Made by a program: the position numbers and the translations under genes | Assembly (NCBI GenBank): GCA_965240325.2 | Contig: OZ251249.1 | Span: 682,001 to 746,000, forward strand | Reading direction: 5' to 3' | DNA length: 64,000 nucleotides | Origin: Rebecca billardiae RCC1528 | Lineage: Eukaryota; Protista; Haptophyta | In this document: positions 1 through 64,000 of the stretch, in pieces | Layout of the letters: the number at the start of each line of letters is the position of its first letter | Numbering within the stretch: the first letter of the stretch is position 1 | The notes under the pieces: model-generated | Told to the model about the DNA's origin: nothing | The model's input: the letters and a program-made list of their open reading frames with translations, nothing else | The model's database searches: none

Positions 1-380
1 TCGGCTGGCGCCGTGGCTGGTGCGGCCGCGTGGTCGGCACGGACCGTCACCACCGTACAGTCCGTACACCAGGTTCCCTACCGCTCAGGTTGGCATCACT
101 TATTGGCAGAGGCGCGGGCGCGGCACAAGACAACCGCGTCCGCGCGGCGCGCCGTGCGGCGCCCGCTCGGAACTCGTGAACGCTCATCAGCGGCGCCCCG
201 CCCGGCTGGAGTCGGCGGACTCGGCGGTGTAGTTACACTGAACTCATCGTGTTTACCTGTCCGGCCCGCGGGCTCCGGATTCCGAAAGCACTGCGCACGC
301 TGTGACTCCGTGTTGACTGTTCATGAGGTGGACGAAACGGTCGTCGGCACTCGGCACGACGACGGCGGAATCGACGCGAA

Positions 381-2613
381 ATGTGGACGCCGCGCGGAAC
401 GATCGTCCTGCTGTCGTCCGACGAGGATGAGCCCGCGGGGAGCGCCATGCGCGCTCGTCGACTCGTGGTCGACAGCTCCCCCAGCAGCGAGAGCTCCTCC
501 CCAGAACGTGCGCCCTCAGCCGCCCGCAGCTCACCCGTGCCCGCCGCTCGCTCGGCCGTGCGCCGCGGGCGCATCGTGCTGGAGGATGACGACGCGAGCG
601 ACGACGAGCCCACCCTGGCGGCAGAGGCGTGCACGCCGCTGGCAGCCGTCTCGGGTGCGGCGCGGCATGTGCAAGGGCTCGCCTCGCGCCGGCGCCGCGC
701 GGTCCTCGACTCGCCCTCCTCGAGCGACGGAAGCCTGCCGACGCCTCCGCGGTTGGGATCAGCGCGCGCACCGATCAGTAGCGCTCGGGGCCGGCGCGTG
801 GTGCTCGACTCTCCGCCGTCTGGCGGCAGCCCAAGCAGTGCGGACGACTCCGCAGCCGCCACCCCGCCGCCGCACGGCGGCTCGTCGACGCCGCGGCGCG
901 CGTCGGCGCGAGTGATTGTCCTGCTCAGCAGCGACGACGACGGCGACGACGACGATGACGATGACGACGACCCTGATGATGCTGACTCTGGTCCTGAGAG
1001 GGCGGAGGGGGCGGCGGCGGAGCGCGTGGGCTCCTCGCCGAGGACGGCCGTCATTGGGCAAGGCGGGGGTGGCCTGGGCGCCATCTCGCTCGTCGACGGC
1101 ACCCCGACCTCCCACCGCCGCCCTGCGCCCCCCTGGAGGCCACACCGGCAGGAGACGAGTGGTGTGGCGCACGCGCTCCCGGTGCGGCCTCAACTGCCGG
1201 CGCCAGCGCCGCCTGGCCAGGCCGGCGCGTGCGCTGACGAGCCGATCGAGCTCTCGAGCGACTCCGGCTCGGACGAGCCCGCAGAGGAGCCGCCGCGGCG
1301 GCGTGTGGGCAGCGCGCGCCCAGCGGGCGCGCGCCGATGGCCGTGCGCCTCGCCGCCCAGCGGCGGCAGCAGCTCAGGCTCAGACGACTCAGCTCTGCCG
1401 GGCTCCCCTCCGCGGCCGCGCCGGCGCGCGCCGGGCGGCGGCCGGCCAGAGGGCGATCGTGGCGCTGGCGGCGGCGTGCTGGCGGCGGTGGGCGGCGCGG
1501 GCGCGAACATCGGCAGCGCGCCAGCCACGCCTGCGCGCGGCAAGAAGCTGGCGCCGCCCTCCGACCCCGCCACCACGCCTGCGCCTCGCGCGAGGCCCGC
1601 GGCGCCGCCGCTCTCAGCGCGCGCGCGCGCGGCGCAGCGGCGCGCGCTCACCGAGTCCCTCCGGCCCGAGTTCGAGCGGCTGAACCGGGCGGCTTTCGAG
1701 GGGCGGCTGCCCTTGGACCTGCCGCTGGCGTGGTCGAACACGCTCAGGCGCACGGCGGGGATCACCAAGCTGTGGACGGCGCGCGGGGCCGACGGTGGGC
1801 GGCGCGCGCGCATCGAGCTTGCCACCAAGGTGGTGGACAGCCCGGAACGGTGCGCGCGCGGCGCCGTGCGCCCGCCCGCCAGCCCCGTGCGCGCGCGAGC
1901 GCCGTGCCGCGCGGCACGCGGCGACTGTGCTCACCTGCCCGCGCGCGCGCCGTCGGTGGCGCAGGCTCGAGTCGACGCTGCTCCACGAGATGTGCCACGC
2001 CGCGGCCTGGCTGCTTGACGGCTGCCTCCGGCCGCCGCACGGCGCACCGTTTTGGGAGTGGGCGCGGCGCGCGATGCGGCGGCTGCCGGGCGTGCAGGTG
2101 ACGACGTGCCACGCGTACGAGATCCACTGCCGCCACCGCTTCCGGTGCGAGGGCTGCCGCAAGGAGTACGGCCGGCACTCCAAGTCGATCGACCCCGCCA
2201 AGCACGCCTGCTCGCTCTGCGCCGGACGCCTTGTCTACCTCGGAGCGTTCGAACTGGACGGGACGCCCGTGCGCGCGCGCGCGCCGACGGCCTTCTCGCG
2301 CTTCGTCGGAGAGAGGATGGGCGCGGCGAAGCAGCGGGCGGGGCCGGGCGCGTCGCATGCGCAGGTGATGGCGCTGCTCTCGGCGGAGTGGCATGAGCTC
2401 AAGGCGAGCGGTGGCGTGCTCGGGTCCGCAGGGTCCGGTGGCGCGCTCGTTGCCGGCGGCTCCGATGACCGCCAGCGTCACGGCAACGTCGGCAACTCCA
2501 ACGCTGCCGGCGACGAGGCCCAGCGGGCAGGCGGCGGCAGCAGCGGACCTGGCGCCCCAACCTCCGCCGCCTCGTCCGTGCTCGACGCGATGCTCGCAGA
2601 GCTGCAGATCTGA
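381..2613 (+). CDS. GCNA: GCNA/ACRC-like SprT-family metalloprotease (acidic disordered N-terminus, SprT, Zn ribbon, HMG-like box); 2 exons 381-1849, 1965-2613; ~705 aa
   Basis: A GT-AG intron at 1850-1964 joins ...ATKVVDSPER to LESTLLHEMCHAAAW (HExxH). Also present: WSNTLRRTAG, PPHGAPFWEWA, the CEGC...CSLC zinc ribbon and TAFSRFVGE...VMALLSAEW (HMG-like). The N-terminus is long and Asp/Ser-rich. Confidence 0.88.
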
Positions 2614-2737
2614 CGGCCGCCCGCCAAGGCTGGCATCGGCGAGCCGTGCCGCTTGTACTATATATATACGTAGCAGTAGTTACTAGCAGACCGTACGACG
2701 ATTGTTGCCGCCGCCCTGAAGCGCTTGTTCATCAACA

Positions 2738-2849
2738 TTTTTCCGGCGGCGCTACCATCGGCGACGGCTTCATGGGCGGTGACAGTTGGCGGGCGTCAAT
2801 CTCGCCTGCCTGAGCTGTGTGCGTCTCTTATGATTCTTAGTAAACTGTA
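2738..2849 (+). repeat. ~110 bp dispersed repeat, copy A (inverted copy at 14169-14277), just upstream of the trypsin ATG
   Basis: TTTTTCCGGCGGCGCTACCA...CTTAGTAAACTGTA matches the reverse complement of 14169-14277 except for one substitution and a 3-bp indel. Confidence 0.9.
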
Positions 2850-2906
2850 CGTACCACTGACCAATCGCCATCGTGATTTCGCGCGTTCGCGGCATTAAAG
2901 TTCAGC

Positions 2907-3401
2907 ATGGCGGCGCGCCCGCCGCGCCGGCGGAGCTGTTGGCACGTCGTGCTCTTCTTGGCGACGTGCGGCGCGCGCGACGGCCGACGCCGTCTGATCG
3001 TGGGCGGCGAGTCGCTCTCGCCGTTCCAGCTCCCCTGGCTTCTCGTCCTCGCCGAGCGCGAGCTCAGCGCCGACGCGTATGAGATCCATTGTGGCGCTTC
3101 GCTCGTGCATCCGCGCATCGCGCTCACGTGCGCGCACTGCGTGCACAACCGCACGTCGAGCTTCAAGGTGAGCGTGCACCGGCACAACATCACGCGGCCC
3201 GCGCGCTCTGAGTCGCGCTGCTCGCGCAACATCGAGGTGCGCTCCGTGCTCGCACACCCGCGGTACAATTCGGTCACGCAAGCCAACGACATCGCGCTGA
3301 TGCTGCTCGCGCGGCCCGCGCCGTGCGCAAAGACGGTGAGGCTCGACGACGGCACGGCGCTCCGGCACGCCTTCGGCACACCCGCCGCCGGCAAGGGCCG
3401 T

Positions 3402-3433
<32 letters not shown>

Positions 3434-3916
3434 TGCGGTCGGCCGCTTCGGCTGGGTCGCCGGCTGGGGGGCCACCGACCGCACCTCTGAGCACTTTTCG
3501 GACGTGGCGATGCGCGTGCGCGTGCCCGTGCTGAGCGAGGGCGTGTGCTCGCGCGTGTACGGCCCGCTCCGCGCGCGCATCAAGGTGCGCTACTTCCCGG
3601 ACTCGATGCTCTGTGCCGGCAACGCGGGGCCCCGCTGGCAGCGGCGGCGGCAGCAGTCTGACAGCTGCGAGGGTGACTCGGGCGGCCCCCTCTTCGTCGA
3701 GGCGCCGTCGGGATCGTCCGGACCGTCCGGACGGCCCGGGCAGGCCGGGCCGAGGGGCGGGCAGCGTCGGGGTCACGGGCGGCCGCTCGGCGTGCTCCTC
3801 TACTCGGGCGGCGCCGCCGGCGCGCACGAGGCCGAAGCTGACAGTGGCGGAGCTCGCGATGCCGCTGCGGATGTCGATGACCCGACTGCGCAGGCAAAGC
3901 CACCTGGACGACGACT

Positions 3917-3961
<45 letters not shown>

Positions 3962-4202
3962 CGTGCAGATCGGTATCATCTCGTGGGGCATCAGCTGCTC
4001 CGTGAAACGGTACCCCGGCGTGTACACTCGCGTCGCGCATCACCTGCCGTGGATCATACGCTCCACACGCACCCTGCTCGAGCACAGCGCCCGCGAGCGG
4101 ACGATGGCGGCTGGTGGATCGTCGCGCAAGCACTACCGTAACGGCACAGCTGCAACCACCAGTGCAGAGCATCCCACATTAGCAGCGGGCCACGGCAGCT
4201 AG
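2907..4202 (+). CDS. Secreted trypsin-like (S1) serine protease, 431 aa, intronless
   Basis: Signal-like N-terminus, RRRL|IVGG activation site, TCAHC, NDIAL, DSCEGDSGGPLF, GIISWG, PGVYTRV. Confidence 0.93.
3918..3959 (+). repeat. (CAG)14 coding microsatellite (polyQ) in the trypsin gene
   Basis: Pure CAG run read directly from the sequence. Confidence 0.97.
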
Positions 4203-4481
4203 CGCTGGCGTCGGCGAGACCGCACCGGCGGGCGAGCAGCGGGGCGCGAATCCGGGCGGCGTGCCAATAACGGCGGAGAGCGACGAATCGTGCGGCGCTG
4301 ACTACGGCTACGCTGCTTACGCCGGCGGCGCCGGCGGCGCCGGCGGCGCGAGTCGTCGTATTATATTCTACGACGCATATCATCGCCATCAGCAGCGCAT
4401 TATCATGCATGCTGCCGTGCGCTGATGACTACCGAGCAGTCAGTAGATGCGCGCTGTGCAGGCAATTCGTCCTGATGGCGG

Positions 4482-6432
4482 TAGGTGGGTCCCTCCCAAC
4501 TGGGGCGATGTTCTGGCGCACTCAGAATGGCGTCCTAGATTTCGTCTCTCACCCAGAATCGACGCTATAAATGCGTCCCATCGGGGCGGAGCAAAAGTTT
4601 CGACCTCAAAACCTACTCCGCGTGCCGTCGCGCGGCCGAGCGCGCGCGCGCCGCGCCACTAGTGTCACATAGAGATTTTGCGAAGCGTTACTTGATGGTT
4701 ATGGTGGCTAGATGGCGACATGCGATCGGAACGACTTATTGGCAACCGTTGACACCCGACCGAACCATTTTATGAAGCAAAGAGTGGGGCTCTATGCTGT
4801 GCGCGGATACCTCCAACAAACTACAGCAAGATCGAGCAGATTACCCACTTTGTATATAGCCAATTACCCGTATATAGAACGACGGTTACCCACTTTATAT
4901 TGACCGTGGATGTGGCTCACTATATATTCAAATTCGTTCCGATATGTGGGTACGTTTGTTGGGTCATCGAATAGGCGCCGAGCGACGCGGACACAGGCAA
5001 ACCGGGCCGCAACCGGACTGCCTGCGAGTGGCAGTGTTTGTGGCGGGCTGCGTGCCGAGGCACGCATCATCGCCCGCCACCGAGCATGCCACCGTCGTCA
5101 CACGGGAGCCCTCCGCCGTCGAGGCTGGACTATCAGCCAACGCCACCGCCGGAGCTTGCCGCGCTCGGCGGCTTCCGTGCTCGTACTCCGCGTGTCACCG
5201 GTCGTCGTATGCCCACCCGCGTGAGGCCGCCACCAGTCCACGACTACCGCAGCTGCAGCCCATGCCGTCGACGATACCTCCTACAATCTTCTTGCCAGGC
5301 AGCAATACGATAGGTTCACCGACGCTGCTGCTAGGCTGAGAGCACTCAGCCAGTTGGCCGGCGAGACGTCAGATGGTTGAGCTGCTGGCCTAGCCATCAC
5401 GTTGCGGCTTCCGCTCGCTCAAGTACACCCAACGTGACGACGAGAACGTGCTGGGCAATCATCAGACATGCGTCTGAGGGGTCTACCACGCCTAGCCGTA
5501 GATTTGCTGAGTACGAGTCTTCGCAGATAACAAGCGGAACGAGTGGGACCACCCGATGGCAGGAGCAACAGCGTGGGGTGGCACCCGCGCCTGTCAACGC
5601 GACCGCGTTCTGTCAAGAATGGACCCATATCCTGCGACCACGCTCGAGCACCGCATATTATGCCCACACTCGGCATAGGGAAGGATCGCTGAGCGCCTGC
5701 TGCCGCTGTCAAAGGCCCTGCTGATCTTCCTGGCGCTTGATCGTGCACACGGATGGCAAGTCAGCGTGCTCGATGCACATCGCGGCGGCTTCTCAGCATC
5801 CCAAGTCCTCAGTGCACCCATCCCAGGCCTGCTGGTCGATGATTGGTACCAACCCCCACCAAACACGCCCTCTCGGAAGTCGCCAATCGCTCACATGGCT
5901 CCCCGAGAGCCCGGGGCTGGCTGTCGTGCGTTCTCACGAGCAGCTTGCGCGCAGCCCAATTGTCACCTTCACGGTGCGTAGAGCTGCTCAAGATGGCGGG
6001 AGCGTCAAGAGTATGCACATGCCTGATGGTGACCCATGCCTCCCGTCGCCTGACCCGCCTGTAGCGAAAAGTGACCCTGCTCGAAGGCACGGGTCGAACA
6101 CCTGCCGATCGATTCAAGTTGTCTGTACGCGTCTAGCCGGGCGAGAGTCAAACATGCGGGCACGTGCCAGGCGGGGGATGTGTGACCACGGATCCCATCC
6201 GTGAGCACGCGCAAAGCGCTGGAGCGCGCGATAGGTGTTGGCAGTAGTCTACCCGACACACGGCGGCTCGGTCGCGCTGGAGAGGCACTCCGACATCGTC
6301 GGGAGCGTTCAGATCGGACCTCGGCCGGCGGCCCGGCGATTTTCCCGAGCCGCGCCCCGCGCGAAAGAAATCCGGCCAGAGAACCCGGTAAATGTTTAAA
6401 AGACCGCTGGAAAATCGCCAGGGACCCACCTA
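4482..6432. mobile_element. Non-autonomous TIR DNA transposon (hAT-like TAG...CTA ends), 1,951 bp
   Basis: Perfect 13-bp TIR TAGGTGGGTCCCT (4482-4494) / AGGGACCCACCTA (6420-6432). Flanked by the 7-bp direct repeat ATGGCGG (4475-4481, 6433-6439). The interior is lower in GC and has no transposase ORF. Confidence 0.88.
4944..5981 (+). pseudogene. Decayed captured gene inside the TIR element, possibly sulfotransferase-like
   Basis: One frame reads as protein across several TGA/TAG stops: PTIFLPGSNTIGSPTLLLG*EH...RIAERLLPLSKALLIFLALDRAHG. This loosely resembles the sulfotransferase 5'PSB and 3'PB regions. Confidence 0.35.
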
Positions 6433-6477
6433 ATGGCGGTAAATCGTATCAGTACTAAGCGCGCCGGCGCACCGTAG

Positions 6478-6517
6478 TCATATACATATACATATATATA
6501 TATATACATATACATAT

Positions 6518-6570
<53 letters not shown>

Positions 6571-6576
6571 TATATA
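6478..6576. repeat. (TA)n/(TACATA)n microsatellite, the insertion site of CACAGT element copy 1
   Basis: Read directly. The TA run resumes at 8626-8675 on the other side of the element. Confidence 0.95.
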
Positions 6577-8625
6577 TACAGTAAACAAATCGATTTTAGC
6601 CGTCACCGTAACCTGTCCGCACTTCCGCCCAGTGGGGATGCGCCGGAATTTTTTTCATGCCCCGTTCGCGGCACTTCGCGCCGCGCACAGTGGAGAAAGA
6701 TCGGGCCGAAGCCGGCTGAGCATGGTCGTTCGTGCGCACGCCCATTCGAATCGATGGCGCGCTCCGAGCGGCGGGCGTGCGCGCATGTGTGCCGCGAGGG
6801 GGGCTGCGAGGCGTCGGCTGGCTTGCCAAGGCGGTTCCCCGGGGCGGCGTCACCCTCGCCCGCCCCTCCTCGCCCACCCTCGCTCCACGGGCGGCCACAC
6901 GTGACCTGTTGAGATGAGTTCACGGGGGCCGCGCGGCACGCGCGCGGAGAGGCGAGGAAGTGGTGTTTCGCGGAAAAACGTTCTGTAGCATTGTGCCCAA
7001 CCCATGTGGGCACCCGCTCCACAAGTTTGCGGTACGCCAAACCGCACACAGCGGCCTGAGCAGCTCCCAGACTGACTTTCGCTCTTGAAGCCTGTTTTTG
7101 GGCCAGATCTTGGTGTGGATGTAGCGCGGCGAGGAGGCGCCGGGCGCGCGCCCGAGCTGCGTGCTGCCACTCGCCATGACCCATAGACATCGTCCGTCGC
7201 GAACGACCCGGCTCGCCTCGACCTCTCCGACCCGCCGGGCAGCCACGACCGAGCGCGCAGCCAACGGTGTCCAAACAGAGGCTTCTCAGACCGCGTGGGA
7301 TGGGCATAGGCGCGAGAGAGGGCGCCCAGCGCGCTCTTGAGATGCACAGGAGCACGCGCTGGTGCGTATAGAACCATCCCATCACGATCGCCCCGACCTG
7401 GCGCGCCCTATCTGGCCCGTCAGGCTGCCCGCGCCGCCGCCGCCGGCGCCACGCCGCCGCCACGCCGCCGCCGCACCGCGGGCACGCGGGTAAGTCTGTA
7501 TTCAACAAATACAGAATTTCCGGTGCGGCCCTCTTTTGGGCGGCAAGGTCGGTGTGGTCGACACCTGCCGCGCGGCATGGGCCACGGCGCGGCGAGGTGG
7601 CCGCTGGCGCACCGCGGCGCGGGCGGGATGGCTCGAGGACACCACCGCCCCGCCTCCCACGCCGCGCCGTGCGCGTGCGCCGTGCTCTCGTCGCGTACCG
7701 AATTTCCTGCGGTGAGCGACGTCACACAGCGCGACCATGCCATCGCGCGACGAGGTGCGTTCAGCTCGGCGATTTGTCGTATTTGTTGAATACATGCGGG
7801 TACGAATCAGCCGCAAGATCGCCGTCGATGGCGAGACTCGCATCGCCCGAGGGGGCGCGCGCGGTGTGGAGTGGCACGCGACGCGGAGAGGGCGGGTGCG
7901 GTGCCGCGGGCGCGCGACTGGTCTAGAACATCCCAATGAAGCGCGGGACGGCGCCGCGCGCCTGTGCTCGCCGCCGTCTCCTCGCAGTCGAAAATATCTA
8001 GCTGTGCACCCTTCTGCCTGGGGTTGGGCCGGCCTCGCAGGCGCGGCACGCGGGCACTGCGTGCGGGGAGGAGTGTGACATGGCAGGCTGTGGCGAGGTG
8101 GATGGCCGTGCAGGAGTATGCTGGGAAGGGCCGTTCCCGCGCTCGCGCGGTGCCTCGCGCACGTCTCGTCGAGGACGAGCGTGCTTGAATGGCTCCGGGG
8201 AGGCCTGCGCAAACGCTTGTGGACAGCCGCGCGCAACAGGTGCACACGACGAAGGTGACGACCAGGCACTCCGGCGAGGGCGGCTGTGCTGGCAGCAGGC
8301 TGCCTTTGGAGTAAGATGCGCCATCGTACGTGCCGCTTCGCCTCGCCGCATCGCCGCACTGAGCAGCAGGGCTCCACGCTCACGAATGGCTGCTCACGAG
8401 CTACGTGACAGGCCAGCCGCGTGCAACCCGGCGAGGCAGAGAGGGGCGGAGAGATGGGGAGGCTGGCTGGGATGTTGCAGTCCCATGCCCTGGGCACTCA
8501 CCAAGCGCCTGCGCGACCACCGTAGCGTCTTCTGTGCGCTCGTGCAGCCCATGCGAGAATTTCCCCGAAAATCGGCTCGTGTCGGACAGGTTACGGTGAC
8601 GATAATCCCGTTTTTGTTCACTGTG
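6577..8625. mobile_element. ~2.05 kb non-autonomous TIR element, copy 1 (CMC/EnSpm-like, apparent 2-bp TSD TA)
   Basis: Ends are TACAGTAAAC... and ...GTTCACTGTG. Perfect 19-bp subterminal IR CGTCACCGTAACCTGTCCG (6601-6619 / 8583-8601). Colinear with 16601-18646 over its whole length. Confidence 0.92.
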
Positions 8626-9230
8626 TATATATATATATATATAGCTATACTATATATATCTATATATATATATATGATGTCTCAGCATCATCGATCGATC
8701 GTCGTCATCACCGCCATCCGGCCAGCAGAATGTCGTCGTATCGTAGTAGTACGTACGACAGCGCAGGCAATCGCGGGCAATATATAATAAGAATAAGTCA
8801 GAGATCTCACACGGCGCGCTAGTCGTTATCGTAGTCTCGGTTTCCGTTAGCCGCCGTTCGGTAGCCCGAGCGCCCGTACGGAGTCTCAGTGTCTTAGCGC
8901 TAGGTCCGCCCGCCGCGCAGGCGCGCCGGGGGGCGCCGGGGGGCAGGGGGGCAGAGCCCCCGGCGCTGAGTCTTTAGGCCGCCTGGCCGGCCAGGCCGAA
9001 GATCGAAAAGCTTGGGCCATTTTAGAGCAATACATAATCTGGCATGATGTTGCATGGATGCTGCTGTGTCACTGGCCAGGAGTCAGTCATCAGGAGAAGT
9101 CGGGACTTGGCCTGCGTACTCGTAGTCGGGCCGCGCGCCGCGTCCCACGGGCCGACTGCGCCTCGGCGGAGACGGCGGACCACACGTCACAGCCGCGACG
9201 ACGTAGTCCCGCGGTTTTTTAGTGTGATGA

Positions 9231-9233
9231 CTC

Positions 9234-9305
<72 letters not shown>
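9231..9305. repeat. (CT)n microsatellite
   Basis: Read directly, with one interruption. Confidence 0.97.
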
Positions 9306-9307
<2 letters not shown>

Positions 9308-9423
9308 GCGTATAGCGAACCAGCCAATGGCTAGTCTCAGTTTCTAGGCCAGATCCGCAGATAGATAGCGCGCAAGCCCCAGTTTCTTAACTACCGGTGA
9401 CAGCTCCTTGTTGCCCGCGATTG

Positions 9424-10756
9424 CTGGGTGGAATTCCCATTTTATTCTGGCGCACTTCCGCACTGGGGAGGCGGAAAAGCGCCATTTAATACGAAAAAAG
9501 GCTAATAAAAAGCCATTTATTATAAAAGAACTAAGCGCGCACGCAGTGCGAAGAAATGTTTTTGGCGGTGTAGTATGCGAATCACCATAGATCTGCGTAC
9601 GCGGCGTCCCGAGCACACTCGTCGGGGCTCAGCTGCGGCTCGGCCTGCGCACGCTCAGCAAGCTCGCGTGCGGCAGCCTTTCCCTTGCCCCGCCTCGAGC
9701 AAGACTCACTATGAGGATCGACGTATGAGTGAGCGTGTGCCGCCGAAAGCTGCTGTCCGACAGCCACCCGCGGCTGCAGCCGCTGGCCGCGGTGCCTGGC
9801 CTCGGCGCGGGCCCCGCAGGCCTCCTCCTCCTGCGCGCCTCCTCCAGGCGTTTGGGCCGCCGCCGCCTTGGCCGCCTCGTCCTCGTCGATCAGCTGAACG
9901 GTGGGAGTGATGTCTGTGCTCAGCTGACTGCGACTTGACGAGCGAGGCGACGAGCGACAGCAGCCCGATGACCAAGCCGACGAGCTCGTCGTACGAGCCG
10001 TCACGCGTGCGCTCGTGCTGTGTCTGAGCTGGCTCGCGCTCGTACGCCGACCAGGCTTTGCTCGGACTGAACGCGTCTGCTCGGGCGTCTTTGCGTGTGC
10101 GCTTGGGCGGCCGCGGGCCGTCATCTGGTCCGACCGCGCGCAGCTCGAGCTCGGAAGCGTTGAGCTGCTCCACGGTCGACTCGCTTTCTGCCTCAGGCTC
10201 GACCACGGCAGCAGGCCCCGCAGCAGCCGCCTGATAGCATCGGCAGGGGCCCCTGCGCCACCCGCCGCCGTCCGCACATCGGCCAGCTTGGCGCACACGC
10301 GCTGGACCACGGCCTCGCCGCGCTTGACGCGGATGTGGTGCCAGGTCGTCGTGCCAATCGCTTGGCGATTGGCAACGGGTGCGGGCACCTCGATCACGAC
10401 AACGCCTGTCGCGTAGGCTGTGTAGCGATGACCGTCCACGACTCCGTCGCGGGTGGACGGCGCCATGCACCGGCACGCCATCGCGGCCGTGGACGCAAGT
10501 GAATTCATGACGAATTGTTTTTGAATTCACTAATTCGCCCAGGCCGCTACGTTGAACTCGAGCACGGACAATGTTATACAACCGCGATCTTTTGACTGTG
10601 TGAATGGGGCGCCGCCCCATGCTCAAATCCGAAGAGAACGAAGTTGTAACATTGCCTGGTCCCTAGATACTATGCTGTCCGGGTCCAGTCCGGGGCGGAT
10701 CTGAGCAGCCGGATTTTCCGCCCGGACAGACCAGAAAATATGGGATTTTCACCCTG
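9424..10756. mobile_element. Older degenerate TIR element (~1.33 kb) carrying a frameshifted ORF
   Basis: Imperfect ~27-bp IRs: CTGGGTGGAATTCCCATTTTATTCTGG versus the reverse-complemented right end CAGGGTGAAAATCCCATATTTTCTGG. A subterminal GGCGGAAAA is inverted at both ends. No clear TSD. Confidence 0.6.
9582..10508 (-). pseudogene. Probable frameshifted ORF of unknown family within the 9424-10756 element
   Basis: Protein-like text switches between the 9582..10508 frame (GHRYTAYATGVVVIEV...; VQLIDEDEAAK...) and the 9709..10626 frame (VVEPEAESESTVEQL...YDELVGLVIGLL). Confidence 0.4.
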
Positions 10757-10833
10757 CTTGTAATCGCGCTGATTTCGTCATGGCGCATCGGCCCGCGGTC
10801 CAGGTGCTCGGCACAGGCATCATAACTATAATC

Positions 10834-10834
<1 letters not shown>

Positions 10835-10890
<56 letters not shown>
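10835..10890. repeat. Compound (TA)n(TG)n microsatellite just 3' of the GT47 gene
   Basis: Read directly. Confidence 0.96.
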
Positions 10891-10891
<1 letters not shown>

Positions 10892-10908
10892 TATTGCGGC
10901 ATCGATCA

Positions 10909-12957
10909 TCAAGCGCGGGACCGGGGCCCGCCGGGCGAGGCCGCAGACGCCGCAGGCGGGCTGCGGATTGGTGGCGGTGGCAGCAGCGAGCGCACGATGC
11001 TGTACAGGCGACCGAAGCCGTCGCAATCGGGGCGGGTGGGCGGGCAATCAGCCACGCCGTACGTGAAGAGGTGCGCGACGCGCTGCCCGTTGCGCTGCAG
11101 CTGCGCCCACACGCCCAAGCGGTGCAAGCGCTGAAGTCGGAGCAGCCACGCGCTCGAGGAGACGTCCGGCGGGTGCCGCGCATCGAGCACCACGGCAAAC
11201 TTGGTGTAGTCCAGCATCTCGGGCACGAGGTTTGCTGACGCCGAAGTCGCGTTGAGCTCACCATGACCGCGTGCCGCTGGGTCGGCGCGCCACGGCCACC
11301 ACGTCGTCGGGCCATAATCGCGCAGCCCGCCGTCCCAAATCACAGGCACGCACCCGCTGAGCAGAGCGATGGAGAGGTGGGAGCGCGTGGGCGTGTCACC
11401 CGGCGGCTCGGCGCAGAATGCTGAGCGCACGCTCACGTTCCATGGGTCTGCCCATGTGCTTGCACCGCAGCTTAGTGGGGACCGGCGAGCGCCCCTGGCG
11501 GTCGCTTTCACGCCAGCGGTGCGCGTAGTATTGGCAGCACACACAAAGCACTGGTTCTGCGTACACTCCGCGCCGGCTGCCGCCATTGCCTTGCGCAGCT
11601 CCGAGCGGATGGGCGTGTGCTCGCCAAACCTGTTGCCCTTGTACGCGCGCGCGCTCAGGCTGACGAGGATCGGCCGCTCCTTCGGCAGGTAGGACGTCCC
11701 CGACGGCTGGTCCCAGCGCACGCCCGCCGGCTCGAGCCCGACCGAGTAGGGCACAGTCACCAGCAGGGGGGCACCGTCGGCCGCAGCGACGGCAGCGATG
11801 GGTGTGCCCGTGTGAGCCGGTTGCATAGTGGCACGCCGCCGGCGCGCGAGCTCCCGCGCAGTGCCCTCCTCCCATCCCGACCGCGTCCACCCTGACAGGA
11901 CACCGGTCGACGTCGTGCCGATGAGCATTTTGAACAAGTGCTCGCCTGCGTCGCTCTTCATCAACGCAGAGACGATTGCTGCTGGATGGGCCTTGCTCCG
12001 CAAGGCCCTCCTCCAGCGAGGGCCCTTGGCCTTGCTCGCCACTGCGGTCATCGCGCGCTCGAGGTTGGACTCCTGCGAGGCGAGCACGACACGCGAGCGA
12101 AAGCCAGGCGGCTGCGTTGCCAGCCCGCGCAGCAGCGTCTCTGCGCACGGAAACTTGAACGGCCAGTCGACGTGCACGACAACGATGGGCGGCCGCTCCA
12201 GCCCGTCGTACACGCGCTCCCGCACGCGGTCCCAGTAGTCCGTGCGCAGCGAGGTCAAAAGGCACGTGCTCGCCGCCTGGGTCACCGTGCCTAGCGCAGA
12301 GGCGTCCGCCAGGTAGCACAGCCCGAAGAGCGAGGGCACGATGGCGATGTCGGCATCCTCCGCCGTCGTCGCGTTGCGCGGGCGGCCTCGCACAGCTGCC
12401 CATTCTTCCGCGTGGCGCTGCGCGAGCTGCTTCCAACGCACGATGGCGACACGTTCCCCAGCGTGCTCGTCGAAGGCGACCTCAGTCGCGGCGAACGACT
12501 TGTCTTCGTTCGCGCGGTGCACGTTTGTCAGCGCGCGGCCATCGAACGCCGTGTATTGGCAGTACTCAGCGGGTGCAACCGCTGCCGAGACAAAGCGTGC
12601 GTCGCCCGCGCACACGCGCGCACGGTAGATGTGACGTATGGTCAGGTCACTGAGGTGCATGCTCGGAAACGTGCCCTGGGGCTTTGCCACCTTGGTCGTC
12701 ATCGTGACCAGTGCGCTCAGCGGGCACTGCGGCATGTCGTCGACGACATAGATGAGCGGCGGCATCGATGCCGCCGTGCTCAGCTTGAGCTTGCCAAGCG
12801 ATGCGCCGCTGGCGAGGCTGGCGGCGTGGAGGGCGGCGACGGCGACGAGACGGGCGACCACTGACCGCCGCGCGCCGCCGCGCGAGCACCGTGCAGAAGC
12901 GCGCGCCATGGGTCGCCGCTCGTGGCCGCTGCCCGCCGCCATCCGCATCAGCTGCAT
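10909..12957 (-). CDS. Exostosin-like glycosyltransferase (GT47), intronless; first ATG at 12957
   Basis: SAFCAEPPGDTPTRSHLSIALLSGCVPVIWD matches the GT47 signature. TAEDADIAIVP is present, plus an N-terminal hydrophobic anchor or signal. Confidence 0.88.
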   Translation of the reverse strand: MQLMRMAAGSGHERRPMARASARCSRGGARRSVVARLVAVAALHAASLASGASLGKLKLSTAASMPPLIYVVDDMPQCPLSALVTMTTKVAKPQGTFPSMHLSDLTIRHIYRARVCAGDARFVSAAVAPAEYCQYTAFDGRALTNVHRANEDKSFAATEVAFDEHAGERVAIVRWKQLAQRHAEEWAAVRGRPRNATTAEDADIAIVPSLFGLCYLADASALGTVTQAASTCLLTSLRTDYWDRVRERVYDGLERPPIVVVHVDWPFKFPCAETLLRGLATQPPGFRSRVVLASQESNLERAMTAVASKAKGPRWRRALRSKAHPAAIVSALMKSDAGEHLFKMLIGTTSTGVLSGWTRSGWEEGTARELARRRRATMQPAHTGTPIAAVAAADGAPLLVTVPYSVGLEPAGVRWDQPSGTSYLPKERPILVSLSARAYKGNRFGEHTPIRSELRKAMAAAGAECTQNQCFVCAANTTRTAGVKATARGARRSPLSCGASTWADPWNVSVRSAFCAEPPGDTPTRSHLSIALLSGCVPVIWDGGLRDYGPTTWWPWRADPAARGHGELNATSASANLVPEMLDYTKFAVVLDARHPPDVSSSAWLLRLQRLHRLGVWAQLQRNGQRVAHLFTYGVADCPPTRPDCDGFGRLYSIVRSLLPPPPIRSPPAASAASPGGPRSRA

Positions 12958-13125
12958 CACGGGCGTGCTTTGCAAGGAGGTGCGGCAGCGCCGATATCTC
13001 GTCTTGCACGCGTTCTGCTGATGAATACTTCACGGCGGCATCATTAGTATTGCGGATACTGCACCAAAGGACGGCGGCCTTCGTGGCGTTGTAGACAGTG
13101 ATATACCCTGCCTAACTAACGCGTA

Positions 13126-13740
13126 TTACCCATCCGCAGAACGGCAGATGACGTGCACTGGGCGACAGGAGATCGATGCACGCAACACAGCAACAGCCAT
13201 GGCTGCCGCTTGCGAAGTGGCGCTTGCAAAGTGGCGCGGCTCGTGCACGGCGACCGCGTACGGCACGGTCCAGAGCGCATGCCGGGTGGTCAAAGCAAGT
13301 GCGTTGGCCTCCTGACTCCCCTGGGCCCACGTGTGCACACGTGGGCCCGCTTGTTGATCGTGCGCCAAGGCTGTTAATGTTTCAGAGGTGTGCACCCGTG
13401 GCCGTGCTCGCGGATGGCGGCGGCACTCTGTGTCGGGCCAGAAAATCCACCACGGGCAGCATTCGGGCGAGGTGTGCATGGCCCCATGGGGACAGTGAAC
13501 GCCCTGTGCGTACGGCTACGGCTGGCGTCCGGAGGTCGGTGATCTTGGGCTTGGCTTGCGTCTGTGGCGGGAACAGTCTGCGCAGAGGAGAGACCGCACG
13601 GATCATCGCGCATGACGCAGGCGCGGGGCCGAGCCGCCGGCCCGCACTTCCCGACTTGCACTGCGCCGACGCCGCGTAGGCGCGGGGGCCACACGGTGGG
13701 CCAGAGCTCAGACTGTGCGGACACCAGTCAGTGACCATGC
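13126..13740 (-). pseudogene. Decayed tandem paralogue fragment of the neighbouring GT47 gene
   Basis: SETLTALAHDQQAGPRVHTWAQGSQEANA...LWTVPYAVAVHEP parallels AETLLRGLATQPPGFRSRVVLASQESNL...LVTVPYSVGLEP in the intact gene. There are in-frame stops upstream, and the C-terminal GT47 motif is absent. Confidence 0.55.
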
Positions 13741-14168
13741 AGAGCGATGATCCAGGCTGGGCGTGTCCGGCCGCGGGCTGACTACTGATCTACTCTGTCT
13801 CCGCCAATAATCTGATCAGGACTTCGCAGATCAGCACTCCGCCGCTTGTCTCACTCGTCAGTGCGGCGGGCACGGCGCCCTCCGGTCCAAGGAGCGCGGG
13901 CGCGTGGCAGTCATCAAGCCAGTCAACGACTCAACGCAGTCTATAAGTATCGAACTCGCGCGAGTCGAGGGGCCCGCACGCGCGTGATCGACACCGTGAT
14001 GAGTCGTGCTGATAGATGCATCAGTTACGTATACGAATAAGGTCGTGGATACCTGCTGCCGCCGACTGACAATAGCCCGACCAACCTACACGATCGGACC
14101 GCCGACAGTGATCGATCGTCGTCTTCAACGCGTGTACGATGGTCTCGGCTGCTGTACTGTACTGAGTA

Positions 14169-14277
14169 TACAGTTTACTAAGAATAAGAGACGCACACAG
14201 CTCAGGCAGGCGAGATTGACGCCCGCCAACTGTCACCGCCCATGAAGCCGTCGCCAATGGTAGCGCCGCCGGAAAAA
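14169..14277 (-). repeat. ~110 bp dispersed repeat, copy B (inverted relative to 2738-2849)
   Basis: Near-identical reverse complement of 2738-2849. Confidence 0.9.
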
Positions 14278-14556
14278 ATCGTTCAGCCGTCCGCCTGCGA
14301 GGCCTGGATGAGGGCTGCGGCCGCCTCGCGGCCACTCAGCGGACTGGTACTTTTGAGGCTGCTACCGCCATACAGCAGCATCAAAAGAATCAAGCTAGGG
14401 TCGGGTAAACACTAAACAGTATTGATGTTCATCGACAATACAGTCGTGTGGCCATAATGGCGCGGCAACCTGCCACCGTGAGCCTTACGCACGTTAAACC
14501 AAATAAACTGTAGAACTGTACTTCCAGTATTGTACGAATGACGAATCGTCGACATC

Positions 14557-16305
14557 ATGCAGACGCCGACGGACATGCGCCCCCTGCCGGCGCGGTGCGC
14601 CACGCCGCGCGCGCTCGCGCTCGCGCTCGTCGCGCTCCTGTGCGCGACAGTGTCGGCGCAGCGGCAGCCGCAGCCAGCGTCGCCGGCTGGCGGCGCGGCG
14701 CGCGCGCGCCGCCGGCTCAAGCCGCTGGGCACGTCGCTGGTGACGGTCCCATACGAGCGTTGGGCGGCGGTGCAGGCGACGCTCCCGCGCGCGCGCACCG
14801 GCCTCGAGAACCGCTGCCCGTACATTCGCGCCAACTTCCGGTGCCACGGCGCCAAGTACAAGGCGCTCTTCTTCAACGTGCTGCCGCCGTTCGAGCGCGA
14901 GCGCCTGCTGCTGCCGCCCGACGCACACTTGCTTCTCTACGGAACCTCGATCACCCTGCAGATGGCCGAGGTCCTCCTGTGCAACAACCCGCCGCCGCTC
15001 GTGATCCGCCGGCTCGACGGCGCGGCGACGTGCGTGGCGCCGACCGAGCTCGCGCGTGGCCTCGTGCCCGCGCCGCACCCGCCGTGCGAGACGCGCGGCT
15101 CGCACGACAACGCGCAGGTCGAGTCGTGGTCGGCGCTGTTTCCGAACGGCGCGCGCCTCAGCGTCGTGCAGAACGCGGTGGGGCTGCAGCACGCGCGGAA
15201 CGAGACGGATGCGATCGTGGCGCTCGCCACGAAGCTCGGCGAGGCGCTCGCGCCCACCCACATCCTCCTCATGCAGCCCAACTCGCCGTGCTTCTTCCAG
15301 TGGAAGGCGTGCGAGCGCGCGCGCGCGCCGTGCACGGGCAAATGGGCCGATCAGGAGAAGCCCTCAGTGCGCCAGTTCCCGTGCGACCGGCTCCGCCGCG
15401 TGCACGCGGCGTTCGCCGCGCTGCGCCACGCGCCGTACGTCCTGCACGTGAAGGACTGGCAGCGCGACTTCCCGCACGACTGCGCCGTGCCCGGCGCGCG
15501 CACGCACGGCATGCGCGGCGCGGTGGCCGAGCACTGGTGCAACGCTCAGACGGTGCATCAGCCTGAGTGTGACTACGCCCTGGGCTTCCACCAGTGCCAG
15601 CCGGGCACGCCCGAGATGGCGATGGCCGCGCTGATGGCGAGGCTGCACGCCGACGGCGCGCTGCGCCGGCTGGGCAGCACGGCCGAGGCGCGCGCGCCGG
15701 CGCCGCTCAACGCGCTTCGCGCAAACGCGAGTGCGCTCTTCCGGCGCAATTTTGCTCTCGTCTCCGAGGCGACGCCGTCGTATGACCGCGAGTACCACCC
15801 GGTCGCGCTGCTCCGCCCTCCGGACAACCCGGACCCGCAGCGCTGCCCCGGTGGCGTGAGGGGGGACGCGGCCGCGCAGCTCGCCGCCTTCCTGCCGACC
15901 AACGGCGCCGCCGCTGCCAAGGCGCTAGGCACGACGTTTCAGCTTGGGCGCGGCGCCGGCGGCGCGCCGTTCGGCGTCGGCGGGTTCGGCGTCGGCGGGC
16001 TCGGCGGGCCGTTCGGCGGCGGCGGCGGTGCGGTTGGGGCCCAGCCGGGCGTGTGGGGGATGGCACTCGCCGCCAAGCCTCGCTGGCGCAACGCGATGGC
16101 ACGCAAGTGGCAGCAGCAGCAGCGCACGATGGCAGCGGGCGGTGCGGTGATGCGCTCATTACAGTCAACTCCCGGCGCCGATCACGATGCGCAGCAGCCC
16201 GCGATCGGCTCGGACGATGATCGTCACTCTCCGGAGGATGCTCGTGGGCTGACCAACCGCCGCGCGGCTGCTGGCGATGCGGTTGCTACTGGCCGTGACC
16301 CGTGA
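14557..16305 (+). CDS. Secreted or Golgi TBL/PC-esterase (SGNH)-like protein, putative polysaccharide O-acetyltransferase/esterase, 582 aa
   Basis: Signal or anchor at the N-terminus. CPYIRANFRC resembles TBL CPFI..FDC, LLLYGTSITLQMAEVLLC resembles the GDS motif, and FHQCQPGTPE resembles HWCLPGVPD. Confidence 0.68.
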   Translation: MQTPTDMRPLPARCATPRALALALVALLCATVSAQRQPQPASPAGGAARARRRLKPLGTSLVTVPYERWAAVQATLPRARTGLENRCPYIRANFRCHGAKYKALFFNVLPPFERERLLLPPDAHLLLYGTSITLQMAEVLLCNNPPPLVIRRLDGAATCVAPTELARGLVPAPHPPCETRGSHDNAQVESWSALFPNGARLSVVQNAVGLQHARNETDAIVALATKLGEALAPTHILLMQPNSPCFFQWKACERARAPCTGKWADQEKPSVRQFPCDRLRRVHAAFAALRHAPYVLHVKDWQRDFPHDCAVPGARTHGMRGAVAEHWCNAQTVHQPECDYALGFHQCQPGTPEMAMAALMARLHADGALRRLGSTAEARAPAPLNALRANASALFRRNFALVSEATPSYDREYHPVALLRPPDNPDPQRCPGGVRGDAAAQLAAFLPTNGAAAAKALGTTFQLGRGAGGAPFGVGGFGVGGLGGPFGGGGGAVGAQPGVWGMALAAKPRWRNAMARKWQQQQRTMAAGGAVMRSLQSTPGADHDAQQPAIGSDDDRHSPEDARGLTNRRAAAGDAVATGRDP

Positions 16306-16600
16306 CCGCGCCGTGCGATTTTGCCCCGAATTGCCAATGCCCGCTGGCCGGCGCGGCGCGCACGCAGCACGGTCGCCATCCGGCCCGAGGCCGACGAGTC
16401 GTAGCACTAGCTGTAGCGTATATATATATAACGACTATTATACGCGCGATAGCTTACTACTATACTCTGCTTCTTACTTTAGCAGCTGCTATAGCGCGAT
16501 ATTATGATATATGCTGTCGATCCAGCAGCCGGCATCGTCGAGCCGAAGCAAGCGTCGTACGTCGTCGTTGGTCATCATCGACTCATCGGTCTAAGTGCAG

Positions 16601-18646
16601 CACAGTAAAGAAATCGATTTTCGGCGTTACCGTAACCCGTCCGCACTTCCGCCCAGTGGGGATGCGCTGGATGTTGTTTTCATGCCCCGTTCGCGGCACT
16701 TCGCGCCGCCACAGTGGAGAAAGATCGGGCCGGAAGCCGTTTGAGCATGGTCGGTCGTGCGCACGCCCATTCGAATCGATGGCGCGCTCCGAGCGGCGGG
16801 CGTGCGCGCATGACTGCCGCGAGGGGGGCTGCGAGGCGTCGGCCGGCTTGCCAAGGCGGTTCCCTGGGGCGGCGTCACCCTCCCCCGCCCCTCCTCGCCC
16901 ACCCTCGCCCCACGGGCGGCCACACGTGACCTGTTGAGATGAGTTCACGGGGGCCGCGCGGCACGCGCGCGGAGAGGCGAGGAAGTGGTGTTTCGCGGAA
17001 AAACGTTCTGTAGCATTGTGCCCAACCCATGTGGGCACCCGCTGCACAAGTTCGCGGTACGCCAAACCGCACACAGCGGCCTGAGCAGCTCCCAGACTGA
17101 CTTTCGCTCTTGAAGCCTGTTTTGGGGCCAGATCTTGGTGTGGATGTAGCGCGGCGAGGAGGCGCCGGGCGCGCGCCCGAGCTGCGTGCTGCCACTCGCC
17201 ATGACCCATAGACATCGTCCGTCGCGAACGACCCGGCTCGCCTCGACCTCTCCGACCCGCCGGGCAGCCACGACCGAGCAAGGCACGACAATGGCCAAAC
17301 CGGGAGGCTTCTCAGAGCGCGTGGGATGGGCATAGGCGCGAGAGAGGGCGCCCAGCGCGCTCTTGAGATGCACAGGAGCACGCACTGATGCGTATGGAAC
17401 CATCCCATCACGATCGCCCCGACCTGGCGCGCCCTATCTGGCCCGTCAGGCTGCCCGCGCCGCCGCCGCCGCGCCACGCCGCCGCCACTGGCGCCGCCGC
17501 ACCGCGGGCACATGGGTAAGTCCGTATTCAACAAATACAGAATTTCCGGTGCGGCCCTCTTTTGGGCGGCAAGGTCGGTCTGGTCGACACCTGCCGCGCG
17601 GCATGGGCCACGGCGCGGCGAGGTGGCGGCTGGCGCACCGCGGCGTGGGCGGGATGGCTCGAGGACACCACCGCCCCGCCTCCCACGCCGCGCCGTGCGC
17701 GTGCGCCGTGCTCTCGTCGCGTACCGATTTTCCTGCGGCGAGCGACGTCCAACAGCGCGACCATGCCATCGCGCGACGAGGTGCGTTCAGCTCGGCGATT
17801 TGTCGTATTTGTTGAATACATGCGGGTACGAATCGACCGCAAGGAGCGGCAAGGACGCCCTCGACGCACACGTCGAGAGCCACGCGCGCGGCGTGGACTG
17901 GCACGCGACGCGGAGATGGCGGGCGCGGTGCCGCGGGCGCGCGACTGGTCTAGAACATCCCAATGAAGCGCGGGACGGCGCTGCGCGCCTGTGCTCGCCG
18001 CCGTCTCCTCGCAGTCGAAAATATCTGTGCACCCTTCTGTCTGGCTAGTCGACCGGCCGGCACGCGGCACGCGAGCAGTGTGTGTGGGGAGGAGTGTGAC
18101 ATGGCAGGCTGTGGCGAGGTGGATGGCCGTGCAGGTCTACGCTAGTAAGGGCCGCTCCCGCGCTCGCGCGGTGACTCGCGCACGCCTCGTCGAGGACGAG
18201 CGTGTTTGAATGGCTCCGGAGAAGGCTTACGATCGCTCGTTGATGGGCAGCGCGCGACACGTGCACACGACGAAGGTGACGACCAGGCACTCCGGCGAGG
18301 GCGGCTGTGCTGGTAGCAGACTGCATTCGGAGTAAGATGCGCCATCTTACGCGCCGCTTCGCCTCGCTGCATCGCCGCACTGAGCAGCAGGGCTCCACGC
18401 TCACGAATGGCTCACCGCGAGCTACGTGACCGGCCAGCCGCGTGCAACCCGGCGAGGCAGAGAGGGGCGGAGGGATGGGGAGGCTGGGTGGGATGTTGCA
18501 GTCCCATGCCCGGGGCACTCGCCAGGCGCCTGCGCGACCACCGTAGCGTCGTCTGTGCGCTCGTGCGGCCCGTGCGAGAAAATCCCCGAAAATCGGCTCG
18601 TGTCGGACGGGTTACGGTAACGATAATCCCGTTTTTGTTCACTGTG
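16601..18646. mobile_element. ~2.05 kb non-autonomous TIR element, copy 2 (CACAGT...ACTGTG, apparent 2-bp TSD AG)
   Basis: Junctions are ...gcAG|CACAGTAAAG and GTTCACTGTG|AGtg. Perfect 19-bp IR CGTTACCGTAACCCGTCCG (16625-16643 / 18604-18622). Same orientation as copy 1. Confidence 0.93.
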
Positions 18647-18820
18647 AGTGATGCGCGCTTGAGCAGATGAGACAGAGCAGCAGTCGTAGTATATATATCG
18701 TATATATAGCAGCAGCAGTCATCATCAGCAGTTGTCGCGCGTCATCCGGGCCTGCCTCTATATATGCCGGCGCCGTCGACGGCAGTCGTACAGCTAGTAC
18801 CGCGGAGTCCGACTGACCGA

Positions 18821-21800
18821 CTAGAATCCGAGCCGCATCCCCGGTTTACTCGGGTCGTTGGCCGGGCGCTCCGCCTCGTACATCTGCCACTCGGTGATCG
18901 AGTGCTCGGCGTACAGCCGGCCCGTGGACGCGGTGAAGCCGGCGTGCAGCTTGCCGTCCCACGCCTCCAGCCCCTGCGAGGCGCGCGCGCCGCCGTGGCA
19001 CACGACACACCGCGTGCGCGGCGCGTGCACGCAGCAGCCGCCCGAGCCAGTGAGCGCGCATGCGCCTGCCCTCGGCTCGACCCCGCCTCCGCGCCCGCCC
19101 ACGGCGGCCCACGCCGCGCGCGCGCGCGCGCACCTTGAACCAGAGGTTGAGGTCCACCGTCATCGAGAGCTTCGCCTTGTATTCGTCGTCGATGAAGACG
19201 GAGAGCGTGTGCGCGCCGTCCACGATCTTGCGCTTGTTGGCCGCGCGCTCGTCGTCGTCGTCGTCGTCCTCGTCCTGCGGCGGCGCGGGCGGCGAAGGGC
19301 GGGCGGGGGGATGGGCGGAGGGCGCACGCGCGGCGCCGTCCAGCCGCGCGCCTGCCGTCCGCCGCGGGACGAGCGGTGCTGCGAACAGGCCGCAGCGCCG
19401 TCGCGCGCGCGCGCGAGCGCTGCCGCAGGCGAGCGCCGTAACCGCCGCCGTAACCGTCGCCGTAACCGTCGCCGCCCTTGCGGGGCAGCCCCGGCGAGCG
19501 GCGGCGCGGGCGCGAGGACGGGCGGCGCGCACCTTGGAGCGCGTCGCCTTCGCGCGCTTCCGCCGCTCCTCCTCGCGCAGCTTCTCCGCGCGCGTCTGCG
19601 CGCGCCGACACAGCGGGGCGGCGCGCGCGTCGGCGCGGCGCAATTTGCGGCGGCGGCGGCGGCGGCGCGCTCAGCGGCGGTGTGCCCGCCTCCTGCCCGC
19701 GTCGCCGCCCGGCGCGCCGCGCCGGCGCGCGCCTCGGCGCGCGCGCGGGGCCGCCCGGGCGCACCTTGTTGAAGCGGCTCTTCTCGAAGACGATCCGCAC
19801 GCGGTGCTCCTTGCCAGAGGCGAGGTCGATGCCGTGGTCCTCGAGCGACACGCGCGCCTTGGTGTCGCGGGGGCCCGTGCTCACTGGGCCGACCCCGCCC
19901 TGCAGGGGGTGCGCGGCCGCGGCGGGCGGCGGGTGCGGCACGGCGCGGGCGCGTGCGCGGCGGCGCGGACGTGCGTGAGCGCACACGGCCGAGCGGCGCG
20001 TGCCCGCCGGCGCGCGCGGCGCGGGTGGAGGGTGGGTGGCCCGCTCGGCGCACGCGCGCGCGCATGCGCGAACACACGCGCGCATGCGCATGCGCACGCG
20101 CGAGCGCGCGCGCGCGCGCACCGTCTGGACGGCGACCGTGTGCATGCGGTGCTCGAGCAGGTCGTCGTCCTCGGCGTACCCGCTCCGCTGCACCGCGCCC
20201 ACGCCGTACCCCGCGCCGCCCCCGCGCCCGCCGCGCCCGCCCGGCTCGCGCCGAACCGCCTGCTGCAGCCGCGCGTCGGACAGCGGGTACGTAACGGCGT
20301 CGTCCAGCTCCGTCTCGAACTTGGGCGCCCAGAACTTCTCGGACTGCGAGGGCGGAGGAGGGGGCGCGCGCTGGGCTCAGGGCTCGGACCCCGCCCGCGG
20401 GGCCGCGCCGCGCCGCGCCGCGCGGCGTGGGTGGGCGGCTGCGCGCGCGCTCCCAAGCGCGCGCGCAGCCGTGCGCTAGCGCGCGCCAAGCGCCTTCCGC
20501 GCGCACCGGCGTGTACGGGTTCGTCATGAGCTTGCCGCTGTCGCCGCGCCGCACGTAGAAGAGGTTCCGGTAGCGCGTGTCCGAGGGCAGCTTGCACAGC
20601 AGCTTCTCGTCCTTGTCCAGGTCGAGCTTCTTGAGCGGCTCGTCCGCGTGCTGAGTCGCGCACGACGGGTGCACGGCAAAGTGGACGGCGATCGCGTTCT
20701 GGAGGTTGCCGTAGCTGCGCGCGCGGGTGTGGGCGGGGTGTGTGTGCGGGGGGCGTGGTCGGTGGCGGCGCGGCGTGGCGCGGCGCGCGGTCGTGCCGCC
20801 TAGCCCTCCCCCAGCTGGGCGCGCGCGCGGTGCGCTGCGCGCGCACACCCCATCTGCGTCCCCGAGCCGCCGATGGCGGCGGTGCGCTTCGGGTCGCGGT
20901 GGAGGACGAAGGCGAAGCCGTCCGCGCCCGGCGGCTCCGGCGCGCCGTCGTGCGCGGGCTTGGGGAGCGTGATGCGCACCCTGCTCGGCGCGGCGCGCCC
21001 ACGGCCGGCCGGTCAGCACGCAGCAGCAGCGCGCGGGGTCTTTTTTTCATCCCGCCAGCAGCGCAGCAAGCAAAAGGGGAAAGGACGCGCGCGGGGAAAA
21101 AGAAAGGCGGGAAACAGCATGGCCGCGCGCGCGCACACCTGAAGATCACCTCCAGGCCGTGCACGACGGAGACGGGGTCGCAGAACCACGCGGCGCCCGC
21201 CTGGCCCACGCCCTTGACGAGGGGCGTGAGCCGCAGCACGTTGTTCAGCACCTCGGCTTGGCCCGTCGTGTGCACGAGCGGCCGCTCCTTCGCACCCGCC
21301 ACCTTCACCTTGGCCTGCGCCGGGCCGCGGCCGCGCACCGCCCGCCGCGCGGGGGCGCGCGAGCGAGGGGGCGGCGCGTGAGCCGGGCGTGGGTGCTGCG
21401 GCCGCCGCGCGCGCACGACGCGGCACGCACCTCCACCCGCGCGCTCTCGCTCAGCGCGTCGGCCGCGCGCGCCGTCACGTCTTCGAAGAGCTTGCTGCCC
21501 CCCGCGCCGAAGCGGCGCGAGCTGAGCGCAAGGACCTGTGCGAGAGCGGTTAGGGAGGGTGAGTAGGGTGTAGGGTTAGGGTAGTCGGGTGGTAGGGTTG
21601 GGGGTAGGGCTCGGGTTCGGGTGAGATGCGTTCGCGCGTGCGGAAGTGGGCGGCGCCGACGGGCGACGGGCGCGGCGCGTGCGGCACGGGCGGCGCGCGC
21701 GCGCGGCAGGCAGGCAATCGGCCGCGCACGAATGGCCTACCCCGCGGCGCGGCGCGCCCCCGCCGCCCGAGCAACGCTGCTGCCGGGCGAGCGCGAGTGC

Positions 21801-24800
21801 ACCCGGGCCGGGCGCGGCGCCGGGCGGCCGTGCCGCCGCGCGCGCGCGTGGGCGCGCGCATCCGGGCGTCTGCGCGCGCGCGCCTTCTTTGCATAGACGA
21901 AGAGCGACGGCAGCTTGGGCAGCTTCGCCTCGCCCTTCGCGCCCACGGCGACGCTCATCTTGAGGCCCTGCCCCAGCGCAGCTGCACGCCGCAGCACGCA
22001 GCACGCAGCACGCAGCGCGCAGCGTGCGCGCCGCGGCGGGTCGGGGCGGCGTGAGCGCGTGCGCGCGTGAGCGCGGGCGGAGGCGGCGCGCCGGGCGCGC
22101 GCGCGCGCGCACACCCGCTCCGCCCGCCGGCGCGGTCACGGTGACCGGGATCGACTTGGAGAACTGGCCGCGGCCCGCCAGGTTGCGCCCGGCCAGCCTG
22201 AACTGGTACCGCCGGCCCAGCTCGAGCCTGCAGCCGCAGCCGCAGCAGCGGCAGGTCCAAGCCGCGCCGCGCGCGCGCGTGCGAGCGTGGTGGCGCGTGA
22301 GCGGGGCGCCTCAGCCGAGCGCGCGCCGGCGCGCGGCGCCACGCTACGCGGCGTGCACGCACGTGCGCTCACGCGCGCGCAAGCCCACCCGCCCGCGCAT
22401 GCACGCACAGCACACCCCACCCAAGCCCGGTCGCCGCATGCGCGCACAACGCGCGCCCGCGCGCGCCCGCAACTGCCAGCAACCGCGCGCGCCGCGCGCG
22501 CCGCGCGCGCCGCGCGCGCCCTCGCACCCGAGCGTCGCGAGGTCGAGCTCCATGGGCAGGCGCGGCAGCTCGCGGATGATCGGCGCAGACGCGGTGGCGC
22601 CGCCCGCCGCCGCCGCCGACGAGTCGTCGGGCTTGATCTGTGCACGGCGGGACGCGGCGGCGCGCGGCGCCGGAGGCCAGTCGCGGCGCGCGCGCGCGCG
22701 CGTGAGCGCAGACGGTGCGGTCGGCGCGGCGCGCGCGCGGCGCGCGCGGTCGGCGCGGCGCGCACCTCGAGGACCCACTTGCTCGCCTTGCGCTTCTCCT
22801 CCTTCTCGAGGGCCTTCGCCACGAGCTCGACGCGCAGCTGCGACGCGCCGCGCTCCTCGGGCAGCGGCGTGAGCTGCGGCGCGGGCGGCGGCGGCGGCGG
22901 CATCACAAGGTGCTGCGGTGCCTTTTTGATGAGCACCGTCTCGCCTGCGCGGATGTGGCCGTAGTGCGTGAAGAGCGCCTGCGTGGCGGTGTGCCTGCAC
23001 CAGACGGAGAGCGTGTCGAGGAACCACGCGCCCGCGCCGCCCTCGCGCCGCTCGATCCGGAGCTGCACGTTCGCCAGGTCGTAACCGACATCGAGTAACG
23101 GCTTTCCGCTCGCGTCGCGCGACACGTCGAATGTTTCGACCGTGCCGCGCTCGAAGCGGTGTGGCGCCTTGAGCTTGATCTCCTCGGTGGGCGTGCGGCC
23201 GTCGGCCCCGCCGAGCAGGCGCAGGCTCACCGTGCCGTCGAACGCCGCCTGCTCTGCGTCGCCCGTCGCCACCGCGATCCGGTACAGAGGGCACACAGGG
23301 AGTTCCGCCCAGTCGGCGCCCACCAGCGTCGGCTTGGCCGCGTCGGTCCCCTCGAAGCGCCATGCGGATTGGTCCGAGAGCGAGGTGAGCGTTGCGGACT
23401 GCAGCCGCCACTCGGGCCCGCTGGCGTCGTCGTCGTCGAGCGAGAAGGCGGCCGAGCTCAGGTCCGAGAGCGGCTCCACCGTCTTGAGCAGGAACACGTC
23501 GGTCTGCCCGGGCTTGAAGAGGCGCGGCCGCGTCGCCTTCACGCGCGCGCCCGAGTCCGCCTTCACAGAGAATCGATACTCGGGATTCTTCGACTCGGCG
23601 GAGAGCTCAAACGAGTCGTCGGCGTCGCCGCCGTGGAGGAGGTCGAGCACCGCGCTCTCGCGCGGCTCGCCGCTCTCCGTGCCGAACTCGGTGCGGAACA
23701 GCGCGAGCCACACCGGCTCCTCCGCGCCGCCCGCCGTGCCGGTCGAGACGGCGGACGCTTTGGCGCGCGTCGTCACGCGAAGCTCGTACTCGTACGTCTG
23801 TTCCTTGTCCGCGTCCGCGAGGTCGTCGGGCGTGGGCGGCAGCTCCTTCGAGAGGAGCGCGGAGACGCGCTCGTCCAGCTCGCGCACCTGCGTGCGCGGC
23901 GGCCACGAGAGAAAGGGGCGGCGCGCGCGTGGCGGCGGCGGCGGTTGGCGCGCGCGCCGAGCGCGCCCGCAAGCGCGCGCCGCGCGGCCGCGCGCGCGCG
24001 CACACGCCGCGCGCGCGGGGGCGGGCGGGCCGTCGCGGCGCGCGGCGCAGGGCGCACGGCCGCGCGCGCGTGCGCGTGCGCGCTTGCGTGCGCGCACCTC
24101 GTCCAGCACCTTCTCGATCTGCGAGAGCTGCCCCGACGTCTTGACGAGGTTGCGCCCGCGGCTGCGCGGCGTCTCACTCGGCTGCTCGGGCGCGGGCGCG
24201 GCCGTGTAACGCTCGTCGTCGCCGCGCTCTCCCCAGTCGCGCAGCTCGGCGAGGCGCAGCGAGCCCGTGGATACGACAGAGGCGGTCTGCACCGTGCGCA
24301 GCACAGGCGCGAGCGCCGCCGTCGCACTCGCGCCCGCGCCGCCGCCGCGCGCGCCGCCGCCTGCGTGCTTGGACTCGCGGTAGGCCTTCTTGTCCACCGA
24401 CGCCCAGTGCATCAGCTTGGCGCGCAGCAGCACCTGTGCGCGCGTGCGTGCGTGCGTGGGCGCGTGTGCGCGCGTGAGTGCGCGCGTGTGTGTGTGTAGG
24501 CGAGTGCGGGTACTGTGTCCGCGCACACGCGCAGCGCAAGGCAACCGCGCGGCGCAGGCTGCGGCTCGGCGCGCGCGCGGCTGCTGCGCCCAACGGCCAC
24601 ACGCAGGCAGAGGCAGCAGACGAGCCGAAGCGCGAAACAAAGGCCACAACAAAAGGGGGCGCGCGCGCGCGCACCTTGTCCATCACGTTGAGCCACTTGT
24701 GCAGCAACGGCAGCATCGCGCGCAGCGCCTCGAGCGCGCCGCGGCAGACCATCTTGGCCGTCCACAGCTTGCGGAGCGCGCCGTTGTACAGCTGCTCGCA

Positions 24801-27800
24801 GTCCTCCGCCGAGTAGACCGCGCCGCCCGACGCGGCGGCCGCCGCGGCGGCCGCCGCGGCGCGCTCCGCCGCGGCGCGCTTCTGCGCGCGCGCCGCGGCG
24901 GAGCGGCCGCGCGCGCGCGTGCTCTGCGCGCCGTATGCCACCGCCGCCGCCGCCGCCGCCTCCGGATTTTGGAAGAGCTCGGGGTAGGTTGCCTTGTAGG
25001 ATTCGCGCAGCAGCTCGTGCAGCGAGACCTCCCACCCGTCCACGAGCCGCTGCTGGATGCCCACCACCTGCAAGCACGCGCACAGCCGACCAGCCGCGGC
25101 GGGGGGCGCGCGGAACACGCAGAGCGCGCGCGCGCAGGCGGGTGTGTGCGTGGGCGCGGCCGCGGCGGGCGAGCGGCGGCCCGTCAGCCGCGCAAAGGCA
25201 CAGCAGCACAGCGCCGCGCGCGGACAGCAGCCAGCCGCCCGCAGCGGCCACACGCTCGCGCGCACGCGCGGCACTCGGCCGCTCGGCCGCGCGGCGGCGC
25301 GGCGGTGGCGTGCGGCGCGCAGGCGCGCTCGGTGCGGCGCGTGCGCGCGCGCGCGACGCTGGCGCGCGTGTGCGCGCGCACCTCTGTGACGAGGTTGAGC
25401 ATGCCCTCCTCGAACTGGTCGAGCTTCGCCTCGTTGGAGCGCTCGAGCATCGCGCGCGTCGGCGCCGCCATCGAGCCCCACGTCGCGCGCCCCGGGTCGT
25501 CCTGCCCGCCGAGGCCAAACATTGAGAACAGATCGGCGGCGCCTCGGCTCGAGCGGCGCTCGGCGGCGCCGGCGGCGCCGGCGGCGCCGGCGGCGCCGCC
25601 GTCGGCCGGGTGCGCGGGCTTTGCGGCGCTGCTGCGCGCGAGCGACTCGGCGCGCTTGACGAGCCACGCCCTGCCGAACCGCTCCATCTCGCCGAGCAGC
25701 CGCAGCTCCGCCTGCCGCTTCGCCGCGTACATCGCTTCGGTCTTGCGGCCGTCCACGCGCGACTTGACGAGCGCTAGCTGCCGCTGCAGCGCGCGCAGTG
25801 TCTGCTCCTCGACGCTCGCCGCGCGGTCGAGCTCGGAGACGCGGCGGTCGACCTCGGACTCCTGCGCGCGGGCGCACGGCGTGCGTGGGCGGCGCGCGTG
25901 AGCGGTGCCACGCCCGCGCCGCGCGCCGCGGAGCCTCGGGGCGGCCGCGCGCCCGCGCGCGCGCTCGCGCGCGATCCCGCCTGCGTCGCGCGTCCGCCGC
26001 GGCCGCCGCGTCCGCCGCGTCCGCCGCGCCGAGCGCGCGCGCACCTCCGCGCCCTCCCACGTGTACTTGAGGAAGCAGTTGCGCTCGTCGACGGCGTACG
26101 GGTCGTTGCTCGTCAGCTTCGCCAGCTCGGCCGGGTCCGTCACCGCCGCGGGCAGCTGCAGAGGCACCGGCGCGCGGTTGATGGCTGGAACAGTGACGAC
26201 AGGCGCGCGGCCGCGGCGCGCGGCCGCGGTCGCCGACGGCATCGCGCCGCCCTTCGCGACGGCGAGCATCTCGTCGTCGGAGAGCCCGGTGCGCACGTGC
26301 CCGGACGCGTCGGTCGACCACGCCACCAGCCCCGCCGCGAACGTGAGCGTGCCCACGGGGACGTGCAGTCGCGTGATGGACGGCGGAAGCAGACGAGCCA
26401 GCGCCTGCGGCCGAGCGCGCGCGCGCGGAGGCGGTGGCGGCGGTGGCGGCGGTGGCGGCGGCGCGCGGCGGTGGCCGCGCGGGTGGCGGCGGGGGCGCGG
26501 GTGAGCGTCGCCGGCCCCCGCCCGCGCAGCGCGACGGGCAGGCTCGCGCCTCGCGCGCGGGCGACTCACCGCCTGCGGATTGGCGCGTAGCTCGGTCGCG
26601 CGCGCGCGCGCCGACGCCTGCCGACGTCCGGTGCGCCGCTGTGCGTTGTGCCGCTCCGCCTCCTCCTGCGACGAGATGAGCAGCGAGTCGACGGCGGCGA
26701 CCACGAAGCTGCGCACGGCGCGCGCGGGGGCGCGGCGCGCGTGCCCGCGTGCGCTCGCAGCGTCAGCAGCCGCACACGCGCGCCGCGCTCTCACGCGCGC
26801 GCTTACGCGCGCCGCGCCGCGCCGCGCCGCGCTGTGCCGGCCGCCGCTTGGAATAAGGAGGAGGCGCGCGCGGCGGGCAGCGCGCGGCGGACGCCGCGCC
26901 GCGCGTACCCTTTCCACCCGCGCACCTGCGCGCGCGTCTCGGGCACCTCCACCACCGCCGCGGCCCCCTCCGCGCCCTGCGCCGCGCCGCTGCCGGGCGC
27001 GCCCGCAGGCCAGATCAGATCGGCGAGCGAATCGGTCGCGCCCGCGGCCTCAAACAATTCGAGTATTGGCATGTCCATGTCCTTCGCCACCACCGTGCGG
27101 TCGGCGACGGTGACCGAGCTGCGAGCGCGCGCGCGCGCGCGCGCACGGCCGCGCCAGGGGGTGAGCGCGCGTGCTCGCGCGCGCGCGCGGGCGGCGCGCG
27201 GCGAAGCGGCGGCGGCGGCGGTGCCTGCGTGCGCGCCGCGTGCGCGCGCGCGCGACCGGTGCCGCGCGCGCGCGCCGCCGGCCGCGCGGCCCGCGCGCAC
27301 CGGCTGCGCTCGCCCGTCTTGTCGACGAGCTTGACGGCGCCGTCGGCCTTGCCCTCGGCGGCCAGCAGCTCGCTCAGCCGCACCCAGCACCGCCCGATCG
27401 GGTCGCTCACCATGCCGTTGGACGCGTCTCGCGTCGGCGGCGAGAGCGCCGCGTGCAGCGCCGGCTCGAGCGCCGCGGCGCGCCGGAGCTCGCGCACGCG
27501 CTCCGCCTCGGCGGCCGCCTCGATCGAGTCGGCGGGCGGCGGGCGCCACTCCTCGCGCGCGGCCTCGAACGCCGCCGTCTCGCGCCGGTACCCCACCGCG
27601 ACGAACAGCGCCTCGCGCAGCTGCCGCTCCAAGACGTCGTTCAACTCGAGCGGCAAGTACGGCGGACCGCCAATATCGCCCGGCTGGCGGCGGTGCACCT
27701 CGAAGCGGAGCAGGCACTCCTCCGCGTGGGTGTACGCGTCGTTGTCGATCGCGAGCACCAGACGCTCGTCCCACCACACGGGCACGGCGTCCGCGGACGC

Positions 27801-30800
27801 GGCGCGCTTCTTCTTGGGCGGCGCGGCCGCGGCGGCGGCGGCGCCGCCCGCCGCCGCCGCGCCCGCCGGCTTGGCGGCGCCGCCATCCTTGCCGCCGGCC
27901 GCCGCCGCGCCCGCCGCGGGCTTCTGGCCGCTGCTCGCGGCGGCGGCGCCGTTGGCAGCCGCGGCGGCACCACCGCCGCCTCCGCCTGCCCCGGCCGCGG
28001 GCGCGTCCGCCACGGTGGGCGCCAGCTTCTTGAGGTTGCCCACGATGGTCGGCAGCCGCGCCTGCCGAGCGGCGCGCGGCGCGCGGCGCGGGCGGGCGGG
28101 CGGGCGGGCGGGCGGGATGGGATGGTCAGTTGAGGGCAGGGGCGCGCGCACGCTTGCGCGCGACAGCACGGCCGCACACACTCGGGTCGGCGCGCCCGGC
28201 GGCGCGCGACCCCCTCGCTCTCCGCGCGCGCGCCCCGAACCCCAACCCTAACCCCAACCCTACCACCCTAACCCTACCCTAACCCTCAGCCCCAAGCCTC
28301 AGGCCCGCACCTTGGCGCCGCCCGCCTCGCGCGAGCCCGGCTTCGTCACGAAGAGCTCCTCCTCCGCGGTGCCGAGCGCGGCGTACGCGACGGTGAGGAA
28401 CACGTCGTCCAGCTCGAGCGCCATGCCCAGCCGCTTGGCGAGCGTCGCGAGCTCGACGATCAGGATGCGCTGCATGCCGCCGCGGTCGCCGAGCGCGTCG
28501 GACCGCGCCGCGCCGCCGCCCGCCGCGGCCGCGCCGAGCCCGCCGTCGGCGAGCTTGCCGCCCAGTGTGAGCCGCTTGTGCTTCGGGCTCCCGCGCGGCG
28601 AGCCGACGCCGTCGTGCGCCGCCGACCCGCCGGCGCCGCCGTCGGCGCCGCCGCCCGCCGCGCCGCTGCTGTGCGTCATGCGGTAGGCCGCCTCGCGCGC
28701 GCGTCCCTCCGCCTGGGCTCGCGCGGCGGCGGCGCGGCGCGCGCGGCGGCGCGGCGCGGCGCGCGGCGGTGACGCGCGTAAGTGCCGCGCGGCGCGGCGG
28801 GTGTTGCGGCGGCGGCGGCGGCGGCCATCAGCGTCGCGCGCGCGCAGCGCACGCCCCCGCGCGCGCGCCGCGCCGCGCCGCCGCACCTCCGTCAGTACGC
28901 GGACCAGCACCGGCGTGCCTTTGTCGGCGACGCCGCGCGCGCGCGCGCCCGAGCCAGCGTAGCCGCGCGCGGTGAGCAGCGGCGCGGCGTCGCCGAGCGC
29001 CGCGCCCTGCGCGTCCGTGAGCAGCTCGACGAGCGTGGCGCGCACCGCGTCCGCCCGCCGCTGCGCGAGCTCCGTCAGCTGGTCCACCGAGAGCGCCGCC
29101 GTGCCCGCCGCCGCGTCGGGGTGGGCGGTCAGCTCAATACTCACACGAAGCAACGGTGAGCGCGCCAGTAGCAATTCGGCGTTCACGGCCGCGAGAGCGC
29201 GCGCCGCCGAGCCGAGGAGGATGGAGGTGGCGGTGGGCGTGGCGAACTCGGCGCCCGCCTTTGCAAAGTGCACGCCGCGCTTGAGCCGCAGCTGCATCCG
29301 CGCGAGGTCCAGCTCGACGTCCGGCGCCGTGTCGGCGAGCCGTGCCTCCGCCGCCGGTTGGAGCTGGGATGCGGCGGGCGGCGGCGGGAAGGGCGCGGCG
29401 CGCGGACGCGAGCGACGAGCGCGGGTGGAGGTGCGCGGCGTGAGCGCGCGAGGCGCGAGCGCGCGGCCGCGGGCAGGGCAGCGCGCGCGCGTCGACGGCA
29501 CGGCGCGCAAGCCCAGCGCGCGCCGCGCGCGCCCGACGCGCGCACGCACGCGCACGCGCCACCGCCGCGGCCCGCGCCGCGCGCGCACGGCCGCGCGCGC
29601 GCGCACCCTCTGCAGAAATGCGGCATACTCGCTGCGGTCCGTGCCCGCGCTCGGCGCGCCGAGCACGCCGCCGCGCGGGCGCGTGACGGTCGGCAGCCGC
29701 GCGACCAGCCTGGGGTAGATCTCGTGCGGCGGCAGCTCGCCCAGCCACATGACGAACGAGCCCGACGCGACGACGAGTGGGTGGCGCACGCGCGCGCGCG
29801 TGAACTCGCCCGGCCGCTTCGCGCCGCCCGGCCCGCCGCCGCGCCGCCGCTCGCCCATCTCGAAGTCGACGCGCGGCTGCGCGGCCGCGACCAGCCGATA
29901 CAGCTTGCGCAGCGTGCGCACCTTGCGCGCGCCCTCGATCGCCGTGCCGCCGCCGCTGCCGCCGCCGCCACCCTCGGCCTCATCCGCGGCGGCGGCGGCG
30001 GCGCCGCCCTCGCCACCGCCGCCGCCGCGCGGCGAGGGCGGCGCCGCGCCGCCGCCCTCGCCGCCGCCGCGCCGCTTCTGCACGCCGGCCGCCTGCCGCC
30101 ACGACGCGCGCGCCTCGTCGTGGTCGAGCTGCCGTCCGTACGCGGTCACGTCCTCGTCCTCGGCCAGCGCGAGGTACGCGTCGCACCTGCACCGCGCCGC
30201 GCAGCACAGCAAAGCGCAGCACCGCGCAGCACAGCGCAGCACAGCACAGCACAGCACAGCACAGCGCAGCGCAGCACAGCACAGCGCAGCACAGCACAGC
30301 ACAGAGCGCAGCACAGCGCAGCACAGCGCAGCACCGCGCACGCGTACACAGATAGCCACGCGAGCACACGGCGCGCACGGGGCGGGAGCGGTGGATGGGC
30401 GGGCGGGCGGGCGCGCCGGCCGGAGGGCGCCGCGGAGGGGGGAGGCGTGTGGTTGGGTCAGCGGCAGGGGCGGCGCGCGAGGGGCGGCGCGCTCGCGCGA
30501 GCACGCGCGCGCGCGCGGCGCGGCACTCCGCCGCGCGGCGCGCACGCGGCGGCGGCAGCAGCAGCGGCGGCGGCGCGCGCACGCGGCGGCGGCCGCAGCG
30601 GCAGCGGCGGTGTCGCGCGCACCACTCCTCGTCGTCCAGGTCCTGCGGGTCGCGCACGTGCCGCCGCGCCGCCTCCGCCGCCATGTAGTCCAGCAGCGCG
30701 TACCGCTGCGCCCACAGCTCCGGCAGCTTGAGCGCGAGCGTGAGCGCGCGCTCGGAGAGCGGTTCGCACGACGGCTCGCTCCACTCAGCGCGGCCCGTGT

Positions 30801-33800
30801 CCGGCGCGTACTCGAAGACGGCGCGCGCGTCGTACGCCGCGGCCCACTCGCCGACGATCACCTCGCCCTGCCGCTCACCGAGGAACGACGCCGCGGGCGG
30901 GAAGAAGCCAGGCTTGACGGGGGGCGTGTACCGTTTGGTCCACGAGAGCTGCGTGCCGCGCGCGTCCGCCGCCTTGCCCTCGATGGTGAACGCGCCCACC
31001 TCGTCCTTGCCCGAGCCCGAGAGCACCACGCCCGCCAGCCCCTGCTCCGAGAAGATGATTTGCATCGAGGAGAGCTGCCGAGACTTCTCTGCTCGGCGGG
31101 AGGGCGGGCGGGCGGGCGGGGAGGCGGAAGGGAGGGCGGGGGTTGGCGCGTGTGCGCGCGCCGCGCACACGCGCGGTGCGCTGTGCGCGCGCCGCGCCGC
31201 GCCCACCCGTCCCCCGCGCGCCGCGCGCCGCGCGAGGCCAAGGAGGGCGGCGCACGCAGCGCGCCGCGCCGCGCGGGGTTGCGCGTGCCGTGTTCAAAGT
31301 AGCCCGTCCACAGCCCCGAGATGCGCGTGGTCTCGGGCACGGCGTTGGTCACCTCGTGCAGCAGTCTGTCCTTTCCCTTGCGCCGCAGCGCCACGCCCGC
31401 CTGGATCCGCCCGCCGTCGACGGAGCCGGGCAGCTTGAGGTCGAACCAGCCGAGGTTGCCCTCGTGCAGCTTTGCAAAGTCGGCGAGCTTGAGCCGCACC
31501 TCGCCCAGCGCCGCGCCGAGCGGGTTGGACGGCTTGACGTCGACGATCGAGATTGCAATCTCCCGCCGGCGCACCTCGTCGCCGTCAAGCCCGTGCCACT
31601 CGGGCGAGCGGTACCCCCACGCGGCGTGGCCAGTCTTGGTGTGCACCGCGGCGGTGGTGACGGCGTACCCGCCCACCTTGGCGCGCGCGCGCACGTTCAG
31701 CTCGCGCTTGCTGCCTGCCGCGGCGCGCGCGCCGGCGCGGCCGGGGCGGGCGGGCGAGGCGGCGCGCTGAGCACGCGCGGGCGCGCGCCACGCGGGCACT
31801 CGAGGCTGCCCCCCTCTCCCACCCACGCGCGGCGCGCTCAACGTGCGCGCGCGCGCGCGCGGACGCGCGCGCGCCGCACCGAACAGCCCGCCGCCGCCCT
31901 GCTTCCACTTGACGTCCACCGCGGCGAGCGTGATTCGCATCTCCCAACCGTCCTCCTCGTCCGACTCGTCCGAGCCGTACCCGCCGCCGCCGAACAGACC
32001 GCCGCCGCCGCCGCCGCCGGAGCTCGAGTGACTCTCGCGGTCGGCGGCCGCGCCGGACACGCCGCGCGCGCCGGACGTGCGCGTGGCGCCCCGCCCTCCG
32101 AGCTTGAGCCCGAAGAGCGTCCTGCGCCCGCGCGCGCCGCCCGCGCCTGAAGTACGCGGCACGCCGAGCGCCTCCAGCGCATCCTCGTCCAGCTCGGGCA
32201 GCTCGTACGGGACGCACGTCGGGCCGAGCAGCCGCGCCTTGATCCCGTTGAGCGACGAGTAGAGCTCCTCCGCCGAGCGGCACGCGACGTACTTTTGCGT
32301 CGCGAGCAGTTTCTGCGGGGCGCGTGCGCGCGCGCGGGTGCGCGCGCGTGCGCCGTGCCAGGCGCCGCGAGGGCGGTGCGGCCGGCGCGGGGGGCGCGCG
32401 CGGTTAGCGCGCGCGCGCGCGCGCGCGCGCACGGCAGGGCCGGAGCGCCCGCGCCGCCACGCGCGCCGGCCGCCACGCCGCGCGGCCCGCGGCCCGCCCC
32501 CCCCGCGCGCACCTTGCGCCGGTGCACCTCCCGCATCGGCAGCAGCCGCTGCAGCCGCTGCAGCAGCAGGAGTTCCTCTGAGAGGGAGACTGAGCGCGCG
32601 CCCTCGTCCAGGTCTGCGTAGTAGTCAAGGGTGGTAAGCATCTGCTGCTGCAGCAGGTCGCGCAGCCACAGCATCGTCTCGAGCCGCTGCAGCTGCCGCG
32701 TGAGCGCCTTGCACTCGTCCGCAGGCGCCGCGGCGAACTTGGCGAGCGCGGTGAACTCGCCAATCAGCATGGCCGCCGGCTGCACGTTGAGCGTGGCGGT
32801 CGAGATCAGGATGGAGGGCGACGCGACGGGCGCGGCCACCTGCCCTGCGAGCTGCGTCAGCTCGAGCGTCATCGACTCGAGCGAGCTGTGGTCCAGGTTG
32901 AGGCACGCCGTGCACAGCTCGGCGAACGCGCCGCGCTCGACCGCGCCCTCGCCCGCCTGGATGAAGGCGGAGAGGGTGAGCTCGAACGCGCGCGACGAGA
33001 GAAAGACGGCGCCAAACGGGACGAGGGTGAGACGCTCCAGGTCGAGGAAGGCGGGCGGCGCGCCGTGCGCCGCGCCGAGCATCGCGTGCCACAGCTGCAG
33101 CAGCACGCCCAGCCGCCCGGCCGAGCGGAGGAACATCTGCTCCAGCATCGCGCGCCCCTGCTCCGCAGTGAGCCGGCCGAGCGGCGCCCAGCGGAGCGCG
33201 ACCAGCTCTGCGATCACCTCCGGGTTGAACGAGCCGTGCACCAGCGCGTACTCCTTGATCACCTCCAGCGTGGCGGCGAGGCTGAGCGGCCCGCCGCCGC
33301 CGGCGCCACCAGCGCCGCCGCCCTTCGCGCCGCCGCCGAGCGCCCAGCTGAGACCGCCGCCGCCGCCCCCACCGCCCGGGTTCGCGGCCGCCTCCTGCCC
33401 CGCCGCCGCGGCCGCGCCATCGACTCCCGCCTTCACCGGCCGCGTGGTCGGCACAGCCGCGTCCTCCGCCTCGCGGGCGTACTCGTCGCGCTTGCGCTGC
33501 GGCGGCGCGGCGCGGCGCGGGGCGGGGGGCACGCGGCGCGGGGCGGGGCGCGCGGCGGTGAGGGCGCAGCCGAGCGGTCGGGCGCGCGCGCGCGCCTGCA
33601 CACGGGCGTGCGCCGGTGGCTGGCGCGTGGCGGCGGCGGCGGCGGTGTGCTGCGCCGCCGCTGCAGCCGGGCGTGCGGCGGCCCGGACCGGAGCCGCCTC
33701 CCGGCAAACCGCCTCCCCCGCCCCGCGCGCGCGCCACCCCCACCACCCTAACCCTCAGACACAGCCCCGCCCCCACGCCCACACGAAGTGGCGACGCGCG

Positions 33801-35290
33801 CACGCCCTCGGCCGCGCGCCCGCGCGGCGCGCGGGGCGGAGGGACGACGCGTTCTCTCGATCCATCCCACTCCCCATGGCATGCCTGCCCAGGGGCCGCG
33901 CGCTGTCCAACCCGTGTGCGTTGCGTTGCCACGCGCGCCGTGTGCCACGCACCTCCTGGTGCGCCTGCTCCTCCTTGAAGGCGCGCAGCAGATCCAGCAG
34001 CTCCCGCTTGGGCGCGAGAGACCCCTCCTTCTTCGCGCCCTGCGCCGCCGTGTGCGCCTGCGCCGCCCGGCGCTGCGCGTGCGCGTCCGCCACGCCGCGC
34101 GGCAGCTTGCGCTTGCGGCCTGCGTGCCGCGCGAGCGGGCGCGCCGCGCGGCGCCGCGGAGGGCGCGGCGGCGGGGTGGGTGCGGCGAGGGGTGGCGCGG
34201 GTTTGGATCGGGTGTGCCAGTCCGCGGGCGGCGGCGGCGCGCGCACGCGCGAGAGCGCGCGCCGCCGAAGCGCGAGCCACGCCGCGCGGCGGCGGCACGC
34301 GCGCACCCGTGTCCGCCTGCGCGACGCGCGCGCGGTGGCGCGCCGACACGCGCCAGAGGCCCTCCTCCCGCCCCTGCCGCGACCGCGCGCGGTGCGTGTG
34401 CGTGCGTGCGTGCGTGTGAGTGGGTGCGTCCGTGTGGCGGAGGGTGCGCGCGCGCGGCACGCGCGGCTGAGAGGCACGGCGGGCTCGGCCGCGCGCGAGG
34501 CCGCGCGCGCTGGCGCCGGGGCACGGCAGTGCCACCGGGCTGCACACAGCGAGCGCCGCGCAACGCCCGCCGCGCCCGCCGCGCCGCGCGCAACGCGCGC
34601 GCCGCGCCGGCCGCGCGCCGCGCGCGGCCGCCGCCCTCTCACCTGCTTGAGCGCGTGCTCAGCGCCGTGCTTGATCCGGCCCTCGACGAGCGCCATCTCC
34701 TCGTTGAGCTTCGCCTTGAGCTGCTCCTCGCGCGAGCGGCCCAGCTCGCCCACCCTGCCCACCGCAGTATCCTCCGAGCCGGGCGGCGCCGGAGGGATCG
34801 CGGTGCGGGCGAACCGAATCCACCCGTCCCGGTGTTCAAGTGACAGGAGGGCCGGGTCGAGCTCTCGCGCGCGCGCGAGGTTGAGCGCCTGCTCGGTGGC
34901 CTCGGCGACGCGCCCCGAGCGCAGCTGCCCACCCGCGCCGCTCGACGCGTCGCTCCCCAGCTCGGCGAGGTTCAGGCCGACGTCAGCCGAGCCGCCGATC
35001 AGAACGCTCGGCTGATCGGCCGCGCGCGAGCCGGGCGCGCGCGCGTACGAGCTGGCGGCGGCGGCAGCCTGGAGCGCGGCCTTCTGCGCGGCGGTGCGCG
35101 AGCCCTCGCCCTCGCGCCGCCCGTCCTTGCCCTCCTTCCCGCCGCCGACCGCGCCGGCGCCGCCGCCCTTGTCGGGTGCCGCCTTGGGCTTGCGGCCGCC
35201 GCTGCTCGGCCGCGGCTTGCGCTCGCCCGCGTTGATCGTCTCGTGCGCCTTGCGCAGGTTGTCGTCGGCGTCCTTCAGCGCGCCGGGCAT
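18821..35290 (-). CDS. Giant 30-exon multidomain protein (~3,368 aa): helical N-terminus, C2, beta-barrel, OmpA-like, C2, coiled coil, PLAT x2, FN3, L-type (legume) lectin
   Basis: Exons: 34643-35290, 34307-34373, 33953-34119, 32513-33496, 31880-32312, 31289-31714, 30623-31088, 29607-30186, 28887-29363, 28311-28712, 27301-28061, 26909-27118, 26570-26708, 26045-26404, 25382-25861, 24675-25067, 24098-24433, 22766-23887, 22528-22637, 22115-22227, 21884-21981, 21431-21535, 21139-21314, 20849-20980, 20507-20714, 20122-20343, 19765-19899, 19533-19595, 19134-19274, 18821-18973. All 29 junctions are phase-compatible (27 GT-AG, 2 GC-AG) and the total is 10,107 nt. Motifs: lectin LRLTP..QAGAAW, GADGFAFVL, GFTASTG; PLAT YRIAVATGD..FERGTVETF..WFLD; FN3 GLELGRRYQFRLAGRNLAGRG. 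Confidence 0.85.
21548..21622. repeat. Degenerate telomere-like (TTAGGG/GTAGGG)n tract in an intron
   Basis: GGTTAGGGAGGGTGAGTAGGGTGTAGGGTTAGGGTAG... inside intron 21536-21883. Confidence 0.85.
28234..28287. repeat. Degenerate telomere-like (CCCTAA)n tract in an intron
   Basis: CCCCAACCCTAACCCCAACCCTACCACCCTAACCCTACCCTAACCCT inside intron 28062-28310. Confidence 0.88.
30199..30333. repeat. (GCACA/GCGCA)n pentanucleotide tandem repeat in intron 30187-30622
   Basis: Read directly. Confidence 0.93.
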
Positions 35291-35750
35291 CGTGCGAGCC
35301 GCGTCGGCGCGCGCGCACGCGCGCTGGGGGCGCTGGCGAGAGCTCGGGACGCCAACGCGAGCGCGAAGCAGCCGCAGCCGCCACCGCTCAAATGCGCACA
35401 CCGGCCTGCGCTCGGCTGCTGCCGCCCGGTGCTGCCACTGCGCACCGCCCCCGCCCGGGCGAGTGTGCGGCGGCCACCGCATTTTTTTCCGGCGCGTCAG
35501 CTTTCAGCTTTGATGCTGCTCGCGAATTTCGATCACCCCGGACCGCCGCCGCTAACTTGAAACTAACTAACGGCCAGCCACGATCTAAGCATGGCGGCTC
35601 GCACGTGCCACATGGGCAACACGCCTCACGCTCGTGTCGAACGCGCGCTCGCCTCCATGCACGCATACAGCAAGAACGCCGCCCAGCCCGCGGAATCAAT
35701 AAGAATAACCCTCGCCGTCCGGACCGCCGCGCGATCTGAATCATATCGCG

Positions 35751-38700
35751 TCACATCATCTGCGACGCATCCTTGTCGTCCTTCACCTTGAGGTGCTCCG
35801 CGCGCACGTCGCAGCCCCACACGACGGCGGCGCCGAGCACGGCGGCGCCGAGCGCGCAGCCCAGCGCGATCCACCACGCGCCCCCGCTCGCGTCGACGAG
35901 CACGCCCAGGGCGCACGCGCCGCTCACCCCGACACACAGCAGCGAGTGACCCACGTGCCGCGCTCGGCTGCAGCCGGGGAACCAGCCCTGGCCACCGGGG
36001 GAGCGGGCCCCTAGTGTGCCCACGTACGCCAGGTGCGCGAGGGCTGGGAGGCCCGTCGTCGCGTCGCGGTCGTACCACGGGCAGCCGTCGTGGCACAGCG
36101 GCAGCAGCAGCACGCACACGGCGACGACGACCAGCAGCCAACCGACCGCGCTCTGCGCGGGGCAAAGCGCGCGGCGCGGGCGGTGCGCGGCGCGGTGCGC
36201 GGCGCGGCGCGGCGCGCGGGCAGCGCGCGGCGCGCGGCCGAGGATGGCGCACGGGGGCGGGGCGGCACGGCGCGCGGCTCAGCGGCAGGGCGGTCAATGG
36301 GGACACGGGGGGCACGCTCGTGGTGGCGCCGGCACCGGCGGCGGCGCACGGCGCGCGCGAGCTTGAGCGCGCGCGCGCGCGCGCGCCGGCCGCGCGCGCG
36401 GGCGGCGCGCACCCCTGTGGTCTGGTGCTGTCTCGTGTAGACCGCAGCGGCGCCGATGCCGGCGGCGAGCACGCCGAGCGTCGCCGCCGCGCCGCACACC
36501 ACGCACGCCATGTACGACGCGCGGAAGTGCACCCGCCTGTGCAGGTGCGTCGGCGAGCCGATGAACGCGCACCGGAAGCGGCAGAGATTCGTCACCGTGA
36601 GTGCGGCGACGAACGCGCACCCGAGGGCCCACAGGCAAACGCCGAGCCGAAACCGCCCAAGCATCGCGGCGTCCGCCGGCACGCCGAGCGCCGCGAGCAC
36701 GAACGGCGGCGCGGACGCGAGCCGGCGCGACGCGGGGGGCTCGCCCGCCATCGGCGCGTACGTGCTCACGGCCAGTGACGAGACGACGAGCGTGAGCGGG
36801 AAGGGAGTCCGGGAGTCCACACTGAACGTCGGGGGCTCCAGCAGGACTCTGCGCCCCAGCATGGCCGCCAGCAGGGGGTTACGGGGTAGGGTTGGGGTGT
36901 AGGGTTAGGGGGTAGGGGGCGCGGGGCGGGAGCCCGAGCCGGCGGGCGGCGGGCACCGACGCTGCGCGCGCCGGCACGGCGGCACGCTGCCCACCCGCCA
37001 CACGCAAAGCCGACAGCGCATGCGCGCGCGCGCGCGAACCGCGAACGCGCGCGCGCGCGCGCATGCGCACGCGCACGCGCACCGGTCAAGAGCGACGTCA
37101 GTCTGCGCCGCCTCGCCCGTGTCGCCAGATGCGCTGGTGCGCGTCGCTGCGCGCGCGCACGCGAGCACGGAGCCGTGGCACGCGGGCACGGGGGAGGCGC
37201 GCGACGGCGTGAGCGCGAGAGCACGGCGCGCAGGCGTGCACCCTGAGCGCCCCGCGCCGCGCCCCGCCGCGCCCCGCCGCGCCGCGCCGCGCCGCGCCGC
37301 GCCGCGCCGCGCCGCGCGCACTGCCGTGGGAGCGGTAGTCGCGCCGGTGCGTGTGGCTCAGCAGCAGCCACGTCGCCGCGAACGCCGGCGCGCGGTACCC
37401 GTACGGGTAGCCCACCGCCGACCGCTGGAAGTGCGACGCCGGCGCCAGGAACGAACCGGACGGCCCATCGCGCACGCCGCGGCCGGCGGCATATGCGCCC
37501 GAGCCGCGGACGTAGTGCGCACTGCTCGGGTCGTGCCAGTACGCGTGGCCGGAGGCCCCCGCGTGGCCGCCGGCGGAGCCGCCGCGCGAGGTGTGCGTGC
37601 TGCTGCCGTGCGAGCCCGAGAAGCGGCCGCCGCTGCTGCTGCCGCCGCTGAAGCCTCCTTTGAGCAGCAAGCGCGCAGTGGGCGGCGCGCGCTGCTGCTG
37701 CTGCTGCTGCGGCGGCTGCTGCTGCGGCTGCCGCTGCGGCTGCTGCTGCGGCTGCTGTGGCTGTGGCTGCGAGCTCGCTCGCGCCGCCGCGCCTACGGGG
37801 GCATCGGCGCGGTGCGCCGCCGCCGCCGGCAGCAGCTGCCGCCGCTGCCGCCGCCGCGTGACCGCGGCGCCAGCGTCCAGCGCCGAGATTGCCGAGATGG
37901 TTCGCGGCACGAGGGTGCCGCCCTCCGCGTCCGTAAGCGACCGGTCGAGCGTGACGCCCGCGCCGGTGCTCACGTACAGGACGAGCGCGTACGGCCGGCC
38001 CGGGCGCAGCTGCGCGTCCGCCGCGTGGATGACCACCGTCTGCGCCGCGCCCGTCGCGTCCGCCGCGGGGCAGAGCGTGCCCGGACCATCGAAGCGCCCG
38101 GCCCACTCGTGGCAGAAGCACTCGGCGCCACCGCCGCCGCCAGCGTCGACAGCGCCACCGTCCGCGGCGGCGGCGGCGGCGCCGCTGCCGCTCGCCGTGC
38201 CGTTCACGCCCGCGCCCGTCGCATTCGCGCACTCGCGGTGCGCGCAGCAGCTCGCCAGCTCCCACATCGCCCCGGACTCTGCGGGGCGGTTCGCCTCCTG
38301 CACGGTCTTGCCCACGCCGATGAGGACGAGGGCGACCAACAGGACGAGCAGGGAGCACGGGAAGGAGCGCGCCGCCCACGCGAGGTCCGCGCACGGCCCG
38401 TGCGCCGGTGCGCGCGCCGGCCTCTCCGCCGCCGCGCCGCGCTCCGCCCACGAGCGCATGTCCTCCGAGGGCGTGGGCGAGCGCACGCGCGCGCCGACCG
38501 AGCCCGCGGCGGCGGCGTACGGCGGCGGGGGCGGCTCGGGAGTCGAAGGGTGGTTGGCGTGCTCGACGTGCTCGAGCGCAATGTCCAGAGTCGTGCGCCG
38601 CTCGCCCGGGCCGGGAGGCGACGCCTGCCACGAGGGGCGCCGCATCGCCTCGGCCGCCTCGGCGTCGGCACGCAAGGATTGCTCATCAGCCGACGGGCGC

Positions 38701-38861
38701 CATGTGCCGACATGGCTGCCGTCGACCGGATTGTCGTACGAGCCTATGCTCGCGCGCTCGCCGGCGCGATCGACGTCGCCATGGCCCTCGCCGCGCGCGA
38801 GGTACGCCTGGAGGCGCTGCCGATGTGGACTGGCGTCCGCGCCGGCGGGGGCTCCCGTCAT
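35751..38861 (-). CDS. Multi-pass membrane protein of unknown function; 4 exons (37322-38861, 37083-37146, 36413-36848, 35751-36152); ~813 aa
   Basis: Phase-compatible GT-AG junctions. One N-terminal TM, a Gly/Ser-rich LKGGFSGG segment, polyQ/P and about five C-terminal hydrophobic helices. Confidence 0.72.
36875..36920. repeat. Degenerate telomere-like tract in intron 36849-37082
   Basis: GGGGTTACGGGGTAGGGTTGGGGTGTAGGGTTAGGGGGTAGGGGG. Confidence 0.8.
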
Positions 38862-39019
38862 CGCAGTCGATGGTCGTCGGGCTTTTCGCGGCCCCCGCGA
38901 TCGGGGCGGTGCCGCTCAGGCGATCCAGACCTGATCTCCAGATCGTACAAATATTGACACTGCGCCAGAAGGGGGGGGGGTTGCTCAGCCGGGCAGCCGG
39001 GCAGCACCTTCACTTCAAT

Positions 39020-40669
39020 CAAGGCTTCCATCAACCGGGTTCTGCTGGTTGATCAGGACACCTGCGGGGGCGCCGCCGCGGGGATCAGGAACGGGCAGGA
39101 GCTTCCGAACTTGAGCCCGCATTCGGCATTTCCCTGCACAAGGGAGGCCTCCCTTGCCCTGCAGCGAAGTGCCCTATCTCGGCGTGGCTGGCACGCTCGG
39201 CACGCGCTCCTGAGCGCTCGCTTCGCGGTGCGGCAGGCCCTCGGCAGCCCAGACAGACATGCCGCGACCGCATTACCGGGCCATGCGCGCACCACATCCG
39301 CGCTACGTGGCATGCGCGCTGCTGGACGACTGAGTATGCCGCTGCTCCCCCGCATGCACCCCGAGTCACCTTCAGAGAATCAGAGGGCGTCGGCAAGCGC
39401 AGAGCGGGTGCGCGGGAGCTCGACGAACGCGTGTACCTTCGCGTAAGCACCAGTGGCCAGGTCGCAAGCCGAACCATGACCAGCCGTGGAACTTGAGCTG
39501 GTCGGCAGCAAAACCACCGCTCGTTAGCAGCGTGCGAGGAGGAGGCGCGGTGCGCGTCCGCGCCTGGCGAGAGGCGTCCGGACCGTGACGTTCTCGGCCG
39601 CGCCCGCGCGCTTCTCGCCGCCGCGGGCCCCGTGTACGCCCGTTGTCGCCCTCGCCGCGCGGGCGCCAAACGGGCGGTAGTTCCAACGAGCTCTCCATAG
39701 TCTGAAGGTAGCTGTGGCAAGGCCGGCATTGGGCCACCCGGGATCGACGCAACTGGGGCGGCAGCACGCATAGTCGACCATGCCCACGTGGCTGGTGGCG
39801 GGCGATGCGCGGCGCTGAGGTGGATCGGAGACGCGGCGGTGGCCGAGCTCTCTGATCCACCTCAGCGGCCACATGACTCATGCGAGCGTGGCTTACGGGA
39901 CTACAGTACGCGGCAGCGGTTGCCAATCGTGCCGGCCTGCTGGCTCAGCGACACGGCTCTACAGGGTTGGCCACGTGGACGGGACAGTACAGCTTGCTCG
40001 GTAGTGCCCGCATGCGTCGGGCGTGCGCACGGCGGGGGCGGGGGCGCCATGAAGGCAGACACGTGTGCACTTCGCTCACTTTGCTCGGCCGCCGGCGCTC
40101 AGCTGCGGGGCAGCGCGCGTGCCGCGCGCCCTACCACGCCGTCGAATCGCACCTCCAGCACTCCCCAGATCCCATCACGCGCACATCGAGCCACCTGCCG
40201 AGGCTGGCAACGCGCGCTGTTCTTGCAGCCGGTGCGGCTTGCTCGGCGATTCCCTCGCGTATTAAATCTGAGTAAATCTCCGCCAGGGGTATGAATAATC
40301 TATTTTTGGCGGGCAAGCGTCTGGGACTGCTCATAGGCTCATCAAGCCTGAAGCCTGACGGGATTTGTATCTGATCTAGATATCAGCGGGCGTGGCTCTC
40401 AAATACCATCTCGCAGGACGAGGCCTCAATCTCAACAAGATAAAGGGGCGTAGATCGTATTCGCAATATGAAAATGGCTCGATCTGTGATTACTGTGAAA
40501 CGACTTCTTTGATGAAGCACCCCAAACAAAATAATGAAACAAACTGGCCCGATTACTGGGAGCCTTGACGAAGTTGGGACTTCTCGTTTGTTGTATGTGT
40601 CGTTTCAATATCTACATGTAGTCATCAAGTCGAGCGCAGGGCGGGTTTAATAATCTGATGAAATCCCTG
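39020..40669. mobile_element. Candidate ancient TIR element (~1.65 kb) with a decayed coding fragment
   Basis: Imperfect IRs CAAGGCTTCCATCA versus reverse-complemented CAGGGATTTCATCA. Flanks CTTCAAT / GTGCAAT match at 5 of 7 bases. The interior is lower in GC with a stop-interrupted minus-strand frame. Confidence 0.4.
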
Positions 40670-40683
40670 GTGCAATCTCGGGT

Positions 40684-43600
40684 ATGGGATCAGTTCTTGT
40701 GGCTCGGGCTTGCCCCAGCGCGACGTCTTCGTGGAGCCACTGGGCGACCCACCCGCCGGAGGGGGGTACGACAGCGCGCGAGCCCGCCGCAGCGGAGGCG
40801 GCGCGCGCGTCGGCAATGCGCCTACCTTGGCCTGCTGGCGACCGACGCCGGCACGCCCAGCACATCGTGCCAGCAGACGCCAATCTTGAGGATCCCGAGT
40901 GCGCCGAGCCGGCGGCCGCGCCCGCGCCCGCGCCCGCCGCCGCCGCTGCCTCCGCCGACGCCGACGGCGGCCGCGCCGGCCGCGCGGCGCGGCGCTGCGG
41001 CGCGCTGTGCCGCGGCATCGAGCCGCGCATCGTCCTCGTCCTCGCCATGCTCGCCACCGTCGTCGGCCTCGCCGCGTGGCGCTTTGAGCTCGACGAGAGA
41101 GACTCGAACGAGGTGTTCGTGGCGCACCTGGACGGCTGGGCGACGCACGTGGCCGAGCTGCTGGAGCACCGCGTGCGCGTGGCGGTGGGCAGCACCTACT
41201 CCCTCGGCGCGGTCGTGCGCGCCTTCCCCAACCTCACGCACGCCCACTTTGACACCGTCGCCACCGACCTTCTTCCAGGTTCCACCGGCGTGTTCCAGCT
41301 CCAGCTCGCGCCCGGCGGGATCGTGGCGATGCTGCACCCGATGCGCGACGAGGACGCGCCCGCGGTGGGGCTCTCGCTGCTCGTCTCCCCCGCGATGCGC
41401 GCCGGCGCGCTCGCGGCGATCGACAACTACCCCGACCGCCGCGCCACGCTCGCCGGGCCGCTGCGGCTGCTGCAAGGCGGCGTGGCAGTGATCGCGCGCC
41501 ACCCGATTTTCAGCGCGGACGCGCCGATGTACGCGACGCTGGCGCCGTGGGTGCACCCGCTGACGGGCGAGAACCACACGGTGGACTGCGCCGGCGCGGA
41601 CGCGCGCGAGCGCAACTGCCACTTCCCCGGGCCCGACGCGGACGACGGCTCGCCCACCTACTTTTGGGGTTTCGCCACGGCGCTCACCGACCCGGCGAAG
41701 CTCACGCACGGGCTGTCGATCGAGGACTTCTCGGGGAGCGACGCGCGCTCGAGCCGGCTGACGAAGTACGAGTACCAGCTGCGCGCCGCCGAGCCGCACC
41801 CGAGCCTGGCGGAGGAGCGCGGCATCTTCGCGCACTCCGCCGGCGCGCCGCCAGACGTCGTGCTCGACGCGCCGCGCGAAACGAATATCTCCATCCCAGA
41901 GCTCGGGCTGGAGTGGGTGCTGGCCGTCGCGCCGTCGGACGGGTGGCACGCGGTGAGCGCGGGGTTCATCGTGCGCGTGGGGCTGCTCGGCGCGCTCGTG
42001 GTCGCGTGCTCGCTCGCGATGGCGCTCATCGGCACGTGGAGCATGCAGCAGGGCTACCGGCGGCGGATGGCCGCTGACGAGGCCGCGCGAAAGCTAGCCG
42101 ACGAGACTGCTGCCGCGGCCGCGCACGCGCGCGGTCGGCTTATTCGGATGGTGCGGCGCGGCGGGCGCGCGCGCGGGCGGGTGAGCGCGCGGGCGGGCGG
42201 GCAGGTGGGCGGCGGGGCGCCTGGGGGCGGCTGCGCGTGGCCCGTGGCGCTCGTGCGGCGGCCGCTGCGCCGCGCGCCTCGGCGCTCGGCGGCGCGCGCC
42301 CGTCGCCGCACGCTGGCCGGTGTCGTGTGCCGTGCGCGCCCGCGCCGCCCGCGTGCCGCCCGCCCAACCCGCCGGCGGCGGCGCGCCCTCCCCCGCGCGC
42401 TCGCGCGCCCCCTCGACCGCAGGTGATGCACGACCTGCGCTCGCCGCTGCTCGCGGTGCTCAACCTCTCGAAGACGCTCTCCGCCACGCCTGCGCACACG
42501 CCGGTCGGCAGCCTGGCCTCCGTCGTCGAGGCTGTCGGCACGTGCTGCAGCCTGATGGAGGGTATCTGTTCAGACATGCTCGACTATGAGAGAATGGACA
42601 GCGGCAAGCTGCAGCTTGTCTTCGCCCCCTTCTCGCCGCCGCAGCTCCTCGCCGCGGTCCGGGACACCTTCTCCGGACGCGCCGAGGCGAAGAGCGTCAC
42701 GCTCGATCTAGGCGCTCTCCCCGCCACCCTCGAGGGGCGCTGGTTCGAGGGCGACATGCAGCGCATCTTCCAGTGCCTCAACAACGGCGTGAGCAACGCG
42801 GTGCGGGCGGCGCGCGCGCGCGCGCGCGCGCGTACCGCGCGCGAGGGGCGCGTACCGCGCGCGAGGGTGCCCTGCGGCCGGCAGCCGCGCACGGCCGCGC
42901 GCGTGCCGCCCGCGCGCTGACCGTCTGTGCCGCGCGCCCCTGCACCATCCCGCCGCGCCGCGCCGCGCCGCGCCGCGCCGCGCCGCGCCGCGCGCTGCGC
43001 TGTGCCGCCCGCCGTCCGCAGATTAAGTTTACCGACGCTGGCGGCACGGTGCGTGTCTCGGTCGGGGAGGAAGCCGCTCCGTTGCAGCGGCGCGAGTCCG
43101 CACAGGAGGGCGGCGCGGGGCGCACACGCCGGCGCTCGCGCCAGGCGCGCGAGGCGCGCATGCTGAGGCTCGTCGGCGGCGGCGGCGCGGAATCTCGCAT
43201 GTCACACTTGAGCGCCCTGAGTGCCATCAGTGCGAGCACCGCCGGCGGCGGCAGCGGCGCGGCGAACGGCCGGGTGTCGCACGCGAGCGCCATGAGCGCG
43301 ACGAGTGTCGGCACCGCCGGCGGCGGCGGCGGCGCGGTGGGCAGCCGAGTGTCGCGCGCGAGCGTGATGAGCGCGACGAGTGTTGGCACCACCACCGGCG
43401 GCGGCGGCAGCAGCCTGCCGACCGCGCGGCCTCCCTCTGCGCTCGCGTGCCTTCTGGTGAGGGTCGAGGACAGCGGCGTGGGCCTCGAGCCCGACGAGCT
43501 CGCGGCGCTCGAGAAGGAGGAGATGTTCACGCAGGTGGGCAACGGCACGCTGCAGGGCAACGGCGGCTCCGGCCTCGGGCTCATGATCACACGGCAGCTG

Positions 43601-44915
43601 CTCGCGCTGCACAACGAATCGGAGCTGCGCATCCGCTCGGAGGGGCGCGGGCGCGGCTCGACGTTTGAGCTGCGGCTGCGCTGCGCGGAGTGCGCGGCGC
43701 CGCCGCCCGCGTCGCTGGCGGAGGTCACGGCCTGCTCGCCGCTGCGAGTCGGCAGCCGCGGCACGGCCGTCGTCGTGCCACTCAGCACGGGCGACACGGC
43801 GGACGGCGCGGCGAGCGGCGGCGAGTTTGGGCTCGGCGGCGGCGCCGTGTCGGACGGCGGCGCGCGCGTGTCGTGGGCTGGGTTCCGCTGCTTGCACGTC
43901 GAGGACGACCCCTTCATGCGCATGGTGCGCGCGCGCGCGCGCGCAGTGCCCGCCGCCCCGCGCGCGTGCTCTCGCCTGCCTCGCCTCGTGCCGCCATGCC
44001 GCGTGCGCGCGGCGCGGCGGCTGCGCGCGCGGCACTCACCGCCTGGCGCCGCCGCGCGCGCACCCGCGCGCTCGCCGCCGCGCCGCGCCGCCCCGCAGTC
44101 GCTGCCGCCGCAGCTCTTCGACACAATCAGCATGGAGTACGAGCAGGCGGCCGACGGGCGCGAGGCGTGCGCAAAGGTCGGGGCGGCGCTCGAGAACGGC
44201 GCGCCGTACGGCGCCATCGTGATTGACAACCAGGTGTGTGTGTGTGCGCGCGCGCGCGGCTCGCCCACAGCGCGCGCGCGCCGCGCGCCGGCGCGCGCGG
44301 CGGTCGGGTGTGCCCGCGGGAGCGGCCGGCGTGCGCGTCCCCGCGCCAACCGCGTGCACCGCGCGCGCCCCCCTCTCGGCCCGCGCGCGCGCCACCGCGC
44401 GCGCGCACCAGATGCCCGGCATGAGCGGCACGGCCGCGGTCGCCGAGATCCGGAGGATGGGCTTCAGCGGCACCATCATCGGCATGACGGGCGAGGCGGT
44501 CGGCTCGGCCGAGCGGGAGGAGTTCCTCGCGGCCGGGCTGGACCAGTGCTGCGACAAGGTGTCCGCCGGGGTGCAGGAGGTGCAGCAGGCGCTGCTCCGC
44601 GCCGCGCGCGCCTGGGTGGCCGCGCGGCACGCGGGCGATGTGGACGCGGCGGAGGAGGAGTCGCCGGGTCCGATCGGGGCCGCGCCGCGGCTGAGCAACA
44701 CCACGGCGTACACCCGCACGAGTGGCGCCACGGCGCTCTCCGAGGCGGCGTCGAGGTTCGCCACGCCCGGCGGGTCCGGCAGGCGCAACAAGCTGCCGGG
44801 GCTTCTCGGGGAGCCCGGCGACGGGCGCGGGCACCCGCACAGCGGTGACTTTGCGGCCAGGCTACCCGGCGCGTCGACCAGCAAGACGAAGCGCTTGCCG
44901 AGAGGCACCCAGTGA
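40684..44915 (+). CDS. CHASE-domain hybrid histidine kinase (TM-CHASE-TM-HisKA-HATPase-REC); exons 40684-42150, 42423-42800, 43022-43924, 44099-44233, 44412-44915; alternative ATG at 40816
   Basis: CHASE LAGPLRLLQGGVAVIARHPIF..FWGFA; H-box VMHDLRSPL; N-box NNGVSNA|IKFT; G1 VEDSGVGL; G2 GSGLGLMI; REC HVEDD..IDNQ|MPGMSG. Four GT-AG introns, all phase 0. Confidence 0.93.
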
Positions 44916-45362
44916 CGACGGCAGCCTCAGATCATTATATATATATATATATGAATCGTCAACTACCCCCATATACGTCGTAGATTAGTTTTTGTGCTTC
45001 TTCGGTTCGCCAACGGTTCGTTTGTTCATTTGTGGACGCCGCCAACAAGACACTCGCTGGTATCATACACTACAGCCGCATATACCCACTCAATATTCAT
45101 CGGTGCTGACGAAATGGCGGACCATGATATGTATGCATACGTATTCATAAACTAAATCATTGTGTGCTCATAACTATAGAAGACTTATGAGCAACCTTCC
45201 TAAGACTTTACCTTATTATACTTCGCTGAAATGACCTCAAAAATGAACTTAGACAGTCCTGGTAGCGACCCGACTCACCGCCGAAGCGGGTGACAACCCT
45301 CCCACCGCTGCCGAGGACGGCCCCCCACCACAACACAGACGCCCCCCGTCATTGCGTGCTTG

Positions 45363-47492
45363 ATGAGGCCACGCGCGACACTCCTCGCGCTCGCGCTCGC
45401 GGTCACGCCGCCGCTCTGCGCGTGCTTCCAGTTTCTCATCGACGACGCGAGAACGCCCGAGCCAGATGTGGGCGCCCTGCTCGGCGCCGCCCGCCGCTGG
45501 TCCGCGCCCGAGAGCTTTGGTTCGGTGCGCGGCCTCGGCGGCGGTATCTCGTGGGCACTCGACCCCGCCTTCTGCGAGCAGATGCTGCCGGGGTTCTGGG
45601 AGGAGCAGCGGGCGGTGTACTGGGAGTTGCTCGATCTCTCCGCGCCCAACGGCCGAGCCGGCTGCGAGCAGCTCGTCGACGCCATCGAGCGCGCGATGGC
45701 GACCTGGTCGCTCAACCACCCACACGTCCAGTTCACGCCCGACGCGTCCGAGTGCGCGGGGCGGCGCGACTGCGAGACGACGGAGCTGTACATCACGCCG
45801 TTCACGGACTCTGATCGAGCCGGTGTCCTCCTGGAGGCGGTCGAGGGCATCGAGCGCCTCGCCTTCGCCATCGTCGACCGCTTCTCGCGCGAGCCGGCGC
45901 TCACGCTGCTGCCGTCGGGCAACGGCACGCGCGCCCGGACTGCCCGGGGCGTGCAGATGGAGAAGATGACGCTGCACTTCGACCAGGACGTGTGCTGGTA
46001 CCTCGACTCTGCGCAGTGCGCGCACCTCGTCGGCTGGCGCGCGAGGGACGCCGTCGGCCCGCTGATCACAACCCTCGCGCTGCTCGTGCTGTGCTGGTCG
46101 GTCGTCGGCCTGTGGCTCGCCCACGCGTGCGCGCGCGCGACCATCTCCGGGAAGGGCGGCAAGTACGGCGCGTTCGGGCTGGGCGCGCCGGACGAGGTGG
46201 AGCTCGCGCGGGCCGTGCTCAGCCCGCAGGAACGCGCCTTCCTCGCCCTCAGCCGCGTCCGCCCCGCGCGGCTCTCCGTCGCGCTGTGCGTGCTGCTCAG
46301 CTCGATGATTGTGTGGAGCCAGATGATCGTGCCCTGCCTGCGCTGCTACGACTTTGAGGCGACGGTCGCGCACGAGATCGGCCACGCGCTGGGCATCGCA
46401 CACTCGGACACGGCGCCGCAGATCGTGCTCACCTCCGACGCCGCACGCGCCGACGTCGCGTGCGGCCGCGCGCTCGACGGCGCGCTCGAGCTGACAGACA
46501 CCGTGCCGCCGCCTGCGCCAGGCCGCCGGCAGTCGCTCATGGGCTCGATGACGGCCTTCCCCGAGCGCACGTGCCTCAACCAGGACGACGTCGACGCGCT
46601 GCACGCGCTGTACCCGGACTGCGCGGAGGGCGTGGACCACACGCCCGTGTGCCCGCCGTGGCCGCGCCGCCCCGTCGGCCTGGAGCGCGCGCAGTCGCTG
46701 CTCCTGCTGCCCAACACGCTGTGCGTGGCCGCCGTCCTGGTCCTCACGGTGTGGCTGCGGCGCCGAGCCGAGAGGCTGCACGATCGCATCGAGCAGCAGC
46801 GGGACCTCGCGCCGTCGCCCTCGGGCGAGGAGACCCGGCGGCTGTCCGACCCCGAGCTGGACATCGAGGGCATGGCGGACGGCAAGCCCGACGGCGCGCA
46901 CCGCGTGGGCGGCGCGGCCGGGGCGCCGCACGGCGAGGGCGAGGGCGGCTGGCTCGGCTGGCTCAGCGACACGACGACCGCAGCGGGCGTCATGCTGCAA
47001 TCCTGGTGGCCGGCCGGCGCGAGCGCGACGCCCGACGGCCCGAGTGGCGAGGGCGGGGGTGGGCTACCCGACAGCCCGCGCGGCGGCGGCGGTACGGCGC
47101 GCGGGCCTGCGCGCGGCCGCCCTGCCGCCGCCGGCGGCAGCAGCAGCACGTGGTGGGTGCCGCGCTTGGGCGGGCGCAAGCACTCGCCCGCCCCGATCGA
47201 CCCGAAGACGGGCAAGCCAATGGGCGCGCCGTACATGCGGCACGTCCCGTCCTCGTCCGCGCTCAGCACCGCGTCGTACGACGAGACAGATGACTCCTTC
47301 TCCGTCGCCTCCCCGCAGCAGACCGACCCGCTCCGCCCGGCCTCGCTGATCTTCGGGGCGGAGGCGCCGTTGCCGGCCGAGCGCCGAGTGATCGACCGCG
47401 TGCGGCCGAGCCCGCTCGGCGGCGGGCCTGGCGGCGGCCGTGCCAGCAGCCGTGGCAGCGCTGGGAGCGGCAGCAGCGGCAAGCGCACGTGA
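45363..47492 (+). CDS. Membrane-anchored matrixin-like (M10, metzincin) metalloprotease, intronless
   Basis: Signal peptide, AMATWS...VQF, HFDQDVCW, HEIGHALGIAHS, Met-turn SLMGS, LNQDDVDALHALY, C-terminal TM and a low-complexity tail. Confidence 0.88.
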   Translation: MRPRATLLALALAVTPPLCACFQFLIDDARTPEPDVGALLGAARRWSAPESFGSVRGLGGGISWALDPAFCEQMLPGFWEEQRAVYWELLDLSAPNGRAGCEQLVDAIERAMATWSLNHPHVQFTPDASECAGRRDCETTELYITPFTDSDRAGVLLEAVEGIERLAFAIVDRFSREPALTLLPSGNGTRARTARGVQMEKMTLHFDQDVCWYLDSAQCAHLVGWRARDAVGPLITTLALLVLCWSVVGLWLAHACARATISGKGGKYGAFGLGAPDEVELARAVLSPQERAFLALSRVRPARLSVALCVLLSSMIVWSQMIVPCLRCYDFEATVAHEIGHALGIAHSDTAPQIVLTSDAARADVACGRALDGALELTDTVPPPAPGRRQSLMGSMTAFPERTCLNQDDVDALHALYPDCAEGVDHTPVCPPWPRRPVGLERAQSLLLLPNTLCVAAVLVLTVWLRRRAERLHDRIEQQRDLAPSPSGEETRRLSDPELDIEGMADGKPDGAHRVGGAAGAPHGEGEGGWLGWLSDTTTAAGVMLQSWWPAGASATPDGPSGEGGGGLPDSPRGGGGTARGPARGRPAAAGGSSSTWWVPRLGGRKHSPAPIDPKTGKPMGAPYMRHVPSSSALSTASYDETDDSFSVASPQQTDPLRPASLIFGAEAPLPAERRVIDRVRPSPLGGGPGGGRASSRGSAGSGSSGKRT

Positions 47493-47715
47493 CGAGCAAC
47501 CGTCCGGGAGGCCGCAGGGCGTGCTGAAAAAATCGACGACCATCACGGTCGACTCGACCGGCCCATCTGCACCGCTCACTCCTCAGCGCGGACACGGGCC
47601 GGCTCGTGACGATGAGCGTAGTATATATATATATATAGGCCGCGCATGCATATGTCATCATCATTTTACTACTACGCTGTTTTTTGGGGGGCGGTGGCTT
47701 GGTCAGCGTGACACG

Positions 47716-49884
47716 TCACCGCCCGCCCGCCACGTCGCTCAGCCGGTCGAGCGCGCGCCAGTGCTCCAGGGGCCCCACCAGCGCATTCGCCGCGCTCGCG
47801 CCGTTGAGGGCGACGGCCGGCACGCCGATGCCGGGGAACACGCCGTCGCCGCAGAGCAACAGGCTGCCGCCCGCGGCGCCGGGCACGGCGCCGCTGGGCA
47901 GCAGGTCCTCAACCGCCGCGCCGTACGTGCCCCTCGGCCGTCGGTTCCAGAAGGCGTGCGTCAGCGGGCTGCCGACGTGCGCGGCGCGCGCGCGCTCGCG
48001 CGCGTCTGGGATCACCCTCTCAACTGCCGCCCACAGCCGGCGCGCACGCTCCTCCTTGCGCGCCGCGTAGCCCGGTGCGCGGCGGTACGCGCCGCGCGCG
48101 CGCGCGGAGTCGGCCGCGGGCGCGCTGGCGTCGGCAGGGCCGCCTGTTGGCGCCGCCAGGTCCTCCCAGGCCTCGAACGGCTCATTGCCTGCAGCGGCGA
48201 ATACGCAGCCGCACACACGCATACACATACAATATAATAGTAATGGAACCAATGAAATCGGACGCGCCGCCAAAGCATCATCGGAGGATGATGGATCGCG
48301 CGGTGGCGGGGCGGGATGCGCGGCGGGAGTGTGAGGGGCGCCGCCGACGCCGCACGCACACGCGCGCCCCGGCGCCACGCCAGCGAGCGCGCGCGCACGC
48401 GCTGCTGCCGCACCTGCCCCATACGCGTGCACCACGAGCGTCTCCCCACGCGCACCCTGCCTCAGCTCGGGAGCCAGCACGCCAGGGTTGGACAGGGCGA
48501 CCATGTTGAGCTCGGCGCACGGGTCCGCGGAGGTGAGGCCGTCGAGCATGATGGTGTAGTGCGGGCGCAGCGCGGCGAGGTCGAGCGGCGTCGGCCGCTG
48601 CGTGTCCAGGCCCACGTGCAGGTGCAGGAACGAGCGGGTCATCTCCGCGCGACCGGCCGCGGCTGCAAACTCGCGCACGGCAGCCGGCGCAGGCGCCGCT
48701 CCGGCCGAGCCGCCGCCGCCGCCCGCCGCGCCGGCGTCGCTGCGCAGGAGCGAGGCGAGCGACCAGACGGGCGCGTTGCAGATGACGCCGCGCGCCGCGC
48801 GCACGCGCCGGCCGCTCGCCAGCGTCACGCCGCACGCGCGCCCGGACCCGTCAAAGTCGATGGCGGCGACGCGCGCGCGCGTGACGACACGACTGCCCGT
48901 TACCCGGAGCCCGCCAAGGGCCGCGCCCGTGCGCGCGTCCGCGGCGCTGCCGTCGACCGCGGCGGCGAGCGCGGCGGCGATCGAGCCGAAGCCGCCCTTG
49001 GGGTAGTCCAGCGAGACGCCGTCGCGATGCAGGTCCGCGAGCACCGCCGCCATCGCCGCGGCCGGAGTCCGGGCGGCGGGGAGTCCGGAGAGGGAGAAGG
49101 CCAGCGCGTCGAGCCACGCGCGCAGCCACTGGTCCGTGATTAAACACGCCGGACCGTCGAGGTACGGCGCGAACGGGCCGGTGGCGGCCTCGGCGCCCTG
49201 CGAGAGCAGCGTGAAGAGCGCGCCCGCGTGCCGCAGTAGCGGCAGCAACGACCAGCCGTCCGCGCGCATCGCCAGCGCGGGGATGAGCGCGCCGGCGGCC
49301 AGCGGCGCCGTGGCCTCGCGCAGCGCCGTAAACTCCGCCTGCGCGTTGGGCCCGCCGAAGCGGCGCAGCGGGCCGGCCTCGAAGACGCCCGCGCCGAGGC
49401 GGAGGTCCCACGCGCCGTTCGTCTCGGGCGCCTCCGCCTCGGGCACGACCATCCCCCAGCCGTCGTACGGCGCCCACTCGACCGCGCGCGCCACGCCCGC
49501 CGCGGCCAGGACCTGAGCCAGGGGGTTGTCGCCGCTCGAGCAGCCGAGCACGATCGTGGGGCCAGCGTCGAAGGTGAGCCCATCGAGCTCGAAGTCGTGG
49601 GCGACGCCGCCCACCGCGTAGTGCTCCTCGAGCACGCACACCTTCCGCCCGTACACCTGCGTGAGCACCGCCGCGGCCGCGAGGCCGCCGATGCCCGCGC
49701 CGATGACGACAACGTCGAACGCATCTGCTTCGTCGCCGTCGGTGGTGGCGGCGGCGAGTGGCGCCGCGCGCGGCGGAGAGATGCCCGTGCGTGGCGCGAG
49801 CGCGCGCGGCACGAGCGTGCCACGCGAGCGCGGCTGGGGCGCGAGCGCGCAGGCGCACAGGGCGATGATGCTCGTCGCGCCCAT
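47716..49884 (-). CDS. CRTISO-like carotenoid isomerase / FAD oxidoreductase, probably plastid-targeted; exons 48414-49884, 47716-48188; ~647 aa
   Basis: DVVVIGAGIGGL Rossmann motif, FDAGPT, YPKGGFGSI, SFLHLHVG, GSPLTH, GTYG, LLCGDGVFPGIGVPAVA. GT-AG intron 48189-48413 splits AG|NEP. The N-terminus looks like a signal plus transit peptide. Confidence 0.9.
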   Translation of the reverse strand: MGATSIIALCACALAPQPRSRGTLVPRALAPRTGISPPRAAPLAAATTDGDEADAFDVVVIGAGIGGLAAAAVLTQVYGRKVCVLEEHYAVGGVAHDFELDGLTFDAGPTIVLGCSSGDNPLAQVLAAAGVARAVEWAPYDGWGMVVPEAEAPETNGAWDLRLGAGVFEAGPLRRFGGPNAQAEFTALREATAPLAAGALIPALAMRADGWSLLPLLRHAGALFTLLSQGAEAATGPFAPYLDGPACLITDQWLRAWLDALAFSLSGLPAARTPAAAMAAVLADLHRDGVSLDYPKGGFGSIAAALAAAVDGSAADARTGAALGGLRVTGSRVVTRARVAAIDFDGSGRACGVTLASGRRVRAARGVICNAPVWSLASLLRSDAGAAGGGGGSAGAAPAPAAVREFAAAAGRAEMTRSFLHLHVGLDTQRPTPLDLAALRPHYTIMLDGLTSADPCAELNMVALSNPGVLAPELRQGARGETLVVHAYGAGAAAARARALAGVAPGRACACGVGGAPHTPAAHPAPPPRDPSSSDDALAARPISLVPLLLYCMCMRVCGCVFAAAGNEPFEAWEDLAAPTGGPADASAPAADSARARGAYRRAPGYAARKEERARRLWAAVERVIPDARERARAAHVGSPLTHAFWNRRPRGTYGAAVEDLLPSGAVPGAAGGSLLLCGDGVFPGIGVPAVALNGASAANALVGPLEHWRALDRLSDVAGGR

Positions 49885-49976
49885 CGCCGATGGCCGTCAC
49901 GGTCGGTGAAGTCCTGTGCATCCGGATTCCGGACCGCCTGGACCGACCGTCCCTGCACGCATCGGTGCGCATCAGC

Positions 49977-51236
49977 ATGCTGGAATTGCTGCCGTCGGTG
50001 CGCGTCACGTTCTTGCTCACGACGTCGGCATCGACGCGCGAGCAGGCCCTCGAGATCGGGCTCCTTGCGTTATGTAGCCTCCTGCTCCTCCGCCTCGAGT
50101 ACCTGCTCCGCGCCCTCTCCTCGCGCCTCTCCGAGCTGAGCGCGGGGCTGAGTCAGCTTGACAGGCCAGGGCAGCGGCGCGCGCGCGCCGCGCGCACGCG
50201 CGGCGCGGCCGACAAGCCTGACGTGGGCGAGCAGCTCGAGCTAGCGGAGGTGGAGCACACGGTGACCGCCGCCGAGGCGCTGCTGCCGCAGCTCCTCCGC
50301 GTCCCCGGCCTCACGCCCGAGCAGTCCGCGGCGCGCGACGCGCTCCGCGCGCACGCGGCAGCACTGCCAGAGTTGGAGGGATGCGAGGTCCTGCGCGCGC
50401 ACTTTGACGACGCGTGCCTCGCGCGGTACGTGCTCGCGCGCGTGAGCGGCGCGCGTCGCCTCCCGAATCTCAGCGCCTCGCTCAAGATGGTCCGCTCCAC
50501 CGCCGCGTGGCGCGCGGCCCTTCGGCCGCACGAGCTGAGCTGCGAGGAGGTGGTGCCACACGCGGCGTGCGGCAAGTGCTACGTGGGCGGGATCGACGTG
50601 CACGGCCGGCCGGTGATCGTGCTGGACAACGACAAGGAGAACCTGCCCGCCGAGCACGACGGGCAGATGCGCCACCTCGCCTTCAACCTCGAGTACGCCA
50701 CGCGGCTGCTCGGCTCGCAGGCCGCGCGCGCCGGCGCGGGCGGGCGCGGCGCCACCCGATTTCTCGTCTTTGTCAAGCTGGGCGATTTCAAACTGTCGTC
50801 GTGCCCGCCGATGCACACGACGCTCGCGACGGTGCAGATGGTGTGCGACCACTTCCCCGAACGGCTCGGGCAGTGCGTGCTGTACCAGCCGCCCTCCGCC
50901 TTTGTCGCGCTCTGGGCGGTCGCGCGGCGCGTGCTCACTCAGGAGACGCTTGAGAAGATCACGTTTGTCCACGGGGACGCCAGCCCGGGCTCCGAGCACG
51001 ACGAGATGCTCTGCGCGGCGATCGGGCCGCGCTGGCGCGAGCTCACGGGCGCGGACCAGCCGTACCTCAAGCCGGGCTGCTCGAGCGGCTACGGCTTCGA
51101 GTACTACTGGCGCTGCGTGCAGGCGGACGAGAAGCGATGGCGGGCGGGCGAGACTCCGCTGGGGCCGAGCTGGCCGCACCGCGCAGCGCCGACCGAGTCC
51201 TCGCCGGCTGCGCCGGCGCCGACGTCACTCCCCTGA
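49977..51236 (+). CDS. CRAL-TRIO/Sec14-like lipid-binding protein with an N-terminal hydrophobic segment (in-frame upstream ATG at 49890)
   Basis: DDACLARYVLAR, TAAWRA, GIDVHGRPVIV, CDHFPERLG, PPSAFVALW, TLEKITFV. Confidence 0.88.
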   Translation: MLELLPSVRVTFLLTTSASTREQALEIGLLALCSLLLLRLEYLLRALSSRLSELSAGLSQLDRPGQRRARAARTRGAADKPDVGEQLELAEVEHTVTAAEALLPQLLRVPGLTPEQSAARDALRAHAAALPELEGCEVLRAHFDDACLARYVLARVSGARRLPNLSASLKMVRSTAAWRAALRPHELSCEEVVPHAACGKCYVGGIDVHGRPVIVLDNDKENLPAEHDGQMRHLAFNLEYATRLLGSQAARAGAGGRGATRFLVFVKLGDFKLSSCPPMHTTLATVQMVCDHFPERLGQCVLYQPPSAFVALWAVARRVLTQETLEKITFVHGDASPGSEHDEMLCAAIGPRWRELTGADQPYLKPGCSSGYGFEYYWRCVQADEKRWRAGETPLGPSWPHRAAPTESSPAAPAPTSLP

Positions 51237-51783
51237 TCACATCGGGCGGCGCCGTCCGTCGGGCGTCGGCGCGGCGAGTGCCTGCTCGGATGATGACGAA
51301 GCATCATGGCGCCGACGACGATGATGATGATACGACGACGATGCTGATCGATATCATCGATCTGCTATGCTATATCGTCAAGCATATCATCATATATATA
51401 TATATAATTCATATCACTTTATTGTGAGTTTGTCAGCATCCAATATGCGCGCTGCTGATGACGCCGACGCAACGCCGGCGGATATGCCGCCTGATGATAT
51501 GCTGCGCGATATGACGATGATGTACCGTCGTCGTATGTGACAATGGCATGACGGTGACTATAGCATTCCCTGAGCAGCGCGCCCCGGCACTTCTGAGCTC
51601 GACGGCAGTCATGAAGAGACGCACTAGAGAGTAGAGTGCGGTGCCGTCCGAGCGCCAGACGCGACGGGGGCGATATAAATAAGCTTCCGGACGGCGCCGC
51701 CCATCGGCATCACTGCGCACGCAATGCCCGCGTCGCGCGCACGCTCCGGCTGTGAGAGCTGCGCGCACTGCTCGTGGCGCGGG

Positions 51784-53904
51784 TCAGGTGAGGTCGATGG
51801 GCGAGGAGGGCGTCGGGGAGACCTGCGGGCGAGGTGGCAGCGCGGCGTGCTCGGCGGGCGCGCGCCGGGCTGCGGCGGCGCGCGCGTCCGGCGGCCCGTC
51901 CGGCGCGCTCGCGAGCACCGGCCGATCGGGCGAGCAGCCACCTGGCGCCGGCGCGAGCGGCGGCGACGAGGGGCCGGAGAGGGGCGTCGTCACCTGCACG
52001 CCGTCCACGTCCACCGCGGCGGCGGCGGCAGCAGCAGCGGAGGCGGTGGCGGCGGCGGCGCGGCCGGCGGTGGCGGCGGTGGGCGCCTCATCCGCCAGGC
52101 CGCCGGCACTGGGCCCGTCGTCGTCGGCGGTCAGGTCGATATTGTCCGGCTCGCCCGCGCCGTCCGCGTGCTGCCGCCGCTGCCGCCGCCGCCGAGCGCG
52201 CCGCTCCTCCGCCGCCGACGCGTCCGCGCCCTCCTCATGCGCGCCGTCGTCGCCCTTGTCGGCGGCGCGCGGCCGCGCGGGCGAGGGCAAGTTGACACGC
52301 TTACTCGGCTGCCTGAGCGGGTTGCGTCCGCACGGAGTCCGGGCGGAGTCCGGGTCGTCGGCGTCGAGCTCGATCACCTCCGGAGGCGCGCGCGGCGGCA
52401 TCGCGCCGCCCGCACGCGCGCGCCCGCCTCGGCCGCCGCCGTGCGCGCCGCTCGGCGGCCGCGCCACCCCGTGCCGCCCGCGCCCACGGGCGCGGCCCGC
52501 GCCGCGCGCCGCGCCGCGTGCGCCGCCGCGCCCCGCGCCAGGCCCGCGCCCGTGCGCGTGCGCCGGCGGCTGGCCGTTGCTGAAGAGAGGCCCGGCCGCG
52601 ACGTGTTGCATCATCTCTGGCCACGGCTGGAAGGCTGAATGCATCTGAGCGCTCGAGGGCGGCGGCCCGCCCCACGGTGGAGGCGCGTGCGCGCCGCCGT
52701 CCGCGCCAGGCGCATGCGGCGGCGGTGGCGGTGGCGGCCAGGGCGGTCCGCCGCGTGTGCCGTCGAAGCCCTCGAAGCGCGCCCACTGCGGCGGCGCGTG
52801 CTCGGCAGAACCGGCGCAGCTGCCGCCGCCGTGCGCTGGCGGCTGTGGCGGCGGCGGCGCTGGCGGAGGCGGCGGCCCCGACGAGCCGTTCTGAAAGAAG
52901 CGAGACTCCGCGCGCGCCGCGCCGGCGTCGGGCGGCGCGCGCTGCTTGCGCCGCGCGCCGTGCCGCTCACGCTGTGCCTGCGCCAGCAGAGTTTCCTCCA
53001 GGGAGGCTCGGTAGCCCCAGCCGCACGAGGGGCAGGTGGCCTGGAGCTGGTCACTCAGGGACAGGCCCGCGGGGACGTCGACGGGGTACTCGCCGCCGCA
53101 GCCGTCGCAGAAAATGCGCGTGGGCGGCGCCGAGTGCTCCGCCGGCGCCGGCCGCCGCTGCTGGGGCACGGCGCCGGCCGCGGCCGCGGCCGCGGCCTGC
53201 GCCCGTGCGTGCGCGCGCCGGGCCTGCGCGCCTGACACGGCTTCGCGCAAGCTGGCGTGCGACTCCCACGGGCATTCGACGCACTTGAAGCGGCACGGCA
53301 GGTCCGGCGCGACGCCCGCCGGGAATTGCACGTAGAAGCGGCGACCGCACTGCTCGCACAGAATGGGCGCCGGGTCTGGCTGCAGCGGCGGCCGCGGCCG
53401 CGGCGGCGGCTGCGGCGGGGCCGCGGGCGGCTGGGCGCCGGGCGGCGCGGGCGGCACCGGCGGTGGCGCGCCCTCGGGCCGCCCCTGCCCCGCCGTCAAG
53501 ACCAGCCGGTCCACCGCGGTCCGCAGCGCCTGGAACGCGCGCGCGGCGCACGGCAGCGAGTTCTTATCAGGGTGGACGCGGAGTGCGGCCTTCTTGAACG
53601 CAGAGCGTAGCTCGGACGCGGAGGCGCCCAGCCCGAGCCCGAGCACGCCGAGGTACGCCGCGTCCCCGGTCACACGCCCGCCCGTGAGGATCGCCTCGAT
53701 CGGCTCGAGCTGCGTGAGCGCGCTCGAGACGCAGGGCAGGCCGGGCGCCATGCGCCGGGCCTTCTGGAGAAGCGCGCGCGCGCGGCCGAGGTCGGGCGCG
53801 TCGCCGGCGAGCGCGTCGAGGGCGAGGTCGTGCACGCGGCGCGCCTCGTCCGCGTTCGCGGAGACGCGCGCGTCCGCCTCGCCGCAGTCGGGCTGCGTGT
53901 TCAT
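51784..53904 (-). CDS. J-domain (DnaJ) protein with two CxxC...CxxC zinc-ribbon repeats and a Pro-rich, SIM-containing tail
   Basis: YLGVLGL...FKKAALRVHPDKN...AFQAL; CEQC...CVEC and CDGC...CPSC. First ATG at 53904, while the ORF track starts at an upstream non-ATG codon. Confidence 0.87.
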   Translation of the reverse strand: MNTQPDCGEADARVSANADEARRVHDLALDALAGDAPDLGRARALLQKARRMAPGLPCVSSALTQLEPIEAILTGGRVTGDAAYLGVLGLGLGASASELRSAFKKAALRVHPDKNSLPCAARAFQALRTAVDRLVLTAGQGRPEGAPPPVPPAPPGAQPPAAPPQPPPRPRPPLQPDPAPILCEQCGRRFYVQFPAGVAPDLPCRFKCVECPWESHASLREAVSGAQARRAHARAQAAAAAAAGAVPQQRRPAPAEHSAPPTRIFCDGCGGEYPVDVPAGLSLSDQLQATCPSCGWGYRASLEETLLAQAQRERHGARRKQRAPPDAGAARAESRFFQNGSSGPPPPPAPPPPQPPAHGGGSCAGSAEHAPPQWARFEGFDGTRGGPPWPPPPPPPHAPGADGGAHAPPPWGGPPPSSAQMHSAFQPWPEMMQHVAAGPLFSNGQPPAHAHGRGPGAGRGGARGAARGAGRARGRGRHGVARPPSGAHGGGRGGRARAGGAMPPRAPPEVIELDADDPDSARTPCGRNPLRQPSKRVNLPSPARPRAADKGDDGAHEEGADASAAEERRARRRRQRRQHADGAGEPDNIDLTADDDGPSAGGLADEAPTAATAGRAAAATASAAAAAAAAVDVDGVQVTTPLSGPSSPPLAPAPGGCSPDRPVLASAPDGPPDARAAAARRAPAEHAALPPRPQVSPTPSSPIDLT

Positions 53905-54700
53905 CCCGTCGTCGTGCTGTGGCGGAGCTGCATTGCCCGCGCCCTGCCGCTGGGGCCGACGCTTTGCCCGCCACTCTGAACTCGAAGTGGCGCAGCGGCC
54001 GAGCACCAGCCGCCAGTGCGCCACTTGGTCATCTCTGAGCCTTGTCTGAGCAAGCGCTCCGGGACGCGCACTCGTTTTCAGTTTATCTCCCGGACGCGTT
54101 TGTGCGGATCAACTGTCATCCGTAGACCGTACAGCTTATCTAGCTCGATTCCTCCTGCCAGAGTCCCGGGTGGCCCGGACTCGGCGTCGTCGGCGTGCCG
54201 GACCGTGGGCTCGGAGAGTCCCGACTTCAGGGAGGCCGCGATCGGGTAGCCTGGGCCAAGGGAGATAGCCTTACGGCGGAACTGACCGAGCAGCAGGTTC
54301 CGCGGCGTGACTCCGCGCATGAGCCGTGACGGCGTGAGCGGACTGACAGCGGTGAGTGAGCCAGTGATTCAGGCGACCGCGGCGTCACGCGCAGCGGCCT
54401 CCGGATAGATGCTGAGTGCCACGCCTCTCACGCAGAGCAGTAGCGCGCGGCTGCAGCGTGTGTGCGCCGCGCGGGATCGACCAGTCAGACCAGCGGAAGG
54501 TGTCTGGTCGCTGCCCATAGCTCGATCCGAACAATGCTGCAGCCGAGCGCGTTGCTGAGCCGAGAAGGAAGCCTCGGCCTCGGCCGCCTGGCCACGAGCA
54601 GGCGGCGCACGCCCGAGTCGAGCACACGTGGGCGACGCGGCCTGCCCCAGCACGGCGACTCGTCGGTGGCCACCGCCGCCAAGGCCACGGCCCGCGCGCG

Positions 54701-55618
54701 TCAGAGCCGGTGGTGCACAGGTCGCCGTCCGCCCGTCCGTCGCGAAGCGCTCACGAGCCTCAGCTGTCGCTCGACGTCGCGCAGCGCGGGCGGCACCTGG
54801 TCAGCGCTGCTGCGCGGGTCGTCGGCGACGTCGTACCGCATGGTGAGGATCGCGCGCGCGCCCGAGTCGTCCGGCACGAGCTGCCGCTCCTCGCTGTGCC
54901 CGTCCGGCCCCTCCTGCAGCCATTTGTGCTTCGCCTCCTCTGAGGGCTCCTGCAGCGTGAAGACGAGAGTCATCACCGCCTCCTTGCTGTAACGGTCGAG
55001 GAAGAAGTAGATGTTGAAGGTGAACGCCGCGGACGCGGCGAGCATGAACCAGAGCGTCCAGGACGTCGACAGGTAGAAGTGGACGCCGATGCACGTGCCA
55101 ACCGTCACGCACGTGATCGCCCCCGTCGCCATGTGCAGCGGTCGGCGCAAGACGGTGAGCATGCGCCTGGGCACCGAGTGGTGCTCGACACGGTGCGAGA
55201 ACTGCAGCGGGAACTTGCACAGCGTGCAGTTTAGCCGCATCTTGTACTCCAGGTCGTGCCGGAGGCACGCGGTGTGCTGCGCTGCGAGCTCGCCGGCGCA
55301 CAGGCACGGCGACGCCACGATCCGCGTCTCCGCGGTCGTCGGCTCGAAGCAATAGAGGCACGGGTGTTCGTCGTCCTCGTCGGCGTCGGCACCGTCTGCT
55401 CGCTGCGCGACGCTTGGTGAGTGCACCGGCTCGCTCTTCGCCGGCGGCGCCGCTTCCAGATCGACAGCATCGTTTGTACCCACCGCGCCTTCGGCCTTCT
55501 CCGTCGGCATTGTTGGGCGTGGAAGTCCTGCTTCGATCATTCGTTCACGACCGCTGAGGTGTTCCTGAGTTCGGTTTGGAAGGTTTGGGTTATGATGAGC
55601 CGTTGCCGGGATATTCAT
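54701..55618 (-). CDS. RING-CH (MARCH-type) membrane E3 ubiquitin ligase; start uncertain
   Basis: CLYC...SPCLCAGELAAQHTACL...CTLCK (C4HC3) followed by two TM helices. Confidence 0.85.
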   Translation of the reverse strand: MNIPATAHHNPNLPNRTQEHLSGRERMIEAGLPRPTMPTEKAEGAVGTNDAVDLEAAPPAKSEPVHSPSVAQRADGADADEDDEHPCLYCFEPTTAETRIVASPCLCAGELAAQHTACLRHDLEYKMRLNCTLCKFPLQFSHRVEHHSVPRRMLTVLRRPLHMATGAITCVTVGTCIGVHFYLSTSWTLWFMLAASAAFTFNIYFFLDRYSKEAVMTLVFTLQEPSEEAKHKWLQEGPDGHSEERQLVPDDSGARAILTMRYDVADDPRSSADQVPPALRDVERQLRLVSASRRTGGRRPVHHRL

Positions 55619-55885
55619 CGCGTTTTAGGCAAAATGACCGGAAAGGGCATTGAGAACTCTGCAGGCGAACATCATCGACAACGGATTGACAACCGAAGTG
55701 CCCAAGCTGTCCACCGGCGGAGCACTGCAGCGGGTCCACTCTGCGATGCAGGCCCGCTCTGCACCGCCGATGCGAACGTTGTTGCAGCAAGTAGCAACGC
55801 GCTGCGGCTCAGAACACGATGCCGTGCGGCTCCCATATCGGCGCTTACCCGCACGCCGCCGCCCGCCCCCCCCGCGCGCGGGCCC

Positions 55886-57913
55886 TCAGCTGATCACCGC
55901 CGTCGCCGCGCCGCGCCCGCCGCCGAGCGTCGCGCCCGACGACTGCCACTCGCGCCGGCCGCTCGGCGCGTGGTTCTTCAGGTCCTCCTCCATCGCGGCC
56001 GTCTTGGACTGGAGCTGCTTGGCCTCGAGCTTGGAGAGCGGCTTGAGCTTGAACGCGCGCTCCTCCTTCTCGCACAGCGTGCGCAGCTCGAAGTAGTACG
56101 ACGCGTACAGCTTCGCCGAGATACTCACATTATACTCAATCAGCTCGAGGTAGCGCTTCTCCATGGATGAGAGCTCGGCAACCGAGTAGGGCGACACCAC
56201 CTGCGCAAAGTCGGCGTTGAGCAGCGAGGCGTCGTCCACGACCTGGCGGCGCAGCGCGCGCAAGGGGGGTGGCGTGCACGGGCCGCGCGGGACGGGCGGG
56301 GGGCGCGGGATCAGCGCCGACACGTGACGGCCGCCCAGAGCCCGGGCCGGCGGCGGCGCCGCGCTGTCAGCGGCACGAGCGCCGAGCTGCATGGCGCAGG
56401 CTGGCTCGGCGCGCGACGACGCAGCGAGGCCCCGCACCTTCTGCGCGACGAGGAGCGAGGCCACCAGGATCGGCTGCCAGTTGCTCGTGAGCAGCGCCAG
56501 GCTCGCCAGCGTGCGCAGCCGCTCGACGTACAGAAGGGAGACGATGAGACACTCGGACGAGAGCTCGGCGCGCTCATGAATGGCCTTGACGGCGCTGGCA
56601 AGAGCCGGCGCGGCGCGTGCCGGGCGCGCGGCCGTCCGGGTGGGCGGGGTGGGGAGGGAGCGGCGAGGCGGGTTGGTCGACTGGTGCTTCGGCGCGAGGG
56701 CGGGCGTGGGTGCACACCGCCGTGGCGGTGCCGCCTCAACAGCGCGCACACGGGCTGGCCCACCGGCCGTGGCGCGCGTGGCGGGCAAGGCCGGGCGCGG
56801 CGCAGAGCGCGGCCGCAGGCAGCACGGCAGGGGGCAGCGGAGCGCAGGGCGGCACGCTGGCCGCACAGCAGCGGGGTACGCGAGAGCAGGGCGGCAGAGC
56901 AGCACAGGGCGCAGCGCCGCAACGGCGGAGGGCGCGCGGCAGTAGCGGCATGGGCGCAGCGCAGCAGCGGCATGGGCGCAGCGCAGCCGCGGCGGAAGGC
57001 GCGCGGCAGCAGCAGCACAGGGCGCAGCGCAGCCGCAGCGGCGGAGCGAGGCCCTCTCACCGGAAAATGTCATCCACAGTCAGCTCGGGCCCGCCCTCCT
57101 CGCCCGGCGCGGGAGCGAGCGGCGCTTCCTCCGCCTCCGCCGCCGCCGGGCTCCCCGCCCCGCCACCCGCCCCGCCCACCGCCGCGCCCTCGTCGCTCTC
57201 AGGCCTGAGCACATCCAGCGCGCGGCTCACGCCGCCGAGCGGGTTGCGCTGGTAGTCTGTCGGCGGGCTGAGCTCGGCCGCCTCCTCGCCCTCGGAGATG
57301 CGGTCGTGCAGCACGATGGCGACGCAGAAGACGATCTCCGAGACGTCGGGCTTGATGATCGTCGAGTCGATGTACAGCGAGGACGTCGAGTTGAATTTCG
57401 ATTTGGGCTTATTCACGTACTGCGCGGCGGCGGCAGCCTTGACTGACGGCGCCGCCGACGCGATGCCGAGCGAGCGCGTGTTGGGCGGCGGCGACATGAT
57501 CGTGTCCGCCGCCTCGTCGGCGTAGTCCTCCTCGTCGTCCTACCACCCCGGGGCGCGCAAGCCGGCGCGATCCGCGCAGGGCGAGGGCGGCGCGTGATGA
57601 GCGCGCGCGCGCGCATGTGTGACGGGGCGGCGCAGCACGGGCGGTGGGCTGGCCGGCAGTGCGGGCGCGCGCGAGAGCGGCGGCGCACATCCACGCTCAT
57701 CTCCGCGAGCTGCTTCGCCACGTCGGCCTTCGCCAGCATGATGCGTCGCACGTGGCCCGGCACCGTCACGCCCACCGCCTTGAGCTTCTCCTCGTCCAGG
57801 CCGTGCACCTGCTTGAGCGTGCGCACGTCCGCGCTCGCAAAGACCGGGACGTACTTGGCCATGCCGATCGAGGCGAGCCACTTGTCCACGGGGTTTTCGT
57901 CGGTGCTCGCCAT
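55886..57913 (-). CDS. CCNY: SAM domain fused to a cyclin Y-like cyclin; exons 57689-57913, 57061-57539, 56438-56594, 55886-56242; ~405 aa
   Basis: SAM VDKWLASIGMAKYVPVF...GVTVPGHVRRIM. Cyclin-Y features NSTSSLYIDSTI, ECLIVSLLYVERL, NWQPIL..SLLVAQK|VVDD..LNADF, YASYYFELR. Three phase-compatible GT-AG introns. Confidence 0.88.
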
Positions 57914-58430
57914 CTGGCCGGTGCCCGCCGCGTGCGCGCGCGGGCTCGCTCGTGCGCGGTCGCCGTGCGGAAGCGCTCCGGACGGCTGCTTGATGGGTGG
58001 CGCGGCGTCCACGCCCTGTGCGGCCTCTCGATCGAGCTGAGAACCGTGGCAGCTCCGCCACATTTTCGTGCGTCCGGGAACAGTCCGGGAAAAGGCCTGC
58101 GAGACAGCCGCAGACAAGTAGCCAGGCAAGCCAGCCCCTTCCGTTTGGCCCGAGCGCGCCGAGCGAGCCCGGGCCAAGCGGAAGGGCCGGGGATGCACAG
58201 GAACGTCTGTACGTCAGTACGTGCTCCGCGGGCCTCGGCATCGCGGACACTCACAACCGGCAAGCAATGATCAGCCTGGCCTGCCCGTGCATTGCTGGCG
58301 GGGCTCGCGATGAGCAGTAGTCGTGCCGCTTCTTTGTAATTGTAGCCCCTACTAGCTACGCTATGAGACTGCGCCGTGCGCGCCGCGGGCGCGGGGCGCG
58401 CCCTGCGGCGCCGGCTGCGGCGCTGCGCGC

Positions 58431-58817
58431 TCAGTAGGTTGGCCTGCGGGCGCCGATGCTCGGCACCTCTGTGACAGCGGCAGTAGCAGCGTAGTGTTTC
58501 GTCTGAGTGGCAAGCTCGCGGGCCGGGCTGTTTGCCACAGTCGTCGCCCGTCCGTCCAGCTTCGAAGCGTCAGTCACAGGCAGCAGCAGGGCGTCGCGGG
58601 GCCTGACGCTGTCCCGCTTGCTGCTGCTGCCGCAGGCGTGTGTCGTGGGCGTGACGCGTTCGCGGGAGGGCCAGCCGGCGAGCGGGGCGCGGGGCTCCTT
58701 CGCCTTTGTGCCCGTCGGCGGCGGCGCGTCCGCGGGTGGGCTCGGGTTCGGCAGCAGCGTGGCCAGCGTCGGCGGCACATCGACAGCGGCGCAGCTCGCG
58801 CTGTTCTCAATTTCCAT
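58431..58817 (-). CDS. Possible small hypothetical protein (128 aa)
   Basis: ATG-initiated ORF with non-shadow composition between two genes. No recognisable motif. Confidence 0.25.
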   Translation of the reverse strand: MEIENSASCAAVDVPPTLATLLPNPSPPADAPPPTGTKAKEPRAPLAGWPSRERVTPTTHACGSSSKRDSVRPRDALLLPVTDASKLDGRATTVANSPARELATQTKHYAATAAVTEVPSIGARRPTY

Positions 58818-58895
58818 CCGGGTTCGTCCGGGGTCCCAGGATGGCGGCGACTACGGTCGCTCGACCGGTGGCCTGATGTTGCGATAACATCAGCG

Positions 58896-60909
58896 ATGGC
58901 TGCAGCTGGCGTAGCGCCGGCGCGTGCGCGGTGCCTCGCGACGAGCTCGACGATGAGCGTGGTGCTCTCCGGCCTGGGCCTGCTCACGGACACGTACGAC
59001 CTGCAGGTGATCAACCTCGCGCGCCCGTTCATCGCCGAGGCGCACGCGATGCGGCCCGCGGACGAGGCGATGATCACGAGCGCGGCGATCGTCGGCGCGA
59101 TCTCCGGCATGGTCGCGTTCGGCGCGCTGGCGGACCGGCTCGGCCGCCGCGCCATCTTCATCACGACGGCGGTGCTCACCACCGCCGGCGCGTTTGGCGC
59201 CGCGTGCGCCGCGCCGACTCGCTTCTGCTCGCTGTTCCAGACGCTCGCGCTCTGCCGCTTCGTGATGGGCATGGGCATCGGCGGGGAGTACCCGCTCTCC
59301 GCGGCGAACACGGCGGAGCACTCGCACGCGCGCGGCGGGCGGCAGCTCGCGCTCACCTTCTCGATGATGGGCTGGGGCGGGCTGCTCGCGCCCTGCGTGT
59401 TCATGGCTCTGAAGCCGGCGCGGCTGAGCGCAGGACTCACCTGGCGCCTCGGCTTCGCGTTCGGCGGGCTGCTCTCGCTCGTCGGCGTGGCGCTGCGCGT
59501 GCTGCTGCTCGCGGAGTCGAGCCGTTTCGTCGAGGCGCGCAGGCTCGCGGAGGCGACGCGCGAGCTCGACGTGCGCCTCGGGCTGGCGCCGCGCGTGCAC
59601 TCGCCCCTCTCGATCGCGTGCGGCCGCGCGCGAGCGGTGTGCGCGTACGCGCGGCCGCTGCTCGGTGCGTCGCTCTGCTGGGCGCTCTTCGACGTGTACG
59701 AGTACGGGCTGAACATGTACACGTCCGACATCGCGGCCGAGGTGTTCCAACAGGACTCCGCCGGACCGATGGACCCGGTGGTGCGCGCGCACGCGTGCGC
59801 GCGCCCGCCCCGCATGCGCGCGCTCGCTGGTGCCACTCTCGCGCGCGCGCGCCCCGCATACGCGGTGCGCGCGCGCGCGCTCGCGTGTCTGCTCATCCCA
59901 CCGAGCCCACGCCGCTGGTGCGCGCGCGCGCGGATCGGCGCAGCTGGTTGTGTTCCTGCTGCGGCTGATGACGCTCCCGGGCTACTTCCTCGGCGTGCTG
60001 CTGATCGGCGGTGTGCTCGGTCGGCGGCGCACGCTCAGCTGTGGGTTCAGCGCGATGGGTGTTTGCCTGTGCGCGCTCGGAGGGCTCTGGAAGTACCTCG
60101 GGTCTCACGGAGGGGCCTTCATGGCGCTGTTCGGGCTGAGCCAGGTGTGCAACTACGCGGGCGCGGCGGTGGCGACGTACGTGATCGCAGCCGAGCTCTT
60201 TCCCTCCGAGATGCGCGCCACCTGTCACGGCACCGCCGCCGCCTCTGGCAAGCTAGGCGCTGTCGTGGGCTCCGCGGCCTTCCCCCTCCTCGCGGCCTCC
60301 AACGGCCTGGCCTCCGTCTTCTGGGCGTGCGCGGTGGTGTGCGCGCTCGGCCTGCTCGCCTCGGAGCTGCTGCTCCCCGAGTACGACGATGCGGCCGCGC
60401 TCGAGGTCGACGCCGCGCACGCGCGCGGCGAGCTGCATGCTCTGCTGTACGGCGCGCGCGCGACGCTGTTGTTTGCGGGGCGTGCGCACGGTGGCGGCGG
60501 CGGCGCTGGCGGCGGCGGCGCGGCCGGCAGTGCCGCGGGTGGCGAGCACCACAAGGTGCGATGGGCTGGGCGAGGTGGCGAGGGCGATGGTGTCGAGATG
60601 GCGATGGGCTCGGCGCTTCTCGGCCCCGACGCCGTCTCCAGCTCGGCCCCCGACGCCGACGCCTCGCCCACGCCAGCAGCCATGCGCGCCGAGTCGCAGT
60701 CGCGCGGCGCACTGCCACCGCCGGCACCGGCGGCCTTCATGGGGCCCCTGGTGTCAGGGATCGGGCCGCTGGGAGGGGCGCTCGTGCCGACGCGCGAGTC
60801 GCTGCCGCAGGTGGCGTGCGCGCTGGCCTTTGTGTGCACGTGCGCCGCGGGCGGCGTGCTCGGCTACTACTACGGATACCACCACCGGTTGCTGCCCGCA
60901 GGCTCGTAG
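58896..60909 (+). CDS. MFS phosphate:H+ symporter, PHT1/PHO84 family; exons 58896-59780, 59944-60909; ~616 aa
   Basis: GLLTDTYDL, FGALADRLGRR, RFVMGMGIGGEYPLSA, AELFPSEMRATCHGTAAASGKLGA. GT-AG intron at about 59781-59943. Confidence 0.92.
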
Positions 60910-61114
60910 CAGTCGTAGCCACGGGCGGACTACGCGCGGCTGAATGACTCGCGTCTCCACTGTGACTGAGTTCGCCAGAGCCGTCAGGAGCAGCCGCTAT
61001 TGCGCGTGCTGAGTATACTACTACTGCTTGGCGGTGTGCTGACGAGAGTACTTGCTTAGTAAATCTTGACGTGATCGAAGTTGATCACGAATCGATGGCG
61101 GGCGGCGGGCCACG

Positions 61115-62416
61115 ATGGCGCCGATGAATGCCTCCACGACATGCCCGCCGTGGGGCGCGCTCATGGGTGAGCTCGGCGCGGCGCGTCGGTCCGCGGAAGC
61201 CTCGCGGCTCCCCGCCGCCGCGGTGTGCCTCACGGGCCAGCTCCGCCTGTGGATGATCACCTTCCCCATCCTCGCCCGCCATTTTCTGCTGCCGCTCGCC
61301 GCGCACCGGCGGCTCGACTTCTTCTGGGTCGGGCCGGCGGACGCGTCGTACGAGCACGGGCTGCCGTGGCTGCGCGAGCTGCCCGGGCTGGTCCACACCG
61401 TGCCGTACGACACGCGCGTGCGCGTGCTCGACACGCGCCGCAAGCCCGCCGCGGAGCTCGTCGCGTCCGCGCGCGGCGGGCAGCCGAGCGCTGTCCTGCA
61501 CACGAAGGCATACGGCTGCGTGCTCAAGGACCGGCTGACGTCCTTCCTGCTGCAGGCGCTGCAGGCGAGCACGTGCGCGTCACTCGTCGGGCTCGCGCCG
61601 TCCGACGCGCCCGAACGCGCGCCCCACACCGGCGCCTTGCCGCCGCAAGTGCCCGCGGCGTCGCGGCGGCGGGCGGGCGGTGGCGCAGCCGGCGCGGGCG
61701 CCGACAGCCGCGCGTCGTACTCGGAAGTATTGCGCGCGCGCGCAGACATGGCGTTCCTGCGGCCCGTGCCGGTGCGCGCGGTGCTCGACGCGCTCGGCCC
61801 GACGGATGTGAGCGCGCTCGCGCCCAGCTGCGGCAGCGGCCGTCTCGGCCGGCCGCACGACTTTGCGCTCTTCGGCGCGCGCGACGGCATGCGCGCCGCG
61901 CTGCGGTACCTTGAGCGGCTCACCCCGCGCACCTTTGACGCCAAGTGCGAGCGCAGGCTCAAGACGTGCTCGCCGGGCGCGTGCACGTGCGCGCGGCTGG
62001 GCGAGGTGCTGCGCACGCCGCCGCCCGTGGGCAACGTGCGCGGCAGCGTCGCCGAGCGCTGCTACTTTTTGGCCCAGGAGTACCCGGAGCCGGACTTTTT
62101 GGCCCAGGAGTACCCGGAGCCGGAGCCGGACGCTCCGCGGTCCGGGGACTCCGGCTCCGTGCCGTGGGCCTCGGCGGGCGGCGCGGCGGGCCTGGCGCAC
62201 GGGCGGCTGAGCGTCGGCCGGCTTGCCACGCAGGGGGGCGTCCCAGAGGCGGCGCGCGTGGCCACCGAGTGCCTCGGGCTGCGCGAGGCGGCGTGGCGGC
62301 ACTACACGAGCGCGTGCGCGGACAGGGGCAGCAAGGACGGCAACTTCTCCGTCGCAGACACACCGTGGGACGGCGCACGCGGCCCACGCGCCGCAGTCCT
62401 CGGCGTGGTCCGATGA
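61115..62416 (+). CDS. Putative glycosyltransferase-like hypothetical protein, 433 aa, intronless
   Basis: AVCLTGQLR ... YSEVLRARADM ... HDFALFG follows the AxCxSGxxR / YDxVxRxRxD / NDxFAxG pattern of an uncharacterised GT-like family. Confidence 0.62.
   Translation: MAPMNASTTCPPWGALMGELGAARRSAEASRLPAAAVCLTGQLRLWMITFPILARHFLLPLAAHRRLDFFWVGPADASYEHGLPWLRELPGLVHTVPYDTRVRVLDTRRKPAAELVASARGGQPSAVLHTKAYGCVLKDRLTSFLLQALQASTCASLVGLAPSDAPERAPHTGALPPQVPAASRRRAGGGAAGAGADSRASYSEVLRARADMAFLRPVPVRAVLDALGPTDVSALAPSCGSGRLGRPHDFALFGARDGMRAALRYLERLTPRTFDAKCERRLKTCSPGACTCARLGEVLRTPPPVGNVRGSVAERCYFLAQEYPEPDFLAQEYPEPEPDAPRSGDSGSVPWASAGGAAGLAHGRLSVGRLATQGGVPEAARVATECLGLREAAWRHYTSACADRGSKDGNFSVADTPWDGARGPRAAVLGVVR
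62064..62123 (+). repeat. Perfect 30-bp in-frame tandem duplication (FLAQEYPEPD/E x2)
   Basis: ACTTTTTGGCCCAGGAGTACCCGGAGCCGG occurs twice in tandem. Confidence 0.97.
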
Positions 62417-62735
62417 CAGCGTCGTCGGCATTGAGATTGATGTGATGATGAATCGTCACCATGATGAACGATTGCGTGCTATACTGCTGATCGAGTGATC
62501 GCGTGCGATGCGGATGCCGACCACTGTGACTTCGGGGAGTTCGTGTCGTGTTTGATGTGAGATGTCAGTCTGGTCAATGTTGAATGTGGTCGCAGCGTCG
62601 TTAATGACGACGAATACCGGCGACAGTTGGCGTCAATCAGCCCAGAGCGGTAAACTGTACTACGTACTAATGCATTATTGTGCCAAGTGATGACGATGAT
62701 GATACTACTAGCAGTCTACTACTCATCATCAGGAG

Positions 62736-64000
62736 ATGCGGACGACGTATCGCTTCGTCAGCCGCGACGAGATGGCTACAGCCTGCTTGTGCGCCGCCGC
62801 CACCGTGTGGCTGCAGGTGGCGGCCGCACCGCTCGGACGACGCGTCCACCCGCAGGAGCTGGCGCCACCGGGCGAGTTGCGCGCGGTCGTGCACATAGGC
62901 CCGCAGAAGACGGCGTCCACAGCGTTGCAGCGCGCGCTGATCGGTTCGGCCGGCGGTGGGCGGCTGCGCATGATCACGCGCCACGTTGACCACTTCGACG
63001 TGCCATCCAGGCTCCCGGGGCGCTGGGGAGGGCAGATGAACCACGGCAACCTGGCGGCTGCAATCAGGCAGCCCAACGGCTCGGCGCTCCTGGGCGACCG
63101 CCAGGCGCAGGCCGTCCTTCGCGTGCTGCGCGAGCACGTGTCGCGAGCGCGCGACGCGCGGCACCACCTGCTCCTCTCGAGCGAGCTCTTCTCGAGCGCC
63201 GACGCGCGGCCCGAGCTGCTCGTCGGCGCGCTGCTCCCTACGCACGCCGTGCACGTCGTCCTCGTCTACAGGCGCTTCTTCGACTGGGCGGTGAGCATGC
63301 ACTTCCAGCGCTTTCGAGACGTGCGGCAGAGCCCGAAGCAGGCGGACCCGAGCCGGCGCGTGCTGTGGCGCCGGGCGCACCAGCACGTGCCGCTCGTCGG
63401 CTACCTCTCGCGGCTGCTCGGCGACGCCGACTCTGCCGATCGGGGCCACTGGGCCGGCACCGCGTACGACATGTGGTCCGGCGCAGCGCCCGGCGCGCGC
63501 GTGCTCGTCGTCGATTTCCACGAGAACACGCGCGCGCCGCTGCTCACGCGTTTCGTGTGCGAGGCGATGCGCGCGCGCTCGGGGTGCGCGTGGCTCACGC
63601 GCTCGAAGAACGGCGCGAAGCTTGCCTCGGAGCGGCGCAACGAGGCCTGGTCGGGGACGCCCATGCCCGTCGTCGACGTCGTCTCCGCCGCGGTCGTCGC
63701 GGGCGTCATCCCCGCACAGGTCGCCAACGTGACGGCAAGGCACAGCGCGATGCTGGCCGTTCAGAAGCGGCTGCGCCCAGACGACCACGGCCGGCATCCC
63801 GGCGGCATGCACGGTGACCTGGTGATCCCCCCCGTGTGCCTGGCCGCCGGGGAGCTGGACAGGCTGTGGCGCTTCTCTCTCGCCGAGGAGCGGCGGCTGG
63901 TGCCGCGCGGACACGACGCCACGCGGCTGCGCGCACGCTTTGACGCCGCGGTTGCGGCACGGCTCTTCTGCTCGGCAGACACGGCGGCCGTGCTTGCAAA
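62736..64000 (+). CDS. Sulfotransferase-like P-loop protein, truncated by the window end (absent from the ORF track)
   Basis: Hand translation from ATG 62736/62772 gives the signal-like MATACLCAAATVWLQVAA, then VVHIGPQKTASTALQ, LLLSSELFS and VVLVYRRFFDWAVSMHFQ. The frame appears open to 64000. Confidence 0.8.
   Translation, partial: MRTTYRFVSRDEMATACLCAAATVWLQVAAAPLGRRVHPQELAPPGELRAVVHIGPQKTASTALQRALIGSAGGGRLRMITRHVDHFDVPSRLPGRWGGQMNHGNLAAAIRQPNGSALLGDRQAQAVLRVLREHVSRARDARHHLLLSSELFSSADARPELLVGALLPTHAVHVVLVYRRFFDWAVSMHFQRFRDVRQSPKQADPSRRVLWRRAHQHVPLVGYLSRLLGDADSADRGHWAGTAYDMWSGAAPGARVLVVDFHENTRAPLLTRFVCEAMRARSGCAWLTRSKNGAKLASERRNEAWSGTPMPVVDVVSAAVVAGVIPAQVANVTARHSAMLAVQKRLRPDDHGRHPGGMHGDLVIPPVCLAAGELDRLWRFSLAEERRLVPRGHDATRLRARFDAAVAARLFCSADTAAVLA

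Follow-up and report, generated by a model that had tools for sequence, protein, structure and literature searches.

The described systems closest to the gene reported here resemble its predicted product in different parts. LOXHD1-like multi-PLAT proteins, which are giant and soluble, as our protein is predicted to be, gave the best library matches, through PLAT/LH2 domains of ~30% identity (E 5e-26 to 1e-10). However, they consist of 10-18 tandem PLAT repeats and lack the other modules, whereas our protein has two PLAT domains, to which the similarity is confined. L-type lectins (plant legume lectins, ERGIC-53/VIP36 and bacterial L-type lectin domains, PDB 7elv) have GADGFAFVL and GFTASTG...W strands that are found at the right profile positions here. 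Known members are secreted or luminal, whereas the lectin-like domain described below forms the C-terminus of a protein without signal peptide or transmembrane segment, is broken by charged insertions and, on inspection, appears not to have kept the Glu/Asp metal ligands of AVEFDT. The C-terminal peptidoglycan-binding domain of bacterial OmpA/MotB/Pal proteins (PF00691) shares the motif layout F..g.a.l / ..I.l.gH.. / L(S)xxRAxxV / GyG, but here the domain is a single exon of a spliced eukaryotic gene and has relatives in the same genome, with which it makes up a eukaryotic family of at least seven copies; not all of these keep the canonical Asp. C2 tethers (ferlins, extended synaptotagmins and multiple-C2-domain proteins) share the concept of a long protein that bears several beta-sandwiches of the lipid-binding type; our protein, in contrast, has no PF00168 match, transmembrane anchor, SMP or FerA/DysF, and does not belong with them. 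TRIM proteins of class C-I end in a coiled coil, a COS box, FN3 and SPRY. We take the C-terminal succession of putative coiled coil, FN3-like module and concanavalin-like beta-sandwich in our protein to resemble that layout, but it has no RING or B-box, and its terminal sandwich matches L-type lectins rather than SPRY.

The gene lies on the minus strand of the 64,000-nt stretch of contig OZ251249.1 from Rebecca billardiae that was analysed here (the window). Its model was built with our own splice-aware dynamic programming, followed by hand curation, and comprises 30 exons that join in phase into one ORF, from an ATG at 35290 to a TAG at 18821-18823; the exon count and both end coordinates are those given in an earlier note on this DNA. 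The curated coding sequence is 10,233 nt long (3,410 aa), and a frame and stop check found the terminal stop and no other. The note's estimate of ~3,370 aa differs from this by ~40 residues, which lie in low-complexity boundaries. In the minus-strand frames of the gene, GC3 is ~0.95 and GC1 exceeds GC2, with a strong, frame-specific GC3 periodicity that is restricted to the exons; on the plus strand of the window, Pfam gave no matches. All 29 introns have consensus ends (28 GT-AG and one GC-AG), and they are uniform in form (GTGCGCGC...CAG), 116-456 nt in size and 80-92% GC. Lower-GC spacers flank the gene at both ends. Upstream, the context of the ATG includes an in-frame stop at 35506 and a lower-GC spacer at 35420-35780; the preceding coding stretch stops near 35751 and is followed by a lower-GC spacer of ~460 nt. 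As the note had read it, there is neither a signal peptide nor a transmembrane helix: the protein begins with a disordered, basic stretch, and the Kyte-Doolittle value stays below 1.6 in every 19-residue window of all exons. The protein is predicted to be soluble, and its Cys content is only 0.5%. Within the model, exon 2 (34466-34307) is doubtful, with a THTH-type junk translation, exon 5 may hold one extra split, and some low-complexity boundaries are uncertain.

Table 1. Features of the gene in window coordinates, listed from the 5′ end of the coding strand
Feature	Coordinates	Strand	Basis and remarks
Whole gene	18821..35290	-	GC3 periodicity; splice-aware model; curated frame and stop check; collinearity with the C11 paralog
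Exon 1	34643..35290	-	Translation: basic, Gly-rich, disordered N-terminus without signal peptide, then a short helical/coiled-coil stretch
Conserved alpha-helical signature domain (putative)	32190..33274	-	Exon 4 residues 75-328 and start of exon 5; contains one intron
C2-like beta-sandwich no. 1 (probable)	31368..31961	-	Last part of exon 5 and most of exon 6, interrupted by intron 5; C2-type sequence pattern
Beta-rich putative "barrel" module with helical tail	30625..31086	-	Exon 7; GxWxG ... GxGxDxxGxF motif
OmpA/MotB-like domain	28887..29363	-	Encoded entirely by exon 9, which has 159 codons and is symmetric (phase 0-0)
C2-like beta-sandwich no. 2 (probable)	27303..28475	-	Last part of exon 10 and exon 11, interrupted by intron 10; long internal insertion
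Helical, putative coiled-coil, low-complexity spacer	24098..27118	-	Exons 12-17; translations
Two predicted PLAT/LH2 domains	22766..23887	-	Exon 18; best Pfam stretch 22970-23284; start of FN3-like module follows
FN3-like module (by pattern)	22115..22900	-	Last part of exon 18, continuing into exons 19-20
L-type (legume) lectin-like domain	18821..21314	-	Exons 23-30; C-terminal, split over eight exons, charged insertions

Two independent lines of evidence show the locus to be a single protein-coding gene, with 30 exons and a product of ~3,400 residues: a paralog in the same genome is collinear with it, and contigs from a relative lack four of its introns. The note's claim of a single gene thereby stands. 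The paralog (C11:2966589-2977841), which the note had missed, is a mostly single-exon, stop-free frame of 3,751 codons with a continuous GC3 of ~0.98. It matches 16 of the 30 exons, from exon 1 (a weak collinear match to paralog aa 196-220) to exon 30, in strictly increasing order; apart from the OmpA-like domain, which it lacks, it has the same modules in the same order, and its frame runs uninterrupted over the position of intron 7. Pfam did not detect PLAT in it. The relative's contigs (L002-L005), which are ~50% identical overall, are collinear with exons 14-20 in the final numbering and have no intron at four of the junctions. They are orthologs of this gene, and not of the C11 paralog, and exon 18, which encodes the PLAT domains, has a single matching locus in the genome, namely this one. 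Judged by sequence, the gene appears to belong to a small, lineage-restricted family, made up of an old pair of paralogs here and the ortholog of the ~50%-identical relative.

The modules follow one another as a disordered N-terminus, a helical domain, a C2-like domain, a beta-rich module, an OmpA-like domain, a second C2-like domain, a helical spacer, two PLAT domains, an FN3-like module and an L-type-lectin-like domain. With the PLAT exon as query, the whole library of 1.84 billion proteins yielded 77 matches to PLAT proteins; nothing but multi-PLAT proteins and two ortholog fragments came up, and a search of limited depth found neither a full-length homolog nor a paper with the same architecture. 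The earlier note had not recognised this architecture, and we likewise found no equal for it among the library matches of the PLAT exon or in the papers searched.

The two PLAT domains that the note had named are significant. Two stretches of exon 18 match PF01477 (Pfam E 1.8e-10, 42 bits), and in a six-frame scan of the organism's own genome the match scored 29.2 bits, above the gathering score of 23 bits. The FN3-like module can be proposed by pattern: the fn3 profile (PF00041) matches exon 20 weakly over positions 56-83 of 84 (E 0.049, 14.3 bits) and the homologous place of the paralog with E 0.084 (13.5 bits), but the gathering score of 25 bits is not reached in either, and the note's FN3 call is kept at the level of pattern and weak profile match. 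In the relative's contigs L003 and L004 the region is contiguous and without introns; no fn3 match was found in this contiguous version (P0008). Both C2-like regions are probably C2-like. The first aligned over 92 columns with a set of 11 bona fide C2 domains from this genome (hhalign P 3.3e-3), and the second is collinear with paralog aa 1551-1605, a counterpart that aligned with the C2 profile at P 1.9e-4 (probability 48%); controls gave 0.2-0.7. The Pfam C2 clan, in contrast, did not match either region, in gene or paralog, up to E 5-10, and neither gene is among the 57 loci matched by PF00168 in the genome. Of the note's two C2-like domains, the likeness is retained, as a weak signal, while Pfam membership is not.

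The C-terminus is supported as L-type-lectin-like, in line with what the note had reported. Two collinear matches fall in separate exons, one to Lectin_L-type_dom (PF18483; E 3.7e-3, profile positions 64-88) and one to Lectin_legB (PF00139; E 1.4e-3, positions 210-242); these exons score 17.6 and 18.6 bits, against a PF00139 gathering score of 26.3 bits. With the last exon as query, every top PDB match is a legume lectin or ERGIC-53. The lectin exons are 51-67% identical to the lectin of the paralog, which passes the Lectin_legB gathering score (33.2 bits) and matches a legume lectin of known structure (7elv_E, E 5.4e-6). Motif inspection, together with an alignment of the paralog to a PDB legume lectin, suggests that, of the sugar-binding Asp/Gly/Asn triad, the sugar-contacting Asp of GADGFAFVL and the Gly-rich loop are retained. 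The metal-binding strand AVEFDT, however, reads AVHFAV in the gene and AVQ, followed by an apparent intron read-through, in the paralog, and inspection revealed no recognisable N...D...H metal loop; the canonical Ca2+/Mn2+ ligands (Glu and Asp of AVEFDT, Asn, Asp and His) look absent.

Exon 9 is supported as OmpA-like, as the note had claimed, short of certified PF00691 membership: it scores 19.5 bits (E 1.3e-3), below the gathering score of 27.2 bits. In the ESM-Atlas, 99 of its 100 named neighbours are OmpA, from bacterial OmpA clusters, with a top score of 0.92. A single-sequence AF2 run returned an all-helix model (pLDDT 62) that is unusable for judging the beta/alpha/beta/alpha-beta2 fold of the family. 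The six other OmpA-like copies aligned from this genome are 27-35% identical to exon 9, and three of them match Pfam OmpA (E 3e-6 to 2e-4), one at 27.9 bits, above the gathering score, and two at 22-23 bits. Of the two peptidoglycan-contacting residues of the canonical domain, the Arg of LSxxRA is kept, together with its Ala, in every one of the seven aligned copies; the position of the Asp of GHTD varies, with AHPD in exon 9 and GHTK or GHTA in the best-conserved sister copies. OmpA-like domains recur in this genome as shuffled modules, with at least seven copies distributed over several other genes as well, a point that the note had missed. In our gene it may be a later addition by exon insertion, because the exon is symmetric in phase 0, has no counterpart in the C11 paralog and recurs in other genes. 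Its loss from the paralog, rather than its gain here, would be equally probable.

The remaining regions are known chiefly through the paralog. The helical signature domain is 37-38% identical to paralog aa 517-800 (E 9e-15) and has no Pfam match; its AF2 model is unusable (pLDDT 47), and its ESM-Atlas neighbours (0.82-0.87) are leads only, below the level that the tool calls meaningful. Exon 7, which matched neither Pfam nor PDB, has collinear counterparts at aa 1039-1081 and 1236-1310 of the paralog (E 2e-7). Blocks collinear with exons 12-17 occur at aa 1907-2259 of the paralog and in the relative's contig L002.

As to function, we tentatively favour, at a little under an even chance, a cytoplasmic membrane-docking scaffold with ligand-binding ends, made as a soluble product of one gene into which the OmpA-like module was inserted later. 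The protein would be a tether or scaffold that attaches to a membrane surface through its PLAT and C2-like beta-sandwiches, possibly controlled by Ca2+, and its helical middle would serve as a spacer or as a rod for oligomerisation. The FN3 and lectin-like sandwich at the C-terminus, and the OmpA-like module, might each bind a ligand, protein or glycan. PLAT, C2, FN3 and concanavalin-like sandwiches also act as protein-protein modules, so membrane docking is here the textbook default. A fusion of two or more neighbouring genes, or a pseudogene whose frames stay open at ~78% GC, seems highly improbable. Long stop-free frames do occur in all six frames at this composition, 12 of the 29 introns have lengths divisible by three (some introns being stop-free in frame), and intron 7 (436 nt) holds a spacer-like, lower-GC stretch; but the exon-limited GC3 periodicity, the consensus ends of every intron and the unbroken frame of the paralog, also across intron 7, argue for one intact gene, as does the 50-65% identity that the relative's contigs keep in the domains. 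A secreted or surface adhesion protein, its signal-peptide exon having been missed and its FN3, lectin, PLAT and OmpA-like domains acting outside the cell, is very unlikely. FN3 and L-type lectin domains are mostly extracellular or luminal, and the 5′ end of our model is based on composition only. Against this, the N-terminus of the paralog is likewise basic and non-hydrophobic and comes right after a low-GC spacer, a scan found no hydrophobic segment anywhere in it, as in our protein, so low a Cys content is unusual for a large extracellular protein, and a stop closes the preceding coding stretch before the 460-nt spacer.

Compared with the scaffold that we prefer, a structural component of the flagellum or cytoskeleton, in which the sandwiches would be protein-protein connectors instead of membrane binders, is an unlikely alternative. 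The best PLAT matches are giant multi-PLAT proteins, some of them, from protists, fused to the microtubule-associated doublecortin or EML (beta-propeller) domains; a motile flagellum is presumably built, because the genome encodes radial-spoke proteins. The long, coiled-coil-like middle would suit such a role, and some of the helical domain's Atlas leads are clusters linked to EF-hands and to axonemal dynein light chain. These leads, however, carry the low scores given above, the PLAT matches are domain-level only, at ~30% identity, and Pfam shows no known axonemal or centriolar family. The note had proposed, among other roles, a cytosolic sensor on phagosomes or vesicles; in this reading the lectin and OmpA-like (peptidoglycan-binding-type) modules would read exposed bacterial or luminal glycans. 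Both modules do adjoin PLAT and C2-like modules, and the retained Asp and Gly-rich loop of the lectin and the invariant Arg of the OmpA motif would fit. Yet the apparent absence of metal ligands, with AVHFAV or AVQ in place of AVEFDT, weakens this reading, the OmpA Asp is replaced in the best-conserved copies, and the paralog works without any OmpA module; we consider the proposal quite unlikely and have not upheld it.

If the architecture is correct, it is an undescribed union of lipid-binding-type sandwiches with L-type lectin and OmpA-like domains in a soluble giant protein; the latter two are otherwise extracellular, luminal or periplasmic. It is a long shot that the bacterial peptidoglycan-binding OmpA fold serves here as a general, exon-shuffled cytosolic ligand-binding module, combined with an L-type lectin on a PLAT/C2 scaffold that detects bacterial wall fragments or exposed luminal glycans. 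Were this true, such a detector would be a eukaryotic innate-sensing architecture without a described counterpart, in a photosynthetic flagellate. For now, the gene product is one among many orphan giant protist proteins. The paralog pair, with and without the OmpA exon, offers a natural experiment on the role of an OmpA-like domain in the eukaryotic cytoplasm, and could also inform on the spread of domains by exon insertion where, as here, intron positions vary sharply from one relative to another. Paralogs and differences in intron position allow giant genes at >75% GC to be modelled and cross-validated without RNA.

On the sequence evidence, we rate the minus-strand gene at 35290-18821 (positions are those of the window unless a contig is named) as real and well supported, and its product as probably a new combination of known modules. 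GC content is 61-80% across the window and 72-80% in the gene region. At such values long stop-free frames are present in all six frames, so that open frames alone are uninformative. A sliding analysis by codon position gave blocks with a GC3 of 0.93-1.00, with GC1 ~0.7 and GC2 ~0.5 on the minus strand, and aperiodic stretches of 85-92% GC lie between these periodic blocks. Coding on the plus strand was ruled out, given that GC1 is lower than GC2 and that Pfam matches in the plus-strand frames number zero; in a minus-strand frame, Pfam found a PLAT domain. No part of the locus resembles human, viral or toxin sequence. The exon series is flanked by aperiodic spacers of lower GC (35780-35420 and 18800-18600). 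Upstream on the same strand is a neighbour (35754-38915, minus strand) that shows strong GC3 periodicity and terminates at a stop near 35751, and for which Pfam returned no family except a weak TFIIA-like low-complexity match (E 3.5e-3). The gap between this neighbour and the gene is ~460 nt, with 55-68% GC.

The gene was modelled by splice-aware dynamic programming, in which log-odds of codons were combined with locus-trained weight matrices for donors and acceptors, under open-frame and phase constraints. The model was curated by hand at three places, guided by strong unused donors and junk-like translations. The first gene models, with tiny exons of 3-30 nt and read-through junk, were dropped; donors 24675 and 20122 and acceptors 24433 and 19899 were inspected. 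The final model runs from an ATG at 35290 to a TAG at 18821-18823 on the minus strand in 30 exons, and its CDS of 10,233 nt encodes 3,410 aa, with one stop, which is terminal. Both ends and the exon number are those of the earlier note, as is the single in-frame ORF, but the modelled protein is ~40 residues longer than the ~3,370 aa proposed there. Of the 29 introns (116-456 nt), 28 are of the GT-AG type and the other is GC-AG; nearly all of the 29 start with GTGCGCGC and finish with CAG. We rejected an introner origin, as the introns have no common sequence family beyond CG-rich low complexity. Exon 2 (34466-34307), with its THTH-type translation, is uncertain, and a further split of exon 5 is possible. 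In the 3′ half of the model, certainty is lowest for the join of exons 21 and 22, the GC donor at 21883 being itself uncertain. Intron length is divisible by three in 12 cases. Exons 8, 9, and 10 can be read, along with the two intervening introns of 243 and 174 nt (both divisible by three), as a single stop-free frame of 852 codons (28302-30857, minus strand); the frame would therefore stay open if either intron were retained, or if the OmpA-like exon 9 were skipped.

The question of one gene or several was judged on comparative evidence, with the genome's own assembly searched with single exons. A paralog at C11:2966589-2977841 (L020:8589-10000 plus L021:1-9841) has a stop-free frame of 3,751 codons and a continuous GC3 of ~0.98. 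It is essentially one exon and intron-poor, with what look like in-frame read-through introns near its 3′ end (residues ~3317-3690). In exon-by-exon local blastp, 16 of the 30 exons mapped to the paralog in strictly increasing order at 30-67% identity (top block E 9e-15), the outermost matches being exon 1 (aa 196-220) and exon 30 (aa 3711-3737), and the counterparts of exons 4 and 5 are contiguous across the junction. This ancient paralog thus carries the same module order, minus the OmpA-like module, in one frame, which argues strongly against a fusion artefact. A candidate third paralog, at C11:108115, was rejected: its match to exon 7 is Ala-rich and spurious, and the locus probably encodes a FAST/RAP-type repeat protein. 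The frame there (L008:919-3453; G000:C11:107533-110067) has many QELANxAWAFA repeats, and the C-terminal part of its product presumably resembles FAST-kinase-like/RAP repeat proteins.

Further support for a single gene, as claimed in the earlier note, came from the ortholog in a relative with roughly 50% identity. Close matches of the PLAT exon (exon 18) in a library of 1.84 billion proteins were limited to two fragments, and in the genome this exon matches its own locus only. The contigs of the fragments (L002-L005; Logan SRR30872635 and SRR30872636, and ENA ERZ4290861; 71% GC) preserve the order of exons 14-20, with 50-65% identity in the domains. They are intronless at junctions 14/15, 15/16, 18/19, and 19/20, and shift frame at other places, which points to introns there; the stretches concerned are L002:827-1018, L002:1597-1604, and L004:283-383. 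The lineage thus has a rapid turnover of intron positions. As the contigs are closer to the gene under study than to the paralog, the duplication predates the species split.

Domain tests were run exon by exon on single-exon translations. The two PLAT domains recognised earlier correspond to two Pfam stretches in exon 18 (E 1.8e-10), and a scan of the whole genome likewise put PLAT over the threshold. Two large PLAT proteins of similar length from the library (P0025 and P0038) were rejected as orthologs, being LOXHD1-like with 15-18 PLAT repeats. The C-terminal L-type lectin was likewise recovered: exon 24 matches positions 64-88 of Lectin_L-type_dom (E 3.7e-3), exon 30 matches positions 210-242 of Lectin_legB (E 1.4e-3), and all PDB matches of exon 30 are legume lectins or ERGIC-53. 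The lectin of the paralog scores 33.2 bits, above the Pfam cut-off, and matches PDB 7elv_E (‘legume lectin’) at 5.4e-6; across the genome, PF00139 picks up the paralog alone. A literature search on 7ELV found no paper. The putative FN3 module is placed at homologous sites in the gene and the paralog, but its Pfam matches are weak (E 0.049 and 0.084, respectively). Pfam was silent on C2 in both, and the genome's 57 PF00168 matches include neither of the two loci. A profile built from 11 bona fide C2 domains of these 57 gave a P value of 3.3e-3 at the first proposed region, over 92 columns and with full-length topology, and of 1.9e-4 at the second, versus 0.2-0.7 for three control regions, and we regard the two regions as C2-like with low confidence.

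The OmpA-like assignment of exon 9 (E 1.3e-3, below the Pfam cut-off) held up on wider comparison. Among the 100 named ESM-Atlas clusters closest to it, 99 belong to bacterial OmpA families (top score 0.92). Several more genome loci match it weakly; six were aligned, at 27-35% identity, and three of them match Pfam OmpA (3.1e-6, 1.1e-4, and 1.7e-4). All seven aligned copies retain the R-A of LSxxRA. A single-sequence AF2 run gave an unusable all-helix model (pLDDT 62), and no paper on OmpA-like domains in algae was found. Exon 9 spans 159 codons, with phase 0 at its start and end, and has no counterpart in the paralog, where the flanking conserved blocks are only ~50 residues apart. The simplest reading is that a mobile, exon-borne module was inserted into the gene, loss of the module from the paralog being a tenable alternative.

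Coordinates of the GC-AG intron and the OmpA-like copies
Feature	Location	Strand	Remarks
GC-AG intron	window 21536-21883	-	348 nt; donor aagGCGCGCGC at 21883; partly lower GC; sole non-GT donor
OmpA-like copy	L013:1498-1950 (C24)		alignment to exon 9
OmpA-like copy	L014:1501-1944 (C32)		alignment to exon 9
OmpA-like copies, four tandem, one open frame	L015/L016/L018 (C27:400336-402913)		

For the beta-rich ‘barrel’ (exon 7) and the helical signature domain (exons 4 and 5), none of the searches run gave a match, and PDB sequence searches with exons 6, 7, 9, and 24 gave nothing meaningful. AF2 on the helical domain of the paralog (3-row alignment) gave an unusable model with a pLDDT of 47. The N-terminus is basic and disordered. 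Composition and hydropathy were computed on exon translations, and no TM-like hydrophobic window was present in any exon or any part of the paralog, in keeping with the earlier view that there is no obvious signal peptide or TM helix.

That the architecture had not been recognised agrees with our searches, at limited depth and in collections with few protist genomes. Neither a full-length homolog nor a protein of matching architecture was found, the whole 1.84-billion-protein library having been queried with the PLAT exon only. Exons 4, 7, and 9 had no homologs in a length-windowed search of the protein collection, which is blind to long proteins such as full-length kin, so that these negatives carry little weight. 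The JGI metagenomes yielded no relatives of the PLAT region or the helical-domain alignment, and a literature search on the architecture found no paper.

As a default reading of the parts, the protein would be a cytoplasmic tether, in which the PLAT and C2-like sandwiches sit on a membrane and are followed by a long helical spacer, while ligands would be bound centrally by the OmpA-like module and C-terminally by the FN3 and lectin-like modules. The earlier idea of a glycan sensor appears weakened by motif inspection, which drew on consensus motifs and on alignments of the OmpA copies and of the paralog with a PDB legume lectin. The GADG Asp and the Gly loop of the lectin are retained, but the metal-binding strand AVEFDT reads AVHFAV and the metal loop is not visible, and the GHTD Asp of the OmpA-like module is not uniformly conserved, being replaced in sister copies (GHTK, GHTA). 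A flagellar or cytoskeletal role is also conceivable, since the genome encodes a radial spoke head and the alga therefore builds a flagellum. The nearest relatives by PLAT domain are giant proteins with many PLAT copies, and some of them bear microtubule-binding domains. The genome also has 59 LHC matches, which indicates that the alga is photosynthetic.
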